Source: Fibrobacteria bacterium
GTDB taxonomy: Bacteria; Fibrobacterota; Chitinivibrionia; Chitinivibrionales; FEN-1185
Direction of reading: 5' to 3'
Assembly (NCBI GenBank): GCA_037447435.1
Contig: JBBIGR010000002.1
Coordinates: 128,001-192,000 of the forward strand
DNA length: 64,000 nucleotides
Shown: positions 1-64,000 of the stretch, piece after piece
How positions within the stretch are numbered: the stretch's first letter is position 1
How the letters are laid out: each line of letters starts with the position of its first letter
Notes under the pieces: model-generated
What the model saw: the letters and a program-made list of their open reading frames with translations, nothing else
Told to the model about the DNA's origin: nothing
Databases searched by the model: none
Program-made: the position numbers and the translations under genes

Positions 1-782
<782 letters not shown>

Positions 783-1014
783 CTATTCATTAGTAAACAT
801 TTGTACGTTTATTTGAAGTATCTTCATTTTTGCACGGATACTCTATAAAAATAAACTTATCCTCCGCGAAGCTTGGGATTAGTATCTTTATATAGATCCA
901 AATAAGACTTGAAAATATACGTCTGCTGCAAAAAGCAGTCAAGAGTTTCACCGAAATCATAAAACAACAATGTGAAAAAATTACCAGTTCAAATTATCCA
1001 GCGAGGTCCCATCC

Positions 1015-1836
1015 ATGATAAAAGCCCAATACCCTTTTTCTCCAAATAAATCCGGCAGTGGTCCGTTATTTTTTATTGCCGGCCCCTGTGTGATAGAATC
1101 GGAACGTTTATGTCTGGATATTGCCGAAACACTGGCAAAGGTCTCAATAAAAGAAAATGTCACGATTATTTTCAAGGCTTCCTACGACAAGGCCAATCGT
1201 ACTTCGGCCTCATCCTTTCGGGGTCTTGGCATGAAAAAGGGGCTTTCCATTCTGGGAAAAGTAAAAAAGCAATTCGGATTGCCCATAGTCACCGACATCC
1301 ACACCCCGGACCAAGCAGCCCAGGTCGCCGCAATCGCCGACGTTCTGCAAATACCCGCATTTTTATGCCGACAAACCGATCTACTGACGGCTGCAAAAAA
1401 AACCGGCAAAATCGTGAATGTGAAAAAAGGACAATTCGTCGCACCCGGCGACATGAAATACTCTCTTGACAAGGCCGGCAAAAAATCGTGGATTACCGAA
1501 CGCGGAACTTTTTTCGGCTACAACAGATTGGTTGTTGATTTTGCCGGGATCCCGATTTTAAAAAGCTTCGGAGTCCCGGTTATTTTCGACGCTACCCATA
1601 GCGTCCAAATGCCCAGTGCGGGAAACGGCGTGTCCGGCGGTAATCGCGACCTGGCGATACCGCTTGCGCAAGCAGCGGTCTGCGCAGGGGTAAACGGACT
1701 TTTTTTCGAAATACATCCGACACCCGACAAAGCCCTTTGCGACGGCCCCAACAGCATTTCGGTGAAAGATTTTGTAAAGAATGTTCCGAGAATGCTGGAA
1801 TTGCATGATAAGGTAACGGGGTGGCGAGCCGATTGA
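1015..1836 (+). CDS. kdsA: KDO8P synthase (3-deoxy-8-phosphooctulonate synthase)
   Basis: AGPCVIES, KASYDKANRTS, QIPAFLCRQTDLL, VKKGQF, ERG, DATHSVQ and CDGP motifs; the N-terminal Cys suggests the metal-dependent class. Confidence 0.96.
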   Translation: MIKAQYPFSPNKSGSGPLFFIAGPCVIESERLCLDIAETLAKVSIKENVTIIFKASYDKANRTSASSFRGLGMKKGLSILGKVKKQFGLPIVTDIHTPDQAAQVAAIADVLQIPAFLCRQTDLLTAAKKTGKIVNVKKGQFVAPGDMKYSLDKAGKKSWITERGTFFGYNRLVVDFAGIPILKSFGVPVIFDATHSVQMPSAGNGVSGGNRDLAIPLAQAAVCAGVNGLFFEIHPTPDKALCDGPNSISVKDFVKNVPRMLELHDKVTGWRAD

Positions 1837-1880
1837 GGCCCTTTCGAAGGCCGAAATTAAAAATACCCGTCCGGCAATAT

Positions 1881-2123
1881 CCAAAAGATGTTCGGCATTA
1901 ATTAAAAATAGTGCAGAAGACCCAAAAAGATGTTCAGGAAAGCATAAAAATAGTGCAGAAGAGTAAAAAAGTAATGCAGCTACCGTTTTTCTTAAAATTT
2001 TTGTGTGTTCTGTACATAAAATAGCACTTCTTGGTGTGTTTCTTACTTTGCGTTAGGTCAAATTGCCTTTTCTGCACTATTTTTTTGGATTTCTGCACTA
2101 TTTTTACCCTCATCCGAACATTC
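1881..2123. repeat. Intergenic element of direct and inverted repeats
   Basis: Two ~41-bp tandem units (1881-1920, 1922-1962), each CCAAAA(A)GATGTTC...TAAAAATAGTGCAGAAGA. The inverse motif TTCTGCACTATTTTT occurs at 2070-2084 and 2091-2105. CCGAACAT near 2114-2121 mirrors ATGTTCGG at 1888-1895. Confidence 0.75.
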
Positions 2124-2183
2124 TATCTACCGTGCTCCCGGTCTATCTTATCCAGATCGGCAAGGCGTTTCTTTGCAAACGCG
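2123..2183 (-). repeat. Displaced copy of the kinase 3' end (AFAKKRLADLDKIDREHGR-TAG)
   Basis: Codon-by-codon match to the kinase 3' end (3926-3986); differences are synonymous except L>I. Confidence 0.92.
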
Positions 2184-2218
2184 ATTGCCGGCATAAATAT
2201 TTTTCTAAGTTGGGTGGC

Positions 2219-2407
2219 TTATAAAACAAATTGCTTATCCTTTAATCTCGGAAAGGGAGTATTGACTTTTTCGACACCAATTTCCTCTAAAAAATTCAAA
2301 TATTCCTCTAAATCCGGTTTGGCAATCTTTTTTTTATCAATTTTCGCAATTTGGTCAATAAACGCCTTCTCCAACTTGTCCCATTTTAAATCAAGATCAT
2401 TTTCCAT
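2219..2407 (-). CDS. Small (62 aa) hypothetical protein, likely partner of the upstream nucleotidyltransferase
   Basis: ATG at 2407 with GAGG upstream, overlapping the end of the NTase gene; MENDLDLKWDKLEKAF...KQFVL. Confidence 0.6.
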   Translation of the reverse strand: MENDLDLKWDKLEKAFIDQIAKIDKKKIAKPDLEEYLNFLEEIGVEKVNTPFPRLKDKQFVL

Positions 2408-2936
2408 TTCCGGATTCCTCTGAGATTTCGTTGTAATACGATTCCATTCCGAATTTTTTGAAATATTCCGCAACCTTCTGTTTATCGTATTTCGCATGAT
2501 TAAGAATTTCTTTTATATCTGCAAAATCCTTAAATTTTCTTTCCGGATTATTTTTAACAGCAAACAACTTCATTGCAATTAAATGTTCGGGGCTGACTAC
2601 GGGCAATTCAAGACCTTGAAAAACCTGCCTTTTTTCAATTGATCCCAATATCGAATCAGCTGTCGCGCCGTCCACATACATAATATCAACCCTGACTGAA
2701 CCAAGAGGATGCAGAAAGTTAGAAAAAGATTCTGAACTGAAAACAGTCTCAAAACCAAGTGATGTAAGGTAGGAAGTTATTTTATCGCGATTTTCAACTC
2801 TGGTAACAAAATCTACATCCCTGGTGGCTCTTATATATCCATAGGAAAAAAGTGCGAATGCCCCGATAATGCCATATTCAATTTTTTCACGAAGGAAAAA
2901 CCCCGTAAGTATTTCGATAATGGATTTCAAGCTCAT
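2397..2936 (-). CDS. DNA pol beta-superfamily nucleotidyltransferase (AbiEii/DUF6036-like, TA-associated)
   Basis: IIGAFALFSYGYIRATRDVDF (G...DxD), VRVDIM and SPEHLIAMKL...R..KDFADI motifs. Start placed at MSLKS. Confidence 0.8.
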   Translation of the reverse strand: MSLKSIIEILTGFFLREKIEYGIIGAFALFSYGYIRATRDVDFVTRVENRDKITSYLTSLGFETVFSSESFSNFLHPLGSVRVDIMYVDGATADSILGSIEKRQVFQGLELPVVSPEHLIAMKLFAVKNNPERKFKDFADIKEILNHAKYDKQKVAEYFKKFGMESYYNEISEESGNGK

Positions 2937-2993
2937 ATTTATTTCCATTTTCAAAAACAAATTACTTGTCTTGCTTTCGCCTGCAAGACCCCA

Positions 2994-3060
2994 TCACCGT
3001 CCGTGCTCCCGGTCTATCTTATCCAGGTCGGCCAGGCGTTTTTTTGCAAACGCGCATTCT
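2994..3060 (-). repeat. Displaced copy of the kinase 3' end (ECAFAKKRLADLDKIDREHGR-TGA)
   Basis: Matches 3926-3992 with synonymous changes; weak similarity extends to ~3077 (SSHGS vs STHSS). Confidence 0.92.
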
Positions 3061-3092
3061 TAGGAACCGTGCGATGATTCGACAGTTTCTAA

Positions 3093-3572
3093 TTACAATT
3101 CTTTAACTTTGGCCTGATCGAGGAACCTTAGAACATTTTTCTTGAATCGTCCAACAACATCATCCGCCAAGCATAAAGTCCCAATCACTGTTTCCTTGTC
3201 AAAAGTAACGGCATAACCATGGGCAACAATATGCCTGAATTTTCGAAGCATTGTTAAGAGTGGAAAAAGATTAGCATCTGCAAGTATTGGTAAGCTGGGA
3301 TCGTGACCATCACTATCATTAAACATGCCTATCAGTTCAGCATGCCAAAACGATCCTGAGGGCAAAGACGCATCACAATATTTAGTAACCCGTTTCAGAA
3401 TATTTTCGACACCATTATAGCACTGAGCAAGATAGGTTGCGCCCGCAGTAATATCCGAACGCGAGACAATAGCATTTTTTTCGTTCTCAAGAATGAGCCG
3501 GATCTCTTCCAGCGTTTCATCCATTCTGGCAAATTCAATTGCAATATCTTCGGATAGATCATCTAATGTCAT
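3093..3572 (-). CDS. HEPN-domain RNase toxin (HepT-like)
   Basis: RHIVAHGY matches Rx4HxY; YNGVENILKR helix; overlaps the upstream MNT gene. Confidence 0.85.
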   Translation of the reverse strand: MTLDDLSEDIAIEFARMDETLEEIRLILENEKNAIVSRSDITAGATYLAQCYNGVENILKRVTKYCDASLPSGSFWHAELIGMFNDSDGHDPSLPILADANLFPLLTMLRKFRHIVAHGYAVTFDKETVIGTLCLADDVVGRFKKNVLRFLDQAKVKEL

Positions 3573-3834
3573 ATATCATCCTGCCTCGACGTTCGTTGAC
3601 TTCCACAAATCTTGTTCGAGGCAAGCCCGGCACAACGTCTACAGATGCATGCGCTTCATGTTCCATCATTCCCGCCATTTCAAAGAAAGAAGGGCCCACC
3701 ACTCCTTCACAAAGCAAGTCTATGTCCCGTGCATTCTCCGGGTCGGTTACTGCACTGCCAAAAAGCACGAGTTTTCTTGCCCCATAGCGACGGGCAATTT
3801 CCACACATTTGTTTATTTGTTCACTTGTAACCAT
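3559..3834 (-). CDS. Minimal nucleotidyltransferase antitoxin (MntA-like)
   Basis: 91 aa with LFGS...DIDL and VDVV motifs; AAGGAG RBS; paired with the HEPN gene. Confidence 0.87.
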   Translation of the reverse strand: MVTSEQINKCVEIARRYGARKLVLFGSAVTDPENARDIDLLCEGVVGPSFFEMAGMMEHEAHASVDVVPGLPRTRFVEVNERRGRMIYDIR

Positions 3835-3925
3835 GAATACTCCTTATCCGTTGCTTTGCAACTGGATAGGTTTAGCTGTGATCATATATGTGCGTGCACT
3901 TCGATATTTTTTATATAGTTATTAA

Positions 3926-5578
3926 TCACCTTCCATGCTCGCGATCCAGTTTATCCAGATCGGCAAGGCGTTTCTTTGCAAACGCGCATTCTTCCGACGA
4001 ATGCGTCGAACAATCGGCAAATTCAAGGTAATAATTCCACGCCTTGACCGCGTCCATGAGCAGGGCCTGGCCATAATTGTCCATGGCGGCTTTTTTATCG
4101 AGCGTCGAGGCATGATAGAACAAAATTTCTTTTTTAAAATCCGCGTTCAATTGCATGACCGAGCCGGTCTGCGACGACAAAGACGCTTCGAGCCGGTCTT
4201 TCGCCTCGTCGAACATACCGAGACGGAAATATGCCTGGCCTAAATACGCGTCTATTGCCGGATCCGAATAGCTGCGACGAAGATGCTCCAATATCTTCCG
4301 CGCTTTGTCGTATTGGCGGTCGCGCTTGAGCAGCAGTGTGGCCAATCGGATTTGCGCCTCGAGGTATTCGTTTGCCAAACCGCCCTTTTCCATCGACGGC
4401 ACCATCTGGTACATCTGCATCGCTTCCGACCATCTGCCGTCGTGTTCGAGCGTTTTTCCCCGCTCGAGGACCGGGATATTGACGCCTTGCGAAAGCCTCG
4501 GGACCCCCGCATCGAGAAACATGGTCCGCCACAATGCCGTTGCCGACATTAAAAGCGCCGCAAGGGAAACGATAAAAGCGATAAGCCCGAAATTCCGCTT
4601 AAAGGAAAACGGTACCTTCAGTTTTTTGCCGATCCCCCAGGCAGAATACGATTGAATGCATATCTGCAAGTCTTCAAGGATTTCTTTTTCCGATTTGGGA
4701 CGGTGATCCGGACTTTTCGACAGGAGCTTGTCGATGATCTCTTCGGTGAGCGCCGATATGGCCGGTCTGATTTTCTTTATTTTGGTGTATTTGCATTCGT
4801 TGATTTTCTGTATGAGGCCGGTCAGGTTTTCGCCCACGAAAGGCTTTTGATTTGTAAACAATTCATACATAACGATGCCGAGCGAAAAGAAATCGCTCCG
4901 CACATCCAGATTTCCGCCGGCCAATTGTTCCGGCGACATATAATGGAATGTGCCCACGATCATGCCCTGCATGGTATTAGAGGTGATATTCAGGGGCTTT
5001 GCCGCGCCGAAATCCATCAATTTGACGAGTTTACCGGATGTGATCATGATGTTTTCGGGCTTGATGTCGCGATGCAGTATTCCGTGTATGACCTCGCCGC
5101 TCGGGCCCGAGATTTCCACGTTATGCGCATACTGCAACGCCTTGGTCACCTGCGACGCGATGGAAAGAATGTCCCGTTCCGAAATTTTCGGATTGGAAAT
5201 CATATATTCGCGCAACGTCTGACCGCTGATGTATTCCATTTCCATGTAGAAATAACCGTTGACTTCGCCGGTATCGAACACCCGTAAAATATTGGGATGA
5301 TCAAGGCGGGCCGTGAGCTGGGCTTCCTGCCGGAAACGGATGAAGAAATCCTCTTCGTCCATGAGCGACGGTTTCAGAATCTTAATGACCCGATCGAGAT
5401 CAAACGGAATATTATGCGCTTTGTAAATGAACGCCGTGCCGCCTTCGTTGATCTTTTCTATGATCTGACAATTACCAATTGTTTTGCCGATGAAGGGATC
5501 CTGTTGATGGGCAATCGGCGACGTATCGACAATGAGTTCGTCGCCGGCATACCCGGATATCCTCGTATGCGACATCAC
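3926..5578 (-). CDS. Hanks-type Ser/Thr protein kinase with TM helix and C-terminal TPR-like domain
   Basis: VIK, HPNIL, HRDIKPEN, DFG, YMSPEQ and SDFFSLG motifs; hydrophobic FGLIAFIVSLAALLMSATALW; helical TPR-like repeats. Confidence 0.93.
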   Translation of the reverse strand: MMSHTRISGYAGDELIVDTSPIAHQQDPFIGKTIGNCQIIEKINEGGTAFIYKAHNIPFDLDRVIKILKPSLMDEEDFFIRFRQEAQLTARLDHPNILRVFDTGEVNGYFYMEMEYISGQTLREYMISNPKISERDILSIASQVTKALQYAHNVEISGPSGEVIHGILHRDIKPENIMITSGKLVKLMDFGAAKPLNITSNTMQGMIVGTFHYMSPEQLAGGNLDVRSDFFSLGIVMYELFTNQKPFVGENLTGLIQKINECKYTKIKKIRPAISALTEEIIDKLLSKSPDHRPKSEKEILEDLQICIQSYSAWGIGKKLKVPFSFKRNFGLIAFIVSLAALLMSATALWRTMFLDAGVPRLSQGVNIPVLERGKTLEHDGRWSEAMQMYQMVPSMEKGGLANEYLEAQIRLATLLLKRDRQYDKARKILEHLRRSYSDPAIDAYLGQAYFRLGMFDEAKDRLEASLSSQTGSVMQLNADFKKEILFYHASTLDKKAAMDNYGQALLMDAVKAWNYYLEFADCSTHSSEECAFAKKRLADLDKLDREHGR

Positions 5579-7338
5579 TTTGCTCCGTCGATAAGGCTAA
5601 GAATTTCCTTTTTTATCGATTCCATATGCTCTCCCACTTCTTTTTTCGCCTGCAGAAGCGACAATCCCGCTGCCCCGCGGCACGATGCATAGAACTTTAT
5701 CTTTGGCTCGGTACCCGAAGGCCGGGCCGTAATAATGGTACCGTCGTTGCAAATGAATTGCAGCACGTTCGATGAAGGCAGGTCGATATTCTTTTTGATT
5801 TCCTTGGTTTGCATTGTAAGGGTCGTGCTCGATTTGTAATCCTTCACATACAAAACGGCGCTTCCCCCGAAAGTTTCGGGCGGCGTTGTCCGTAATTGCG
5901 ACATAAGATTATTCATCACGCCGACGCCCGATTGCCCCTTGAAATACTTCGACACTTGCGATTCAAGGAAATAGCCGTAGCGCCCGTAAATTTCGTTCAA
6001 TTTATCAACGAGCGACATGCCTTTCGCTAAATTATACAAGGCCATTTCGGCGGTCAGGACCGCCGCGGAAATCGCGTCCTTGTCCCGAGCTTGCGTATTG
6101 ACAAGGAACCCGTAGCTTTCTTCGGTCCCGAACACGTACTCGGGGATATTGTTTTTTGCTTCGAAATCGCGGATTTTTTCCGCAATGAATTTGAAACCGG
6201 TCAAGACATCGTAACATTCCAGGCCGTAGGCCTTCGCAATAGCGAACCCCAATTCCGTCGTCACGATCGATTTTACATAGGCGCTGCGAAGCGGCAAAGT
6301 CCCGAGTTCTTTCCGCGTGGTAATTATATACTCTAAAAGCAAAACACCGAGCTGGTTTCCGGTCAAAAGCGTAAAGTCGTCCCCGTCCGGCACCGCGATA
6401 CCGAGCCGGTCGGCGTCCGGGTCGGTTGCAAGTACCAAATGCGCTTTTTCGACTTTAGCAAGATCCAACGCGAGTTTCATCGCCTTTACTTCTTCGGGAT
6501 TGGGAAACTCCACGGTGGGGAAATTGCCGTCGGGCTGTTTCTGTTGCTCCACAAATATCACGGGCATGCCGAGCTCGCTCAGAGAGCGCTCGATGGGCAT
6601 GGCGCCGGTCCCATGAAGCGGCGTATATACGACCTTAAGGGATGGCCCTTTTTCTTTGACAAGCGCAGGCCTCAGCACGCAATCTTTAACCATCGACACG
6701 AACGCGTTGTCCATATCCCGGCCGATCATAGTCAAGAGGCCCTTATAAAGCGCATCCTCTTTTGTCATGCTCGCGATCTGCGCGGCCGACACGGCATTTA
6801 CCTCGGAAACAATCCCTTTATCGTGCGGCGCGACGATTTGTCCGCCGTCACTCCAATACACTTTGTATCCATTATACTCTGCCGGATTATGCGATGCGGT
6901 AATGACTATGCCTGCCGTTGCACCCAACCGCCGTACGGTAAAGGACAATTGGGGGGTCGATCGCAGTGAGGAATATACGAACGTTTTTATTCCATTGGCA
7001 CAGAGAACTTTCGCCGCTTCCAATGCGAAAACGTCCGAAAATCTGCGGGAATCATAGGCTATGGCAACCGATGCCTTATCAATTGCCACGGCTTTTTTAA
7101 TGTAATTGGCCAAACCTTGCGTTGTTTTCCGGATGATAAACGAATTGAGGCGATTGTATCCGCCGCCTATCACACCGCGAATACCTCCGGTTCCGAATTC
7201 AAGCGCCGTGTAAAAACGGTCGGAAAGTTCCGTATAATCCTTCTTCGCAATCAAATCCTTTACTTGCCGGCTAAAAAAGGCATCTTTTTCAAATTGAATA
7301 TATTCTTCCGCTTTTTGCAACAGTTCTTTGGTTTCCAA
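5575..7338 (-). CDS. pgm: Phosphoglucomutase/phosphomannomutase
   Basis: FGTGGIRG, TASHNP, DPDADR, EESYG and RPSGTEPKIKFY motifs; TTG start with AAGGA RBS. Confidence 0.92.
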   Translation of the reverse strand: METKELLQKAEEYIQFEKDAFFSRQVKDLIAKKDYTELSDRFYTALEFGTGGIRGVIGGGYNRLNSFIIRKTTQGLANYIKKAVAIDKASVAIAYDSRRFSDVFALEAAKVLCANGIKTFVYSSLRSTPQLSFTVRRLGATAGIVITASHNPAEYNGYKVYWSDGGQIVAPHDKGIVSEVNAVSAAQIASMTKEDALYKGLLTMIGRDMDNAFVSMVKDCVLRPALVKEKGPSLKVVYTPLHGTGAMPIERSLSELGMPVIFVEQQKQPDGNFPTVEFPNPEEVKAMKLALDLAKVEKAHLVLATDPDADRLGIAVPDGDDFTLLTGNQLGVLLLEYIITTRKELGTLPLRSAYVKSIVTTELGFAIAKAYGLECYDVLTGFKFIAEKIRDFEAKNNIPEYVFGTEESYGFLVNTQARDKDAISAAVLTAEMALYNLAKGMSLVDKLNEIYGRYGYFLESQVSKYFKGQSGVGVMNNLMSQLRTTPPETFGGSAVLYVKDYKSSTTLTMQTKEIKKNIDLPSSNVLQFICNDGTIITARPSGTEPKIKFYASCRGAAGLSLLQAKKEVGEHMESIKKEILSLIDGAK

Positions 7339-7402
7339 GGCATAATCCTTTCACCTGAATCAGGGTTGTTTATTTGCAGTTTATTAATATAATATTTATA
7401 GA

Positions 7403-7900
7403 TCAGGCCAAGACTTTTTCAAGCAGTAATCTTTGCTTTTGGGGTAGATTCAAATAATTGGCAATTTTATACCGGCAATTTTGAATATCGGTAACGAGAA
7501 CAAGGCCGTTTGAAATCAAAACCGTTTTTTCGAATCTGTTTTCTACAATAAAACGCCTGCTCCCCGCGTTTGTTCTCACGGTCCAAACGCAGGTGTCTCC
7601 CCGGGTCTTCAAGGAAACGATTTCCAAAATGGTCTGAATTGGATTTTGTTTTTCAATAGTTTCATTCACCAGGGCCTGTTCAACGTCACTCAAGGTTTCA
7701 AGATTGTTCACTATGCCGATTTCTTCTTCGGCATAGGTATTGTTTACAAACCTTATAGAAATAAAACGTTCAGGCATTGAATGAGGAAAAAGCTGAATGA
7801 AAAACACATTTTTAAATATTTCGCCGGATTTACATACAACATCAATTTCATTGTTTCCCGACTTTTGAATTGTAAAATCGGCCGAATTAAGACTATTCAT
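7403..7900 (-). CDS. DUF1854-like protein
   Basis: LFPHSMPERFISI, EEIGIV, WTVRTNAG.RRF and TDIQNCRYKI patterns; coupled to the ABC transporter (4-nt overlap). Confidence 0.65.
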   Translation of the reverse strand: MNSLNSADFTIQKSGNNEIDVVCKSGEIFKNVFFIQLFPHSMPERFISIRFVNNTYAEEEIGIVNNLETLSDVEQALVNETIEKQNPIQTILEIVSLKTRGDTCVWTVRTNAGSRRFIVENRFEKTVLISNGLVLVTDIQNCRYKIANYLNLPQKQRLLLEKVLA

Positions 7901-9726
7901 GATAAAAGGCCGCTTCCCGATAATTCTTCATTAAAAAAGGATTTACTTCTTGTCATTGAAACCATTTTGTAAAAGGCTCCTTTTTTATCGAAAAGATCCA
8001 AAGGGGTTCCGGATTCAATACAGTGGCCGTTTTCTATGACGAATATCCGGTCATACCCTTGCAAGGTGGAAATGCGATGCGCTATTGCGATCGTTGTCCT
8101 GTTTTTCGTTAAATTATCAAGTGCGGTTTTTATTTTGATTTCGGTTTCCGAATCTACCGATGACAAAGCCTCATCTAAAATTAATATGGCCGGATCCAAT
8201 AAAAGAGCGCGGGCAATGGCTATCCTTTGTTTTTCTCCTCCGGATAGATTCACACCGCGTTCACCAACAAGCGAATCATAGGCATCGGGCTTTTTGCAAA
8301 TGAAATCATGGGCAAACGCCGCAATCGAAGCATCAATAACTTCCGCGTGTGTCGCTTCCGGTTTTGCATAAGCAATATTTTCGTAAATCGTCCCGTTAAA
8401 AAGAAATGTCTCTTGCAAAACGACCCCAATGTTTTTATGAATATCCTGTTTCCGTAGCAACCGGACATCGAGCCCATCAATGACGATTTCACCTTTGTCT
8501 ACGTCATAAAATCTGCAAAGCAAATTAATAATGGTGCTTTTGCCTGCGCCGCTTCTTCCGACAAGCCCTATTTTTTCTTTAGGAGCTATTGAAAAAGACA
8601 AATTTTTAATAACCGGTTTTTTGGAATCGTATCCGAATTCGACATTCCGAAATTCGATGGACCCTTCCCACACTTTTATTTCAACGGCATTAGGATTGTC
8701 CCGGATTTCTTGCGATTCGTCAAGAACATTAAAAATCCGTTGCGCTGCCGACAAGGATGTGGAGATGTTTCTGAGCATGCCCACCAATGTCAACAAGGGT
8801 GAAAAAAACATTGCGCAGTAGCCGCCATACGCAACCACACTGCCCAAAGTCATCTTGTTTTCCAAAATCATTTTACCGCCGAACGCCCAAACAAACACCG
8901 TACCGCTCATGATGAAAAACTGCATTAGAGGATGATAAACACCCCACAATTTCATGACCTTTATTCCGGTGTTTCGATACGTCGAACTATGTTTTTGGAA
9001 TGTCGCTATTTCTTTGTTTTCCCTGCCAAAAGCCTTTACAACCCTTATTCCTGACAATGAATCGCTGGCAAATTCCGAAAGCCGGGAACGCTGCGCAAAA
9101 TACGTGTTAAAATAAGAATGAACGTTTTTAAGCATGTGCCGGCCGAAGATCGTCAGAGCGATGACCGGCAATACCACATACACGGTTATGTTTACCGATA
9201 ATATGCAAAGGAATACGCACACCCCTACGAGCATAAGCAGGCTTTGAATTGCAAGCGGTAAAAACTCCACGATAAGAAACTGGACATCGTCGGTATCTTG
9301 ATTCACCCGTGAGACAAGTCCGCCGGTCGTATGCTTGTCGAAGTACGACAATGAAAGATCTTGCAGTTTTGAAAAAACCATAACACGAATATCATGGACT
9401 GTTCTATGGCCGGTTTTTCCGCTGAGCCATTGAAAAAAACCGCTTGAAAAAATTTGCAGGCCATAGGAAAGAAACAGTACCAGGATTGCAGGCAATAGCC
9501 ACGACGCATGGGAATATTTCAAAGTGACGGCATCCGGCTTAAAAACGATATCGATAAAAACCTTGCTTAAATACGGCACAAGCAAGCTGAAGCATGTTGA
9601 AATCAACATAAAAAACAGGACGCTTGCGAGATCTTTTACATACGGTCCGGCAAAATTCATTACCCGTAAAAAGGTATTCCCTTTTTGCATTATTGCTGCA
9701 TGCAAACCGTTTTTTATCGGATTCAC
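7897..9726 (-). CDS. ABC exporter, fused TMD-ATPase (MsbA/Sav1866-like)
   Basis: Multi-TM N-terminus; GRSGAGKS, LSGGEKQR, ILDEA and IAHR motifs. Confidence 0.93.
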   Translation of the reverse strand: MNPIKNGLHAAIMQKGNTFLRVMNFAGPYVKDLASVLFFMLISTCFSLLVPYLSKVFIDIVFKPDAVTLKYSHASWLLPAILVLFLSYGLQIFSSGFFQWLSGKTGHRTVHDIRVMVFSKLQDLSLSYFDKHTTGGLVSRVNQDTDDVQFLIVEFLPLAIQSLLMLVGVCVFLCILSVNITVYVVLPVIALTIFGRHMLKNVHSYFNTYFAQRSRLSEFASDSLSGIRVVKAFGRENKEIATFQKHSSTYRNTGIKVMKLWGVYHPLMQFFIMSGTVFVWAFGGKMILENKMTLGSVVAYGGYCAMFFSPLLTLVGMLRNISTSLSAAQRIFNVLDESQEIRDNPNAVEIKVWEGSIEFRNVEFGYDSKKPVIKNLSFSIAPKEKIGLVGRSGAGKSTIINLLCRFYDVDKGEIVIDGLDVRLLRKQDIHKNIGVVLQETFLFNGTIYENIAYAKPEATHAEVIDASIAAFAHDFICKKPDAYDSLVGERGVNLSGGEKQRIAIARALLLDPAILILDEALSSVDSETEIKIKTALDNLTKNRTTIAIAHRISTLQGYDRIFVIENGHCIESGTPLDLFDKKGAFYKMVSMTRSKSFFNEELSGSGLLS

Positions 9727-9856
9727 GGTCGCCCCGTTATGCCTGTATTCATTTTCCCCATACCGTCATTTAAGGTTTTTTGACCCTCGGTCAACAATGC
9801 CACACAATATATTTTAAAGCATCGTACAACGCTTAATACTTGAAAGTACCGGAAAA

Positions 9857-10450
9857 ATGCTCTCATTTTTGCTTCATGCCGACGACCGGATTTTTTGTCT
9901 GATCAATTCGCATCATACGCCGTTTTTCGATTGGCTATTTTCGACCATCACCTGGCTTGGCAACGGATGGGTAATCGCACCCCTATTGCTTTTCATCGCC
10001 TTTATTAAAATACCTAAAAGGAACCTGGCGGTTTTCATTACCGTCGCGACAATCGGTATTGTCGGCAGCAGTTTGACAAACTCCTACATCAAAGACCAAA
10101 CGCAAAGACCAAGACCGTTATTGCATTTTGCGACAAAAAGTCCCGATTCTTCTTTGAGCTGTCGAACCGGATATACGGTGCATATCGTTGGCCCTAAACT
10201 TTTCCAACGATCCTTTCCTTCGGGGCATTCCAACACCGCTTTTTGTGCCGCGGCGCTTGTCGCATTCATGTTCGGCAATTGGTTTTGGCTGGCATTTTTT
10301 CCTGCAATTTTGGTCGCCTATTCCCGCGTTTATATGGGCGTTCATTTTCCTTTGGATACCTTAGGCGGCGCAATCGTCGGTATCGTTTTCATGGTCCTCA
10401 CTTTGTTTATTTACAATCTCCTTGTCCGGAGAACCCATGATTCAAAATAA
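9857..10450 (+). CDS. PAP2-family membrane phosphatase
   Basis: K...RPRP, SFPSGH and SRVYMGVHFPLD motifs. Confidence 0.92.
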   Translation: MLSFLLHADDRIFCLINSHHTPFFDWLFSTITWLGNGWVIAPLLLFIAFIKIPKRNLAVFITVATIGIVGSSLTNSYIKDQTQRPRPLLHFATKSPDSSLSCRTGYTVHIVGPKLFQRSFPSGHSNTAFCAAALVAFMFGNWFWLAFFPAILVAYSRVYMGVHFPLDTLGGAIVGIVFMVLTLFIYNLLVRRTHDSK

Positions 10451-11177
10451 AAAAGTTGTCGTTGTTTTGCCGGCCTACAATGCCGAAAAAACACTCCAGG
10501 CAACCTATGACGAAATCCCCTTCGATATTGTCGACGACGTTATTCTTGTCGATGACGCAAGTAACGATAACACCTGCCTGATTGCCGAAAAAATCGGGAT
10601 AACCAATGTCATTTGTCATGAAAAAAACAAGGGTTATGGCGGCAACCAAAAGACTTGTTATACCAAAGCGCTCGAAATAGGAGCGGATATCGTCGTTATG
10701 CTTCATCCGGATTATCAATATACGCCGAAGCTTATTACCGCCATGACGAGCATCATCGCAAACGACCTTTATCCGGTTGTACTAGGCTCGCGAATACTTG
10801 GTAAAGGAGCATTAAAGGGCGGAATGCCTGTGTACAAATATATCGCCAATCGTTTCCTGACCTTGGTCCAAAATGTCCTTATGGATCAAAAACTATCCGA
10901 ATACCATACCGGTTATCGTGCGTATTCGCGGAACGTGTTGGAACGGATTAATTTCATGGCAAATTCGGACGATTTTGTTTTCGACAATCAAATTATCGCG
11001 CAAATTTGTTTTTACGGATACCAAATCGGTGAAGTAACATGCCCTACCAAATATTTCAAGGAAGCATCATCCATCAATTTTACGAGGTCTTCTTTGTACG
11101 GTTTGGGTGTATTAGGAGTGGCAATCGGCTACAGGCTTCATAAGCTCGGACTGATAAAAATGAAGATTTTTGCCTAA
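10437..11177 (+). CDS. GT2 glycosyltransferase (polyprenol-phosphate glycosyltransferase-like)
   Basis: VLPAYNAE, LVDDAS, NKGYGGNQK, HPDYQY and LGSR motifs. Confidence 0.9.
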   Translation: MIQNKKVVVVLPAYNAEKTLQATYDEIPFDIVDDVILVDDASNDNTCLIAEKIGITNVICHEKNKGYGGNQKTCYTKALEIGADIVVMLHPDYQYTPKLITAMTSIIANDLYPVVLGSRILGKGALKGGMPVYKYIANRFLTLVQNVLMDQKLSEYHTGYRAYSRNVLERINFMANSDDFVFDNQIIAQICFYGYQIGEVTCPTKYFKEASSINFTRSSLYGLGVLGVAIGYRLHKLGLIKMKIFA

Positions 11178-11225
11178 AGATCTTCGTTGTACGGGCATGC
11201 GAAACGTCTCTACGGTCTACTTTTT

Positions 11226-12956
11226 TTAATCTCCCCATTGCAATTTTTCGAGCCTCGACCGTATAGCGCTTGCTTTTCTATCGAAGCGCTCCGCAAGAGC
11301 TTTGACGGACCGGCCGCGGCTATACAGGCTTAAAAGCTCCCGGTCTTCCTCTTTTGTCCATGCCTTATAGGCGTTTTGGGGTTGTTGCCGTCGGGACTGC
11401 GGGGCATTCCGTTTTGAAAGTCCTGTGATTACCTCCCGGATTTTCTTTTTTGCAAAAAGCGATTTGTCGGCATGGGGAAACATTGATTCCGGAAAATCTA
11501 AAAAATTTCTAGACCGCGTGACCGCCACGTAGGCGAGGTTGATTTCCTCGGATAATCGATCCCGGTCGAGGGGCTCTTTTTTTTCTTTTTCCTTTTCAAC
11601 CAGTTTGCGTATCCGCTCTTTTGTTATAAAGTCTTCCGTCAAGGTTACAGCATCGTATTCCATGCCTTTACACCGATGGAGGGTGGAAAAAATCATATCG
11701 GCCGAATCGCGGTTTTCATCCGAAACATGCATTGCCGACAGCTTTTTCAACAAGTAGGGAATATCTTTTCCGTATTCGCCCACAATATCGATGAGCATCA
11801 ACAATTCCATGTCCTCCGATTTTTCGGCATATTCTTCGAGTTCGTCGAACGACCCCATCGAACCGATAACCGGATCGCGGATCAAGTTTTTTTTATCAAG
11901 AAATAAATTCAGCACATCGTATATCGATGCCCCTTCGGAAGCATACGTGTACGAGTTGATATTCCCTTCAAAATAGATTTTCTTCACTTTTTTATCGTGC
12001 TGCATTGTCAATATAGCGTTTTTTAAAAGCGCCAAATTCGTTCGGGCAATGGTTGCCCTTGTTTTTATCTTTTGATTGTTGCCCACGCCTTTAATGCATA
12101 CATGGTCCATTTCATCAAGCATTTTCTTCCAGCTTAAACATTCCATCGCCAGCGTTGCGACATGATTGTTGAACCGAAAGCTCGTCGTCAGGGAATGGGA
12201 AGGGAACGCCACCGACGACAATGCATTGACCGCATGCCGCCACCCGTAAATCTGCTGGTATATGTCGCCGACGATCACCTGAGTGCACTGCTGCGACAGA
12301 AACACGTCGAGCATGACCGGGGACGCGTCCTGACCTTCATCGAACAACACGATGTCGTACGGGAGCCGCGGTTTCGAAACCTGGTATTTTTTCAGATAGA
12401 AATCATGCGTGACGTTGATTTCTTTTCTGTCCATTTTCGCCAAAAACCGGCGTGTGCCGTTTTCTATAGCGGCATAATGACGCTTTGCAAAAGCCCTCGC
12501 GGTTTCATCGGACACGCTCGCGCAATAATCCAGGGATTGTACCTTGTCTTTATCGCTGTTGCAGAAAAGAGCACAAAACTTTTTGATGTGATTTGCGCAT
12601 ACGAATGCGGAATGAGGGTCCCTTCCCGTTTTCTCAAGCCCGAGAATCGACACGATTTCATGAAGCTTGTAACCGCTTGTCACCTGATACGAAAAAGGAA
12701 TTACGATACGCCTGTATGCAATGGAATGGGCGGTTTGGACGTCGACATTCGACAGCCCCTGCTCTTCGAAACGTTTTTGCGCCTGTACCCGGACCGAACG
12801 GTTAAAGGCGATATATAAAATCCGTTTTCGGGGGTTTTGGCGCTTGGCGTATTCGACAAGGACCGTGGTTTTCCCGCTCCCGGCAACGGCGTTGATTTTG
12901 ATGTTGTCGGTGCTTCCCAGTATTTTTTCTTGTTCTTCTGTAAAGGATATGCCCAA
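11226..12956 (-). CDS. UvrD/REP-like SF1 helicase with C-terminal HTH/Myb-like domain
   Basis: AVAGSGKT, DEGQD, GDIYQQIYGWR, SFRF, STLHRCKGMEY and YVAVTRS motifs; tail WTKEEDRELL...AIRSRL. Confidence 0.88.
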   Translation of the reverse strand: MGISFTEEQEKILGSTDNIKINAVAGSGKTTVLVEYAKRQNPRKRILYIAFNRSVRVQAQKRFEEQGLSNVDVQTAHSIAYRRIVIPFSYQVTSGYKLHEIVSILGLEKTGRDPHSAFVCANHIKKFCALFCNSDKDKVQSLDYCASVSDETARAFAKRHYAAIENGTRRFLAKMDRKEINVTHDFYLKKYQVSKPRLPYDIVLFDEGQDASPVMLDVFLSQQCTQVIVGDIYQQIYGWRHAVNALSSVAFPSHSLTTSFRFNNHVATLAMECLSWKKMLDEMDHVCIKGVGNNQKIKTRATIARTNLALLKNAILTMQHDKKVKKIYFEGNINSYTYASEGASIYDVLNLFLDKKNLIRDPVIGSMGSFDELEEYAEKSEDMELLMLIDIVGEYGKDIPYLLKKLSAMHVSDENRDSADMIFSTLHRCKGMEYDAVTLTEDFITKERIRKLVEKEKEKKEPLDRDRLSEEINLAYVAVTRSRNFLDFPESMFPHADKSLFAKKKIREVITGLSKRNAPQSRRQQPQNAYKAWTKEEDRELLSLYSRGRSVKALAERFDRKASAIRSRLEKLQWGD

Positions 12957-13010
12957 AACCGCGTTCCTAAAATGGTTTTACGTAACAAGTTTACAATGCG
13001 CCCATAGAGT

Positions 13011-15782
13011 TCAATCCTGGTCTTTGGAAATTTCCCCGGCATTCTCGTTTTGAGGCTCATCTTTCGCCTCTTCCGGTTTCTTTTTGAATATCGACATGAA
13101 CTTTTCGAACGGGTTGGCCGATTTTACAGTCCCGTTTGCAATGGCGGTCCCGCTGCAATCCGCAATATCTTTAGGTGTGACTCGTTTTAAATACGATTCA
13201 TAGCGGGCGTAAAACCCGTTAGGATTTACTACTCCCGCACGAAGCATCAATCCTTTTGTCAAGAACTTATGCAATGTCTTGCCGTCGCGGGGGCCGGTGT
13301 ATTTTTCATTCCCTTCGCCGATACAGGATACGGTGACGTCCCGGATATCGGGTTCTGCGCCGACCGGGGAACCTCCGAGCTTCGATAAATCGAGTCTGAT
13401 AACGGCGTTCCACAATCCATAGTTCGTTTTTTTGCCGCTTTTCAGCGTTGCATTGAACGGCTTTAATACGTCGTCCGTTGTCCCTGATTTTGCGAAATAA
13501 GAAGCAGGGCCGTCAAGACGCAATGCGTTGGCGTCGAACGAATTTCCCTGTTCCAAACCGCTGCTGTCGGGTAACGATGGAATGTCGTAGGCTTCCAACG
13601 CGTCGGTGCCGACGAGGCGCTTATGCAATCCGAGATACGTGGGCCGTAAATTCTGAATATCGCTGAAAGGATGGCATCGTTTGATAGTATCATTTAGGGA
13701 AACGGTATCGCCGTTTAAAACAATATTGTCAATGACCAGGGATTGATGCTCTGCAGGCTTTTCGATAAGATCGTTGTCGTATAACGCATTGAACAAATGC
13801 ATCTGTTCGTATAAAGTCAACTCAAGCGTTCCCAGCGCGACCGAATACAGGCTGTCGGAAATGGGAACTCGCTTTGTGCCGTTTTCAACGGAATCGACGT
13901 TCACCCCGACGATACGTGCCAATTCCTTATATACCCTCACCCCGGTCACGGAACTGAGCCCGAGCTCGTCTTTGATCCTGTCGAAGGCGCCGATGCGATA
14001 AAACAGCTGAACAATAGGGAACGCTTCCTTAGTAACGCTGCCGTCGAGATTGAAAAGCTTTTGATTCAATCGGTATACGGTCTCAACCGCCAGGATGTTA
14101 TTCGAGGCATTCAACTGGTCGAAAATGTATTGGCACCCTTCAAAAACATCGCCGTGATTATGCACTTCATACGATTTTCCCCGAACCGCGCTATGGGAAA
14201 ATAAAACGCCTGCCAATTTAGATTTTTCGAATCGCAGGGTACGCTGCCAGGGTAAGTCGGCCGTTACGGGCAGGCTGTCATTCCACTTTGCAAATGGCGG
14301 AAAAATGCCGCAATCGAACATCAAGGCATTAAAAATCGGCTTTGCCGTCGAAGAGCCGTTCGGTGTACTGTTTTTAAGCAAGCCGGCCATTCGCGAGCCT
14401 ATTCTGTCTTTGGAATAATATGCCAGGAGTTTGCCGGTTTTGGAATCCATGATTGCATAGGCAAAATATTGCCCGCTTACGAGAATCGGTTTTCCATGGA
14501 TCATTGCAATCGAGTCGGGCCCATAGCCGCGCCCATTGACCAGCCGTTCCAATTCGCGCTGCAACGGGATATCTATTGTCAGCCTGATAAACAGGTTGCC
14601 TTTTTTACGGATAAGGGAATTCGGATCAACGATATTCATGTCTTGGCATTGCTGCGGCGTTGCCCCTGATTTTTGCAAGGTGGAAAGCCAGTATTCGTTT
14701 GCGCAGTCGACAAGCGGTCCGAAATCGGTCTGAATTTGGCGGAGTTTTCGAAACGAAAGCCCTTGAATTTCCTCGAGGACTTTTTTCTGCTTCTTTGCGT
14801 CCCAATTCATCGCCTTTGCAATTCGCGGCATATCGATGGCGCACTGATGGGCTATTTTGACCCGAACGTTTCTGCCCCATTTTACCGACCGGGCAAGATA
14901 CACGCATTGCGCATCCGAAAGGTCCCGAAGGTCTTTGTCGAAAAGCGCCCTGGCTATATCTTTACAACCAATAAGCCCGTTATCGCTAGTGATGCAATGA
15001 TTGACATACACTTCGAGAATGTCTTCGGGCTTGTACATTTTCCGCATTGCGCTTGCCAAGCGCATTTCCCTCAGTTTCCGGTCCATTGTCTTGCTCGTGC
15101 GCCGGTGCCCGGCGGCATCGATATCGGAAATGAACAATTTCGCCACTTGCTGCGTTATGGTTGAAGTCCCTCTCGGGGCATGAAAGGAAAGGGTGACGAT
15201 GCTTTTGAATATTCCGCTGAACACCGACCGGACAACGCTCCCGTATTCGACCCCAGTCCTATTTGTCCAGAAAGTATTGTCTTCGGCCGCAACGAGGGCC
15301 TTAATGAGTGTCGGTGGGAATTCCGCTATTTTCGCCCGCTGATGGTTTGTACGGATGCGGGCTATGTCGCGGTCTTTTCGATCGACTATGCGTATTTCAT
15401 TCGAATAATTTTGTACCGCATTGAGCCGCGCAATAATGGAGAGCGACGGATAATCATTGACCGAAATTCCATCAACAACAAGCGCGGTATCGTGGGTCGC
15501 CGACGAATCGGTTCCCAGCAATTTGTTTGCAGCATGCTGCATGGCATCTTCATTGATGATGTCTTGCCAGGCTGCTCCAAATTGTTTTGATAACAATCCT
15601 TTTTTCTCAAGCGCAACGAGCTTGTCGCCCCAATCGTCAAAGTATTTATTGAAAAAATGCTGGCCCAGTAAATATGCCGGATATGCCGAAACGGCAAGCA
15701 GAGAGACCAAAATGCCGGTTATTATCAAAAGGGATTTTAGAACCGATTTTTTTGCAGACGTACGATTTATCTTTTTTTTCAT
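13011..15782 (-). CDS. Class A penicillin-binding protein (transglycosylase + transpeptidase)
   Basis: N-terminal TM; GT51 motifs EDNTF, GTSTITQQVAK, RKLRE and ILEVYVN; transpeptidase motifs STAK, SNN and KSGT. Confidence 0.85.
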   Translation of the reverse strand: MKKKINRTSAKKSVLKSLLIITGILVSLLAVSAYPAYLLGQHFFNKYFDDWGDKLVALEKKGLLSKQFGAAWQDIINEDAMQHAANKLLGTDSSATHDTALVVDGISVNDYPSLSIIARLNAVQNYSNEIRIVDRKDRDIARIRTNHQRAKIAEFPPTLIKALVAAEDNTFWTNRTGVEYGSVVRSVFSGIFKSIVTLSFHAPRGTSTITQQVAKLFISDIDAAGHRRTSKTMDRKLREMRLASAMRKMYKPEDILEVYVNHCITSDNGLIGCKDIARALFDKDLRDLSDAQCVYLARSVKWGRNVRVKIAHQCAIDMPRIAKAMNWDAKKQKKVLEEIQGLSFRKLRQIQTDFGPLVDCANEYWLSTLQKSGATPQQCQDMNIVDPNSLIRKKGNLFIRLTIDIPLQRELERLVNGRGYGPDSIAMIHGKPILVSGQYFAYAIMDSKTGKLLAYYSKDRIGSRMAGLLKNSTPNGSSTAKPIFNALMFDCGIFPPFAKWNDSLPVTADLPWQRTLRFEKSKLAGVLFSHSAVRGKSYEVHNHGDVFEGCQYIFDQLNASNNILAVETVYRLNQKLFNLDGSVTKEAFPIVQLFYRIGAFDRIKDELGLSSVTGVRVYKELARIVGVNVDSVENGTKRVPISDSLYSVALGTLELTLYEQMHLFNALYDNDLIEKPAEHQSLVIDNIVLNGDTVSLNDTIKRCHPFSDIQNLRPTYLGLHKRLVGTDALEAYDIPSLPDSSGLEQGNSFDANALRLDGPASYFAKSGTTDDVLKPFNATLKSGKKTNYGLWNAVIRLDLSKLGGSPVGAEPDIRDVTVSCIGEGNEKYTGPRDGKTLHKFLTKGLMLRAGVVNPNGFYARYESYLKRVTPKDIADCSGTAIANGTVKSANPFEKFMSIFKKKPEEAKDEPQNENAGEISKDQD

Positions 15783-15996
15783 TGTATGCAAATGCCTATG
15801 AAGATGTATGGAGAATACTAGTGACTTCTTATTATAGAGTAGTGGTTAATTCTCTTTAGGGGTAAAATACTTTTTATCCCGGTTTGAATGGGAAACAGGC
15901 CATCACGGTTGCGCTTTTCGTATTTTCCTGTTGTTGGAGCAAACGAGCTTTGGTGTCCGGGGAAATTTAGCCCATAAATAAAAAGGATTACGCGTA

Positions 15997-17622
15997 ATGA
16001 ACAAACAATGCGCATTAGTACTATTGAGCACTGCTTTTTTGGTTATTTCGTTTTGTTCCAAACAAACAATTAAGCAAACCGTTGTCGTACAAAAAGGCCA
16101 CGAAGTCGTTACCGTTGAGAAAAAAGACACAACAGGGTACATTATCTCTTTCGGCGACTCTTCGGAGAGGATGCGCTTTATCAATTCCTTTGAAAAAATG
16201 ATCAAACAAATGCCAAGCGAGCGCATTGCCGGTAATTCCGATAAATTCGTCCATATAAAAATTGCCGCACCGATAAAAACGCCTTTGGAAATAAAACCGG
16301 TCGTTGGCGAAACATTAACGACCGTACCTAAAGTATCTGCCCCATTCTCGAGTCAAAAAACGGAACCGAAATTCGGCGGAGCAGCGACCGTTTATTCTCA
16401 GCGCGAATTTTTGGACCAGACAATGGCCGTTTTATGCAACGCCTATCCCTTTTCCAAATCGACATGCAATGAAACCGTTCCCAAAGATGTTGCGGGACTT
16501 TTGGACGCGAAACTCGTGTCCGACAAGCAACTGGATCTTTCCATTAAAGGCAATCTAATTTCCGCAACCGGGCAAAATTATTCCGCTTTCGATCTTGTCA
16601 ACATCTGGAGCGCATTTATAAAAAAACATCCCGCCGAAGGCCTCGCATTGTTTAAAAATGTTAAAGGCATAGACGGATATATTGCCGGTAAAGAAACAAT
16701 CGTTTCCGGCTTTACCGTTTCAAGCGAAAAAACCGTTTCATTGCATTTTGATAAAGCGGATCCAAACACGATGGCACGGGTATGCACACGGCGCCTCTTT
16801 CCCGCGTCCTTTAAAATGGGTCCTTACTTTTTGAAAAACGACAATGGTCAGACATTGCTTCTGGCGGCCAATCCCAAATCCGATGCTCCCAAACCGCTTC
16901 TTTCATCGTGCGCCATAAAGCTGGGCAAAGACCCGACGCCCCTGATAGCGTTTTCCCTGAACCGCTATGACGCGGTAACGCTTTTTTCCGCCAAAGATCT
17001 TGAATTTGCACGGCGAAAAGCAAACGACAAATCGGATTTAATTGTTTTTTCGGAAAGCCGGTATTTTGTATCGTGCATGCTTTTGGCCAAGGAAATGCGG
17101 GCCGCATGTAAAAAACTTATTGCAGCGAAAGAAATACTTTCGGAATTTGTCAGGGCCGACGGAACCGTGCTTTCCTGTTTGGAATGCGAGACTGCGGAGG
17201 ACGGATCGGTGCCGACCGGCAGCCCGCAATTGCAAGCCCTGCCGCCCGGTACTTCGACGGTTGCTATCCTCTATCGCGTCGACGATCCTGTTTCCAAGAT
17301 AATTGCGGAAAAAATTCTCGCCGATTTCAGCCGTGCCGGTTTGCAATGTTCCTTGAAGGGTGCGACATGCGAAGAGTATGAAGCATCTCTGGTTAGAAAA
17401 GATTACGGCATTGCGATAGGCTGGGTCGAAAAAAACATCGTTTCCGATGCCAGTGAAAAATTGCGGCTCGCCTCAATGTGGTTTAACGATAATACCGATG
17501 AAAAAGCACGGCTCGACGATATAAGGGAAATTCCCTTATTTTCGATCAAAACCTATTTGCTTTGCAAAAAGAAAATTTCGTTTTACGGCGATGCTTTCGA
17601 GGGGATGTTCATTTCAGAGTAA
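15997..17622 (+). CDS. Exported protein resembling family-5 (OppA/DppA-like) substrate-binding proteins
   Basis: Signal or lipoprotein-like N-terminus; NVKGIDGYIAGK, GPYFL and IAEKILADF.RAG patterns; no permease genes adjacent. Confidence 0.55.
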   Translation: MNKQCALVLLSTAFLVISFCSKQTIKQTVVVQKGHEVVTVEKKDTTGYIISFGDSSERMRFINSFEKMIKQMPSERIAGNSDKFVHIKIAAPIKTPLEIKPVVGETLTTVPKVSAPFSSQKTEPKFGGAATVYSQREFLDQTMAVLCNAYPFSKSTCNETVPKDVAGLLDAKLVSDKQLDLSIKGNLISATGQNYSAFDLVNIWSAFIKKHPAEGLALFKNVKGIDGYIAGKETIVSGFTVSSEKTVSLHFDKADPNTMARVCTRRLFPASFKMGPYFLKNDNGQTLLLAANPKSDAPKPLLSSCAIKLGKDPTPLIAFSLNRYDAVTLFSAKDLEFARRKANDKSDLIVFSESRYFVSCMLLAKEMRAACKKLIAAKEILSEFVRADGTVLSCLECETAEDGSVPTGSPQLQALPPGTSTVAILYRVDDPVSKIIAEKILADFSRAGLQCSLKGATCEEYEASLVRKDYGIAIGWVEKNIVSDASEKLRLASMWFNDNTDEKARLDDIREIPLFSIKTYLLCKKKISFYGDAFEGMFISE

Positions 17623-17643
17623 CTGTTTATTTTTTATTGAGGG

Positions 17644-19668
17644 TTAGTGTCTTTCCATGTCGTCCCACGACTTGCCCGATTCGGCAAGGGATCCCGGTCT
17701 CATAAAGGCCAACGCCTCCTGGCCTTTGACAGAAGACAAAACAACCGTCTTGCAATGCAGTGACCCGGTTTGCGACTGCACGATGTCGGAAACTACGGCT
17801 TCGAACGAAAACCGGTCTGCAATTTCGGGACAATCGAATTCTCCCAAGCAACGTCCGCCGATATCGCATGCCGACGCAGCATCGAGGCACAACGAAAGAA
17901 CCGAATCGCGTAAATTTATCCGCACCAGCATTCCGGCGATCTTGTTTTGTTCGTTATTAAATTGGACGATCACCGGAATCGCCAACATCATTTCGTCGGT
18001 ATTTGCAAGAATTCCCCGTATCGAAAAGACGGAAATTGCCTGCGATTTGCCTTTGACATTGGTTTGCGGAAGCCGTATTGCGGCACACAAATGAGATGCA
18101 GGATCATACGTTTGCGCAGCCGCGAACACCTGCCAACGCGACGCAAGGCCTTCTATCCTTTGGGCCAAATTGACATTGTCGCCGATTACGGTATATTCCA
18201 TTCTGTCTATACCGCCGACGTTGCCCCCGGCAAATTCCCCGGTGTTGCAACCGATACCGACATACACCGGCAATTGTTCGGCAGACGCGAGCTCGCAATC
18301 GAACATCCACACCGCGGCCTGCATTTCTATGCTCGAGCGGATTGCATTTGCCTGGGCATCGTCGTCTTTGACCATTACGTTCCAAAATGCCATGATCATG
18401 TCGCCGCCGAACTTGTGAAGCGTGCCGTTGTGACGGGTGATAATCGCCGTTGTTATTCGGAAATACTTATTAAGCAAGTCAACCACGCCGGTGGCTTCCA
18501 GCGTTTCGGAAATCGCGGTAAACCCGACGATATCGCAGAATAAAACGGTCCCGTTTTTACGCTCGCCGCCGAGTTTCAATGGAATCGTACCGTCTAAAAC
18601 GCCTTCCACGACGTCGGGCGAAAGATACCGGGATAACTGCGTCCTGGTTTGCGTCTCTTTTTCAACAGCCGCATACAGTTCGGCATTTTTGATTGCTATT
18701 GCCGCTTGTCCGGCTATACCGGTGAGCATCGCAAGGTCATCGGAACTGAAGGCGTGCCTGCTCGACATGGTGTCGACATTGATGACGCCCAGGATTTCAC
18801 CTTTGCAAATAAACGGGGCACACATGAGCGAACGGATCGACAAACTGACTATGGATTGCTGGGAGATAAACCGGTCGTCTTTTTGCGCGTCGGACGATAG
18901 TATCGATTGTTTATTTTCCATGACTGCGTTGACAATTGTCCTGCTCACGGGAAATTCTTCGGTCGACTGTTTGCCTTTGTCGCGGCTGCTGCCCATCGCC
19001 GGAACCAGTTTTCCGTTTATGGAATCGCGGAGCATGATAAACGCCCGGTCGGCATGGGGAAACATGTCGAAAATGCTGCTCATGATGTTTTCGAGCAGGC
19101 TTTCCGGTTTTGTCAATGCCCCCAGATCCTGCGAGACCTTAACCATTGCCTGTAGCCGCCGCAGAGCATCGTGCAGGCTCGAAGTGTTCTGTTTGCCGTT
19201 TGCATGCATCGCAAGAATATCGGATGCCGAAGCATCCATGGTCGCGCTGACTTTGGGAGCTTGTGTCTCGGAGGTAAAAATCATGGTCATGCCGCCGCTA
19301 TGCGGTAATTTTGCGTTGTCCGCGACAAGGACAGTGGCGGCACTCACTTTTTTCTTCGTCGCGAGCGGGTCCATGCCTTCGCTGCGGAAAAGCATCCGTG
19401 CCGAACCGATGACGATTTCATCACCCTCGTATAACGGCTGCGGCACATGACGATGCAGGGCACGCTTATTGACAAAAGTACCGTTCGACGAACCGCAATC
19501 GACTATGGTGAAAAAATTTTCTTTTTGCCTCACAACGGCATGTTGTCGCGAGACGCTTGAATCGGGCAAATAAACGGCATTATCCGCATTTCTGCCGATA
19601 ACGATTTCCGCAGTTAGTCGGACCGTTTTACCCCTATTGTTGCCTTCGACTATTTCGAGATATGCCAT
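17644..19668 (-). CDS. FHA-GAF class III adenylate cyclase
   Basis: FHA (IGR, VSRQHA, SSNGTFVN); GAF (SLMCAP, GVINVD, FSSDD); cyclase (FCDIVGFT, KFGGD, YTVIGDNVNLAQR). Confidence 0.9.
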   Translation of the reverse strand: MAYLEIVEGNNRGKTVRLTAEIVIGRNADNAVYLPDSSVSRQHAVVRQKENFFTIVDCGSSNGTFVNKRALHRHVPQPLYEGDEIVIGSARMLFRSEGMDPLATKKKVSAATVLVADNAKLPHSGGMTMIFTSETQAPKVSATMDASASDILAMHANGKQNTSSLHDALRRLQAMVKVSQDLGALTKPESLLENIMSSIFDMFPHADRAFIMLRDSINGKLVPAMGSSRDKGKQSTEEFPVSRTIVNAVMENKQSILSSDAQKDDRFISQQSIVSLSIRSLMCAPFICKGEILGVINVDTMSSRHAFSSDDLAMLTGIAGQAAIAIKNAELYAAVEKETQTRTQLSRYLSPDVVEGVLDGTIPLKLGGERKNGTVLFCDIVGFTAISETLEATGVVDLLNKYFRITTAIITRHNGTLHKFGGDMIMAFWNVMVKDDDAQANAIRSSIEMQAAVWMFDCELASAEQLPVYVGIGCNTGEFAGGNVGGIDRMEYTVIGDNVNLAQRIEGLASRWQVFAAAQTYDPASHLCAAIRLPQTNVKGKSQAISVFSIRGILANTDEMMLAIPVIVQFNNEQNKIAGMLVRINLRDSVLSLCLDAASACDIGGRCLGEFDCPEIADRFSFEAVVSDIVQSQTGSLHCKTVVLSSVKGQEALAFMRPGSLAESGKSWDDMERH

Positions 19669-19753
19669 AAGATTTTTCTCAATTCATAAGATGCAAGCAA
19701 ATACTAAGTATACCATTTTGTCGGGGTAAAAAACAGGGTGCAATGTAAACATC

Positions 19754-19824
19754 TTGATCTTTTTTGAATTTTCCGATATATTTAACCATATGGTTAAATT
19801 ACCAGGTTAAACATTATGGTTAAA
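19754..19824 (+). promoter_or_regulatory. Sigma70-type promoter overlapped by a palindromic TetR operator
   Basis: TTGATC (19754-59), 17-bp spacer, TATATT (19777-82). Perfect 20-bp palindrome ATTTAACCAT/ATGGTTAAAT at 19780-19799. Further GGTTAAA half-sites at ~19806 and over the start codon. Confidence 0.75.
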
Positions 19825-20493
19825 AAAATCAAGAAACCGACGCATTATCCATCCGTGGATCGGACCACGGAGCAGAAAATCCTTGAAGCCGCGCGAACGG
19901 AATTCGGCGAGCACGGCCTCGATGGTGCGAGAATGCAGTCGATCGCCGACAGGGCCCAGGTCAATAAAGCCCTTCTTCATTATTATTTCAGGTCAAAAGA
20001 AAAACTATTCGAAGTGATACTTCATTCGATTGCCTTGGAAATTTGGCAAACCATTCGGCTCGAACTTTCGAATCAGCCTAAAAACCCGGATTTGAAAACG
20101 GCAATAAGGTCTTTGGTTTCTTCCTACATTTTGACATTTGCCAAAACCCCGGAAATACCTGCGATTCTTTTACGCCTGCTTTTGACCGGCGACAAGTTTT
20201 TTCCCGCTATCGTGGAAAAAATCATCGATGCCATCGGGGACGGACCCAAACTATTGCTTTTGACTTTCGAGAAGGAAATGAAAGCGGGTAAAATTGCCAG
20301 AACCGATCCAATACAACTCATTATGAGCGTCATGGGAATGATAATGGTTACGTTTTTCGGCAAACCTATTTTCCAGATACTGCAACAAAAAACAGGTATG
20401 CCGATTGCTGTAAATACTGATACATTCCTTCAAGAAAGAATCGATTTTATAACCAATTTGGTTTTTGATGGAATAAAGGAGCATAAATCATGA
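19816..20493 (+). CDS. TetR/AcrR family regulator
   Basis: ILEAARTEFGEHGLDGARMQSIADRAQVNKALLHYYFRSKEKLF HTH. Confidence 0.93.
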   Translation: MVKKIKKPTHYPSVDRTTEQKILEAARTEFGEHGLDGARMQSIADRAQVNKALLHYYFRSKEKLFEVILHSIALEIWQTIRLELSNQPKNPDLKTAIRSLVSSYILTFAKTPEIPAILLRLLLTGDKFFPAIVEKIIDAIGDGPKLLLLTFEKEMKAGKIARTDPIQLIMSVMGMIMVTFFGKPIFQILQQKTGMPIAVNTDTFLQERIDFITNLVFDGIKEHKS

Positions 20494-21818
20494 GGAATTT
20501 CATGATGCGGGTTTATTGTTGCATAAGCATGCTTTGTATGGCCTGGACGGCCTTGGGCCTCAGCCTCAAACAGGCTCAGGAAATTATGTTGTTCAAAAAC
20601 ACCGATATCGTAATTGCGAATCAGGAATTCTGTAAAAAAGGCTATGAGGAAACAGAAGCCAAAGCAGTCTGGTATCCTTCATTGGATGTTGTGGGCTCAT
20701 ATAATCATGTAACGGAAAACAGCTCAACGACAATTTCAGGGCTGCCGCTACCGGGCCTTGCTCCCGGTTCCAGCGAGACTCTTCCAATCCCCAACAGCAT
20801 GAACAAAACCGAACTCGGAGTAGACCTGACATACCCTCTTACCGCTGCTTTTGTCAACGTATACAATGTCCGGTATCGTCGGCTCGCCCTGACCGTAAAG
20901 GAGGCCCAAAATCAGGGCCTTAAAAATCTACTCAGCTTCAAACTCGGTGCGATATATCTCCAATGGAACATGTCATATCAGCAAACGGACGTCTATAAAA
21001 CGTTGATTAAACAATTAGAGGAAATGTTGAATCAAACCGCAAAGCTGAAAGCGGGCGGACTGGCTTCCTCGGCAAAAGTATTGGATGTCAAAGCCCGGCT
21101 TGCCCAGGCGCAGTCGGATTTGGTCACCAACCAAAATCAATGCGATTCCCTGAAACTCGAGCTGCTCAATTTCATTCAATCCCCTGATTCGGGTTTTTTA
21201 CCCGTCGATTATTCGTTTGCAATCGATTCTCAATCACTTTTAGCAACAGACTCGGTCGGACTCAATACGTCCCGGCCGGAATTGGTTTCACTTGATATCG
21301 GCATGGAGCAATTGGCGGTGTTCCAAAGCATCATTTCGGGCCAAAAATATCCGAATCTTATTGCGCTCGCCGGTTTGCGATATGCAAATCCCGGCCTTGC
21401 CATGGGCAAAGACCAGTACATGGGATACGGTCTTTTCGGTTTGCAATTAAAATGGAATTTATTCGACGGATGGAAAGTCTCCTCTCAACATAAGCAAACT
21501 TCCGAACAAATCGACATTCTAAAGACCCAAAGACAACAACTTATCGATATGTGGTCGAATGCTATTAAAAACGCAAAGCTGTCTATCAAACGGGCAGAAC
21601 AACAGGCTGATGCGGCAAACGCATCACTTTCAGCTTCTGACGCGTATGCAACGGACGCGCAAAACAACTTTGCAGCCGGCATGGCAACCCAAACCGATGT
21701 TCTCAATGCACTCACGGCAAAATCAAAATCGGCACTACTCGTTAAGCAATCCATATTTATGAAGAACATGGCTGTTTTACAATTACTTTTTGCCTCTGGA
21801 AAAGAATTGAAATTTTAA
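20490..21818 (+). CDS. TolC-family outer membrane efflux protein
   Basis: Signal peptide, YPSL/YPNL repeats, WNLFDG motif, helical repeats; operon context. Confidence 0.87.
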   Translation: MRNFMMRVYCCISMLCMAWTALGLSLKQAQEIMLFKNTDIVIANQEFCKKGYEETEAKAVWYPSLDVVGSYNHVTENSSTTISGLPLPGLAPGSSETLPIPNSMNKTELGVDLTYPLTAAFVNVYNVRYRRLALTVKEAQNQGLKNLLSFKLGAIYLQWNMSYQQTDVYKTLIKQLEEMLNQTAKLKAGGLASSAKVLDVKARLAQAQSDLVTNQNQCDSLKLELLNFIQSPDSGFLPVDYSFAIDSQSLLATDSVGLNTSRPELVSLDIGMEQLAVFQSIISGQKYPNLIALAGLRYANPGLAMGKDQYMGYGLFGLQLKWNLFDGWKVSSQHKQTSEQIDILKTQRQQLIDMWSNAIKNAKLSIKRAEQQADAANASLSASDAYATDAQNNFAAGMATQTDVLNALTAKSKSALLVKQSIFMKNMAVLQLLFASGKELKF

Positions 21819-21897
21819 CGGCCATAAAAAATTATTCAGTTGCGATTAACCAGGCTGTTTTGAGGTCTCAAAATAAAAATCGGAAGGAAAAGATTTT

Positions 21898-22818
21898 ATG
21901 AACGCAAACACACGGCAAACCTTGCTTTTCGGACTATTGACGTCATTTTGCTTTATGCTGAATATCAATTGCGATGCAACTAAGAATAAAGAATATATCG
22001 GTTCCGCTGTTGTCGAAGCGCAGACATTTCAAATCGCCACAACCGCACAAGGTACGATTGTCGCATTGTTCAAAGCGGAAGGCCAGCATGTGGGTCCGGG
22101 AGAATTGGTGGCGATTATAGACACCGTCCCCTTAGTTCTGAAGCTCAACGAATTATCCGCGGCGCTTGCCGAGCTCGGCAGCGCCATTTCCTCGAAAAAA
22201 GTCGAGATTTCGTCTCAGGAATCCGATGTCAAGGGTGTCGACAGGGAATACAAACGCATCTCCAACCTTGTCGAACAAGGGTCGGTGCCGTCGCAGCAAA
22301 AAGATAATCTGGAAACGCAGTTCGAATCATCCAAGTTGCGGGTACAGGCAAACCGTTCCACACTGTCCGGGTTGCAAGCCAAAATCAACACCATAAATGC
22401 GCAGCGGGCCACCTTGCTCGATCAATTGTCGCGTTGCTATGTCCATTCGCCTTCTTCGGGGACAATATTGACAAAATACAAGAACCTCGGCGAGGTGGTT
22501 CCCGTCGGAAACCCGATTTTCGAACTTGGAAAATACGACACCATGCAAATCGATTTTTATGTCACGCAACCAATGCTGCCGTCGTTTACGCTGGGCCAGA
22601 AAATACGCGTTCGATTGGACAATGAAATGGCTGGGCAAAAGGAAACGCAAACCTTCTTGCCGGCAACGGTTACCTGGATCAGCGAAGATGCCGAATTCTC
22701 CCCCAAAAACATTCAAACTCGCGAAAGCAGAAACGAGCTTGTTTTCAAGATACGCGCCCAGGCGCCGAATCAAAACAGCATGTTAAAACGCGGTCTTCCC
22801 GTCGAAATATGGAGATGA
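21898..22818 (+). CDS. HlyD/YbhG-like periplasmic adaptor
   Basis: Lipoyl halves flanking a coiled coil; AEFSPKNIQTRESR..LVF motif. Confidence 0.9.
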   Translation: MNANTRQTLLFGLLTSFCFMLNINCDATKNKEYIGSAVVEAQTFQIATTAQGTIVALFKAEGQHVGPGELVAIIDTVPLVLKLNELSAALAELGSAISSKKVEISSQESDVKGVDREYKRISNLVEQGSVPSQQKDNLETQFESSKLRVQANRSTLSGLQAKINTINAQRATLLDQLSRCYVHSPSSGTILTKYKNLGEVVPVGNPIFELGKYDTMQIDFYVTQPMLPSFTLGQKIRVRLDNEMAGQKETQTFLPATVTWISEDAEFSPKNIQTRESRNELVFKIRAQAPNQNSMLKRGLPVEIWR

Positions 22819-22828
22819 AATTAACCGT

Positions 22829-23755
22829 ATGAATCCCATCGTTGCTATTTCGGATCTTTACAAAAACTACGCCGGCGAAAAGGCTTTGGACGGCGTTTCT
22901 CTTTCCGTAATGCCGGGATGTCTGTTCGGCCTTATCGGCGCGGACGGTGCGGGGAAATCGACGCTCCTGCGCATTTGCACCACGCTTGTCGCTCCCGACA
23001 AGGGTACAGCGTCGGTATTGGGATTCGATGTAGTGAAAGAATTCGCAAAAATCAGGGAAAACATCGGATACATGCCGCAGAAATTCTCTTTATATCAAGA
23101 TCTCAGCGTCCGGGAAAACATGCAGTTTTTCGCCGACCTGTTTGGCGTAAAACCCAAAGAGCGGGATGAGCGTATGAAACGCCTGCTCGATTTTTCGCAC
23201 CTCGAAAAATTCCAGGACCGGCGGGCTCGCAATCTATCGGGCGGCATGAAACAAAAACTTGCCCTTTCCTGTACCCTCATCCATACGCCGAAAGTGCTGT
23301 TTCTGGATGAGCCGACAACCGGCGTGGATCCAGTTTCCAGAAAAGAATTCTGGGAAATTTTAAAGGAATTGCGAAACCAGGGAATCGGCATCGTCGTATC
23401 GACCCCGTATATGGATGAAGCCCATTTATGCGACGAATTGCTTTTTCTCCATCACGGCAAAGCGGTCCGACAAGGTAAACCGCAGGCACTGCTCGATGCA
23501 TACCCGTATCCGCTTTTTAAGATTTCCTGTACGACGGGAACATTGACTATAGCGCAAAACATACAAACGCCCGACGGCATACTGCTCATGTACCCCGAAG
23601 GAGGCAGCATCCATGTCGCGGTAAAACAGGATGTTGATGCGGCCCGGGTTTTGGCTATCATGAAATCGATCCTTCCGGAAGCGGAATCGGCCGAAAAATG
23701 CAAGCCCAAAATCGAAGACTTGTTTATTTATTTGCTTTCCGGGGAAAAGTCATGA
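22829..23755 (+). CDS. ABC-2 type ATP-binding protein
   Basis: GADGAGKS, GYMPQKFSLY, LSGGMKQ and LDEPTTGVDP motifs. Confidence 0.93.
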   Translation: MNPIVAISDLYKNYAGEKALDGVSLSVMPGCLFGLIGADGAGKSTLLRICTTLVAPDKGTASVLGFDVVKEFAKIRENIGYMPQKFSLYQDLSVRENMQFFADLFGVKPKERDERMKRLLDFSHLEKFQDRRARNLSGGMKQKLALSCTLIHTPKVLFLDEPTTGVDPVSRKEFWEILKELRNQGIGIVVSTPYMDEAHLCDELLFLHHGKAVRQGKPQALLDAYPYPLFKISCTTGTLTIAQNIQTPDGILLMYPEGGSIHVAVKQDVDAARVLAIMKSILPEAESAEKCKPKIEDLFIYLLSGEKS

Positions 23756-24486
23756 CGACCTATACGATTCAAACCAATAAACTCACGAAAATATTCGGCA
23801 ATTATACCGCTGTCGACCAAATCGACGTTGCGGTAAAAAAGGGTGAAATTTTCGGCTTTTTAGGTGCGAACGGCGCAGGAAAGACAACGGCGATTCGGAT
23901 GCTCTGCGGACTTTTAACGCCTTCAAGCGGTCAAGGTCATGTTGCCGGATTCGACATCATGAAGGAATCTGCCAAAATCAGGTCTCGAATCGGGTATATG
24001 TCCCAAAAATTCAGTTTATACGCGGACATGACCGTTATAAACAACTTGAAATTGTTCGGTCAATTATACGGTCTTGCAAAATCCGATCTGCATTCGCGAA
24101 TCGACGAAATGTCGGACTTTCTTGGTCTTAAAGAGCTTTACCCCCGCGTTACCGGGGCGCTTCCCTGGGGATGGCAGCAGCGCCTGAGTCTTGCCTGCGC
24201 AAACCTTCACAAACCGGAAATACTGTTCCTCGACGAGCCAACCGGTTCCGTTGATCCGGTGAGCCGAAGAAATTTCTGGGACCTCATACAATCGTTGTCG
24301 GCTGGCGGCACGACCATCTTCGTGACGACGCATCATATGGATGAAGCGGAATATTGTCACAGGATATCCATAATGATTTCCGGCAAAATCGCGGCGATCG
24401 ATTCGCCCCAACAATTGAAAAAACAGAACAATTGCGAAACGCTGCTCGATGCGTTTTTGAAAATCGTCGAAGGCGGTGCACAATGA
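23752..24486 (+). CDS. ABC-2 type ATP-binding protein (second NBD, YbhF-like)
   Basis: GANGAGKT, degenerate signature LPWGWQQR and LDEPT; ATG at 23752 overlaps the previous stop. Confidence 0.92.
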   Translation: MTTYTIQTNKLTKIFGNYTAVDQIDVAVKKGEIFGFLGANGAGKTTAIRMLCGLLTPSSGQGHVAGFDIMKESAKIRSRIGYMSQKFSLYADMTVINNLKLFGQLYGLAKSDLHSRIDEMSDFLGLKELYPRVTGALPWGWQQRLSLACANLHKPEILFLDEPTGSVDPVSRRNFWDLIQSLSAGGTTIFVTTHHMDEAEYCHRISIMISGKIAAIDSPQQLKKQNNCETLLDAFLKIVEGGAQ

Positions 24487-25589
24487 ACCCGCGAATACGC
24501 GCTCTAATCCGTAAAGAAGTCTGGCATATTCTCCGCGATTGGCAAACGCTTATTATCGTCTTGGCAATGCCGGTTTTCATGATGTTTTTGTACGGCTATG
24601 CCTTGGATGTCAACATATCCGACGTCGAGGTGATGGTCGAAGACCCGAATCCCTCTCCGGAAAGTGCGGCACTCATTCGCGCAATAGACCAAAGCAGTCT
24701 CTTCAAAGTGATCGGCGTGGTTCAAAGCGTCGCGGTTCCGGGTGATATTTTCAAAAAACGCCATATAAAAGCGTTATTTCGCTTTTCACCGACATTTGCC
24801 GCAGATTTACATAAGCCTTTACACCCTGCTTCGGTGCAGGTCCTCATAGACGGATCAGACCAAAACCTGGGCACCATATTGCGCAATGTGGTGGAACCGT
24901 TTTTGCAAAAATCGGCGCTCGAGATTTTGCAGGTACCTCTTCCCTCCGGCATAACGGTACAGCAGACCATTCTGTACAATCCCCAGCAAAAAAGCGCCCG
25001 GTATTTCGTGCCCGGCCTCATGGTCATTATTCTCATGATGATTTCGGCAATGCTCACCTCGCTTACCATTACAAAAGAGAAAGAACTCGGTACATTGGAA
25101 CAAATGCTCGTGTCGCCGATAAAAGCCCATGAAATAATGATAGGGAAAATAGCGCCCTATATTCTCCTTGCGGCTATCGACGGGTTGCTCATCCTCGTCG
25201 TCGGTTATTTTGTTTTCGGCGTCACGATAAGCGGAAGCCTGCTCTTATTGAGCGCGGCAAGCTTGATCTACATTTTTACCGCGCTTGCCGTCGGATTGCT
25301 CATCAGTACCGTCAGCAGTAAACAAGAACACGCAATGTTGATCGTGTTGCCCGTGACGGTCATGCCGACGGTTTTGTTGTCCGGGTTTATTTTTCCCTTG
25401 AAAAGCATTCCTGTAGTTTTACAATGGATAGCGCATATTATTCCTGCGACATATTTTTTGGAAATCATACGCGGTATCATCCTCAAAGGCATCGGCTTTT
25501 CGGAATTATGGAAACCGATCGCGGTGTTGACCGGCATGGGCTTATTTCTGCTCATTGTTTCCATTAGAAAGTTCAGGGTAAAATTGTGA
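24483..25589 (+). CDS. ABC-2 permease (YbhS-like)
   Basis: KEVWHILRD, YNP, KEKELGTLEQ and LSGFIFP motifs. Confidence 0.92.
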   Translation: MNPRIRALIRKEVWHILRDWQTLIIVLAMPVFMMFLYGYALDVNISDVEVMVEDPNPSPESAALIRAIDQSSLFKVIGVVQSVAVPGDIFKKRHIKALFRFSPTFAADLHKPLHPASVQVLIDGSDQNLGTILRNVVEPFLQKSALEILQVPLPSGITVQQTILYNPQQKSARYFVPGLMVIILMMISAMLTSLTITKEKELGTLEQMLVSPIKAHEIMIGKIAPYILLAAIDGLLILVVGYFVFGVTISGSLLLLSAASLIYIFTALAVGLLISTVSSKQEHAMLIVLPVTVMPTVLLSGFIFPLKSIPVVLQWIAHIIPATYFLEIIRGIILKGIGFSELWKPIAVLTGMGLFLLIVSIRKFRVKL

Positions 25590-26713
25590 GATTTTTACGC
25601 CTAATGATTTGGAAAGAATTTACCCAGATCCGCTCGGATCCCATGATAATGCGTCTCATCATCATGCCCGTTGTGATACAAATGTTCATCCTGGGCTATG
25701 CCATAACGACGGAAGTGAAAAATACGGGTATTACCGTTTTGGACAGAAGTAATACCCCTCAAAGCGTTTCGCTCGTCCAAAACATTATTCATAATCAACT
25801 TTTTGAATTCTCCGGTTACGCAACGTCGGAAAGCGACGCCAAGTCGCGCCTGGATCGGGGAAATGCCAGGCTTGCGCTTATCATACCGCAAAGTTTTGCG
25901 CGGGATCTCACTTTGCAAAACGGTGCGTCGGTCGAATTACTTGTCGACGGACAAGACGCGAATTCCTCGACTGTTTCGAGCGGATACATAAATTCCATTA
26001 TTTCAGGGTGGAGCATTTCATTTCTTCGGGATAAACTGGCAGCCAGAGGATTAAAAATCCAAAACATTCTTCCCATAGAAGTCCGGCCTACCATTTTATA
26101 CAATCCGCTTTTAAAATCCACGTGGTATATGGTTCCGGCACTCGCGGTCGTGCTGGTCACTATGATAACGGCCCTGCTCACCGGGTTTTCTATAGTAAAA
26201 GAAAAGGAGGCCGGCACATTGGAACAATTGATGGTTACGCCCGTGAGTCCGGTTCATGTGGTGTTGGGAAAAATTGTTCCGTACATCGCGATCGGCTTAT
26301 TCGAACTCTGCGCGGTACTCGCTGCTGCCACATTATGGTTCGGCGTACCGTTCAAAGGAAATTTCTTCATTCTTCTTTTATTCGGGCTCATTTATATGAC
26401 TTCGTCTTTGGGAATAGGGATTTTAGTTTCAACAATTGCCAGAAACGCCCAGCAAGTATTGTTCATGCTTTGGTTTATTTTGATTTTCTTCTTATTTTTG
26501 TCCGGCTTCTTTCTCGCGTTGGAAAACATGCCCGTATGGGTCCAAAAACTTACGCTTATCAACCCATTGCGGTATTTCATGTTCATATTGCGCGAAATGT
26601 TTTTAAAAGGAAGCGGATTTGGAGAACTCTGGGAACAGGGACTCGCCATGCTTTGCATCGGCGGTTTTGTTTTTGGCGTCGCATTGCTTTCGTTTCACCG
26701 GAAAGTCGCATAA
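25586..26713 (+). CDS. ABC-2 permease (YbhR-like)
   Basis: KEFTQIRSD, YNP, KEKEAGTLEQLMVTP and NPLRYF motifs. Confidence 0.92.
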   Translation: MRFLRLMIWKEFTQIRSDPMIMRLIIMPVVIQMFILGYAITTEVKNTGITVLDRSNTPQSVSLVQNIIHNQLFEFSGYATSESDAKSRLDRGNARLALIIPQSFARDLTLQNGASVELLVDGQDANSSTVSSGYINSIISGWSISFLRDKLAARGLKIQNILPIEVRPTILYNPLLKSTWYMVPALAVVLVTMITALLTGFSIVKEKEAGTLEQLMVTPVSPVHVVLGKIVPYIAIGLFELCAVLAAATLWFGVPFKGNFFILLLFGLIYMTSSLGIGILVSTIARNAQQVLFMLWFILIFFLFLSGFFLALENMPVWVQKLTLINPLRYFMFILREMFLKGSGFGELWEQGLAMLCIGGFVFGVALLSFHRKVA

Positions 26714-26778
26714 AGTTGCTTTGTCCGCGTCGAGCGATTCTATGAAATGTATGCCCTATTTTAAGTTATTTTAAATAG

Positions 26779-28122
26779 ATGAAAATCACCTTCATTTACC
26801 CGAAATTCGAAAAATTTTTAGAGACGTATCCGCAACTTGCCGAAATGCCAGCCATTGCCGCGACCTGGGCGTTTCGCATGCCGCCTGCCATGGGTATTCC
26901 GATTTTGATCAATTTGCTGCCTGCCGATGTTTCCTGGAAAGTCGTTGACCAAAACATTGAGCCCGTCGACTTCGACGACGATGCCGATATAATCGCATTA
27001 AGCTATTTCACCCCGCAGGCAGGCTTTGCCCATGAAATCGGGGACGAGTTTTTACGGCGGAATAAAACGGTCATAGCCGGCGGTATGCATCCGTCTATGG
27101 CTCCTCACGATGCCGCGCTTCATTGCACGAGCCTTTGCATTGGAGAAGCAGACACTATTTGGCAAACCATTATCGATGATTATTCTCATAATCGCCTAAA
27201 AAAAGTATATAAAGCGACCGGCGTTCCATTGCCGGAACAAATCGTTTCCGCAAAAAAAGGGATTTTCGACATTGAGGATAAATACGATTGGCATGCATCG
27301 CTCGTTTCCATCACGCGCGGATGTCCGTTCGGTTGCGAATGGTGCAACATTCCCTTGTATCAAGACACCAAGATACGGCTGAGGCCCATCGAAACCGTCG
27401 TTGCCGAAATACAACAACTTACGGATAAGGAATTTTACATTACCGACGATATGGTAATGCTGAACAGACCCCGCATCACGCGGTACATGATGGACCTTTG
27501 CGAGCGGATCAAGGATTTCAAAGTCCGAATGTTTCTGTCCTGTTCTCCGGCAATGCACACCGATCCGGCATTTCTTGATTCACTGGCCCGGGCTGGTGCG
27601 ACAAGCATGTACACTGTTTTCGCAAGCGACCCGTTCAGCCAAAGGTTTTACAAGAAAGACCTCTTGGTTTGGAATCGCACCCTCGATCTGGTAAGACAGC
27701 TTGAAGATCGGGGAATACGGTTTTTCGGATCGTTCGGCGTGGGATTCGATACCATGGGAGAGGATCAGTTCGATGTCATTTTAGAATTTTGCAAACATGC
27801 GAACGTAAAAACCGCGGAGTTTTTCATTGCCACGCCATTTCCCGGAACGCCTTTTTGGAATCGCGTTGAAGAGGAGCACAGGTTCATTCTTCCGAGAAAC
27901 TGGAAAAAGTATAATTGCGCCAATATTGTTTTTAAACCGAAATTGATTTCCGAAGATATGCTTTTAAACGGATTTTTACGGTTATGGAAGGAATTTTTCA
28001 AAAGTACCGATCTGGAAGAATCTTTATCCTCCTTTCGACAAAAGGCCGAAAACATTTTAAAATCCAGGGAATATTCCCAAAATGTTAAAGATGCGGTCAA
28101 AAAAGGTCTTTTAAAATTGTAA
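26779..28122 (+). CDS. Cobalamin-binding radical SAM enzyme (paralog A)
   Basis: B12-binding N-domain (GGMHPS...IGEAD); RGCPFGCEWC; TPFPGT. Confidence 0.9.
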   Translation: MKITFIYPKFEKFLETYPQLAEMPAIAATWAFRMPPAMGIPILINLLPADVSWKVVDQNIEPVDFDDDADIIALSYFTPQAGFAHEIGDEFLRRNKTVIAGGMHPSMAPHDAALHCTSLCIGEADTIWQTIIDDYSHNRLKKVYKATGVPLPEQIVSAKKGIFDIEDKYDWHASLVSITRGCPFGCEWCNIPLYQDTKIRLRPIETVVAEIQQLTDKEFYITDDMVMLNRPRITRYMMDLCERIKDFKVRMFLSCSPAMHTDPAFLDSLARAGATSMYTVFASDPFSQRFYKKDLLVWNRTLDLVRQLEDRGIRFFGSFGVGFDTMGEDQFDVILEFCKHANVKTAEFFIATPFPGTPFWNRVEEEHRFILPRNWKKYNCANIVFKPKLISEDMLLNGFLRLWKEFFKSTDLEESLSSFRQKAENILKSREYSQNVKDAVKKGLLKL

Positions 28123-28191
28123 TTAATTACTATTTGTATCCCAACGTAAAGGGGCTGCGAACTCCTCTTTTCAAAAGTAAAGGATTAAACC

Positions 28192-28926
28192 TTGGGTAAG
28201 AACATAGTTGTCACGGGCGGATCTAAAGGAATAGGCAAATCGATAGTCGAAACGCTTGCTGCAGAGGGTAATTCGATCGTATTTACCTATAATAGCGGCA
28301 AAGAGGCTGCGGAACAAACGGTATCCGATCTTTCAAAGCAAGGTTTAAAAGTTTTTGCTTTCCAGGCCGACCTGTCGGATTTTGCTCAAGCCGAAAAGCT
28401 TATCGCTTTTGCAAAGGAAACGCTTGGAAGCATAGATTGTCTGGTCAACAATGCAGGAATTACCCGCGATAAGAGCCTTTTCATCATGCCGAAACAGGAT
28501 TGGGACGATGTCATCAACACAAATTTGAACGGCTATTTTAACGTCACACGAAACGTTATCGGCTATTTCATGAAGAATAAAAATGGCTGCATTGTAAACA
28601 TTACTTCTGTCAGTGGAATGTCGGGCGTTGGGGGACAAACCAATTACTGCGCTTCGAAAGCAGGGATTATCGGATTTACCAAAAGCCTTGCCAAGGAAGT
28701 TGCCAAACTTTCGATTCGCGTCAATTGCGTGGCACCGGGCTACATTGAGACGGACATGACAAAAAAAATGAGCGAAAAGCATCTTGAAGAAGTCAAAAAG
28801 GCAATTCCGATGCAACGCCTCGGAACATCGAATGAGGTGGCAGACCTTGTTTCGTTTCTTCTCTCGAACAAAGCTTCCTATATTACCGGACAGGTTTTTA
28901 CCGTTGACGGCGGATTAACCTCATGA
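28192..28926 (+). CDS. fabG: 3-oxoacyl-ACP reductase
   Basis: TGGSKGIG, NNAGITRD, YCASKAG, PGYIETDMT and ITGQVFTVDGG motifs. Confidence 0.9.
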   Translation: MGKNIVVTGGSKGIGKSIVETLAAEGNSIVFTYNSGKEAAEQTVSDLSKQGLKVFAFQADLSDFAQAEKLIAFAKETLGSIDCLVNNAGITRDKSLFIMPKQDWDDVINTNLNGYFNVTRNVIGYFMKNKNGCIVNITSVSGMSGVGGQTNYCASKAGIIGFTKSLAKEVAKLSIRVNCVAPGYIETDMTKKMSEKHLEEVKKAIPMQRLGTSNEVADLVSFLLSNKASYITGQVFTVDGGLTS

Positions 28927-29143
28927 AAAAGGTGAATATCCGGTAAAAAATCAGTGAAAATTCCCAAAATTTTGCAATATGGGGTTTATGTAAATCTCAT
29001 ATTTTCGGCTTTATGCATTTACCTGTCGGATTTTATTGAACCAATTCTCTGATTAAAGTATTTTAAAAAGTTGAATGAAAATGCATTTTTAACGCGGTTT
29101 ATCGCAATTTCGTGTCTGCCCATTATCCTATTTAAATAAATAT

Positions 29144-30373
29144 ATGAAAAAAGAAAGAGTCGTCATTACAGGACTTGGCGCTGTAACGCCCATCGGCATC
29201 GGTATCGATGCTTTTTGGAATGCGGCTAAAAATGGTACTAACGGTTTAAAACCCATAACGGCTTTTGACGCTTCGATGTTCAGAACCGATATCGGCGGCG
29301 AAGTAAAAAATTTTCAGCCGCAAGAATATCTTTCTTCGGCCGAAATATCCTCAATGGGCAGATCAAGCCATTTTGCAATCGCTGCTTCGGAAATGGCAAT
29401 TAAACAATCCGGCATCGATATTTCCAAGGAAAATCCCTTCCGTTTCGGCGTAAGCCTTGGCACAACAATGGGTGAGCCTCAAATTCTTGAACAATGCATA
29501 GAAAAAATTTTCGCAGCAAATAAAAGAACGGAAACTATTGATTCAAATTTGCCGGGTCAATATCCTTGCGGAGTCATTGCAGCTCATGTCGCACGTCATT
29601 TCAAAGCATGCGGACCAACCATTATGATTCCCACCGCTTGCGCTGCGGGAAACTATGCCATCGGCTATGCTTTCGACCTGCTCGGGCTCGGTTGCGCTGA
29701 TATCGTTATTGCCGGAGGCAGCGACCCTATTTCAAAAATCGCCTATACCGGCTTTAGCCGGCTTCTCGCAACTGCAAAGGAATCATGCAAACCGTTCGAT
29801 AAAAACCGCGATGGAATGGCCGTAGGCGAAGGTGCGGGCATGCTTGTCATGGAAACATTGACTCATGCGCAAAAACGCGGCGCGACAATACTTGCCGAAG
29901 TGCTTGGATACGGTATTGCCTGTGACGCGCATAACATGACCATTCCCGATCCCTCGGGCTCAGGCGGTATTTTAGCACTCAGCAAAGCCTTTGCAAACGC
30001 AAATATCTCTCCCGACACCATCGATTACATCAGTGCCCATGGTACGGGTACGAAGGAAAACGATAAAACCGAGACATTCATAATAAAATCCGTTTTCCAA
30101 GAAAAAGCAAAATCGATTCCGATATCTTCAATTAAATCAATGATCGGACATACAATGGGAGCGGCGTCGGCAATCGAAGCGGTCGCCTGTTGTTTAATGA
30201 TTCAACACAACACGCTTTTGCCGACAATCAATTATTCCGAACCGGATCCTGAATGCGATTTGGATTATGTGCCGAATGTCAGCAGGAACGCGTCGGTAAA
30301 CCGTATCGTTTCCAATGCCTATGCGTTCGGCGGAAACACCTCCGCGCTCATTGTAGGAAGGTTTGGGGCCTGA
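29144..30373 (+). CDS. fabF: Beta-ketoacyl-ACP synthase (catalytically intact)
   Basis: TACAAG (Cys), SAHGTGT and IGHTMGA (His-His), AFGG. Confidence 0.9.
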   Translation: MKKERVVITGLGAVTPIGIGIDAFWNAAKNGTNGLKPITAFDASMFRTDIGGEVKNFQPQEYLSSAEISSMGRSSHFAIAASEMAIKQSGIDISKENPFRFGVSLGTTMGEPQILEQCIEKIFAANKRTETIDSNLPGQYPCGVIAAHVARHFKACGPTIMIPTACAAGNYAIGYAFDLLGLGCADIVIAGGSDPISKIAYTGFSRLLATAKESCKPFDKNRDGMAVGEGAGMLVMETLTHAQKRGATILAEVLGYGIACDAHNMTIPDPSGSGGILALSKAFANANISPDTIDYISAHGTGTKENDKTETFIIKSVFQEKAKSIPISSIKSMIGHTMGAASAIEAVACCLMIQHNTLLPTINYSEPDPECDLDYVPNVSRNASVNRIVSNAYAFGGNTSALIVGRFGA

Positions 30374-30375
30374 CT

Positions 30376-31569
30376 GTGAAAATCGTTATAACAAAAGCAA
30401 GTTCCTATAGCTGCCTCGGTTCGACAAAAGAAGAAATTGCGAAATCTCTGAGTGCCCCTTCGCAACTAAATTCGGTAACCGATTTCGGATTTCATTCGTT
30501 CTCTCAGCCGCAGCCCTGTTTCAGCATACCTCATTTTGACCCGGAACCGATTTTAGGGAAAAAAGGCTTGCGTACCAAAGACAGGGCAACGAAACTGCTT
30601 CTTGCTACGTGCGAACTCGGATTCAAGGAAGCATTTGAAACGACGCCCGAAGATTCACGAATGGGCATTTGCATCGGTACCGCTTTTGGAAGCGTGCAAA
30701 GCATCGGCGACTTCCTGTCCGACGCCATTGCCAACGGCCCGCACAACGTCAATCCCATGGCATTTGCAAACACCGTCATCAATGCGCCGACATCGAATGC
30801 AAATATCCGTTATACGTCGCGCATGTCCAGTACGACCGTTTCGACGACATTTAATGCGGGCATGGATGCTCTGGCATATGCCTTTACCTATATTAAAAGC
30901 GGGCACGCTTCGCGTCTTCTTGTCGGCGGGCTCGAGGAAATAAGCTACTATGCCCTTGCCGGACTTGCAAAAAGCAATGTACTTTCCGACCAGGGAAGGT
31001 GTCTGCCTTTCGGTTCAAATGCCGACGGTTTTTTACTGGGTGAAGGATGCGCGGTTTTTTGCGTCGAAACCGAGGAATCGGCACTCGCGCGCAATGCAAC
31101 CATTCTTGCGGAAATCGCGGGAATACACAGCTGCTTCGATCCCAAGCAAGGCGGCCACGGATACAACCCGGACGCTTCCGGAGCACGTCATACGGTTTCG
31201 GAGGCATGCCTGCAAGCGGAAATTTCTCCAAAAGACATAACCTTTGTAGCGGCAAGTGCGAACGGTAATCCCTATGGTGACGCCATGGAAGCAAAAGTCA
31301 TAGCCGATCTGTTACCCGAAGTCCCTGTTACAGCATATAAATCAAAAACAGGTGAATGCCTCGGCGCTTCCGGCGCTCTGAATATCGCCTGCGCACTGTC
31401 CGATATGGAAGCGCAACGAATCAGCGGTATCGCAAACCGATATGAACTCAATGCACCTATCAATTTGGTTTTTAATACCATTGAAGGCGTTTCGAGCCGA
31501 TACGTTCTTGTAAATTCATTCTCATGCGATGGATATTGCGCAAGTTTGGTACTTAAAAACAGGCTTTAA
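30376..31569 (+). CDS. Non-catalytic ketosynthase homolog (chain-length-factor-like)
   Basis: KS fold (GEGCAVF, YKSKTGE) but the triad is replaced: TTFNAG, SANGNP, TGECLG. GTG start 2 nt after the fabF stop. Confidence 0.82.
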   Translation: MKIVITKASSYSCLGSTKEEIAKSLSAPSQLNSVTDFGFHSFSQPQPCFSIPHFDPEPILGKKGLRTKDRATKLLLATCELGFKEAFETTPEDSRMGICIGTAFGSVQSIGDFLSDAIANGPHNVNPMAFANTVINAPTSNANIRYTSRMSSTTVSTTFNAGMDALAYAFTYIKSGHASRLLVGGLEEISYYALAGLAKSNVLSDQGRCLPFGSNADGFLLGEGCAVFCVETEESALARNATILAEIAGIHSCFDPKQGGHGYNPDASGARHTVSEACLQAEISPKDITFVAASANGNPYGDAMEAKVIADLLPEVPVTAYKSKTGECLGASGALNIACALSDMEAQRISGIANRYELNAPINLVFNTIEGVSSRYVLVNSFSCDGYCASLVLKNRL

Positions 31570-31605
31570 AATTCATTTGTACATCATACGCCCAAAGGAG
31601 AAAGA

Positions 31606-31866
31606 ATGACAACACCGGACATCAAATCTGCGATTCGCACCCTGATTGTGGATATAGCGGAGGATATGGAAATCGATGAAGCAAAAATTACCGATGATGC
31701 GCATTTTATTAAAGACATGGGCCTTGATTCCATGGCGCTTTTGGAAGTACTTGCCACTATGGAAAAGAAATTCAGCGTTACGATTCCGGAAACCGAGTTT
31801 CCCAATATCGTGACCATCAACAAATGCGCAGAGACGGTCCAGAAATATCTCGACCAAAAAAAATAA
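31606..31866 (+). CDS. Acyl carrier protein
   Basis: 86 aa, acidic, DMGLDSMALLE phosphopantetheine Ser motif; AAGGAG RBS. Confidence 0.93.
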   Translation: MTTPDIKSAIRTLIVDIAEDMEIDEAKITDDAHFIKDMGLDSMALLEVLATMEKKFSVTIPETEFPNIVTINKCAETVQKYLDQKK

Positions 31867-31883
31867 TTTCATCATTGTCTATG

Positions 31884-31915
31884 CAGAGACGTACGTGCAG
31901 TGCGTCTCTGTTTTT
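31884..31915 (+). terminator. Stem-loop plus U-tract after ACP (REP-like)
   Basis: CAGAGACGTAC-GTGCA-GTGCGTCTCTG followed by TTTTT. Confidence 0.65.
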
Positions 31916-31956
31916 CCCGATTTTTCCCTACCGAATTTCACAGTGCCGACCGCCGT

Positions 31957-33984
31957 ATGATAAAACAAAAAATTCTGTTGGTTTACATTGGAAACGAACA
32001 AGGCTCCTGGGGATCGACGGCATTTCCCAAAGCAGCTCATTATTATGTCATGCCAGGAATTTTATATTGTGCCAAGGTGCTCCAGCAGAGCGCTTTGACA
32101 AAAGATAGATTTGAAATTTCCTATCGTTTTTTCAACAGCGCGGTGCAATCGCAAACGGAAATCCTTTCCGACATTCTCGCAAGCGATGTCGACTGCATAG
32201 GGTTTTCGGTATACTGCTGGAACGTTTCATGGTCTCTGTCCTTAATCCGCAACATTAAAGAAAATTCGCCCTCAAAACTAATCGTTGCGGGCGGTCCCGA
32301 ATTATGCATGAAAAACAGTGATGAATGCGGACTATTTTTTAAAAACAACCCCGGCCTCGACATGCTTGTTTTCGGAGAATCCGAGTCAAAGCTTCCAGAA
32401 CTTATGGTCGCGTTGTTCGACAACACTCCGTTGTCGCCGCACATTACGGGCTTCGCGTTTTCCCGGGATTTTGGTGCGAGCGGAGAATTTACCAAAGGAT
32501 ATACCCTAATAACCGACGACATTCCGACTATCTACCCTTTTGCGCTTGAGGTCAAACGATCTGCATCATGCGGTATCGCCGTGGTGTACGAAACGGGTCG
32601 CGGATGCCCGTACAAATGCATTTATTGCCAATTCAGCCATCGCAACCACAAGCCGTACCGATACGACGTTACCAGGGTCGAGCGTGAATTGGAATGGCTT
32701 TTCGAGGAGAATTTCGAATGCATACATTTTGCCGATGCCGTGTTTGATCTTGACATTTCGTATGCTAAAACCATTTTAAACATATGCAAAAAGCATAACC
32801 GGGCGACATCGTTATTCTTTTATTGCTCGTTTTACAAGATGGACGAAGAGCTTGCAGCGTTATTTTGCGAGTCCCAAGCGCAAATATGCGTCGGAATTCA
32901 ATCGACCAACAAGGATGTTCTTTCTAAAATCAATAGGGCACTGAGCCCGCGCCTGTTTCATGACATAAAGGATACTCTTTTAAAATATCCTATCAATTTC
33001 TATGTCGACCTTATTTTCGGGTTACCGCACGATACGCTCAAGTCCTTTACAAAGTCCCTATCCGACACTTTAAAACTTGCGCCCAGTTTCATCATGGTAT
33101 TTCCGCTCACGCTGATAAAAGGAACCCCGCTGGATACCAATGCCGATGCGTATGGAATAAAAGTGCATTCCCCGCAATCCATAAACTCCTTGGACCTCAT
33201 GTGCGACATCGAGTATAAAAACATCGCTTTGTATAAAGACTTCCTTATTGATGACCTCATCGAATTCGACGATATCGCCTTGGCTCTTTTTTATTTTTAT
33301 TCCCGTTTCAGGCTCAGCCTCAGTTATTTGGAAAAACGATGTGGGGAAAATAACGGCTCCCTGTACCAGCGAATCGGGCAAAAAATCAAATCATTTTTAA
33401 AACAGCGAGGGATTGTCGCGACAAACACAAATTTCATCGAAGGGTTCGAAGACGAAATCAAATCCATCTTTTTCTTTGAAGCGAAACGTTGTGGGGCCAT
33501 GCAACGCGAACTACTTGCTTTTGAGGAAATTTTCAAACTGGACATTTACCGTATTCTCATGGTCTCGTCGCCGCAGCGCGAGAAGCTTTTCAAAACCGGT
33601 TTAAAAATGAGACAGGCCGCCGTTGCGAAGGAACTTCTTCCGGAAACGGCACTCATGCGAATTGCGCCGGGAAAAGCCGTTTCAATTCCATTTTCCTTTA
33701 ATGACCTTCTGTCGCTTTCTACCATCAAAGAGGAAATTCAAAATAAACCCGATATTGTTTACGTTTGTTCTCCTTTTTCCCGATGGGATGTTCTCATGAT
33801 GCCTCTATCGCCGTTGCAAAAGTTCTTGCTCGACACAATTCCGGTCGACAGGCCGGCAAAATTCAAGCAAATTCTACAATCCGCAAAGATCGGTTTTTAC
33901 AAAGCTTCCGGTATTGACCCTGATGAAAATTCTATATTTCAAAATGTCCGGATGCTTGCTTCCTTGGATATTATTTCCTTTTGA
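31957..33984 (+). CDS. Cobalamin-binding radical SAM enzyme with long C-terminal extension
   Basis: IGFSVYCWN, AGGPE, FGESE; YETGRGCPYKCIYC; GIQS, DLIFGLP, LIKGTPL. Confidence 0.88.
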   Translation: MIKQKILLVYIGNEQGSWGSTAFPKAAHYYVMPGILYCAKVLQQSALTKDRFEISYRFFNSAVQSQTEILSDILASDVDCIGFSVYCWNVSWSLSLIRNIKENSPSKLIVAGGPELCMKNSDECGLFFKNNPGLDMLVFGESESKLPELMVALFDNTPLSPHITGFAFSRDFGASGEFTKGYTLITDDIPTIYPFALEVKRSASCGIAVVYETGRGCPYKCIYCQFSHRNHKPYRYDVTRVERELEWLFEENFECIHFADAVFDLDISYAKTILNICKKHNRATSLFFYCSFYKMDEELAALFCESQAQICVGIQSTNKDVLSKINRALSPRLFHDIKDTLLKYPINFYVDLIFGLPHDTLKSFTKSLSDTLKLAPSFIMVFPLTLIKGTPLDTNADAYGIKVHSPQSINSLDLMCDIEYKNIALYKDFLIDDLIEFDDIALALFYFYSRFRLSLSYLEKRCGENNGSLYQRIGQKIKSFLKQRGIVATNTNFIEGFEDEIKSIFFFEAKRCGAMQRELLAFEEIFKLDIYRILMVSSPQREKLFKTGLKMRQAAVAKELLPETALMRIAPGKAVSIPFSFNDLLSLSTIKEEIQNKPDIVYVCSPFSRWDVLMMPLSPLQKFLLDTIPVDRPAKFKQILQSAKIGFYKASGIDPDENSIFQNVRMLASLDIISF

Positions 33985-34067
33985 GTTTTGATATTTTCGC
34001 TGTCGTCATGCATATTTAACCATTATTTTCCCAATACTCCTCACATCGAAAGTATTTGCATAAAAGT

Positions 34068-34946
34068 ATGTCGCTTTCAAGTCATCTTCAGTCAAAAGAA
34101 TTCATGCACTCGCTTCCCGATTTATCCTTAGAAAAACTCAAGGATCATATCCTGTCAAAAGGCCGTCAATGGTATGACTCCAATCCTTTGGAATCCGAAA
34201 CAATCAAGAAAAACTGCCTCGAATTCGGCTTAGATTGCGACGCACAAAGATTAAAGAATATCCAACATCATATTCTACTTCATTATTATGAAAAGCTTAT
34301 TCCGTTCACCATGACTCCGCATCGCTATGCCGAGTATTTAAAAACCAGAATGACCTTGGCAAACGAAATTTCGTTTATTAAAGAAAGTTTGTCACAAAAA
34401 AAAGGCGTGCTGTTGGCAGTATGCCATTTTGGTGCGGTGGAACTGATCGGTCCGCGTCTGGCCTGCGAAGGAATTCCCTTTACAGGAACTTTGAAATTCG
34501 CAACAGCAGGATTGTCCAATGCCGCAAAAAGCGCCGCGCAAAACCTTTCAAAAACCGGACTTTTTGCCGAAATACAATTCATAGAAGTTGGTTCGACAAC
34601 TTCCGCATCGCCGCTGGAAATGGCTGCCGTACTGAGGCGCGGCGAATTGCTTATGTCGGTTTTCGACGAATTGACCCGATACAGCACGGAAGTCACTTTG
34701 TTTGGTAAAAAGGTTTTGGGCGGCGCAGGCCTCCAAAAACTCGTATCGTTTATGCACGGCGAAATTACGGTCTGCATCGCATTTGCAGTGAGAAGGGAGA
34801 ACGAAACCTATACGCTGCACGTCGCGTCGCTCGATACTCGTGATAAATCGATAATTCAAACAATGTACCGGTCTTTTGAAACAATCACCGCAGGCCAATT
34901 GGATCAATGGTATTTTTTGCATGAAGGAATACCTTTTGTCAAATAA
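34068..34946 (+). CDS. Lipid A/lysophospholipid-type acyltransferase (LpxL-like, divergent)
   Basis: KGVLLAVCHFGAVE (HxxxxE), LRRGE, VTLFG and QWYFLH motifs. Confidence 0.75.
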   Translation: MSLSSHLQSKEFMHSLPDLSLEKLKDHILSKGRQWYDSNPLESETIKKNCLEFGLDCDAQRLKNIQHHILLHYYEKLIPFTMTPHRYAEYLKTRMTLANEISFIKESLSQKKGVLLAVCHFGAVELIGPRLACEGIPFTGTLKFATAGLSNAAKSAAQNLSKTGLFAEIQFIEVGSTTSASPLEMAAVLRRGELLMSVFDELTRYSTEVTLFGKKVLGGAGLQKLVSFMHGEITVCIAFAVRRENETYTLHVASLDTRDKSIIQTMYRSFETITAGQLDQWYFLHEGIPFVK

Positions 34947-36354
34947 TTTCGACGTCGCAATTATCGGCTCCGGTATCGGAGGGCTTACGTGCGGCGCGAT
35001 CCTCGCGCAAAAGGGTTTGCGCGTTTGCGTGGCCGAAAAACATTTCCAAATCGGCGGATGCGCTCAGAGTTTTTCGCGCAAAGGCTTTACTTTTGATTCT
35101 TCGGTGCACTCGGCGCCCATGGCCGACGACGGTTTTATCTGCGGCATCTTGCATGACCTCGGCATTCGAAAAGATTTACGCATTATCCCTTATACGAATG
35201 CAATGCAAACGGTAACGCCTTCGGGGCTGTATTCGTATCCGCGGGGAATTGCGGAAATGCTTAATCGATTCGGAGCCGATTTTCCAAATGAAAAGGACTC
35301 CCTTGTTGCCCTTTTCAACGACACGGCAAATCGATTGTCGATTTACAAAGGTAAGTCTAAGGATATCGAAAAACCTTTGCCGCCATCATCAATGTCGTAT
35401 AGGGAATATATCGCTTCATTCATCCGCAATCCCCAATTGCAAGAAAAGTTTTTTACCATTTGGCCGTTCGGCGGCACATCTCCCTCTTTTGCGCCCCTTT
35501 TTAATGCGTTTATATTCTATGTCCACACCGTAGAGGGGTCTCATTATATCGAGGGTGGGTTTTCAAAACTCGCCGATGCTCTGGCGTCGGTTATCGTAAA
35601 CCGTAACGGTCAAATCAAAACGAATTGGGACGCACAATCGCTGACTATTTCCCACTCAAAAAGGGCTACGGCACTTGTAAATAGCAACAGCGAAACGATC
35701 CGGGCGAACGCCTTTGTTTCGAATATCAGTCCGTATCTTTTGCATACATCGGTTATCCCGGAGTCTTTTAGAAATAAATTGTGGCTATCCCGGCTCAATA
35801 ACCTTCGCCCTTCCCTTTCCGCTTTTTGCGTTTATTGCGGGCTTCAAGGCGATGCGGCGGAGTTCGTCCCGAACAATATTACGCTGTGGTTTGCACATGA
35901 CGACCACGACTCGATTTACAAAAGAATCCTTTCGGGTCCGCCCGATCAAATCGATCATTTGTTAATCATGCGTCCACCGGGCTTGTCGGAAAAAAGCACG
36001 CTTACCTTCATGTATTTTATACGGCACGACGCCTTCGAAAATTGGGCGGCGGCGAAAAACGCTCTGCGCGACGCCATAGTGTCGAAAGCAAAATCGCTTA
36101 TCGGCGATTTTGCCAAACAATTGGTAGTCTGCGAAACCGCAACGCCAAAAACCATAGAGCGGTATACCGGAAATACCAACGGTGCCTTGTACGGTTTCGA
36201 AAACATAAAGACTCTGTATGGTCAAACGAAATTGCCGTCGACAACGCATATCGCCAACGTGTATCAAACCGGTCATTGGACCAAATCGGGCAACGGAATG
36301 TACAATGTCATGGCAAGCGCCCAAGAAACCGCTTTTGCCGTTTTAAACTCATAG
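34936..36354 (+). CDS. FAD-dependent phytoene desaturase/retinol saturase family oxidoreductase
   Basis: IIGSGIGGL, EKHFQIGG, GFTFD, EGGFSKLADAL, TPKTIERYT.NTNGALYG and TGHWT motifs; TTG start with AAGGA RBS. Confidence 0.87.
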   Translation: MSNNFDVAIIGSGIGGLTCGAILAQKGLRVCVAEKHFQIGGCAQSFSRKGFTFDSSVHSAPMADDGFICGILHDLGIRKDLRIIPYTNAMQTVTPSGLYSYPRGIAEMLNRFGADFPNEKDSLVALFNDTANRLSIYKGKSKDIEKPLPPSSMSYREYIASFIRNPQLQEKFFTIWPFGGTSPSFAPLFNAFIFYVHTVEGSHYIEGGFSKLADALASVIVNRNGQIKTNWDAQSLTISHSKRATALVNSNSETIRANAFVSNISPYLLHTSVIPESFRNKLWLSRLNNLRPSLSAFCVYCGLQGDAAEFVPNNITLWFAHDDHDSIYKRILSGPPDQIDHLLIMRPPGLSEKSTLTFMYFIRHDAFENWAAAKNALRDAIVSKAKSLIGDFAKQLVVCETATPKTIERYTGNTNGALYGFENIKTLYGQTKLPSTTHIANVYQTGHWTKSGNGMYNVMASAQETAFAVLNS

Positions 36355-36363
36355 AAACGACAC

Positions 36364-37653
36364 ATGAAAATAAGATTGATTTACCCGAAATTCAAAAAGT
36401 TCCTCGAGGACCATCGCGATCTGCGTAACTCGCTTTCGAATCACGTGATCGGCGATTATACCATGCCGCCGTCGCTTGCGTTGCCTATAATCGCGGCTTT
36501 GACCCCCAATGATATCGACGTGGCACTTACCGACGACAATATCGAAACAATCGATTTCGATGAAAAAGCCGATCTTGTTGCAATAAGCTGCTTTACGCCG
36601 CAAGCCGGGCGCGCATATGAAATTGCCGATGCATTTCGAAAACGCGGTACCAAAACCATTTTGGGCGGCATTCATCCAACAGCCATGCCCGATGAGGCAC
36701 TTTTACATGCCGATAGTGTGTGTATAGGCGAAGTCGAAGATCTTTGGGAAACGATTTTACAAGATGCAAAAACCAATTCTTTGAAACCTAAATACAGCGC
36801 ATCCCAGTATTCGGATATCGCCAAACACCCGATTCCAAAGCGCAAAATCTTCAATGAAAACAATTACCGTTGGAACGCGCACCTTGTCCAAGTTATGAGA
36901 GGGTGCCCGGCGCCCTGTGCTGGCTGTCCTGTTCCCTATATGGGCGGCACAATGTTCCGGCTTCGCCCCGTAGACAACATCGTTGCCGACATCCTCTCGA
37001 TGCCATACAAGGAATTCTATTTTACCGATGATACCGTGATGTTGCCCGGCAAAAAACCCATGAAATTTTTACTTTCCATAATGGAACGAACCAAGGAACT
37101 TTCCGACATTAACATATTTTTGGCTTCCACTATGATGATGGCGCCTGATCCGCAATTTTATAAAAAGCTAAAAGAGGGCGGCGTCGCTTCCATGTATACG
37201 GTTTTCGGCTTCGATCGCCTGTCGCAAACATTATTCGATAAAGATTGTTCCAAAGCCGACTGGCAGGCGGGAATCGACTTGGTGAGAATGATCGAAGATA
37301 GCGGCATTCATTTTTTCGGTTCGTTCGGAATCGGGTTCGATATTCAGGACGCCGGCGCTGCCGACAGGATTTTACAATTCACCCGTGACGCAAAAATCGA
37401 TTTGGCGGAATTCTATATTCCCACGCCGTTTCCCGGTACTAAATTCGGCAAACAAATTATTGAAGAGAACAGGCTCTTACACCGGAATTATTCTTTGTGG
37501 AACCATGCGAATGTCGTCTTCAAACCCAAGAATTTTTCGGAAGAGGAATTGTTGCAAAACTTTTTTTATATTTGGAAAGAATTCTTCAAGGACAAAAACC
37601 CGCGAAATACGGTTCGCAGTTTTACACTCAACGATAGCAAAACCGGAAAGTAG
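36364..37653 (+). CDS. Cobalamin-binding radical SAM enzyme (paralog B)
   Basis: GGIHPTAMPDEALLHADSVCIGEVE; RGCPAPCAGC; TPFPGT; clear paralog of 26779-28122. Confidence 0.88.
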   Translation: MKIRLIYPKFKKFLEDHRDLRNSLSNHVIGDYTMPPSLALPIIAALTPNDIDVALTDDNIETIDFDEKADLVAISCFTPQAGRAYEIADAFRKRGTKTILGGIHPTAMPDEALLHADSVCIGEVEDLWETILQDAKTNSLKPKYSASQYSDIAKHPIPKRKIFNENNYRWNAHLVQVMRGCPAPCAGCPVPYMGGTMFRLRPVDNIVADILSMPYKEFYFTDDTVMLPGKKPMKFLLSIMERTKELSDINIFLASTMMMAPDPQFYKKLKEGGVASMYTVFGFDRLSQTLFDKDCSKADWQAGIDLVRMIEDSGIHFFGSFGIGFDIQDAGAADRILQFTRDAKIDLAEFYIPTPFPGTKFGKQIIEENRLLHRNYSLWNHANVVFKPKNFSEEELLQNFFYIWKEFFKDKNPRNTVRSFTLNDSKTGK

Positions 37654-37678
37654 TACCGTATTGTTTTTCATTATAAAT

Positions 37679-37704
37679 CAAGGGCGATTGATTAATCGCC
37701 CTTG
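37679..37704. terminator. Hairpin between convergent genes (REP-like, probable terminator)
   Basis: CAAGGGCGATT-GATT-AATCGCCCTTG, perfect 11-bp stem. Confidence 0.6.
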
Positions 37705-37723
37705 CGCAACGGCAAAAGGGTTT

Positions 37724-38944
37724 TTAGCTCTGCCTATATGTTTTCAAGAAATGACCGAGCCTGTTTACCGCCACGGTAATGTCTTCGACGCGCGGTAATA
37801 AAACGATACGGAAATGGTCGGGATGCGGCCAATTGAAGCCGGAACCATGCACGATGAGCACTTTCTCATCCCTTAAAAAATCAAACGCGAACGTTTCGTC
37901 ATTGGTGATATTGAATTTTTTAATGTCAAGTTTGGGGAATATGTAAAACGCGGCTTTCGGTTTTACAAAAGATATACCCGGAATTTCAGAAAGCGCATTG
38001 CAACAGGCTTCACGCTGCTGATATAATCTCCCGCCGGGCGCGATAAGGTCGTTAATGCTTTGATACCCTCCCAATGCCGTTTGGATAATCGATTGGGCGG
38101 GGACATTGCTGCACAGCCGCATCGAAGCAAGCATGGTAAGGCCTTCGATGAAATCTCCCGCATTGCGTTTGTCTCCCGAAACAACCATCCATCCCGATCG
38201 AAACCCTGCGATACGATAGGTTTTAGACAGCCCGCTCATGGTGACAAATAAAACGTCCTCGGCAAGAGAGGCGGTAGACACATGCTCGGCACCGTCATAA
38301 ACGATCTTGTCGTATATCTCATCCGAAAAAACGATAAGGTTATTCTGCCGGGCAATCTCGACGATTTGTTCCAGCAATTCGCGAGGATACAACGCGCCGG
38401 TCGGATTATTCGGATTAATAATGACAATTGCTTTGGTGTTTTTCGTAATTTTTTTCTTAATGTCGTCGATATCGGGAAACCAATTTGCCTGTTCATCGCA
38501 GATGTAATGCACCGGTTTGCCGCCGGCCAAATTGACAGCTGCAGTCCACAACGGATAATCCGGTGCGGGAATCAATATTTCACTGCCGTTGTTGCATAAC
38601 CCTTGCATAACCATGACAACCAACTCGCTGACGCCATTGCCGGTATAAATATCTTCTATGGTGACATTTGCAATTTTTTTCTGCTGATAATACTGCATGA
38701 TGGCCTTACGAGCGGAGAACAGTCCTTTTGAATCACTGTATCCCTGCGTCGTGGCCAAGTTGTGAATCATGTCATGAATTATCTCGTCGGGCGCCATGAG
38801 TCCGAACGGGGCCGGGTTGCCGATATTCAGTTTTATGATTTGGTAACCTTCTTCCTCTTCCATGCGTTTGGCTTCCTGCGGTACCGGTCCTCGAATATCG
38901 TACAGCACATTTTCAAGCTTGTTTGATTTCAGATATTTATCCAT
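37724..38944 (-). CDS. alaA: PLP-dependent aminotransferase class I/II (AlaA/YfbQ-like)
   Basis: YDIRGP, LNIGNPAPFG, GNGVSEL, INPNNPTGA, SDEIYDK, GLSKTYRIAGFRSGW and SMRLCSNVP motifs. Confidence 0.9.
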   Translation of the reverse strand: MDKYLKSNKLENVLYDIRGPVPQEAKRMEEEEGYQIIKLNIGNPAPFGLMAPDEIIHDMIHNLATTQGYSDSKGLFSARKAIMQYYQQKKIANVTIEDIYTGNGVSELVVMVMQGLCNNGSEILIPAPDYPLWTAAVNLAGGKPVHYICDEQANWFPDIDDIKKKITKNTKAIVIINPNNPTGALYPRELLEQIVEIARQNNLIVFSDEIYDKIVYDGAEHVSTASLAEDVLFVTMSGLSKTYRIAGFRSGWMVVSGDKRNAGDFIEGLTMLASMRLCSNVPAQSIIQTALGGYQSINDLIAPGGRLYQQREACCNALSEIPGISFVKPKAAFYIFPKLDIKKFNITNDETFAFDFLRDEKVLIVHGSGFNWPHPDHFRIVLLPRVEDITVAVNRLGHFLKTYRQS

Positions 38945-39146
38945 GAGAATTTCCTTATTAAAGGTGATCTATGCTGTTTTGAAATATACATTATGATACG
39001 GTTTTCCAATTTTATAGGCTTTTTTCGTTGTAGACGCATTGTTTGGGCAATTCTTTTGGACACCTGCCGGAAAAGATTTATGCCCCTCAATCCGTAGTAT
39101 ACAGAGGCTATTTCTTTCTACAATTAATGGAAGAAGGTGTATTAAA

Positions 39147-39668
39147 ATGGCAAAAAATTACCAGACGATTTTTAATGCAGATCCGGGTAAACAGGAAATC
39201 TTTATTTCCCGTGAGTTTGATGCGCCAAGGGATATTGTTTTCAAAGCTTTCACGGATCCCAAACTTTTTGTCCAATGGCTGGGCCCAAGAGATCTATCCC
39301 TCAAACTTGAAAAATTCGAACCACGAAACGGAGGAATGTGGCGATATGTGCACACGGATAAAAACGGTAAAAATTTCGCATTTCACGGCGTATATCATGA
39401 AGTTTTGTCACCGGAGAGGATAATCCAGACTTTTGAATATGAAGGACTTTCCGAGGCGGGGCATGTTATTCTTGATATTGCTAAATTTGAAGCATTGCCC
39501 ACAGAAACGACCAAATTAACCGAGCAAAGCATTTACCTGACGGTTGCCGATCGAGACGGAATGATTCAAGCCGATATGTTCAGAGGCGTCAATGAAAGTT
39601 ATGAACGGCTTGACGAACTTTTACTACAGGAATTAAAAAAAATCCGTATGAAAGTTGAAATAACCTGA
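39147..39668 (+). CDS. SRPBCC/AHA1-like (START-fold) protein
   Basis: SREFDAPRDIVFKAFTDP...WLGP, FHGVYHEV..PERIIQTFEYEG and ERLDELL patterns. Confidence 0.88.
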   Translation: MAKNYQTIFNADPGKQEIFISREFDAPRDIVFKAFTDPKLFVQWLGPRDLSLKLEKFEPRNGGMWRYVHTDKNGKNFAFHGVYHEVLSPERIIQTFEYEGLSEAGHVILDIAKFEALPTETTKLTEQSIYLTVADRDGMIQADMFRGVNESYERLDELLLQELKKIRMKVEIT

Positions 39669-39869
39669 TCATTTGGAGTCTTTTAAGGAACGCTCCTGTT
39701 TCTTCCATATCAACATGCGAAGAGAGGGGAGCGTTCGCGTTAATTGCTTGCTTTCGCTTTTCAAAGACTCTCAACAATTTGCGCTTTTATCGTATAATCT
39801 CAGGTATATTTAACCTTCTATTCATAATGCTTTCTTCGGATTCGTCGTTCAACAATAAGGACTTAGTAA

Positions 39870-42812
39870 ATGGCACAATCGGAACTTAAAGTCAATCAAC
39901 GGGTTGAGGGTTTTGTCTGCGAGAGGATTGAACCGATCGCGGAAATTCGATGTACCGCCTATATTTTCAAACATATGAAAACCGGTGCGCGGCTTATTCA
40001 TTTATACAACGACGACCCCAACAATCTTTTTTCAATTGCGTTTAAAACGCCGGTGTCCGATTCGACCGGCGTTCCCCATATTCTTGAACATTCCGTCCTC
40101 GGCGGCTCACAAAAATTTCCCCTCAAAGACCCGTTCCAGGAGCTTTTAAAAGGCTCGCTGCAAACGTTTTTAAACGCACTGACCTATCCGGACAAAACGG
40201 TCTACCCCGTTTCGAGTCAGGTCGAAGTTGACTTTTACAACCTTGTCGACGTTTATTGCGACGCCGTTTTCCATCCGCTTCTCACGCGAAACACCTTCGC
40301 GCAGGAAGGCTGGCATTTTGAAATCGAAAACGATGGTGACGCGGTAGGAATCAAAGGAATCGTCTACAACGAAATGAAAGGCGTATTTTCCGATTTTGCA
40401 AGCCATGTCGAACGCAAAACCGTTTCTTTTTTATTTCCCGACACGTCGTACTTTTATGAAAGCGGCGGCGAAGTCGAGCATATTCCCGACTTGACATACG
40501 AAAAATTCCTGGAATTTCATAAGCGGTTTTATCATCCGTCGAATTCCTATATCGTTTTGTACGGGAATCTTGAATCACAAAAAACCCTGACGTTTTTAAA
40601 TAAGGAATACCTGTCGGGGTTTGATATGTTGGCGCCCAATTCCGATATTGTCGCTCAGCCGGACTGGAAAACGCCCCGCCGCGCGGTCATCGATGCGCCG
40701 TCTCCTGAAAAAGACGACGGCCTGGCTACCGTCGCAATAGCATGGAAATTCGGAATGTCCGCGGATCCGCTCAATTCTCTTGTCGGCCGTATCTTATACC
40801 GCTATTTCATGGGAACCGAAAGCAGCCCGTTAAAACGGGCGCTTATCGATTGCGGACTCGGCGAAGACCTCGATGATATTTGCGGATTCGGAACCGAATT
40901 CGTTCACGGGATTTTCAGCGTTGGTTTACGAAAGACAAAACCGGAACATGCCGATGCCGTAGAAACGCTTGTGTTCGAAACAATTCGAAACGAAATAGCG
41001 CAGGGGTTTGATGAGGAAATTCTTGAAGGCGCCATTCGCCAAACCGAATTCAAACTACGGGAAATCACCGATGCCGGCCGTTTTCCTTTTAATCTTTTGC
41101 TCGCAGAGCGATGTTACCGTTCATGGGTATACGGCGGCGATCCAATTGCGCATTTGGCTTTTGAAAAGCCGATTTCGATTATTCGAGAACACGCCAATGC
41201 CGGAACGATGTGGTTTTGCGATAAAGCAAAGGAGTTGATTTTAAACAATGCCCACTATCTGAGGATTACGGTTCGGGCATCGTCTTCCCTTGGAAAAAAG
41301 CTCGAAACGCAATCACTTGATCAGGCCAAAAAATTAAGCGCAAATTTTACGGATTCAACAAAAGAGGAAATTCGCAACCAAACCAAGCTGCTCGTTGCCG
41401 AACAAAAAAAGCCATCGGCCCCGGAAGCGGTTGCCACGCTGCCCCGCCTTAAAAAGACGGATCTCCCGAAGATCAACCAAATCACCCCCGCACACATAAC
41501 GACATTGTCAAGTGCAAAAGCATTTTTACACCCGCTTTTCACTTCGGGGGTTGTGTATTGCGATATCGGATTCGATTGTCGCGCCATACCGCAAGACCTT
41601 TTACTGTACTTGCCGTTATATACCGAAATGATTACAAAATGCGGTGCGGCGGGACTTTCCTACGAGGCGATGTCGAAACGAATATCGCTTTCCACAGGCG
41701 GTATCGACAGCTCGATAGTCTGCGAAACAAAAGCAAGCGCAAAAAACGACGATTTGGTTTTTTATTGTTTCATCCATGCAAAGGCATTGCTTTCCCGTTG
41801 CGATGAAATGTGCGGGATTCTCGCGAACCTTTTCAAACTTCCCGATTTATCGAATAAAAAGCAAATTAAAGACCTGCTTTTTGAAATGCGCAACGATATA
41901 AATGCTTCCGTGATCGACAGCGGCCATCATTTTGCGGTAATCCATGCTTCTTCACATCTCATTCCTTCACGAGCACTCGACGAATCGCTTGAAGGTATCA
42001 CGCAATTACGGTTTCTCGATAAATTGATAAAGAGTAACGGTACAGATGATATCGTGAAGGCGTTACAATCGCTTCATTCTTTGATAATCAACAAAAACGC
42101 CTGTGTCGTGTCGATAACCGCAGACGACCCTTCAAAGGTTACCGGTCAAATAGCCGGACTTGTCGAATCCCTGCCATCGCACGAATATAATCCCATAAAC
42201 CTCCCTTTTTTCCAACACCGGACATTTAAAGGAATTGAAATAAGTTCATCGGTAAACTTTGTCGCAAAAACGTGGGATATCGGTATTCCAACGCCCGAAC
42301 AGACCGGGCACTATTTACTTTTGTCCAGAAATCTGTCGACAGGTTATTTGTGGGATAAAGTCCGGGTCGAAGGCGGCGCTTACGGTGGAATGGCAATGGC
42401 CCAAAGCGGACATCCGGTTTTTGCCTGCGCTTCCTATCGCGATCCGAATCTCGCCACCACCTTGAGCCATTTTGAAAAAGGACTTTCCATTGTCGCAGGA
42501 GGACTCGACTCCGCAAGTATCGATCAAAGTATAATAGGAACGATAGGGCGAATCGATGCGCCGCGCACCCCCCATGAAAAAGGGTACGGCGAAACGCTTG
42601 CCTTGCTTTGCGATCGCACTGTGCAGCATCGCCAGCAAGTTCGTGAATCGGTTTTAAACGCAAACAGCGAATCTCTGGCAAAAACCGCGCAGACGATCCT
42701 TGACATAAAGGATGAATCCATAACCGTAGTCGGCAGTGCATCCTCATTTGAAACTGCGGAAAAAGACCAGATTTTTTTGGTGCGCGAACCTCTTTTATAC
42801 GAAGACAATTAA
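39870..42812 (+). CDS. M16C family metallopeptidase (presequence protease-like)
   Basis: HILEH inverted zinc motif; FLNALTYPDKT, GIVYNEMKG, VRVEGGAYG and SYRDPN motifs. Confidence 0.92.
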   Translation: MAQSELKVNQRVEGFVCERIEPIAEIRCTAYIFKHMKTGARLIHLYNDDPNNLFSIAFKTPVSDSTGVPHILEHSVLGGSQKFPLKDPFQELLKGSLQTFLNALTYPDKTVYPVSSQVEVDFYNLVDVYCDAVFHPLLTRNTFAQEGWHFEIENDGDAVGIKGIVYNEMKGVFSDFASHVERKTVSFLFPDTSYFYESGGEVEHIPDLTYEKFLEFHKRFYHPSNSYIVLYGNLESQKTLTFLNKEYLSGFDMLAPNSDIVAQPDWKTPRRAVIDAPSPEKDDGLATVAIAWKFGMSADPLNSLVGRILYRYFMGTESSPLKRALIDCGLGEDLDDICGFGTEFVHGIFSVGLRKTKPEHADAVETLVFETIRNEIAQGFDEEILEGAIRQTEFKLREITDAGRFPFNLLLAERCYRSWVYGGDPIAHLAFEKPISIIREHANAGTMWFCDKAKELILNNAHYLRITVRASSSLGKKLETQSLDQAKKLSANFTDSTKEEIRNQTKLLVAEQKKPSAPEAVATLPRLKKTDLPKINQITPAHITTLSSAKAFLHPLFTSGVVYCDIGFDCRAIPQDLLLYLPLYTEMITKCGAAGLSYEAMSKRISLSTGGIDSSIVCETKASAKNDDLVFYCFIHAKALLSRCDEMCGILANLFKLPDLSNKKQIKDLLFEMRNDINASVIDSGHHFAVIHASSHLIPSRALDESLEGITQLRFLDKLIKSNGTDDIVKALQSLHSLIINKNACVVSITADDPSKVTGQIAGLVESLPSHEYNPINLPFFQHRTFKGIEISSSVNFVAKTWDIGIPTPEQTGHYLLLSRNLSTGYLWDKVRVEGGAYGGMAMAQSGHPVFACASYRDPNLATTLSHFEKGLSIVAGGLDSASIDQSIIGTIGRIDAPRTPHEKGYGETLALLCDRTVQHRQQVRESVLNANSESLAKTAQTILDIKDESITVVGSASSFETAEKDQIFLVREPLLYEDN

Positions 42813-42887
42813 TCATCCGTGGCTTTGCAAAAGATAAAAGCGCAGTGTCGGAGAACCAAGAAAAACGAAAAGTTACCTGAACGTATT

Positions 42888-43331
42888 TTAAACTTTCGAG
42901 CCGTTTTGGTTTTGCAACATTTCCTTGCGGATTGAATCGATGACGCCGTTTACGAATTTTCCCGAGTCGTCGGTCCCATATTGTTTGGCAAGCTCAACCG
43001 CCTCATCAATGACGACCTTAAACGGAACATTTTCACCTTTTCCAAGTTCCGCAACAGCCATACGCAGTATGTTTCTGTCTATAGCCGTCATTCGCTTCAC
43101 GTCCCAGTTTGCCGTGTGCCGTTGCAAAAGGGCATCGATTTCCTCCCGCTTCGAATAGGCTGCAATCACGAGATCCCGGGCATATTGTCCATCCTTGGGG
43201 TCGATACCGGATTCCACGATTATTCCCGATAAGACTTTAGTGCAATCGGTATTATCGCCTATTTCGCATGCGTAAAGCGCCTGTAACGCCAACTCGCGGG
43301 ATTTTCTTCTGTTTTGCTGCATGAGCGACAC
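42888..43331 (-). CDS. nusB: Transcription antitermination factor NusB
   Basis: RRKSRELALQALY, DRNILR, VVIDEAVELAK and FVNGVID motifs. Confidence 0.95.
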   Translation of the reverse strand: MSLMQQNRRKSRELALQALYACEIGDNTDCTKVLSGIIVESGIDPKDGQYARDLVIAAYSKREEIDALLQRHTANWDVKRMTAIDRNILRMAVAELGKGENVPFKVVIDEAVELAKQYGTDDSGKFVNGVIDSIRKEMLQNQNGSKV

Positions 43332-43408
43332 ACATTGTTTCTATATTAACACCGGGGACAACGGAAAACGTCCCCGATTTTAACGTTGTAAAGGTTTTAT
43401 TTCAGTGA

Positions 43409-43873
43409 TTATAACTTCGTCAACAAATCGACCATTTCCATTGCCGATAATGCCGCATCCCATCCTTTATTGCCGGCTTTGGTACCGGCCCGTTCGACAG
43501 CCTGGTCTATGGTTTCTGTCGTCAGGACGCCAAAAATAACCGGGATCTGGTGTTCCAAATTGACCGATGCAATTCCCTTGGAAACTTCGGAGGCGATATA
43601 GTCGAAATGAGGCGTTGACCCTCGGATTACCGCACCAAGACAGATGACTGCGTCGTATTTTCCGCTGGCGGCACATTTTTTTGCAATAAGCGGAATTTCA
43701 AAAGCACCAGGGACCCAGACTATCGTTATTCCGTCTTTGTCGCCATTGTGTCTGATGAGGCAATCAATGGCTCCCTCCAAAAGCTTTTTCCCGATCAGTT
43801 CGTTGAACCTGCTGATGACAATTCCGAATCGTTTTCCCGCTGCGGACAATTGTCCTTCAATTACGGTTGACAT
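43409..43873 (-). CDS. ribH: 6,7-dimethyl-8-ribityllumazine synthase
   Basis: [26 protein letters not shown] and GNKG motifs. Confidence 0.96.
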
Positions 43874-45078
43874 AATGCTTCTCCTTCAAGAAGGTGACCC
43901 ATTTTTTCTTTTTTTGTCATTAAATACCGTCGATTTTCTCTTCTGCCGGGAATTTCAATCGGCACCCGTTCGACTATTTCGATGCCATATCCCGAAAGCC
44001 CGACGATTTTTTTAGGGTTATTCGTCATGAGTCTGATTTTTTTAATCCCCAAATTTGCAAGAATTTGAGCTCCTATCCCGTAATCCCGCCGATCGGCGGG
44101 AAATCCGAGCTTTTCGTTGGCTTCGACAGTGTCAAGACCGGTTTCTTGCAAAGAATATGCCTTGATTTTATTTATTAACCCTATACCTCGGCCTTCCTGG
44201 CGCAAATACAGAATGACCCCGCCTTGTTTGCCGATTTCCTGCATCGAACGATCGAGTTGTTCCCCGCATTCGCATCGAAGCGAACCTAAAATATCTCCGG
44301 TGAAACATTCGGAATGTACTCGTACCAGAGTTGGTTGACTGGGATCGATGTCCCCTTTTTGCATGACGACATGAACTGCTTTCGTGATGAAATCCTCATA
44401 GCATTTCATCCGAAATTCACCGTACTTTGTCGGCAAAGCGGCTTCTGCGTTGCATTTGATAAGGCTTTCATGCATTGTCCGATACCGGATCAAATCTGCA
44501 ATTGTCAATATCAACAGTTTATGGGTCTTGGCAAATTCGGTAAGTTGCGGCATTCTCGACATGGTGCCGTCTTCGTTCATGATTTCGCAAATCACGCCGG
44601 CAGGGAAAATCCCCCCGAGCTTGGCCAAATCGACAGACGCTTCAGTTTGTCCGCTCCGGACCAAGACTCCGCCTTCTTTTGCCCGGATAGGAAACATATG
44701 TCCGGGCCTTACGAAGTCTGCCGCAGTGCTGTTCGGGTCTACGAGTTTTTTAATTGTCAAGGCTCGGTCCGCTGCTGAAATCCCGGTTGTCGTTCCGTCG
44801 GCCGCATCGACGCTGTCGGTGAATGCGGTTTCGAACCGGGAAGTGTTGTTGCACACCATCATTGGAATCGCAAGCTCGTCCAAGCGCTGTCCTTCCATGG
44901 TTACACAAATAAGCCCTCTGCCGTATTTGGCCATGAAATTGATTTTTTCCGGGGTGCACATTTGCGCCGCGCAGGCAAGGTCTCCTTCATTTTCCCGGTC
45001 TTCGTCATCGACGATAATTATAATGTCGCCGTTTTTGTACGCGGCAATAGCCGCTTCGACATGTGCGAATTTATTCAA
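43861..45078 (-). CDS. ribBA: Bifunctional DHBP synthase / GTP cyclohydrolase II
   Basis: [46 protein letters not shown] and MTNNP motifs. Confidence 0.96.
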
Positions 45079-45740
45079 AATCCAAGCCTTTCCATTTTGT
45101 CTAATAATGAGGACCCGTCGGAACCGCTACCCGGTCCGGGCGATTCGATTCCCCGATGATGCATAAGCCCTTCGAGATACCTGGCTATGACATCGCATTC
45201 AAGATTCACGAAATCGCCAACGCCTTTCAAAGCCATTGTCGTTTCTTTAAACGTAAAAGGGATGAGGGAAATTTCGAGCGTATCGGAAGACACGGTCGTA
45301 ATTGTCAAGCTTATTCCGTCGACCGCCACAGAACCCTTTTCAGTGAAATATCGTCTTTGTTCTTTGGGAAAGCGAATCGATCGAACCGTACTATCCCCCA
45401 CTTTCCGGTCTGCGACAATAGCCCCGACTGCGTCGACATGCCCTAGAACAAAATGCCCGTCGATTCTCCCGGTTACCGCTAACGCCCGCTCGACATTGAC
45501 CCGGTCGCCGATTTGTTTTTTCCCAATTGTCGAACGCTCGAGCGTTTCCGCAACTGCGGTAAAACATAAGACATTGTTTTTTATCGATTCCAAGGTCAAG
45601 CATACGCCGTCGACGGCGACAGATCCGCCAATAGCAACATGAAAATCCGGCGCTGAAACGGCAATGCCGATTAGCGCGCTTTTATTTCCGCGGTTAATTG
45701 TCTGAATCGAACCGATCGTTTCGATAATGCCCGTAAACAC
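45075..45740 (-). CDS. ribE: Riboflavin synthase (alpha chain)
   Basis: [26 protein letters not shown] and VNLECD motifs. Confidence 0.95.
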
Positions 45741-46874
45741 CTATTCCATCTCCTTAAGCAAGCCGGTCACAAAAATATTGTCGCCGAGTTGTCTCATTTC
45801 CATCTGTTTCAAAGGAATCGCATTTTTTATATGACAAGGCGATACGAAGTCCAGGCCGTTTATCCCGTTACCCATCAGTTTGTTGCCATAAAACAAATAC
45901 AGCCGGTTTACAAGATTATGCTTGATGAAACTTGATGCAAGACGGCTCCCGCCTTCTATCAAAACCGAACATATGTTTTCCTCATAGGCCATAGACAAAA
46001 ACGATTTCAGATTGCCCGAATCGGTCTTGCTTCCGGTATACCACAATTCAACACCTTCCGGCGAAACGCTTTTATGTCGTCCGGAACCGCCGCGAACGAC
46101 GCAAATTCTGCGTTGGGCCATGGCTTCGCCTTTGTTTAAACTGGACACAAAGTAACTTTGCAACGGCAATTTTGAGGTCGACGAAAATACGATTCGCGCA
46201 GGACAAGCTTCAAACCCGTGCCGGACCGTTAATTTCGGATCATCTGCGATCAAGGTCTTTCGCCCAATAGCCACCGCTGCATGCCGTTTTCTCAGTTCAT
46301 GAACAAATGTTCGGCTTGCAGGTGAAGTAATCCACTTGGACTTTCCAAACGAATCTGCAATCCGCCCGTCTAAAGTCATTGCCAACTTTACGCTTACCCA
46401 CGGCAGTTTATTTTTAACCCAGTAAAAAAAATCTTCGTTGATTTTACGCGCCTCTTCGGCAAGTAAACCGGTAAAAACGGTCAGGCCCCTTTTTTTTAAT
46501 ACTTTCATTCCTTTCCCGCCAACCAGAGGATTGGGATCGATTATTGACGCAAACACCGTTTTAATGCCTGCCGCAATAATTGCATCGGTACAAGGGGGCG
46601 TTTTCCCATAGTGACAACAAGGTTCCAAAGAAACATATAGAGTGGATCCGCTCGCCTTTGAACCCGCCATTGCGATAGCATTTATTTCAGCATGCGGTCC
46701 GCCATAATGGGACGTTGTGCCGGTCCCGATTATTTTTCCATTTTTAACGAGTACTGCGCCGACACTGGGATTTGGGAATGTATTTCCTTTCCCGGCCCGG
46801 GCCAGTTCCAAGGCATGGGACATAAACCGAACATCGTTGGAGGAAAACTGTTTCAAAGAACCGTTTGTTGGCAT
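45741..46874 (-). CDS. ribD: Riboflavin biosynthesis deaminase/reductase
   Basis: PNPSVG, HAE, LEPCCHYGKTPPC, KLAMTLDG, SKWIT and EGG motifs. Confidence 0.95.
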   Translation of the reverse strand: MPTNGSLKQFSSNDVRFMSHALELARAGKGNTFPNPSVGAVLVKNGKIIGTGTTSHYGGPHAEINAIAMAGSKASGSTLYVSLEPCCHYGKTPPCTDAIIAAGIKTVFASIIDPNPLVGGKGMKVLKKRGLTVFTGLLAEEARKINEDFFYWVKNKLPWVSVKLAMTLDGRIADSFGKSKWITSPASRTFVHELRKRHAAVAIGRKTLIADDPKLTVRHGFEACPARIVFSSTSKLPLQSYFVSSLNKGEAMAQRRICVVRGGSGRHKSVSPEGVELWYTGSKTDSGNLKSFLSMAYEENICSVLIEGGSRLASSFIKHNLVNRLYLFYGNKLMGNGINGLDFVSPCHIKNAIPLKQMEMRQLGDNIFVTGLLKEME

Positions 46875-47055
46875 ACTGTTTTAGGGAATAATTGTAACAT
46901 ATTAATATATTGATAAAATATTTCATGCAAGATTATAGCATCAACATAAGGTTTGAAAAAGTGATTTCTGTAGGAGTAAAGCACAAATTGCATGGAATGA
47001 TGAAACCTTTAAAAAAGAATTATTAAACCTGTCTGCATATATTTATTTTAAACCA

Positions 47056-48039
47056 ATGATAAACATTCAAGATCAAAACCATCTATTGCAGCACCTGGCA
47101 AAAAAAGGTGATCCCTCTGCTTTTTATACTTTAGTCGAGCCTTTTTCCCGTTCTCTTTACCTTGGAATTCGGAATTCTCAAAAAAGTCATAAGGATGCCA
47201 TGTCCATTCTTATTCCATTCCTTAAGGTTTTGTATAAAGATTTCCCCAAAAAAAGCAACGAGGTCGGTTTTGGTGAGTGGTTTGCCATCAAGCAAAAAGC
47301 CCAAGCGGATTTTGCTTCGGTACATTTTCAAGAAAGTTCGGAAGAGGTTTCCTTAGAGCAAATTTCAAGTCAAGATTTATCGCATCTCGATTCGCAAGTT
47401 AAACTTGTTTTCATGCGAAATCACGGCAAAAGTCCTTCTGCGTCAAGCAGTTTCTTTGGAAGGGGACAATTCGGTTTTTTTCCTAAAAACGTTCTACTGC
47501 GATTAGTCTTCATTCTCGTTTTGATCGCCTGTTGTTTGTTTGCTATCTACGGGTATTTAAAAATTACCAACAGCACCTGCACGTTTACTTTTAAAAACAA
47601 TAAAAGCTCGCATAGTATCACGCTTCCTTTTAACCAAACAAATGAGAATTACCGTAAAGATATCATTCAAAAAGGACAAACGGCAGTGCCCGACAAGCCG
47701 TCGGTTTCTTTCGACACGACTGCTCCGGCGATTCATGCCGTTACAAAAACGGACACGGTAAAAAAAACAATCTCTTTTAAAAAACTGCCGAAGCCGCCGA
47801 CGGTAAATGATTCAACAGAGCATAAAGAAATGCAATCGGGGCAATTTCAACCAACGAAACATTCGCATTCTTCAGATACTTTTTCTTCAAACCCTTATTC
47901 GGCAAAAGCTATAATTACAGACCCATTGCAGCCGCAGATTTCAAAACCTAAATCGTCTTCCTCGGACAAAACCAGTAACTATCTCTCTACTCCATCTAAA
48001 AAAATTAATTCCACCGATACCAGCCTTCTTGGTCAATAA
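47056..48039 (+). CDS. Hypothetical membrane protein: ECF-sigma-region-2-like N-terminus, TM helix, S/T/P/K-rich tail
   Basis: LAKKGDPSAFYTLV...LY...DA...FGEWF pattern; TM LLRLVFILVLIACCLFAIYGYL; low-complexity C-terminus. Confidence 0.55.
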   Translation: MINIQDQNHLLQHLAKKGDPSAFYTLVEPFSRSLYLGIRNSQKSHKDAMSILIPFLKVLYKDFPKKSNEVGFGEWFAIKQKAQADFASVHFQESSEEVSLEQISSQDLSHLDSQVKLVFMRNHGKSPSASSSFFGRGQFGFFPKNVLLRLVFILVLIACCLFAIYGYLKITNSTCTFTFKNNKSSHSITLPFNQTNENYRKDIIQKGQTAVPDKPSVSFDTTAPAIHAVTKTDTVKKTISFKKLPKPPTVNDSTEHKEMQSGQFQPTKHSHSSDTFSSNPYSAKAIITDPLQPQISKPKSSSSDKTSNYLSTPSKKINSTDTSLLGQ

Positions 48040-48340
48040 TTATTCCATAATTTATGATGCCTGGGCTTCATACAAGGTCTACATCGAGTATTTAATTACC
48101 CATTTAAACCTTGAATTAGCCATTTTAATAACTTATAATTAAATATCTTATATAGATTCATTGATGAGCTGTTTATGTTTTTGCTCATGAAAAATAATGG
48201 AATTGCCGATTACTGTTTATAGTGGAAAATTTTGGTGCCGGCATTATCGTAGTAATCCACTACAGTTTTAAATTCTGAAAGCAGTGACTTTCGGTTAAGT
48301 TTTTTTGCGCAACAAGAAGGGTACATTCCGAATAAAGCCT

Positions 48341-48979
48341 ATGCGTTTGCTTTATCTGCCGTTGTTTTTACTCTGCGCATTAACTACTCTCAGTTTTGGT
48401 GAAGCGGAAGAATATATTCTGCAACCGGGCGATGTTATTTCAATTTCCGTTGTGGAACATCCCGAATTTTCAGGACGCCACAAAATACGTCCCGACGGCA
48501 GAATCAATTACCCCGTTATCGGTGAAATCGACGTTGCATCTCTTACCTGCGCACAACTTGTTAAAATCATGCAAGGGAAGCTTTCTTCGTATGTAAACAA
48601 CCCCGTTGTTGCGGTTTCCATAGAAGATTATTATTCAAACAAGATATATATCATCGGCGACGTACGCTCTTCGGGCCAATATCAAATTTACGAACCAATC
48701 GACATCATTAAAGCCATAGCCATGTGCGGCGGCGTAAACAATCCTAAAATAAAACTGATTAAAATTATCCGCGCCGACGGAACCATTATCAACGTGGAAA
48801 CGAGAAGTATTTGGGGTACTGAAGGGAAACGCGATTCGAAAAAATACGTCTTATACCCCGGCGACACCATGTACGTACCTGAAAGTTTCGGCATTAATTG
48901 GGCCGCTATTGCTTCAGTCCTCGGCATCATAAGTATCGCCTTGCAAATCGTGTATTATTCCAGCACGCTCAGTAAATGA
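48341..48979 (+). CDS. Polysaccharide export protein (Wza-like Poly_export + SLBB)
   Basis: YILQPGDVISI, IRPDGRINYPVIG, IIGDV and LYPGDTMYVP motifs. Confidence 0.88.
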   Translation: MRLLYLPLFLLCALTTLSFGEAEEYILQPGDVISISVVEHPEFSGRHKIRPDGRINYPVIGEIDVASLTCAQLVKIMQGKLSSYVNNPVVAVSIEDYYSNKIYIIGDVRSSGQYQIYEPIDIIKAIAMCGGVNNPKIKLIKIIRADGTIINVETRSIWGTEGKRDSKKYVLYPGDTMYVPESFGINWAAIASVLGIISIALQIVYYSSTLSK

Positions 48980-48995
48980 TATTTTCCACTTTTCT

Positions 48996-49898
48996 ATGAG
49001 TGACCCTGTTTTTATTTCCGTTGGCGGTGGCAAAGGCGGTGTCGGGAAAAGCACTTTGACTGCGAATCTGGGAGCAGTTCTGGCAAAAAAGGGATTTCGA
49101 ATCGGGTTTCTTGATGCAGATCTTGCGGGTGCCAATCTTCATAATTTCGTCGGTGTCAAGCGGCCTCAATTAGGGTTACAGGATTTTTTAGCCCAAAGAA
49201 TCACTGCTTTTCCACAAATAGCATGTGCAACCCAGATCCAAAATTCCTGGCTCATTTCCGGAGCAAGCGACGTGTTCGGTCTCGCAAACCCTAAATTCGC
49301 ACAAAAGCAACGCATTATTTCACATTTAAAACAGATGCCTGCCGATTATATTTTTATTGACCTCGCCGCAGGTGCAAGCAATTCCGTCTCGGATTTTTAT
49401 GCCGCGTTTCAACATGGTATCATTGTTTCCGACAGTTTGCCGACATCCGTGGAAAACGCATATGCATATTGCAAAAACGGCGTCATCCGAGGACTTTGCA
49501 GAATATTCGGAAATAACAAAGAACTGGTTGCTCATATATGCAGACTCTCGGACCCAACGAACAAAAACGGGTTTTCGACAGTACAGGAAATGATAGCTGC
49601 ATCCGTCAAGTTTTTCCCGGAAAATGCGGCGACAATGCGCGAATGGCTTATGGTCAAGAAGCATTATCTGGTGCTTAACATGGTACGGGACGAAGAAGAT
49701 ATCCGTATCGGTAAACGGTTCGTTGAAATGGTTAAGAAATATCTTTCGCTGTCGATACAATATATTGGGTATATTTCCTATGACCCCGCTTTCCGTGAAA
49801 GCGTGCGAAAGAGTAATTGCGTCTCTTTGGAAAACCCACGCATCGAGGCGTGCTTTGATGCGATTGCGGATTCCCTGGTCAAATTGACAAAAAGGTAA
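48996..49898 (+). CDS. MinD/FlhG-like P-loop ATPase
   Basis: GGGKGGVGKS, DADLAGANLH, IDLAAG, PTSVENAY and LNMV motifs. Confidence 0.85.
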   Translation: MSDPVFISVGGGKGGVGKSTLTANLGAVLAKKGFRIGFLDADLAGANLHNFVGVKRPQLGLQDFLAQRITAFPQIACATQIQNSWLISGASDVFGLANPKFAQKQRIISHLKQMPADYIFIDLAAGASNSVSDFYAAFQHGIIVSDSLPTSVENAYAYCKNGVIRGLCRIFGNNKELVAHICRLSDPTNKNGFSTVQEMIAASVKFFPENAATMREWLMVKKHYLVLNMVRDEEDIRIGKRFVEMVKKYLSLSIQYIGYISYDPAFRESVRKSNCVSLENPRIEACFDAIADSLVKLTKR

Positions 49899-49905
49899 AA
49901 CCGAT

Positions 49906-50760
49906 ATGGGATATCAAAAATACTGGAAACTTTCTGAAAAGCCTTTTGAGGAAACCTGTAATACCCGGTTCTTCTTCGAAAGCGACGACCATCGTGAAGC
50001 GCTGGACAGAATGCTGTATGTGGTAAACGACCGTAACATGAATATGGGCCTATTGACCGGGGAAGTCGGCTGCGGTAAAACTTTGACAAAACATGTTTTT
50101 GAAGGCTCGCTTTCAAAGCACCAATTCGAAGTGATAAGCTTTGAAAATTCAAATTTTCCTTTCCTGGATATATTATACGATATTCTGTCGCGTATGTCTT
50201 TTCGTGACGCACGGCTTGCAATGGTCGAAGAAACGGGATCGTTAGATCGACGTGATAAGTACCAAATGATGCAAACGTTTAAAAAGCGAATCGAAACCCT
50301 CGTTTATGAGGAAAAACGGCATTGCGTCCTGATTTTCGATGAAGCGCAGCAAATGGCTCCCGAAGTTATCGACGAAGTAAAGAACTTGACCAATATCGCA
50401 TCCGAAACCCAGAACTATCTGACTATTTTCTTTGTCGGCCAACCTGAACTTCGCGACAAAATCAGAACAATACGACAGGTCGACCAACGGATTTTTTTAC
50501 GATTTCATTTAAATACACTCGATTATAATAATACGACAAAATACATCCAACATCGTCTCCGTATTGCAGGAAGCAACAATATCGGCCTTTTCACAACCGA
50601 CGCCGTTGAAATCATTTTCCGCTCAACAAGCGGCGTTCCCCGAGAAATCAACAGGCTATGCAAACTGGCACTTTCATACGGATTTGCGCAAGAACTGGAA
50701 AATATTGACAAAGACGATATTGAAATAATTCTTGAAGACATGCGAAAACACGATTCATGA
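49906..50760 (+). CDS. ExeA-like AAA ATPase
   Basis: YWKLSEKPF, TGEVGCGKT, IFDEAQ, VGQPEL, YIQHRL and GVPREIN motifs. Confidence 0.9.
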   Translation: MGYQKYWKLSEKPFEETCNTRFFFESDDHREALDRMLYVVNDRNMNMGLLTGEVGCGKTLTKHVFEGSLSKHQFEVISFENSNFPFLDILYDILSRMSFRDARLAMVEETGSLDRRDKYQMMQTFKKRIETLVYEEKRHCVLIFDEAQQMAPEVIDEVKNLTNIASETQNYLTIFFVGQPELRDKIRTIRQVDQRIFLRFHLNTLDYNNTTKYIQHRLRIAGSNNIGLFTTDAVEIIFRSTSGVPREINRLCKLALSYGFAQELENIDKDDIEIILEDMRKHDS

Positions 50761-53700
50761 GTAAAAAAGAAAAGAAGAAATTCAAATTAGGCGATATAAT
50801 TCAAAAACTCAATGAAGCGCAGGCTGCATCGGGTGAATCTTTGCCTGCAGAGGAACCAAAGGAAACAACAAATACCTCTAAAAGCGGTTCCAAACCCAGG
50901 TCTTTTTTTGGCCCGGAAGAACTTTCTTTAGAGCCGGAACCTTCTTCAATTCCTCCCTTTGCCGAATCAGACTATGATAGGGCATCCGATAAAAAGTCTC
51001 AAGGCGCATCGCTATCGAACGAGACTCAAGATGAACCTTTGTTCGGAAATCGGAAATTATCTAAACCTGAGTCACTTCAGAAGAGCTCATCACACCCTCT
51101 CACTGCGGACCCGATTCCGCAAACAGCAACTCAACAAATGCAAAAACCGGTTTTCGACTCCATTCAAAGTGAAACGGAAGAACCGGAATTCGACCTCATG
51201 CGATATGTCGGCGTTATTTTCCGTCGGAAAAACATCATCATCGTTTGTGCCATTTGCATGGGAATATTTTCTTTATTTGGATATATCAAAGCCGTTAAAT
51301 TTTACTCAGCGCACGCGCGGTTGTTATTTTCCCCCGGCTATCAGGACATCATGGGAGATAATACCAATGCATGGATGATTTGGGGCAGAGATGATCAGAA
51401 ATTTAACACGCATTTGGAGCTTTTAAAATCAAATACCGTTGCCCAACGTACTGCAGAGCAATTAGGTAATAAGATAACGGCAACTGATATTTCCGGCGGC
51501 CTCGCCATTGCTCGCGGAGAAAGCGGAGGAGAAAAAAACGATATCATTGATGTGACATACAAAAGCAATGACCCCCACTTATCTCAAACTGTTGCAAATC
51601 AACTGTGCAAAACATATGTCGACTATATGAAAGAGGTAAGCGTCCAAGATATCACCCGGCTACTTATGAAACTTCAGGACCAAATAGATAAGGTACAAGT
51701 CGAGCTTGACCAAAAAGAAAACCTTCTTAAGACCTTTAAAGAAAAAAACAGGACGGTACAACTGTCCTCGGAAACAAATATTACGGTATCAAAACTTTCG
51801 CAACTGGAACTCGAGCTGCAAAAGACCCAATTAGATATATTGGAAAGCAGGGAACGATTTACCGGAATAAAAAAAGAGATCGGCCAGCAGAACATAGACG
51901 TGGTACAATCCATGACCTATTCGAACCCGTTTCAGTCGAAACTCGCCGAACTTGAACTCGAACTGAACAGTCTCTCCGCCGAATACAGCCCGGAACATTT
52001 CAAGGTCAAAATGGTAAAGAGCCAAATCGATAAAATCAAAGACGCGATGAAAACCGATATCACCAAAGAAGCGGCCTCGCGAACTATGGTGAAAAATCCC
52101 ATCCGTGAGGAGTTATTGCAATCTCTTGTCAATTTATCGATAGAAAAAAGCGCTCTTGAATCCAAGGAACTCGCCCAAAAACAACTTATCAAACAACTTG
52201 ATGTAGACCTCGAAAAGCTGCCCTCAATCGAACTGCAATATGCGCAACTGACCCGTGAAACCGAATCATTGATCGAGGTTCAAAAACTGCTTAAATCCCG
52301 ATTTGAAGAAGCGCGTATCAAACACGATTCCCAGGAATCGGACCTTAAAATCCTGGAATGGGCCCAATTACCCGTTGCCGGCGTTTCCAGTGTTCCCTTC
52401 ACAAAAGTTTTACTCGGTTTTCTAATCGGAATAGTCATCGGAATTGCCCTGGCATTTGGTATAGAATTTTTAGATCAGTCAATTAAGGATCCTCAAAGCA
52501 TCGAGCGCGTCATGGAGTTGCCGCTATTAGGCATCGTTCCTATCATTGAAATGGAAAAAGCAATCATCGACGGCACTTCCGAAAAATGGCGCACGGTTTT
52601 AGAACCCTTCCGGGCTCTGAGAGCTACGCTAAAGCATTTGGCAAATGCAAATCAAATTAAAACCCTTATTATTTGCAGCGCGGTCAAAGGTGAAGGAAAA
52701 ACCACTCTTGCGGCAAATCTGGCAATCACGTTTTCCCTTGACGGAAAAAAAGTTATTCTTGTGGACGGCGATCTTCGTCGGGCTCAAATGCATACTTTAT
52801 TTAATATTCCAAAATACAACGGCCTTTCCGATTATCTTTTAGGAACCCGCGATACCGAAGAAATCCTAAAACCGACGGTACATGAAAATCTTCGTGTCAT
52901 AACTGCCGGCGAACATCCCGATAATCCGTCGGAACTGATTGGAAGCGCCCGGTTCGATCAATTAGTTCATGAACTCCGTTCAATGGCGGATTTCATAATT
53001 TTCGATTCCCCTGCATTACTGCCGGTAAGCGACGGCTTGTCGATGGCACCTAAAGTCGATGCTTGCGTAATGGTTTTTCGCGCATTGTGGACTCCTTTAA
53101 AAGCAGCCCAGCAGGCAAAAAATCAGCTCAAACGAATTGGATGCAATATTGTTGGAGGCATACTTAACGGCATATCCCATTCCCGCGGGTATTATCCCTA
53201 TTATTATGGGTATTATCGATACTATGCTTATAAATACACCTACGAAGAAGATCATGATCGTCCGCATAAGGCGCCGACATTACGGGAAGTCGGATTAAAA
53301 ATCGAGCAAGTTTTTCGAAACAGCGTGAAATCATTTGTATTTTCTTTTCCGCAAATTCGTGCCAAGTCGCTTGTTTTTATGGGGCAACTATTCAGAAAAA
53401 AGACCTTCTGGTTGCTTTTATCCCTCCTTGTTTTAATTCCAATTATTTTCTCGATATTAAAATTCGCCGGAATCGGAGTCAATAACCGGGACATCGTTTA
53501 TATGACAAAAAAGGATACTATCCAATATCTATCTCCAACCGCGACGCCTTCCGCAATTGAAACTATCGGCACACCGCCTTCCGCCATAGGTGTCGTAGAT
53601 ACCGCGTCCGCATCAGCCTTTTCAATGTCCCATTCCGGCCTTCAATCCGGATCAGACCAATTTGAAAAACAGCAAAAAGCAATTAAGGTGGCGATTTCGG

Positions 53701-54059
53701 CCCCCCCCATTCTTCTATCGATTAAAGACAGCATTGCTCAATGGGAGACCGCATTGAATGCCGCGAACGCCGAAAGATTTGTTTCGTTTTACGATTCCCT
53801 CAGGTTTAAATTTCCCGGGAAAACATTTACCGAATGGAGAACCGAAATCTCGTCCGTTATAAATAATTCGTCAAAGCCGCAACGCATCGTCGTGGACTCG
53901 ATTTGGTCCGATTCTATTGCAGCTCCTTTTTTTCAAACGTCTTTTGCCTGCTCCCTCTTTACTTCGGTCGATACGCTGATGCGGACCTACAGTCTTGTAT
54001 GGCAAAACATGAGCTCCACTTGGCGGATTATCCGCGAAAAGCACAAGGACCAATTATGA
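50757..54059 (+). CDS. Wzc-type polysaccharide co-polymerase/BY-kinase with N- and C-terminal extensions
   Basis: Two TMs with coiled coils between them; LPLLGIVP, GEGKTT, VDGDLRR and FDSP motifs; Tyr cluster YYPYYYGYYRYYAYKYTY; then an extra TM and domain. Confidence 0.88.
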   Translation: MSKKEKKKFKLGDIIQKLNEAQAASGESLPAEEPKETTNTSKSGSKPRSFFGPEELSLEPEPSSIPPFAESDYDRASDKKSQGASLSNETQDEPLFGNRKLSKPESLQKSSSHPLTADPIPQTATQQMQKPVFDSIQSETEEPEFDLMRYVGVIFRRKNIIIVCAICMGIFSLFGYIKAVKFYSAHARLLFSPGYQDIMGDNTNAWMIWGRDDQKFNTHLELLKSNTVAQRTAEQLGNKITATDISGGLAIARGESGGEKNDIIDVTYKSNDPHLSQTVANQLCKTYVDYMKEVSVQDITRLLMKLQDQIDKVQVELDQKENLLKTFKEKNRTVQLSSETNITVSKLSQLELELQKTQLDILESRERFTGIKKEIGQQNIDVVQSMTYSNPFQSKLAELELELNSLSAEYSPEHFKVKMVKSQIDKIKDAMKTDITKEAASRTMVKNPIREELLQSLVNLSIEKSALESKELAQKQLIKQLDVDLEKLPSIELQYAQLTRETESLIEVQKLLKSRFEEARIKHDSQESDLKILEWAQLPVAGVSSVPFTKVLLGFLIGIVIGIALAFGIEFLDQSIKDPQSIERVMELPLLGIVPIIEMEKAIIDGTSEKWRTVLEPFRALRATLKHLANANQIKTLIICSAVKGEGKTTLAANLAITFSLDGKKVILVDGDLRRAQMHTLFNIPKYNGLSDYLLGTRDTEEILKPTVHENLRVITAGEHPDNPSELIGSARFDQLVHELRSMADFIIFDSPALLPVSDGLSMAPKVDACVMVFRALWTPLKAAQQAKNQLKRIGCNIVGGILNGISHSRGYYPYYYGYYRYYAYKYTYEEDHDRPHKAPTLREVGLKIEQVFRNSVKSFVFSFPQIRAKSLVFMGQLFRKKTFWLLLSLLVLIPIIFSILKFAGIGVNNRDIVYMTKKDTIQYLSPTATPSAIETIGTPPSAIGVVDTASASAFSMSHSGLQSGSDQFEKQQKAIKVAISAPPILLSIKDSIAQWETALNAANAERFVSFYDSLRFKFPGKTFTEWRTEISSVINNSSKPQRIVVDSIWSDSIAAPFFQTSFACSLFTSVDTLMRTYSLVWQNMSSTWRIIREKHKDQL

Positions 54060-55639
54060 GCCTTTCAAGGGTTTTCAAAAGACGTATCGCCACGATGTCG
54101 ATATACGCGGTTTTGGTCGGCGCAATTGCATGGCAATTGAGTTATTACATACCGAAATTCCTCGGCCGGGATTCTGCGGATGCCGTTGACCACATTCTGG
54201 TAACGGTCAGCGGAAATGTGCTTCACCCGGGACAATACAAAGTACCTTCGGGAACAACTCATTTCGAAATTCTAAAGGTTGCCGGAGTCAAACCGACCTC
54301 CGACATTTCAACGTTCAGTCTTGCGCAACAAATAACCGATAATCAACAGCTGCAGGTCGGTACAATGCCTAATCCGGTTTCGCTTAAACCCGCAAGCGAT
54401 AAAATTCGTTGCGAGTTTTTTCTCGGCGACGTCGCCGTTATCGCTGCCGACGGACATACAAAAGCAAAAGAAGACGGATTGGAAATCACCCCGGGAGACC
54501 GCCTCCTTACCGAAGAGAAATCCCAGACCGAACTTTCGGTTTCAACATTTTCGCGCATTGACGTCGACAATTTTTCGGAACTTGTTTTTGACAAGATCGG
54601 CGTCCAGGAAAACAACAGGAGTACGACCTGGCTAACGCAAAAATCCGGCATTTGTTGGTATAAAATCGTATACGGCTCAAAGGGCGAGTTGTTTCGCGTG
54701 AGTACGCCGCTTGCAACGGTAACCGTTGCCGGCACCGGTGCCGACTTTACCGTTACGGTTAAGCCCGATGAAATAACTATTGACAATATGGACGGCCTTC
54801 TGCTCATCGAAAGGACCGGGAGTACGGAAGCAATCAACCTGATTTCGGGGCAATCCGCATCTATTTTCAACGATAACAGACCGTTTCAGGTTACTTCGCT
54901 GACGGCGGAAGGGAATCCGTCGGACCGGTTTTCCGGATTGACTAAAGAAAAAGCGAACGTGGTCATGCGGCATATGCCGCTTAATTTTGCTTTTTGCGGC
55001 GTCCCCGGCGTTTATTATTTCGGGTCCGTCGACTTTGAACGCGGGCTTATTTCTATTGTAAACTTGCCTCCCGAAACTTCGGTCGAGGAGTACGTGCAGG
55101 GTTGCGCAACGATCGATCAGGCATTTTTATACGGAGGGGGAATATTCGTCACGACCCTCATGGAGCAAATATTCGGAACGAGGATCCCAAAATTCTTTGT
55201 GTTGGAAAAAGAAGATGTAATCCGGATCGCAGGATCTATAGGAGGTTTGAAAATTTCCGTCGACGATAAGGCCGCCAGTCTCATGAGACTTTCAAAGGGC
55301 TCTCAGAAGCTTACCAGTCATCAACTTGCTTTATTTTTAAAACCGGGTTTATCGGGAATCGATGACTTCAGAAACAGACAAAATACCGTTTTAAAAGCGG
55401 TTTTCGATGGATTGAGTTCAAAAAACATCGTTATGACATCCCTTTTGGCGGAACAAATTTTCACTAACACTCACACTAATTTTTCGACAAAGGAAGTCAT
55501 GGACGAATATACAAAATTTACCAATGTCCAAAACTGGCAGTTCCGGCAAAATTCTATGCCGGTAAAGCAAAACGTACGCGGCGGAAAAATGGTATTGGAC
55601 CCGGATATCGAAGCGTATAAAAAACTTAACCAACAGTAA
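54056..55639 (+). CDS. TM-SLBB-FecR-LCP-like fusion protein
   Basis: VSGNVLHPGQY (SLBB); GDRLLT...VSTPLATVTVAGT..FTV (FecR); AFLYGG, GGLKISVD, GSQKL and RNRQ (LCP-like). Confidence 0.65.
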   Translation: MSLSRVFKRRIATMSIYAVLVGAIAWQLSYYIPKFLGRDSADAVDHILVTVSGNVLHPGQYKVPSGTTHFEILKVAGVKPTSDISTFSLAQQITDNQQLQVGTMPNPVSLKPASDKIRCEFFLGDVAVIAADGHTKAKEDGLEITPGDRLLTEEKSQTELSVSTFSRIDVDNFSELVFDKIGVQENNRSTTWLTQKSGICWYKIVYGSKGELFRVSTPLATVTVAGTGADFTVTVKPDEITIDNMDGLLLIERTGSTEAINLISGQSASIFNDNRPFQVTSLTAEGNPSDRFSGLTKEKANVVMRHMPLNFAFCGVPGVYYFGSVDFERGLISIVNLPPETSVEEYVQGCATIDQAFLYGGGIFVTTLMEQIFGTRIPKFFVLEKEDVIRIAGSIGGLKISVDDKAASLMRLSKGSQKLTSHQLALFLKPGLSGIDDFRNRQNTVLKAVFDGLSSKNIVMTSLLAEQIFTNTHTNFSTKEVMDEYTKFTNVQNWQFRQNSMPVKQNVRGGKMVLDPDIEAYKKLNQQ

Positions 55640-55655
55640 AAGCAGGACACAACTC

Positions 55656-56513
55656 ATGAAACTCTTTATTATAGGCTGTAATGGACAGCTTGGACAAGAC
55701 ATGGCGATTAGCGCAAAAAAAAGAGGGCATAGTGTTTCCGGCTCGGATTTTCCCGCGATAGACATTACAAACGAACAAAGCGTTGCGAATGCCGTTGCCG
55801 AAAATTCTCCGGATTGCATAATAAACTGCGCGGCGCATACCGCCGTTGATTTATGCGAAACAGAACCCGAAAAAGCCTTTGCCATAAACAAAAACGGCGT
55901 AAAGAACATAGCGATTGCCGCCCGTAAAACCGGTGCGAAAATCGTCCATATAAGCACCGATTACGTGTTTGACGGAACTAAAAAAGGGCCCTATTATGAA
56001 ACAGATATCCCCAACCCGGCATCGGTGTACGGGAAATCAAAACTTGCGGGCGAAGAAATTCTTGCCCAAAATTATGATCGCTATTTTACCTTTCGATTGG
56101 CATGGCTTTATGGCACTAGGGGCAATAATTTCCTTAAAACCATTCGATCCATCGCTCAAAAACGCGTTGAAACGCATGAACCGCTCAAGGTTGTAAATGA
56201 TCAAATCGGAACACCGACATACACGCTTCACGTTTGCGAACAAATCCTTTCGGTAATTTCCACCGATAATTTCGGTTTATTCCATTCGACGAACGAGGGG
56301 TTTTGCAGTTGGTTCGACTTTGCTAAAGCAATTGTGGAAAGCTATAAGATTCCCGTGCAAGTTTTACCCTGTACTACCGCCGAATTCCCACGGCCCGCTC
56401 CAAGACCAGCAAACAGCGTTCTGGAAAATGAACGTTTGAAAAAACTCGGAATGAACATACTGCCTCGATGGGAAAAGGGGCTACAAGATTATATCAAGGA
56501 AGAAACAATATGA
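55656..56513 (+). CDS. rfbD: dTDP-4-dehydrorhamnose reductase
   Basis: GCNGQLG, STDYVFDG, YGKSKLAGE, DQIGTPT and PAPRP motifs. Confidence 0.95.
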   Translation: MKLFIIGCNGQLGQDMAISAKKRGHSVSGSDFPAIDITNEQSVANAVAENSPDCIINCAAHTAVDLCETEPEKAFAINKNGVKNIAIAARKTGAKIVHISTDYVFDGTKKGPYYETDIPNPASVYGKSKLAGEEILAQNYDRYFTFRLAWLYGTRGNNFLKTIRSIAQKRVETHEPLKVVNDQIGTPTYTLHVCEQILSVISTDNFGLFHSTNEGFCSWFDFAKAIVESYKIPVQVLPCTTAEFPRPAPRPANSVLENERLKKLGMNILPRWEKGLQDYIKEETI

Positions 56514-57493
56514 AAATACTTGTCACCGGCGGTTGCGGCTTTATCGGTTCGAATTTCATTTTACAAGCATTAAAAAACCATTCGGATTACTCCATAGTTA
56601 ATATCGACCTATTGACCTATGCCGGAAATCCCGATAATTTGCTCTCTATCGAAAAAGACGGCCGATATACTTTTGTCAAAGCAGACATTTGCGACCAAAG
56701 CGCCTGTTCCGCTCTATTTACAAAGCATCAATTCGACGCAGTAGTGCATTTTGCCGCAGAGTCTCATGTGGATAGAAGCATAGAAGGACCAAAGGCCTTT
56801 GTACTCACCAATGTCCTCGGCACGCAAAACCTTCTTGAATGCGCGCGGAACGCTTGGAACGGTCAATGGCAAAATAAACGCTTTGTCCATGTGTCGACCG
56901 ATGAAGTTTACGGCAGTCTTGGAAATACGGGATGTTTTTCCGAAACAACGCCGCTCGCGCCCAACAGTCCTTATTCCGCAAGTAAGGCCGGAAGCGATTT
57001 GATCGCCCGTTCTTATTTCGAAACCTTTGGTTTTCCGTCGATTATAACTCGGTGTTCGAACAATTACGGCCCCTATCAATTTCCCGAAAAATTGATTCCG
57101 CTCATGATTACCAATGCGATGGCAAACAAGCCGTTGCCCGTATACGGCGACGGTAAAAATGTCCGCGACTGGCTTTATGTTACCGATCACTGCGCTGCTA
57201 TCGATACCGTTCTTGGAAAAGGAAGGATCGGCCAGGTCTACAATATCGGCGGCTCAAACGAATGGCATAACATCGATATCGTCAAGCTCATACTTTCCGA
57301 ACTTGGGAAACCCCAATCTTTAATAAACTATGTGACGGACAGGCTTGGTCACGACAGACGGTATGCAATTGATGCAAGCAAAATCAAGCAAGAACTGGGT
57401 TGGACGCCATCAATATCTTTTGCAGAAGGAATCAAACATACAATCACCTGGTATATCGAGAACAAATGGTGGTGGGAAAAACTTTTAAAGTAA
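56510..57493 (+). CDS. rfbB: dTDP-glucose 4,6-dehydratase
   Basis: TGGCGFIGS, AAESHVDRS, STDEVYG, YSASKA and NNYGPYQFPEK motifs. Confidence 0.96.
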   Translation: MKILVTGGCGFIGSNFILQALKNHSDYSIVNIDLLTYAGNPDNLLSIEKDGRYTFVKADICDQSACSALFTKHQFDAVVHFAAESHVDRSIEGPKAFVLTNVLGTQNLLECARNAWNGQWQNKRFVHVSTDEVYGSLGNTGCFSETTPLAPNSPYSASKAGSDLIARSYFETFGFPSIITRCSNNYGPYQFPEKLIPLMITNAMANKPLPVYGDGKNVRDWLYVTDHCAAIDTVLGKGRIGQVYNIGGSNEWHNIDIVKLILSELGKPQSLINYVTDRLGHDRRYAIDASKIKQELGWTPSISFAEGIKHTITWYIENKWWWEKLLK

Positions 57494-57538
57494 CAATGCA
57501 AATTGTTCTATCGTAAAGACTATTGAACCTTTTAAGCT

Positions 57539-58309
57539 TTATACAAACAAAGCTTTTCTTCGAAATTCCGCAGGACCGATTTTCTGCGATCGGATAAATG
57601 CTTTCGTAAAATGATTTCTATCGCAAAACCCCGTTGTTTCGGCGATATGGTCTATACTGAGACTTGAGTATTTTAGTAAATTGCACGCTTTTTGAAATCT
57701 TTTTGCCTCAAAATATTTTTTGGGCGTTGCTTTCATTTTTTGCTTAAAGAAATGAATAAACGCATTTGTATTCATCCCCACAAGTTGAGCAAGCTCCCCG
57801 TTGGCCAGCTTATTTCCTAAATTCGCATCCATAAAATTGCAAACCGTTACCAACCGAGGATCATTCAGAACAGGGGTTTGAATTTTTTCAGACATAGCAC
57901 ACAAAGCTTTCGCAACGATCAAATTCGAAAGCAACAAAAATCTCGGGGTTTCGGATTGTCCGGCATTCAGCAATGAAATTGCTTCGGTAATGGTCTTCTT
58001 TAATTCCGGTGTAATGGTAAAATCATATAGCCCCGGCTGCATTTGCCCGGACGAATAACTGACGGTAAAATGAATGAAAAAATGATGCACTTCGTTTTTC
58101 GTATGTTTGTCGAACGGCGTATTGGGTGGAATAAGCACTACCTTTTCAGGTCCAAGTTCAACAAGCTGCTTTCCAAGAGTTAGGCTGGCTCCTTCGTTTC
58201 CATTCCAATACAATCGCCAAAACGGCGACGATCGGTTTTTGTTGGCCCATGTATCGGTACCAAACGTTTTGTAGCACAAAAGAACCTGAATCGTGAGACC
58301 TAAATCCAT
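57539..58309 (-). CDS. AraC family transcriptional regulator
   Basis: Cupin-like N-domain; C-terminal double HTH (IAETTGFCDRNHFTKAF...GPAEFR). Confidence 0.9.
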   Translation of the reverse strand: MDLGLTIQVLLCYKTFGTDTWANKNRSSPFWRLYWNGNEGASLTLGKQLVELGPEKVVLIPPNTPFDKHTKNEVHHFFIHFTVSYSSGQMQPGLYDFTITPELKKTITEAISLLNAGQSETPRFLLLSNLIVAKALCAMSEKIQTPVLNDPRLVTVCNFMDANLGNKLANGELAQLVGMNTNAFIHFFKQKMKATPKKYFEAKRFQKACNLLKYSSLSIDHIAETTGFCDRNHFTKAFIRSQKIGPAEFRRKALFV

Positions 58310-58567
58310 GTTTTTATCCTTTAATTTTCTTGTACCCGGAATAATCGGGCGAATTCCATGAAATAAGCGTACTTTGCCATAACATTTTTAAATCGAATTA
58401 TTGAATAAAACTTTATCATACTTGAGGGGTCGTATGTAAATCTTGCATAAATATTCAACAAATCGTACCGGCTTAATAAAATGAAACTACTTTCCCTCTT
58501 CGACTTTCACACGTAATTACTGTATACTTTTAAAATAATAGGTACCGTAAGTACGATATGATTATTA

Positions 58568-58623
58568 TACATAAAATAGATGGATTTATCAATAGATTTT
58601 TAAAAAAAATGCATCGATATTAT
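58568..58623 (+). promoter_or_regulatory. Conserved promoter/activator block, copy 1
   Basis: 45/56 nt identical, ungapped, to 61306-61361; ends in a -10-like TATTAT. Confidence 0.7.
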
Positions 58624-58682
58624 CAAGCAGAGCAATAACTGGAAGTCCATTTTTTATTAACCTTACTGCGGAGCAATAAAAT

Positions 58683-61112
58683 ATGAGGAAAAACAATGTC
58701 CCCTTTTTTTCAAAAATGATAGTGTGTCAACTCCTGGCGGTTTCGTTGCTATTTGCGCAATTTTCGAGGCAGCACTATACCCTCAACTCGCTGGCCTGGA
58801 AATTCAAGAAGGCCGACGTAAGCGGAGCCGAGGCTACAGCGTTCAGTGATGCCGCGTGGCAAAGCATTACCATTCCGCACGATTTCAACGGCGGAATAGA
58901 TAAAGTAAACAATGACGTTTATACCGGCCCCAAAATGTACCGCGGCATCGGCTGGTATCGCGTCCATTTTCCTATCGATGCGAAATATCAGGGGAAAAAA
59001 ATATTCATCGATTTCGACGCTGCGTCGCTGGTAACGGATGTTTGGATCAACGGTACCCATATCGGACAGCATAAAGGCGGGTATACTGCATTTTCTTACG
59101 ACATTACCCCAAATGTTACCATCGGCGGCGACAATGTCCTTGCAGTTAAAGTGAACAGTGCAAACGATCCGAAAATCGCTCCGTGGATGCAAACGCCGTT
59201 TGGAACATATCCCACCAGTTACGATTATGCCGTTTACGGCGGAATTTATCGGAGCGTTTGGATAACCGTAACCGACCAGGCAAAAATCGAAGCGACGTTC
59301 ATCACCACGCCGGGCGTTTCTGCCGCATCTTCGCAAGTGCGTGTAAAAACAGAGGTTACCAACTATGCCGCGACGGCGCAATCGATTACCCTCACCACAA
59401 CCGTCGCGGATTCGACGGGTGCGACGGTAGCAACATTAACAAATACGCAAAGCGTTAACGCCGGTCAATTATATACTTTTGACCAAACGACCGCAAGCAA
59501 CGTCAGCTCCCCGCATCTCTGGTCACCGTCCTCGCCGTATCTTTACAAAGTGCATTCAACGCTTACCGTAGCCGGCACAGAAATCGACCAGTTCGACAGT
59601 CCGCTTGGATTCAGATGGTTTTCCATGCCGAAAACAAACGCCCAGTTCACGCTTAACGGCCAGCCGCTTTTTATACAAGGCGTCAACCGGCATCAGGATT
59701 GGATAGGCCTTGGGTGGTCATTGACAAGCGATCAACATCGTTACGATATGCAACTCATTAAAGACGGCGGATTCAATTTCGTTCGCCATGCCCATTATCC
59801 CGCGGATCAGTCTGCGATGAAAGCCTGCGACGAACTGGGGCTTTTGTCCTGGCTGGAAGTTCCGGTAACGGTTTCAATATCCACAGACCCGGACTTTTTA
59901 GCCAATGCGAAAAGCCAGCTCACTGAAATGATTCGACAAAACTACAACCACCCCAGCGTCATAATCTGGAGCATCGGAAACGAATCGGACCAAGCTGCGG
60001 CAAGTGCAAACCCTGCTTTGACCGAATCATATGCGAATTCTTTCAACAATTCTCTCAACGACCTTGCCCATCAACTCGATGCGACCCGTACCACGGCAGG
60101 CAGCAATTTCAAGCTTACATCCGACCAGGCAATTTCGGACATTTATTCACCCCATGTATTCCTTGGATGGTATGGCGGTGTTTATACCTCATACAGCCCG
60201 GTTGTATTTACAAGTGAATATGGTGCCGACGCGGACGTAACCATCCATAAAGAGCCCGGCAGCCAAAAGCTTGACGATTGGAGCCAGGAGTATCAGTGTC
60301 TGCTGCATGAAGCCTTTGTTGCCCGCGGTCAGGCAGTCAAGACTCAGTTTACCGGCCAATGCTTGTGGGTAATGTTCGATTTCGCATCACCCCGGGCAGA
60401 TAGAGTTATTGCCGCAAACAGCAACACGATAAATTATATGAATCAAAAAGGACTTTTTGGAGCAGATCACACCACCCCGAAAGATGCCTACTATTTTTAT
60501 CAGAGTTTTTATACGGATAAAACCAAAGCCCCAATGGTTTACATTGTTTCGCATTCATGGCTTAACCGTTGGACCGCGGCCGCAAGTAAAACGGTTTGGG
60601 CGTACAGCAATTGCGATAGCGTTGAACTTTTCAATTCCTTTGGGAGCGAATCTTTTGGCAAAAAAGCAAGGACCGCCGGAGAAAACACGATTAAAACCCG
60701 TTTCCAATGGGATAATGCATCGGTCAAATACAACATTCTTTATGCGCAAGGCTATGTGGGCGGTAAGATAGTTGCAAGGGATACGATCGTGCTGAAAAAC
60801 CTGCCGAACCCTCCGGGAGTTTCGTCAATAGTCGGTCTTGGCCAAAAAGCAAAACTATCAACTCCGGAAATTAAAATTACTTCGACAAACGGTCAATATT
60901 GCCTAACCGGCCGAATTCCGGCAAAATATTCCGGGCAATTATCCCTGTATTCAATTACCGGCGTTAAAATTACCACACTTCAAAACAGCAGCGCCGCAGA
61001 ATCGGGCGATGTTTCCGTGGTGTTAAATGCCGGAATGCTTTCAAAAGGAGTTTATTTACTAAAAGCCGAAGGAAAGGCAGCAACCTGGGCTAAACAATTC
61101 TTAGTTTTTTAA
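58683..61112 (+). CDS. Secreted GH2 glycoside hydrolase with T9SS-like C-terminal domain
   Basis: Signal peptide; GVNRHQD, RHAHYP, WSIGNE (acid/base), SEYG (nucleophile), YSNCDSVEL; tail LYSITG...KGVYLLK. Confidence 0.9.
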   Translation: MRKNNVPFFSKMIVCQLLAVSLLFAQFSRQHYTLNSLAWKFKKADVSGAEATAFSDAAWQSITIPHDFNGGIDKVNNDVYTGPKMYRGIGWYRVHFPIDAKYQGKKIFIDFDAASLVTDVWINGTHIGQHKGGYTAFSYDITPNVTIGGDNVLAVKVNSANDPKIAPWMQTPFGTYPTSYDYAVYGGIYRSVWITVTDQAKIEATFITTPGVSAASSQVRVKTEVTNYAATAQSITLTTTVADSTGATVATLTNTQSVNAGQLYTFDQTTASNVSSPHLWSPSSPYLYKVHSTLTVAGTEIDQFDSPLGFRWFSMPKTNAQFTLNGQPLFIQGVNRHQDWIGLGWSLTSDQHRYDMQLIKDGGFNFVRHAHYPADQSAMKACDELGLLSWLEVPVTVSISTDPDFLANAKSQLTEMIRQNYNHPSVIIWSIGNESDQAAASANPALTESYANSFNNSLNDLAHQLDATRTTAGSNFKLTSDQAISDIYSPHVFLGWYGGVYTSYSPVVFTSEYGADADVTIHKEPGSQKLDDWSQEYQCLLHEAFVARGQAVKTQFTGQCLWVMFDFASPRADRVIAANSNTINYMNQKGLFGADHTTPKDAYYFYQSFYTDKTKAPMVYIVSHSWLNRWTAAASKTVWAYSNCDSVELFNSFGSESFGKKARTAGENTIKTRFQWDNASVKYNILYAQGYVGGKIVARDTIVLKNLPNPPGVSSIVGLGQKAKLSTPEIKITSTNGQYCLTGRIPAKYSGQLSLYSITGVKITTLQNSSAAESGDVSVVLNAGMLSKGVYLLKAEGKAATWAKQFLVF

Positions 61113-61146
61113 TTAAAATGCCCATACATTTTTTTTAAATTGTCAA

Positions 61147-61186
61147 AAAAAACCCTGCCCGCAAATATTTGCGGGCAGGGTTTTTT
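61147..61186. terminator. Bidirectional intrinsic terminator
   Basis: Perfect 40-bp palindrome AAAAAACCCTGCCCGCAAAT/ATTTGCGGGCAGGGTTTTTT downstream of GH2. Confidence 0.88.
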
Positions 61187-61305
61187 ATGTAAAATTGTCA
61201 TATGTACATAAATCGGTTTTTAAAAACCGATAATTTTCCTTGTTTTTTTCGTTATACAGTATATAAATAAGCATTTTTTAGTTTTTAAGTATCTTATGAG
61301 TTTTC

Positions 61306-61361
61306 TACATAAAATAGATGGGGTTATAAATAGCATTTTATTTTAAATGAAACGATATTAT
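61306..61361 (+). promoter_or_regulatory. Conserved promoter/activator block, copy 2
   Basis: 45/56 nt identical to 58568-58623; upstream of the small-protein/GH3 unit. Confidence 0.7.
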
Positions 61362-61433
61362 AATTAATTGATTGAAGACTTTTAACGACATTCAATAACG
61401 GAAAATAACCATTTAAAAAAAGGAGTACCTTCT

Positions 61434-61820
61434 ATGTTGAGAAGAAGCATTCTATCGATCATCGTTGCTTTTTCGCTCGGGGCTTTTGCCGACACTGTTG
61501 TCAAGAGCAGTGCCGCTTTCGCTTTTCCTACAAGCGTATCAACCACAGCCTGGACATTTGCACAAGCCAATGAAGCCTCGTTCAATTTCACGAAGCCACT
61601 GGCAGGAAAAAACATCGTCGAATTTTCTTGGAACCTTCCGAAAAGAATTAACCAGGGAAACATAACGGTATTTTCCGTTTCCGGCGCAAAAGTTAAATCG
61701 TTTCCCATCACATCCTCCTATGGGACCGTGCAATGGAAAACAAATGCAAGCGGTATTTATTTCGCACAGTTATCGGGTGGTTCATTCAAGAAAAATCTTC
61801 AAGTCTTTTTATACAGATAA
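61434..61820 (+). CDS. Small secreted protein consisting essentially of a T9SS-like CTD
   Basis: Signal peptide (..GAFA); AAGGAG RBS; ITVFSVSGAKV...W...ASGIYFAQL...KNLQVF. Confidence 0.7.
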   Translation: MLRRSILSIIVAFSLGAFADTVVKSSAAFAFPTSVSTTAWTFAQANEASFNFTKPLAGKNIVEFSWNLPKRINQGNITVFSVSGAKVKSFPITSSYGTVQWKTNASGIYFAQLSGGSFKKNLQVFLYR

Positions 61821-61840
61821 GAAATTAACGGAGGAAAATC

Positions 61841-64000
61841 ATGCGAAAAAGCATTATCGGTCTTTTTATGTTTCTTTTTGCGGCGAGCGCAACGAGCATT
61901 TTTGCCGTACCCACAACGTTGGACACGGTGTCGGTCCCGGTAAAACTTCTTAAATGCCTTTCATCATCTCCAACCGTTTCCTATTATGTTGGGAAAGTCA
62001 ACTACGACATGCACATTCACGACAATGATTCCCTGAGCATCGTATTGTCTTTTGATCCTGTCGGAGCGGGCGGCGCGGTCACCGTCGATTCCGTAAAGGG
62101 CGATGTCGGTATTGTCCCTCTTGCCAATGGAATAAACGGGACAAACGAAATTTATTTCTGGTGTCATATTACCGGCACGCCGGCAACGACCTATACGGCT
62201 AAAGTGACGATCAATGACGGTCAAAGCAATATCGAAAAAACAACAAATGCCTTGGTCGCACAAATGACCAACGGAGAAAAAGCAGCTCAATGTTATTCGA
62301 ATGGAAACCGGGAATACCCCGATCTTAACAAATACGGCGGCATTCCGGGATTCTACATGGCCAACGGAACTTCGGGTCCGTGTCAGCTCGTAAGCGGATA
62401 TTCCACATCGTTTCCTACCGGTGCCGCAATGACCTGCACTTTCGATAAGCAGCTTATGGATAGTGTCGGTACTGCCATTGCGCAGGAATTCTGGGCAAAA
62501 GGCCATTATATGATCGAGGCACCCATGATCAACATGGTGATTGACCCGCGCGGTGGAAGAAACTGGGAAACTTTTGGTGAAGACCCGTATCTTGCCGCCC
62601 AACTCGGTCTTGCGTATTGCAACGGCGCTCAGAAATTGAATTGCATTATTACCCCCAAACACATCATTTGCAACGACCGTGAAACAAACCGTTCGAAATA
62701 CAGCTCAAATATCACGGAACGTCCGTTGCGTGAAAATTATTTGTTGCCTTTTGAATACATCGTCAAGGAAGGCAAAGCGTGGGGCATCATGAGTGCATAT
62801 AACCAGGTCAATAATACCTATTGCCCTGCCAACACCCATTTGCTGACCGATATCCTGAAAACCGACTGGGGATTCAGAGGCTTTACGATTTCCGATTGGG
62901 ACGCGATGAACAATAACACCGCCGCACAATGCGCAAACGCGGGTCAGGACGTTGAATTGCCGGATGCCGTCGTGTATTCTCAGCTTGCAAACGTGGTGCC
63001 CAGCCAGGTTGCGCAAACGAGGCTTGACGATATGGCAAAAAGAGTGATTCGGACAAAAGTATGGTCCGGCGTCATCGGTAAACTTGGGACAAATGCAAAC
63101 ACGAAATACGCCGCAACGCTCGAATCGCAAAATCACAAAGACTTGGCATTGCAAACCGCCTTAAAATCAATCGTTCTTGTGAAGAATGCCAATTTCGGAA
63201 CACCGGCCGCACCTACATTGCCGTTAGATCCAAACAAAACCGTTGCGGTTGTCGGAACCTATTATAATCAATGCAGACAATGGGGAGTCGGAGCCATTGC
63301 AAGCGGAAAACCGTGTCCCGACCCTGCCGCCGGTATTCAAGTAGCTCCGGATGCCGGCATCAGTGCCAGAGCGGGCGCAAAGTATCTTGCGCAGAATTGG
63401 CAATCGGCAGACCAGGTCGTAGTCGTCGTGGGTGTTTCCGGCGAAGCTGAAAACCAGGATAGATCTTCATTGTACATTACGCCCGCCAACACGGATAACG
63501 CGCTTATCGCGTCGATTATCGCAGCCGGAAAAAAATGCGTCGTCGTAATGACCGGCGGAAGCCCTGCGGTTCAGGAAGGCTGGGCAAATGCAAATGCGGT
63601 ACTTGTCGAATGGTATGGCGGCCAAGCTCAGGGTACGGCGCTGGCCCAGATTTTATACGGCGATGTAAACCCCTCGGGCCGACTATCGGCTTCCTTTCCT
63701 GCAAGCGCAGGTCAATTGCCTGCATTTTCCGATGCGCCGACCGCTATCCAATATGAAAACTATACGACTGATTTTGGAAGAGGATATCGCTATTACGATC
63801 AGAATAATCTCATCCCGTTGTATGCGTTCGGCTACGGTTTAAGCTACACGACATTCCAATACAGCAATTTAACCATTAATCCCAGCCCTCTGTACGTCGG
63901 TCAATACGTCGTTACGGTCGACATCAAGAATACGGGAACTAAAGCCGGCGATGAAGTCGCCGAACTGTACATTCATCCGAACGCTTCGCCGAAACCCAGA
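61841..64000 (+). CDS. Secreted GH3 beta-glucosidase-like enzyme (3' end outside window)
   Basis: GGAGG RBS; MRKSIIGLFMFLFAASA signal; GRNWETFGEDP, KH, MSAYN, SDW nucleophile, NPSGRL and FGYGLSYT motifs. Not in the ORF track because no stop lies in the window. Confidence 0.92.
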   Translation, partial: MRKSIIGLFMFLFAASATSIFAVPTTLDTVSVPVKLLKCLSSSPTVSYYVGKVNYDMHIHDNDSLSIVLSFDPVGAGGAVTVDSVKGDVGIVPLANGINGTNEIYFWCHITGTPATTYTAKVTINDGQSNIEKTTNALVAQMTNGEKAAQCYSNGNREYPDLNKYGGIPGFYMANGTSGPCQLVSGYSTSFPTGAAMTCTFDKQLMDSVGTAIAQEFWAKGHYMIEAPMINMVIDPRGGRNWETFGEDPYLAAQLGLAYCNGAQKLNCIITPKHIICNDRETNRSKYSSNITERPLRENYLLPFEYIVKEGKAWGIMSAYNQVNNTYCPANTHLLTDILKTDWGFRGFTISDWDAMNNNTAAQCANAGQDVELPDAVVYSQLANVVPSQVAQTRLDDMAKRVIRTKVWSGVIGKLGTNANTKYAATLESQNHKDLALQTALKSIVLVKNANFGTPAAPTLPLDPNKTVAVVGTYYNQCRQWGVGAIASGKPCPDPAAGIQVAPDAGISARAGAKYLAQNWQSADQVVVVVGVSGEAENQDRSSLYITPANTDNALIASIIAAGKKCVVVMTGGSPAVQEGWANANAVLVEWYGGQAQGTALAQILYGDVNPSGRLSASFPASAGQLPAFSDAPTAIQYENYTTDFGRGYRYYDQNNLIPLYAFGYGLSYTTFQYSNLTINPSPLYVGQYVVTVDIKNTGTKAGDEVAELYIHPNASPKPR

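What the first reader, a model, noticed from the sequence alone, without database searches (positions are those of the whole stretch)
2123..3992. Serial cassette accretion at a kinase 3' end: three synonymous variants of the same C-terminal peptide
Seen: the last ~20 codons of the Ser/Thr kinase (3926-3991) recur at 2994-3060 and 2123-2183. All three read AFAKKRLADLDK(L/I)DREHGR* in frame to a stop (TGA, TGA, TAG), differing almost only at synonymous positions. Each orphan copy closes a ~0.8-kb two-gene TA-like cassette. Inference: the synonymous divergence means each copy was once under protein-level selection, so each cassette arrived with a replacement gene end and displaced the previous one. 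Islands that restore a target gene's 3' end are established, but they normally encode an integrase and are much larger. Here the units are minimal, stacked and integrase-free. This would be an integron-like array that uses a signalling gene's tail as its att site.
Basis: partly seen in the sequence, partly recalled or inferred. Interest (0 to 1): 0.85.

Follow-up and report, generated by a model that had tools for sequence, protein, structure and literature searches.

The report
Stranded kinase gene ends flank cassettes
Two small toxin-antitoxin-like gene pairs were spliced one after the other into the last codons of a kinase gene in an uncultured bacterium, each leaving a spare copy of the gene's end behind; this looks like a known kind of recombination scar rather than a new integron-like system.

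Summary
The kinase's last 20-22 codons recur twice downstream, with almost only synonymous changes (p at most 3e-4). The copies bracket an MNT-HEPN pair (866 bp) and an AbiEii-like nucleotidyltransferase pair (810 bp). The copies are mosaic: the kinase end and the far copy share their 5' half exactly, and the two orphans share their 3' half, with the switch in an 8-nt core (p 0.002-0.03). This fits two single-crossover insertions of donor DNA carrying a related kinase tail. The integron-like reading is not supported. None of 45 orthologous loci has a stranded tail or a hit to this genome's recombinases. The nearest relative has kinase-MNT-HEPN-kdsA with no tail copy, cassette homologs lie elsewhere without gene tails, no canonical attC was found, and the two left junctions differ. 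No same-species genome or raw reads were available, so empty sites and circles are untested. Best reading: an integrase-free recombination scar, laid out like Rhs/T6SS displaced ends and icd/icdC (0.6). Rival: decayed integrase islands (0.25). This scan has noted the same pattern at other genes in other genomes (unchecked notes). Host is probably Chitinivibrionales.

The parts
3926..5575 (-). Ser/Thr kinase with C-terminal TPR region (549 aa from the ATG); conserved single-copy orthologue in 45 of 81 genomes of the order
   Evidence: Pfam Pkinase E 1e-46 plus TPR hits; orthologue search; exact protein in collection
3926..3993 (-). Tail copy K, the working gene end. 3951-3986 is identical to copy C; the 3' half is unique among the three
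3951..3958 (-). 8-nt core shared by all three copies (also 3019-3026 and 2148-2155), where the pattern of shared variants switches; inferred crossover interval of the latest insertion
   Evidence: site labels BBBKKKKKKCBCCC; identity blocks; the crossover role is inference
3846..3925 (-). Copy of a dispersed ~80-bp two-hairpin repeat that begins directly after the kinase stop; absent at this spot in the nearest relative L053
   Evidence: nhmmer profile: 82 genome hits at E up to 1e-3; window hit E 5.5e-14; L053 sequence
3559..3834 (-). Minimal nucleotidyltransferase (MNT), 91 aa, putative antitoxin of cassette A
   Evidence: weak Pfam Polbeta and NTP_transf_2; PADLOC PDC-S09 E 2.4e-7; GS..DxD motif seen in the sequence
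3093..3572 (-). HEPN (HepT-like) protein, 159 aa, putative RNase toxin of cassette A; RX4H motif present in the sequence
   Evidence: Pfam HepT-like_2 E 5.5e-19; motif read from the translation, its meaning recalled
3060..3092 (-). 33-nt spacer between the HEPN stop and copy B. It folds as an imperfect hairpin and may also hold about 6 decayed kinase codons (H-x-S-stop-E-C against H-x-S/T-D/E-E-C in relatives)
   Evidence: DNA fold z -2.45, 5 of 200 shuffles as good; homology to K weak, p 0.04-0.12; motif in 8 of 10 closest relatives
2994..3061 (-). Orphan tail copy B. 5' half has three unique synonymous changes; 3001-3026 is identical to copy C
2397..2936 (-). AbiEii-like nucleotidyltransferase, 179 aa (cassette B)
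   Evidence: Pfam AbiEii E 4.4e-8; PADLOC AbiEii weak; homologs in 17 of 80 other genomes of the order
2219..2407 (-). Small ORF, about 62 aa, no family match; a similar-sized ORF follows the nucleotidyltransferase in several homolog loci (L058, L059, L062, L064)
2123..2183 (-). Orphan tail copy C, ending in TAG; 3' half inferred to be the original gene end
   Evidence: 'original' is inference
1859..2121 (.). AT-rich element of 21-bp units arranged as inverted arms, abutting the stop of copy C; second copy on contig C93 (87% identical); role unknown
1015..1836 (+). kdsA-type DAHP synthetase I family gene, the conserved far boundary of the interval
   Evidence: Pfam DAHP_synth_1 E 6e-63; synteny

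Best explanation
This is a two-step insertion scar made by homology-driven recombination without a dedicated integrase. Twice, DNA from a related strain that held the kinase's 3' end followed by a small TA-like pair recombined into the resident kinase tail. The kinase stayed intact, and a spare tail was left behind each cassette. The favoured route is a single crossover of a short, trimmed and recircularised donor piece. That route predicts the mosaic seen here: K = native 5' + donor-2 3', B = donor-2 5' + donor-1 3', C = donor-1 5' + native 3'. One-sided homologous recombination with an illegitimate joint (HFIR-type displacement) is the alternative route within the same explanation. The addictive TA pairs would then oppose loss by recombination between the repeats. 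Shown: the repeats, their coding-type divergence, the mosaic, the cargo, the lack of a local recombinase, and a relative with the kinase end already linked to MNT-HEPN. Inferred: the order of events, circular intermediates, dependence on RecA or competence, and TA activity.
For: Synonymous divergence extends through B's 5' half, upstream of the inferred crossover, where an integrase attP arm would not be under coding constraint. Mosaic: exact blocks K/C 36 nt (5') and B/C 26 nt (3') overlap only in an 8-nt core. Runs test p 0.0025 (14 sites including the stop codon), 0.026 (12 sense sites) and 0.0023 (10 codons, one mixed Arg codon dropped). L053 shows a potential donor-type layout, kinase-MNT-HEPN-kdsA with no tail copy. 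Its MNT matches the window's at 44 of the first 45 residues and then falls away; HEPN is only 40% identical while kinase is 92% and kdsA 84%. This indicates allele swapping at this site. Left ends of the orphans differ (K/B identity reaches 3993/3061, K/C stops at 3986/2183). There were no tblastn hits for 7 of the genome's recombinases in the downstream DNA of the window or the orthologous loci. ComEC- and DprA-family genes are present. Experimental precedent: in E. coli, 56 of 60 one-sided-homology integrants were single-crossover events; 14 sequenced clones had duplicated 109-950 bp of the lacZ end (PMC3240628, passages).
Against: With three copies every site fits a tree, so the mosaic rests only on positional clustering, and the weakest test gives p 0.026. 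L053 shares K's base at 10 of 12 sense sites (read by eye), which also fits K being one unbroken allele. Shared exact stretches are short (8-36 nt) for RecA. Both orphans start within 7 nt of each other at a 6-6-6 inverted repeat; such a repeat starts in 1.3% of 10-bp windows (post hoc), which hints at site specificity. HFIR and similar events are very rare in the lab (PMC3240628). Two such events at one gene, and at no other of 3700 ORFs, need a hotspot or selection that was not identified. ComEC and DprA also rang in 10 and 11 of 14 control genomes, so they say little.
Confidence: 0.6

Rival explanations
1. These are decayed integrase islands in tandem (CIME accretion). Two integrative elements targeted the kinase 3' end, each carrying a replacement gene end like e14 at icd. 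Each later lost its integrase and everything but a TA pair.
For: The layout of regenerated gene plus displaced fragment, including tandems, is the textbook island signature (PMC4383910, PMC5704250, PMC13626634; passages). Both orphans begin at or just before a 6-6-6 inverted repeat that occurs nowhere else in the genome. The genome has 7 tyrosine and 2 serine recombinase matches.
Against: It needs two independent deletions to units of nearly the same minimal size, leaving no integrase remnant. No intact island was found at 45 orthologous loci, and there was no tail match in viral contigs, genome contigs or annotated phages. The inverted repeat is missing from L053 and the congeners, and its spacer differs in copy B. 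A left-edge crossover does not predict the internal mosaic.
Confidence: 0.25
2. This is a dedicated cassette system. A recombinase encoded elsewhere inserts and excises minimal TA circles that carry the kinase tail as their attachment site, as an integron does.
For: The units are minimal, stacked and similar in size. The genome encodes an integron-type integrase above the family cut-off on C10. A short core and an inverted repeat are shared by all three copies.
Against: 0 of 45 orthologous loci have a stranded tail (34 had at least 2 kb of downstream DNA). 0 of 10 cassette-B homolog loci have flanking direct repeats. L053 has MNT-HEPN, and L083 another TA-like pair, behind the kinase with no tail copy. 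No attC candidate lies in 1850-4000 under a strict or a relaxed scan, though these scans had no positive control in this genome. The integrase lies on another contig.
Confidence: 0.08
3. This is an assembly artefact: an empty kinase-kdsA chromosome plus a separate 1.8-kb circle, or a mix of strains, merged across the 36-nt repeat shared by K and C.
For: Public contigs break exactly at that repeat, so they cannot phase it. No raw reads were available.
Against: The array's depth (13.3) matches the neighbouring pieces (9.9-14.8). Copy B and both cassettes lie on one unbroken contig with no differences, and no joint skipping the array is listed. A 36-nt repeat is shorter than ordinary reads.
Confidence: 0.04

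Closest known systems
Displaced ('orphan') 3' ends at Rhs, CdiA and V. cholerae T6SS effector-immunity loci (PMC5361080, passages; PMC3150448, listing and abstract start only)
   Same: Main gene, then cargo, then stranded 3' fragments in series. No integrase is known; the arrays are attributed to homology-facilitated illegitimate recombination, and PMC5361080 itself notes the likeness to integrons.
   Different: There the swapped tips are different toxins. Here the tip is a conserved signalling-protein tail and the novelty is the downstream TA pair. The copies here are also mosaic.
e14 integration into E. coli icd, leaving icdC (PMC13626634, passages)
   Same: A protein-coding gene is restored by a foreign, largely synonymous 3' end, with a pseudogene tail at the far end of the insert.
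   Different: e14 is a 15-kb prophage that excises on SOS induction. The units here are about 0.9 kb, two deep, and have no recombinase.
Tandem accretion of islands and CIMEs (PMC5704250 and PMC4383910, passages)
   Same: Stacked units separated by target-gene fragments; CIMEs lack integration genes.
   Different: CIMEs descend from integrase-bearing elements with a fixed crossover. No such parent was found at 45 orthologous loci.
Single-crossover integration of recircularised one-sided-homology DNA in E. coli (PMC3240628, passages)
   Same: It produces a partial duplication of the gene end flanking foreign DNA, without an integrase.
   Different: It is a laboratory plasmid construct with identical homology of 109-950 bp. 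Here the homology is shorter and diverged.
Integron cassette arrays (recalled)
   Same: Small promoter-poor cassettes, often TA pairs, added next to a fixed anchor.
   Different: No attC hairpin closes either cassette, no intI or attI is at the locus, and the separators are coding sequence.

Membership tests
Integron cassette array | attC site (RYYYAAC...GTTRRRY hairpin) at each cassette end | tested here: not met
   0 candidates in 1850-4000 with strict and relaxed scans. The scans found no array elsewhere in the genome either, so atypical sites could be missed; the consensus is recalled.
Integron cassette array | intI and attI adjacent to the array | tested here: not met
   The intI-family gene is on contig C10. 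Neighbours here are the kinase and kdsA, and there was no recombinase hit downstream.
Integron cassette array | Variable cassette content at the same site among strains | tested here: inconclusive
   The interval differs between species but never with tail copies; no same-species genome was held.
Integrase island or CIME at a gene 3' end | Restored target gene plus displaced fragment in the same orientation | tested here: met
Integrase island or CIME at a gene 3' end | Integrase in the unit, or an intact parent element at the same site in relatives | tested here: not met
   None in the units; none detected downstream of 45 orthologues with 7 recombinase queries; no phage match.
Integrase island or CIME at a gene 3' end | One fixed crossover shared by all units | tested here: inconclusive
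   Left identity ends differ by 7 nt, possibly by about 6 codons more; there is an internal switch at an 8-nt core; a 6-6-6 inverted repeat sits at the left edge.
Integrase island or CIME at a gene 3' end | Excision as a circle, leaving an empty site | not testable with these tools
   Only assembled contigs were served; no joint was listed.
HFIR / C-terminal displacement array | Stranded 3' fragments in series behind the intact gene, no recombinase | tested here: met
HFIR / C-terminal displacement array | Each stranded copy is one whole former allele, with joints at scattered microhomologies | tested here: inconclusive
   Joints differ but lie close together; copies look mosaic (p 0.002-0.03). 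Donor and recipient sequences are unknown, so microhomology could not be checked.
MNT-HEPN toxin-antitoxin pair | MNT gene overlapping a downstream HEPN gene with RX4-6H | tested here: met
   motif definitions recalled
MNT-HEPN toxin-antitoxin pair | Toxicity and neutralisation | not testable with these tools
   needs an expression assay
AbiE (type IV TA) | AbiEii nucleotidyltransferase with an upstream AbiEi regulator | tested here: not met
   An AbiEii-like hit is present, but the partner is a downstream 62-aa ORF with no family match; the canonical gene order is recalled.

The most novel reading that the evidence does not exclude
Minimal TA-bearing circles that carry a captured piece of a host gene's tail integrate reversibly by a single crossover in an 8-nt core inside that tail. 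They are acted on in trans by a host or orphan recombinase that may recognise the 6-6-6 inverted repeat. The three mosaic copies would be attL, an internal hybrid site and attR of a live, integrase-free cassette stack. The similar scars this scan has noted at other housekeeping genes would then be one general route of gene acquisition in uncultured bacteria.
Probability: 0.1. Interest if true: 0.75.

Novelty: new member of a known kind. Interest (0 to 1): 0.32.

Why it matters
As an ordinary scar it is a compact example of how accessory genes are added behind a conserved gene without breaking it. With three copies, the position of a crossover can be read from the sequence, which two-copy cases do not allow. 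Orphan 3' arrays are usually attributed to one-sided illegitimate recombination without direct evidence (PMC5361080 calls the mechanism putative). If the mosaic holds in other three-copy arrays, it would favour single-crossover insertion of circularised donor DNA instead, and that is testable from genomes alone. If a recombinase proved to act on the tail, it would be a new cassette system; nothing found here points to that.

Tried and rejected
Degenerate tail pattern: 0 matches in genome contigs and viral contigs; no phage tblastn match. The metagenome scan gave 2 loci from 67 candidates; L054 is a chance match to an unrelated TPR protein. Rfam over 1700-4200: 0 matches. No RNA holder was listed; runs X2 and X3 cover none of the array, which shows nothing. 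A decayed tail in the L053 HEPN-kdsA spacer was not found (shuffle p 0.49-0.70). The idea that the 80-bp repeat creates tail duplications was rejected: of 82 copies, only the one at the kinase has a direct copy of its upstream DNA nearby; 5 other flags were inverted, 15-nt or edge artefacts. The repeat as an IntI secondary-site insertion was rejected: the base before its start is G in only 12 of 54 copies. No Y1 (IS200-type) transposase was found in this 99.6%-complete assembly. The C34 orphan hit (42 nt, 81%, 10.7 kb away, just behind a secreted-looking ORF) was read as a paralogous C-terminus. The inverted 21-bp element was found in no other of 80 genomes beyond a 22-nt match, and two Psychrobacter pattern hits were not followed. 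A strict pattern for the 80-bp repeat missed even the own genome and matched once in G004, so it says little about distribution. The record behind L053 is not held for whole-genome search, so whether that relative carries cassette B elsewhere is open. Literature: no paper held Chitinivibrionales + kinase + toxin-antitoxin or 4 of 6 terms on integrase-free gene-end duplication. The library lacks most subscription papers; no supplements were read.
Full report
OBSERVATION. The window's minus strand carries a 549-aa Ser/Thr kinase with a TPR region (3926-5575). Behind it lie an MNT-HEPN pair, an AbiEii-like nucleotidyltransferase with a 62-aa partner, and then the convergent kdsA-type gene. The kinase's last 20-22 codons occur three times: K at 3926-3993, B at 2994-3061 and C at 2123-2183. 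Differences are almost all synonymous: 10, 8 and 6 nucleotide differences give 1, 1 and 0 amino-acid changes (p 4e-5, 3e-4, 1e-4 against random placement). No further copy exists in the genome. No other of 3700 ORFs has a comparable orphan tail. Homolog names place the host in Chitinivibrionales, Fibrobacterota. Public contigs cover 2154-3980 in one unbroken piece at the depth of the flanks. They break at the 36-nt stretch shared by K and C, and they may come from the source sample.

THE COPIES ARE MOSAIC. Read 5' to 3', the variable sites are unique to B three times, then to K six times, then C, B, C, C, C. K and C are identical over their 5' 36 nt, B and C over a 3' block of 26 nt, and the blocks overlap in an 8-nt core. 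The clustering gives p 0.0025 with the stop codon, 0.026 without it, and 0.0023 per codon with one mixed codon dropped. Two successive single-crossover insertions predict this pattern (inference): the gene keeps the native 5' half throughout, the far copy keeps the native 3' half, and the middle copy joins the two donors. The orphans' isoleucine is the common state in working relatives (8 of the 10 closest; one ends in the same last residues as the orphans). This fits C's 3' half being an ordinary former gene end. Against this reading, three copies always fit a tree, and the nearest relative shares K's base at 10 of 12 sense sites (read), which also fits K as one intact allele.

JUNCTIONS. Identity to K begins 7 nt further upstream in B than in C. 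B's 33-nt upstream spacer may hold about six more decayed codons (H-x-S-stop-E-C; the H-x-S/T-D/E-E-C motif is in 8 of 10 relatives). DNA-level support for this is weak (p 0.04-0.12), and the spacer also folds as a hairpin (z -2.45). All copies start at a 6-6-6 inverted repeat found nowhere else in the genome.

RELATIVES. All five congeners have a ParA-like gene next (label recalled from its Walker motif). The four with enough contig reach kdsA through a secreted-hydrolase-like gene (label not searched). The closest relative found, metagenome locus L053 (kinase 92% identical), reads kinase-MNT-HEPN-kdsA with no tail copy and no cassette B. Its MNT matches at 44 of the first 45 residues and then diverges, and its HEPN is 40% identical. 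So the link between kinase end and cassette A exists without a scar, and alleles have been swapped at this site. Over 45 orthologous loci, 0 had a stranded tail, while the window's own were detected by the same test; 34 of the 45 had at least 2 kb of downstream DNA and 11 had less. Seven recombinases of this genome gave no tblastn hit in that DNA or in the window's interval (2 of the 9 candidate loci yielded no query). One distant genome has another TA-like pair right behind the kinase without a tail copy (L083; family label recalled). Homologs of the cassette B enzyme occur in 17 of 80 other genomes of the order. The 10 closest of those 17 loci show varied neighbours and no flanking direct repeats. 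No same-species genome was held, which is the main gap.

MECHANISM. Best explanation (0.6): integrase-free, homology-driven insertion, twice, of donor DNA carrying a related kinase end plus a TA-like pair. The mosaic favours single crossovers of short circularised pieces. There is a laboratory precedent: 56 of 60 one-sided-homology integrants in E. coli were single crossovers that duplicated part of the gene end (PMC3240628, passages). HFIR-type displacement, proposed for T6SS and Rhs arrays (PMC5361080, passages), remains possible. Retention by TA addiction is inference. Rival (0.25): tandem integrase islands decayed to CIMEs, as described for tRNA targets and icd (PMC5704250, PMC4383910, PMC13626634; passages). 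The left-edge inverted repeat favours it; the absence of any parent element or integrase remnant counts against it. Against it are the absence of attC candidates (no positive control) and the absence of the pattern in relatives and cassette homologs. Mis-assembly (0.04) is unlikely given the even depth but was not excluded with reads.

COMPARISON AND NOVELTY. It works like displaced-end arrays and like icd/icdC. It is not a member of the integron family on the features tested. Eight earlier notes of this scan describe duplicated tails around integrase-free inserts at rny, der, a GNAT gene, murJ, mutM and other genes in other genomes. These are unchecked AI notes seen after my reading was recorded; they show recurrence, not support. 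My searches found no paper on this locus, within a library that lacks most subscription journals. Verdict: a real feature and a new member of a known kind. Its one distinctive contribution is a readable crossover position. Interest 0.32.

Noticed in passing
window 3846-3925 (-) and a decayed copy at about 790-885 (+); at least 82 sites genome-wide; two hits in L053: A dispersed ~80-bp repeat with a sharply defined start (TTA in 54 of 54 full-start copies, TTAG in 51), two hairpins and a degenerate right end often followed by TTAG. It is intergenic, often within 30 bp of a gene end, and sometimes in tandem. It has no Rfam match at the kinase copy and no Y1 transposase was found in the genome. 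It is present behind the kinase here but not in L053, so it was gained or lost there. It could be a MITE, a REP-like element or an atypical recombination site.
   Followed up: partly
window 1859-2121; G000 C93 2594-2860: An element of 21-bp units in two inverted arms around an AT-rich core, abutting the stop of tail C. One other copy in the genome and none in 80 relatives; it resembles an iteron or recombination-site array.
   Followed up: partly
G000 C10 95-1390: A 431-aa integron-type integrase above the TIGR02249 cut-off, 94 bp from the contig start. My attC scans found no canonical array in the assembly.
   Followed up: partly
window 2123-2194 (-): An in-frame ATG four codons before tail C could give a 23-aa peptide made mostly of the kinase tail; no clear ribosome-binding site.
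   Followed up: no
window 3559-3834 versus L053 8499-8774: The MNT is a patchwork relative to L053: nearly identical first half, diverged second half and HEPN. This suggests a recombination breakpoint inside the antitoxin gene.
   Followed up: partly
window 2219-2936; L058, L059, L062, L064: The AbiEii-like enzyme travels with a downstream 60-80-aa ORF of no known family, in unrelated sites across the order; a candidate uncharacterised TA pair.
   Followed up: partly
window 2960-2993 (-): A strong small hairpin directly after the stop of tail B (z -4.09, 0 of 200 shuffles), upstream of cassette B; each tail copy is followed by a different structured non-coding element.
   Followed up: no
L030 (G007 C569): In the one same-family genome with the orthologue, the kinase is followed by AT-rich DNA and a metallo-hydrolase-like ORF (label recalled); the contig ends after 583 bp.
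   Followed up: no

Follow-up and report, generated by a model that had tools for sequence, protein, structure and literature searches.

An anammox-type ketosynthase pair and a separate subfamily of B12-type radical SAM enzymes in a Fibrobacteria gene cluster predicted to build an unusual acyl chain

Introduction

How ladderanes are made is an unsolved problem, in part for want of genetics and pure-culture chemistry in anammox bacteria (bioRxiv 2026.05.19.726425). Anammox Cluster I (kuste3603-3608) encodes amxACP, amxFabZ, amxFabF2, amxFabFmut, a phytoene-dehydrogenase-like protein and a B12 radical SAM enzyme, and a direct experimental link between this cluster and ladderanes is absent. For Fibrobacterota, antiSMASH 'ladderane' clusters have been listed in one paper, where they are left uncharacterised. 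A nine-gene cluster in a Fibrobacteria bacterium, described as ladderane-like in an earlier note on the same DNA, raises the question of how closely it is related to the anammox system and what kind of acyl chain it makes.

Organisation of the cluster

The nine ORFs lie on the + strand at 26779..37653 of the 64-kb window (the whole stretch of DNA that was analysed) and are designated A to I (Table 1). All of them are open, and the intact reading frames and Pfam domains bear out the order of nine co-directional genes given in the earlier note. Pfam assigned Radical_SAM and B12-binding domains to three proteins (A, F and I) and identified an SDR/FabG protein, two ketoacyl synthases (KS), a PP-binding acyl carrier protein (ACP), a Lip_A_acyltrans protein (cut-off 22.3 bits) and an Amino_oxidase/CrtI-like protein. 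The CxxxCxxC motif is kept in all three radical SAM proteins. Their B12-binding scores are 27.1 (A), 36.5 (F) and 50.3 bits (I), that of A being under the cut-off of 32.1 bits. Neither FabZ nor an enoyl reductase is among the nine genes, and no AMP-binding (aryl starter) gene was found among these or the seven genes upstream.

Table 1. Features of the cluster and its flanks (positions in the 64-kb window)
Feature	Position	Strand	Evidence
TetR, TolC-like, HlyD, two ABC ATPases, two ABC-2 permeases, co-directional	19816..26713	+	Pfam
A: B12-type radical SAM enzyme, 447 aa	26779..28122	+	Pfam Radical_SAM 47 bits, B12-binding 27.1
B: FabG ketoreductase, 244 aa	28192..28926	+	TIGR01830 312 bits (cut-off 297.75)
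C: active ketosynthase, anammox FabF2-like, 409 aa	29144..30373	+	Cys166/His299/His336
D: non-catalytic ketosynthase, chain-length-factor type, 397 aa	30376..31569	+	Phe159/Ser294/Glu327 in place of triad
E: dedicated acyl carrier protein, 86 aa, Ser42 in GLDS	31606..31866	+	PP-binding 43.6 bits
F: TokK/CysS-type B12 radical SAM enzyme, 675 aa, predicted methylase	31957..33984	+	PDB matches TokK, CysS
G: PatA/LpxM-fold acyltransferase, 292 aa, H120-x4-E125	34068..34946	+	PF03279 30.8 bits
H: CrtI-family FAD oxidoreductase, ~477 aa, start accurate to a few codons	34921..36354	+	
I: B12-type radical SAM enzyme, 429 aa	36364..37653	+	B12-binding 50.3 bits
11-pair hairpin between gene I and a convergent aminotransferase	37679..37704	.	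consensus scan alone

The hairpin is the likely right boundary of the cluster. Terminator-like sites overall were not commoner than chance (21, against a mean of 26.3 in shuffled sequences), and a promoter scan returned 44 sites (29.5 +/- 5 in shuffled sequences) with no decisive one among them. The seven genes upstream of A possibly encode an exporter. This linkage is not conserved: exporter genes precede A in three of six genomes of the genus, and an MMPL gene takes their place in many loci of other families.

The separate housekeeping fab/acpP locus that had been called for was confirmed on contig C27 (plsX-fabH-fabD-fabG-acp-fabF-rnc), which rules out that the nine genes are the housekeeping fab set. 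We also rejected the idea that the genome has counterparts of all anammox candidate loci, since its true TIGR04072 member, on C16, lies outside any fab cluster and without fab neighbours.

The ketosynthase pair is nearest to that of anammox Cluster I

Gene C keeps the catalytic KS residues. Other residues stand at the triad columns of gene D (Table 1), so the second KS is non-catalytic, as had been claimed, and we refer to it as the chain-length factor (CLF). The best PDB match of gene C is 9S5H_B (466 bits, runner-up 333) and that of gene D is 9S5H_C (204 bits, runner-up 127). 9S5H appears to be the anammox FabF heterodimer, judging from the ACP that 9S5I contains and from how nearly identical 9S5H is to the syntenic loci. 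Against the KS-partner chains 7F28_B, 6KXD_B and 1TQY_B, the pathway labels of the first two of which are our assumption, gene D scored 58-69 bits. Gene C is 51-54% identical to Cluster I KS proteins versus 39% to the housekeeping FabF of its own genome, and gene D is 33-36% identical to the dead KS of Cluster I. In phylogenies the KS grouped with the Cluster I KS at moderate support (83/84 in the careful tree, SH-aLRT 95 in the quick tree), and the CLF joined a clade of both anammox CLF types (91/93) that does not split to Cluster I alone. PDB matches, identities and trees placed the pair nearest to that of Cluster I, with moderate support in the trees. All three residues that the preprint (bioRxiv 2026.05.19.726425) names for the CLF tunnel are kept in gene D (F130, T133 and V134), and in our own mapping two KS tunnel positions differ from anammox (Ala to Met, Ile to Pro).

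ACP E stands behind the CLF in relatives too, at 58-81% identity; its identity to amxACP is 43-47% over 58 aa, and ordinary ACPs score equally in the PDB. FabZ is present in 22 of 28 KS+CLF loci and absent from the cluster here. No FabZ remnant was found between FabG and the KS, and no cluster-type FabZ or MMPL gene was found in this genome.

A conserved core of CLF, acyltransferase and flavoenzyme

Among 81 genomes of the order, the CLF was present in 55, the flavoenzyme H in 57 and the acyltransferase G in 57, the same genomes being concerned. Both G and H occur in 55/55 CLF-positive genomes and neither in 24 of the 26 CLF-negative ones; the two exceptions are genomes that are 68-69% complete. 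The co-occurrence persists where the genes are unlinked. These 81 genomes belong to one order and are mutually related, so that genome counts overstate independence. The claim that the gene set is co-conserved elsewhere holds across the order (core in 55-57/81). The KS/CLF engine of the cluster was absent from the 120 other genomes of the phylum that were searched. Because a class-level search around G041 gave no CLF match in 56 genomes, a phylum sample was used (22 of 401, with nine loci fetched from eight of those 22 genomes).

H120 and E125 of G are invariant in 11 orthologues. Its model (pLDDT 89), which in our reading lacks an N-terminal membrane helix, matched PatA (TM 0.64-0.67) and LpxM (0.65-0.66) alike in Foldseek, at 17-19% identity. 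This predicted glycolipid-acyltransferase fold agrees with the membrane-lipid role proposed earlier for the cluster acyltransferase; since PatA and LpxM match alike, the modelled fold does not fix the acceptor. By sequence, G matched zero NCBIfam models at E 0.001, and its profile reached E 0.07 at best against the PDB. G is additional to the canonical PF03279 members, which occur in 81/81 genomes. LpxC was found in 72/81, and lipid A gene profiles do not track the presence of the cluster across the 81 genomes.

The flavoenzyme H scored 113 bits against crtI_fam, under the cut-off of 238, and is 26-29% identical to the anammox protein kuste3607. A quick tree built without true CrtI outgroups gave no resolved orthology between the two.

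The exporter genes directly upstream, and a metallo-beta-lactamase-fold hydrolase 3' of the ACP in some relatives, would suit a small molecule that is released and exported instead of serving as a structural lipid. We consider this very improbable indeed, given that only 3/6 genus genomes have the exporter link, that G is invariant and the hydrolase is not, and that single-copy retention in 55/81 genomes, even where the genes are scattered, looks like a cell-envelope function.

Radical SAM genes A and I are optional and form a separate clade

Genes A and I are paralogous (43.6% identity) and their cluster-motif cysteines are invariant (C182/C186/C189 in A, C181/C185/C188 in I). The model of A (pLDDT 87) matched AprD4 at the top, and also MgmA, TsrM and CysS. 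AprD4 is a dehydratase that is not known to require cobalamin. In strand 4 of A and I an Asp is present and the usual G-x-E-S motif is missing. Because of this missing motif, the sub-threshold B12 domain of A and the AprD4 match, B12 use by these two enzymes has the standing of a prediction. The genome encodes CobS, MetH and two cobalamin riboswitches.

Against TIGR04072 (rSAM_ladder_B12, cut-off 360 bits) A, F and I scored 35, 54 and 46 bits, all far under the cut-off. In a tree of 24 rows, obtained by a careful search and leaving out gene F, the clade of A, I and the related C22 enzyme had 100/100 support and stood apart from the anammox radical enzymes; identity of A/I to those of Cluster I is 24-28%. 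Grouping A/I with Cluster I alone had an AU p of 2e-61, and grouping them with Cluster I and second-cluster enzymes a p of 0.048. By TIGR04072 score, separate clade and AU tests, A and I are not orthologues of the Cluster I or second-cluster radical enzymes (e.g. kuste3608).

A is present in 39/81 and I in 46/81 genomes of the order. At least one of them occurs in 50/57 core-bearing genomes versus 0/24 others, and seven of the 57 show neither. H and I are a single ORF in 6/72 loci. The A/I clade has a third member at C22, where it forms a fusion with KS-CLF, and this puts the subfamily at an acyl-ACP line.

The best PDB matches of gene F are TokK (90 bits) and CysS (74 bits), low scores that cover the first 400 residues. 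It carries a B12 domain, CxxxCxxC, GG and GE motifs and G-x-S-x-Y-x-W as in TokK, for which the motif definitions, including the lower-axial S-x-Y-x-W, are given in PMC9204698; its score against the KedN5-family model is 92 bits (cut-off 700). F is thus predicted to be a TokK/CysS-type B12 radical methylase. It occurs in 10/81 genomes, in this cluster type in one of the ten, and in 0/72 related loci. The C22 fusion is present in all ten gene F genomes, with F beside or inside it in two, and F may instead belong to the C22 pathway. Its GC and GC3 are in line with those of its neighbours, so its arrival is undatable by composition. Since A and I are optional and F is in this cluster only here, the load of three B12-radical SAM enzymes stressed in the earlier note is a local feature and does not define the cluster.

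The scattered occurrence of these genes also bears on a different reading, in which the special chain built by the core (very long, hydroxy or monounsaturated) goes unmodified to a glycolipid, and A, I and F act later on finished membrane lipids or in the C22 pathway. This reading, which we regard as improbable, accommodates A alone directly upstream of the housekeeping fabF in three genomes, I-type genes away from fab genes in six Planctomycetota loci (the two such genomes searched gave no H match and weak CLF matches only) and the 10/10 tracking of the C22 fusion by F. It fits poorly with the absence of A/I from all 24 genomes of the order without the core, and with the H-I and rSAM-KS-CLF fusions, which bind the subfamily to the ACP line.

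Proposed function

From the genes, motifs, relationships and co-occurrence described above we infer each reaction and the product. Our best reading, to which we give a little better than an even chance, is that a second fatty-acid line with a dedicated ACP builds an unusual, unsaturated acyl chain, which would be tailored by B12-radical chemistry and passed on to a glycolipid of the membrane, for instance lipid A. By analogy with the anammox pair, the KS and the dead KS would form one heterodimer and elongate the chain on ACP E. FabG would reduce it, and dehydration would be carried out by a FabZ encoded elsewhere in the genome (in relatives, in the cluster). Because the cluster has no enoyl reductase, H likely sets the final double-bond pattern by desaturation, isomerisation or reduction. 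The optional paralogues A and I likely add carbon-carbon bonds to the chain, with methyl or cyclopropane-type branches more probable in our view than ring closure, and F would act as a radical methylase. The likely role of G is to take the chain off the ACP and place it on the glycolipid, at a sugar or a hydroxyacyl group. Besides the points made above on the acceptor, on B12 use and on gene F, the following count against this reading: the lipid A genes that do not track the cluster, the missing FabZ and MMPL, and the ordinary dominant fatty acids of cultured Chitinispirillum alkaliphilum in its description (PMC4814513), a comparison by fatty acids and not by gene content.

A bolder and improbable version is that A, I and the C22 enzyme are a new ring-forming B12 radical family on an anammox-type KS/CLF line, placing a polycyclic acyl chain (cyclobutane, cyclopentane or cyclopropane-chain) on an outer-membrane glycolipid. 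If so, ladderane-like chemistry would exist outside anammox bacteria, in fermenters, and the natural variants with zero, one, two and three radical enzymes would be a ready dissection series. In the cluster, a phylum other than that of the anammox bacteria has a near relative of their KS/CLF engine, with natural variants that separate the invariant core from the optional radical enzymes and an acyltransferase that points to the destination of the chain. The identity of the product would show the default output of this engine and the effect of the B12 radical subfamily on acyl chains. The cluster itself is no evidence of ladderanes, and look-alike clusters outside anammox bacteria are already known.

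Comparison with known systems

The likeness to anammox Cluster I lies in an active and a dead KS of the same clade, a dedicated ACP, and the order KS-CLF ... CrtI-like protein followed by a B12-type radical SAM enzyme. In contrast, the radical enzymes here are of another subfamily and dispensable in 7/57 genomes; FabG, the PatA/LpxM-fold acyltransferase, a second paralogous radical enzyme and a TokK-type one are extra; and FabZ is missing from the Fibrobacteria copy. The term ladderane-like therefore stands for the chain-building pair and the gene order, but not for the radical chemistry. Ladderanes or other strained polycyclic chains made by the Cluster I route would be in keeping with this order, with the grouping of KS and CLF and with the kept tunnel residues. 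We nevertheless find such a product very unlikely, and the line probably does not make a true ladderane: A and I fall outside the anammox radical clade, seven core genomes show neither, a G orthologue was absent from the one anammox-type genome searched (best 32 bits), Desulfotalea psychrophila lacks ladderanes despite its syntenic cluster (PMC2649909), and Cluster I itself lacks a direct tie to them.

Aryl polyene clusters (ApeA-R) combine KS/CLF, ACP, KR, DH, an acyltransferase and an RND-type exporter, and their chain is membrane-anchored (PMC8253772). The cluster shares with them KS/CLF, ACP, KR and acyltransferase, with DH and the RND-type exporter in its relatives. A conjugated polyene lipid (pigment or antioxidant) made in this manner, to which the radical enzymes add minor methyl groups, is unlikely. 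In its favour, KS/CLF, ketoreductase and dehydratase without enoyl reductase follow polyene logic, the acyltransferase, together with the RND-type exporter and a small partner protein, is reminiscent of ApeJ/ApeM/ApeL (PMC8253772), and the ishigamide KS is the nearest structural homologue of the anammox KS in the preprint (bioRxiv 2026.05.19.726425). However, the nine genes lack a ligase for an aryl starter, a second ACP, a thioesterase and a glycosyltransferase, the CLF is distant from the other KS-partner chains (58-69 bits versus 204 for 9S5H_C), and B12 radical enzymes are present, as is an invariant CrtI-like enzyme that is missing from the APE gene table (PMC8253772).

Gene F resembles TokK and CysS in length, domain order and the lower-axial S-x-Y-x-W motif.

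For transfer of a dedicated-ACP chain to a glycolipid, the AcpXL/LpxXL system is also to be considered. Against PRK06501, PRK06519 and PRK06508, which we take to be the XL gene models, KS, CLF and ACP scored 285 (cut-off 629), 38 (320) and 40 bits (83). With scores this far under the NCBIfam cut-offs, the three are by profile not orthologues of the XL proteins. The redox enzyme here is CrtI-like, not an Adh-type dehydrogenase, and radical SAM genes are added. The rhizobial layout acpXL-fabZXL-fabF2XL-fabF1XL-adhlA2XL-lpxXL (PMC11901934) has in common with the cluster a dedicated ACP, two FabF-type genes, a PF03279 lipid A-family acyltransferase and one redox enzyme and, with the cluster's relatives, FabZ. 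It is the closer architectural parallel, which the earlier note had missed.

Cluster organisation and housekeeping genes

Inspection of the ORFs bore out the nine open co-directional genes in the order given by the earlier note, and the domain scans concurred with its assignments: a B12-type radical SAM enzyme (A), FabG (B), a ketosynthase (KS; C), a non-catalytic KS (CLF; D), an ACP (E), a TokK-type radical SAM enzyme (F), an acyltransferase (G), a CrtI-like flavoenzyme (H) and a second B12-type radical SAM enzyme (I). C retains Cys166/His299/His336. In D, Phe159/Ser294/Glu327 occupy these triad columns, so that D cannot condense, as had been claimed. A and I are paralogues (43.6% identity). 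The named nearest relatives belong to the Chitinivibrionales/Chitinispirillaceae (Fibrobacterota). The ABC/PAP2/GT2 genes in the same window possibly handle envelope lipids.

A separate canonical plsX-fabH-fabD-fabG-acp-fabF-rnc locus is present on contig C27 (fab gene names assigned by reading ORFs and by sequence comparison), which marks the nine-gene cluster as accessory. The genome also encodes CobS and MetH and carries two cobalamin riboswitches. A cluster-type FabZ was not found in this genome, where FabZ matches were limited to two: an LpxC-linked ORF on C39 and a second match on C22.

Coordinates and gene content of the cluster and other loci (G, genomes, G000 being the genome under study; C, contigs; L, fetched loci)
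Feature	Location	Content
Nine-gene cluster	window:26779-37653 (+)	A to I
Hairpin	window:37679-37704	with convergent aminotransferase, likely right end of cluster
Possible exporter		seven genes left of A, running into A
ABC/PAP2/GT2 genes	window:7897-11177	fused membrane/ATPase-type ABC transporter, with PAP2 phosphatase and GT2 genes running divergently
TIGR04072 gene	G000:C16:33653-35002	genome's only one above cut-off (404 bits); no fab neighbours
Second KS/CLF cluster	G000:C22:10756-22431 (L159)	radical SAM-KS-CLF fusion (1254 aa), KS-CLF fusion (774 aa)
Second cluster, further genes		ACP, GcvT-like, FabG, FabD, then convergent flavodoxin-like, FabZ, PlsC-like
Radical SAM-KS-KS-like locus	G000:C30:43560-47028	B12-type radical SAM paired with divergent KS genes
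Radical SAM/ACP locus	G000:C23:5672-13721	B12-type radical SAM, ACP, divergent KS, acyl-CoA enzymes
Planctomycetota locus	G284:C120:1-12000 (L129)	ACP, three B12-type radical SAM, two CrtI-like, KS, CLF; adjoining FtsX-type permease
MMPL locus	L024:4445-7119	MMPL transporter and 130-145 aa protein without Pfam match, 5' of cluster
Second CrtI-like gene	L092:6924-8423	distant (~20% to H), between G and H

Conservation in the order

D, F, G, H and I were used as queries against 81 genomes of the Chitinivibrionales, a miss meaning not found with the given query. D matched in 55 (a looser threshold added one partial match, the 56th), and G and H occurred in an identical set of 57. None of the counts in this section is an independent test, since the genomes share ancestry and not all are complete. 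The two G/H genomes without full D are 68-69% complete. The gene set is thus co-conserved among these genomes. In 120 further genomes from the phylum, searches with D gave no match.

When matches to A and I were sorted by identity (with one frameshifted A copy added from a separate result), I was present in 46/81 genomes and A in 39/81. The 57 core genomes comprise 35 with both, 11 with I only, 4 with A only and 7 with neither; neither gene occurred in the 24 core-negative genomes. F was found in 10/81, in the nine others outside this cluster type, and in two genomes it adjoins or sits inside a C22-type cluster. Three radical SAM enzymes are therefore not the hallmark that had been proposed. 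The C22-type cluster itself occurs in at least 38/81 genomes, 36 of them core-positive; by gene content alone it echoes the cyl polyene operon (KS, ACP, FabG, FabZ, FabD and an aminomethyltransferase-like gene; PMC6985545). An aryl polyene gene table is given in PMC8253772.

Among 72 related loci, which overlap the 81 genomes, A was present in 35 (25 with KS and CLF) and F in none, H and I were merged into one ORF in six, and FabZ accompanied 22 of the 28 KS+CLF loci. Two Spirochaetota loci carry KS-CLF-ACP-A. In L019/L085 (G004:C21) the A orthologue is broken into three frames with the other genes intact, through assembly error or decay. In L026, L027 and L028 it lies directly 5' of housekeeping fabF, with KS-CLF-ACP and the acyltransferase elsewhere. 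A metallo-beta-lactamase-fold gene 3' of the ACP or CLF (L039, L047, L051, L119) could encode a release or editing hydrolase. Loci like L024 occur in many relatives; neither the MMPL transporter nor the 130-145 aa protein was found in this genome. A second CrtI-like gene as in L092 also occurs in L034, L162, L168 and L169, across several families.

Relationship to anammox clusters

The cluster had been called ladderane-like, and for the chain-building pair this stood. In PDB searches C and D matched best, by wide margins, chains B and C of 9S5H, which appears to be the anammox KS/CLF heterodimer of bioRxiv 10.64898/2026.05.19.726425. In the trees, C joins the KS of Cluster I, the anammox ladderane candidate cluster (83/84), and D joins both anammox CLF types (91/93), a moderate, not strong, support for grouping these sequences. 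In a Planctomycetota sample D matched in 22/401 genomes; seven of nine fetched loci match the gene order published for Cluster I (ACP-FabZ-KS-CLF-PDH-radical SAM), another is kuste2802-2805-like (the second anammox type) and the ninth is laid out differently. Cluster I proteins share 51-54% (KS), 33-36% (CLF), 26-29% (H), 27-28% (I) and 24-26% (A) identity with those studied here. L129 is an independent three-radical layout.

For the radical enzymes, however, the likeness did not stand. A, I and the C22-fused domain, sister to A/I, group in a clade of their own (100/100), separate from the two anammox types. In AU tests its union with Cluster I alone was rejected (p 2e-61), and with both anammox types marginally so (p 0.048). 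In a profile scan none of A, F and I reached the cut-off of TIGR04072 (rSAM_ladder_B12), and in A and I Asp replaces the strand-4 G-x-E-S motif. Planctomycetota I-type genes (L093-L097, L099, L107; 59-60% to I), without nearby fab genes, nest inside the I clade. F is of a distinct class, nearest TokK and CysS, and shares the lower-axial motif of TokK (defined in PMC9204698). Lipid-acting B12 radical enzymes can methylate or close rings (PMC13459092); sequence cannot decide between these for A and I, for which we weakly favour branching.

A putative glycolipid acylation pathway

In the acyltransferase G (ACYLTRANSFERASE) H-x4-E is invariant, and its predicted model matches the PatA and LpxM folds. 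Canonical PF03279 members occur in 81/81 genomes and LpxC in 72/81, indicating that G is extra and pathway-specific. A G orthologue was not found in the five outside genomes examined.

As the core is invariant and the radical enzymes optional, the simplest account would be a dedicated line in which the KS/CLF pair, ACP, flavoenzyme and acyltransferase provide a glycolipid with a specialised acyl chain, with an anammox-type chain-building engine and radical enzymes as optional additions. We favour this reading by a modest margin, all of its chemistry being inferred. Against it, the B12 domain of A is weak and its model best matches AprD4, F could be part of the C22 pathway, and cultured Chitinispirillum alkaliphilum, a strain that may lack the cluster, has ordinary dominant fatty acids (PMC4814513); two of its seven polar lipids are listed there as unidentified. 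A polycyclic product seems improbable. A syntenic cluster without ladderanes is reported for Desulfotalea psychrophila (PMC2649909), anammox PDH-like proteins reportedly did not substitute for CrtI (PMC4790861), and antiSMASH 'ladderane' clusters of unknown function are listed in Fibrobacterota and other non-anammox genomes (10.1101/2022.12.20.521206). No paper found in our search, which covered few subscription journals, describes the product of this cluster.

The cluster would thus represent an order-wide uncharacterised lipid pathway whose genes encode an anammox-related KS/CLF pair, a dedicated acyltransferase predicted to act on glycolipids, and B12 radical enzymes of an unstudied subfamily. 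The proposed arrangement resembles rhizobial acpXL-lpxXL, which is likewise dedicated to a specialised glycolipid-bound acyl chain (PMC11901934).
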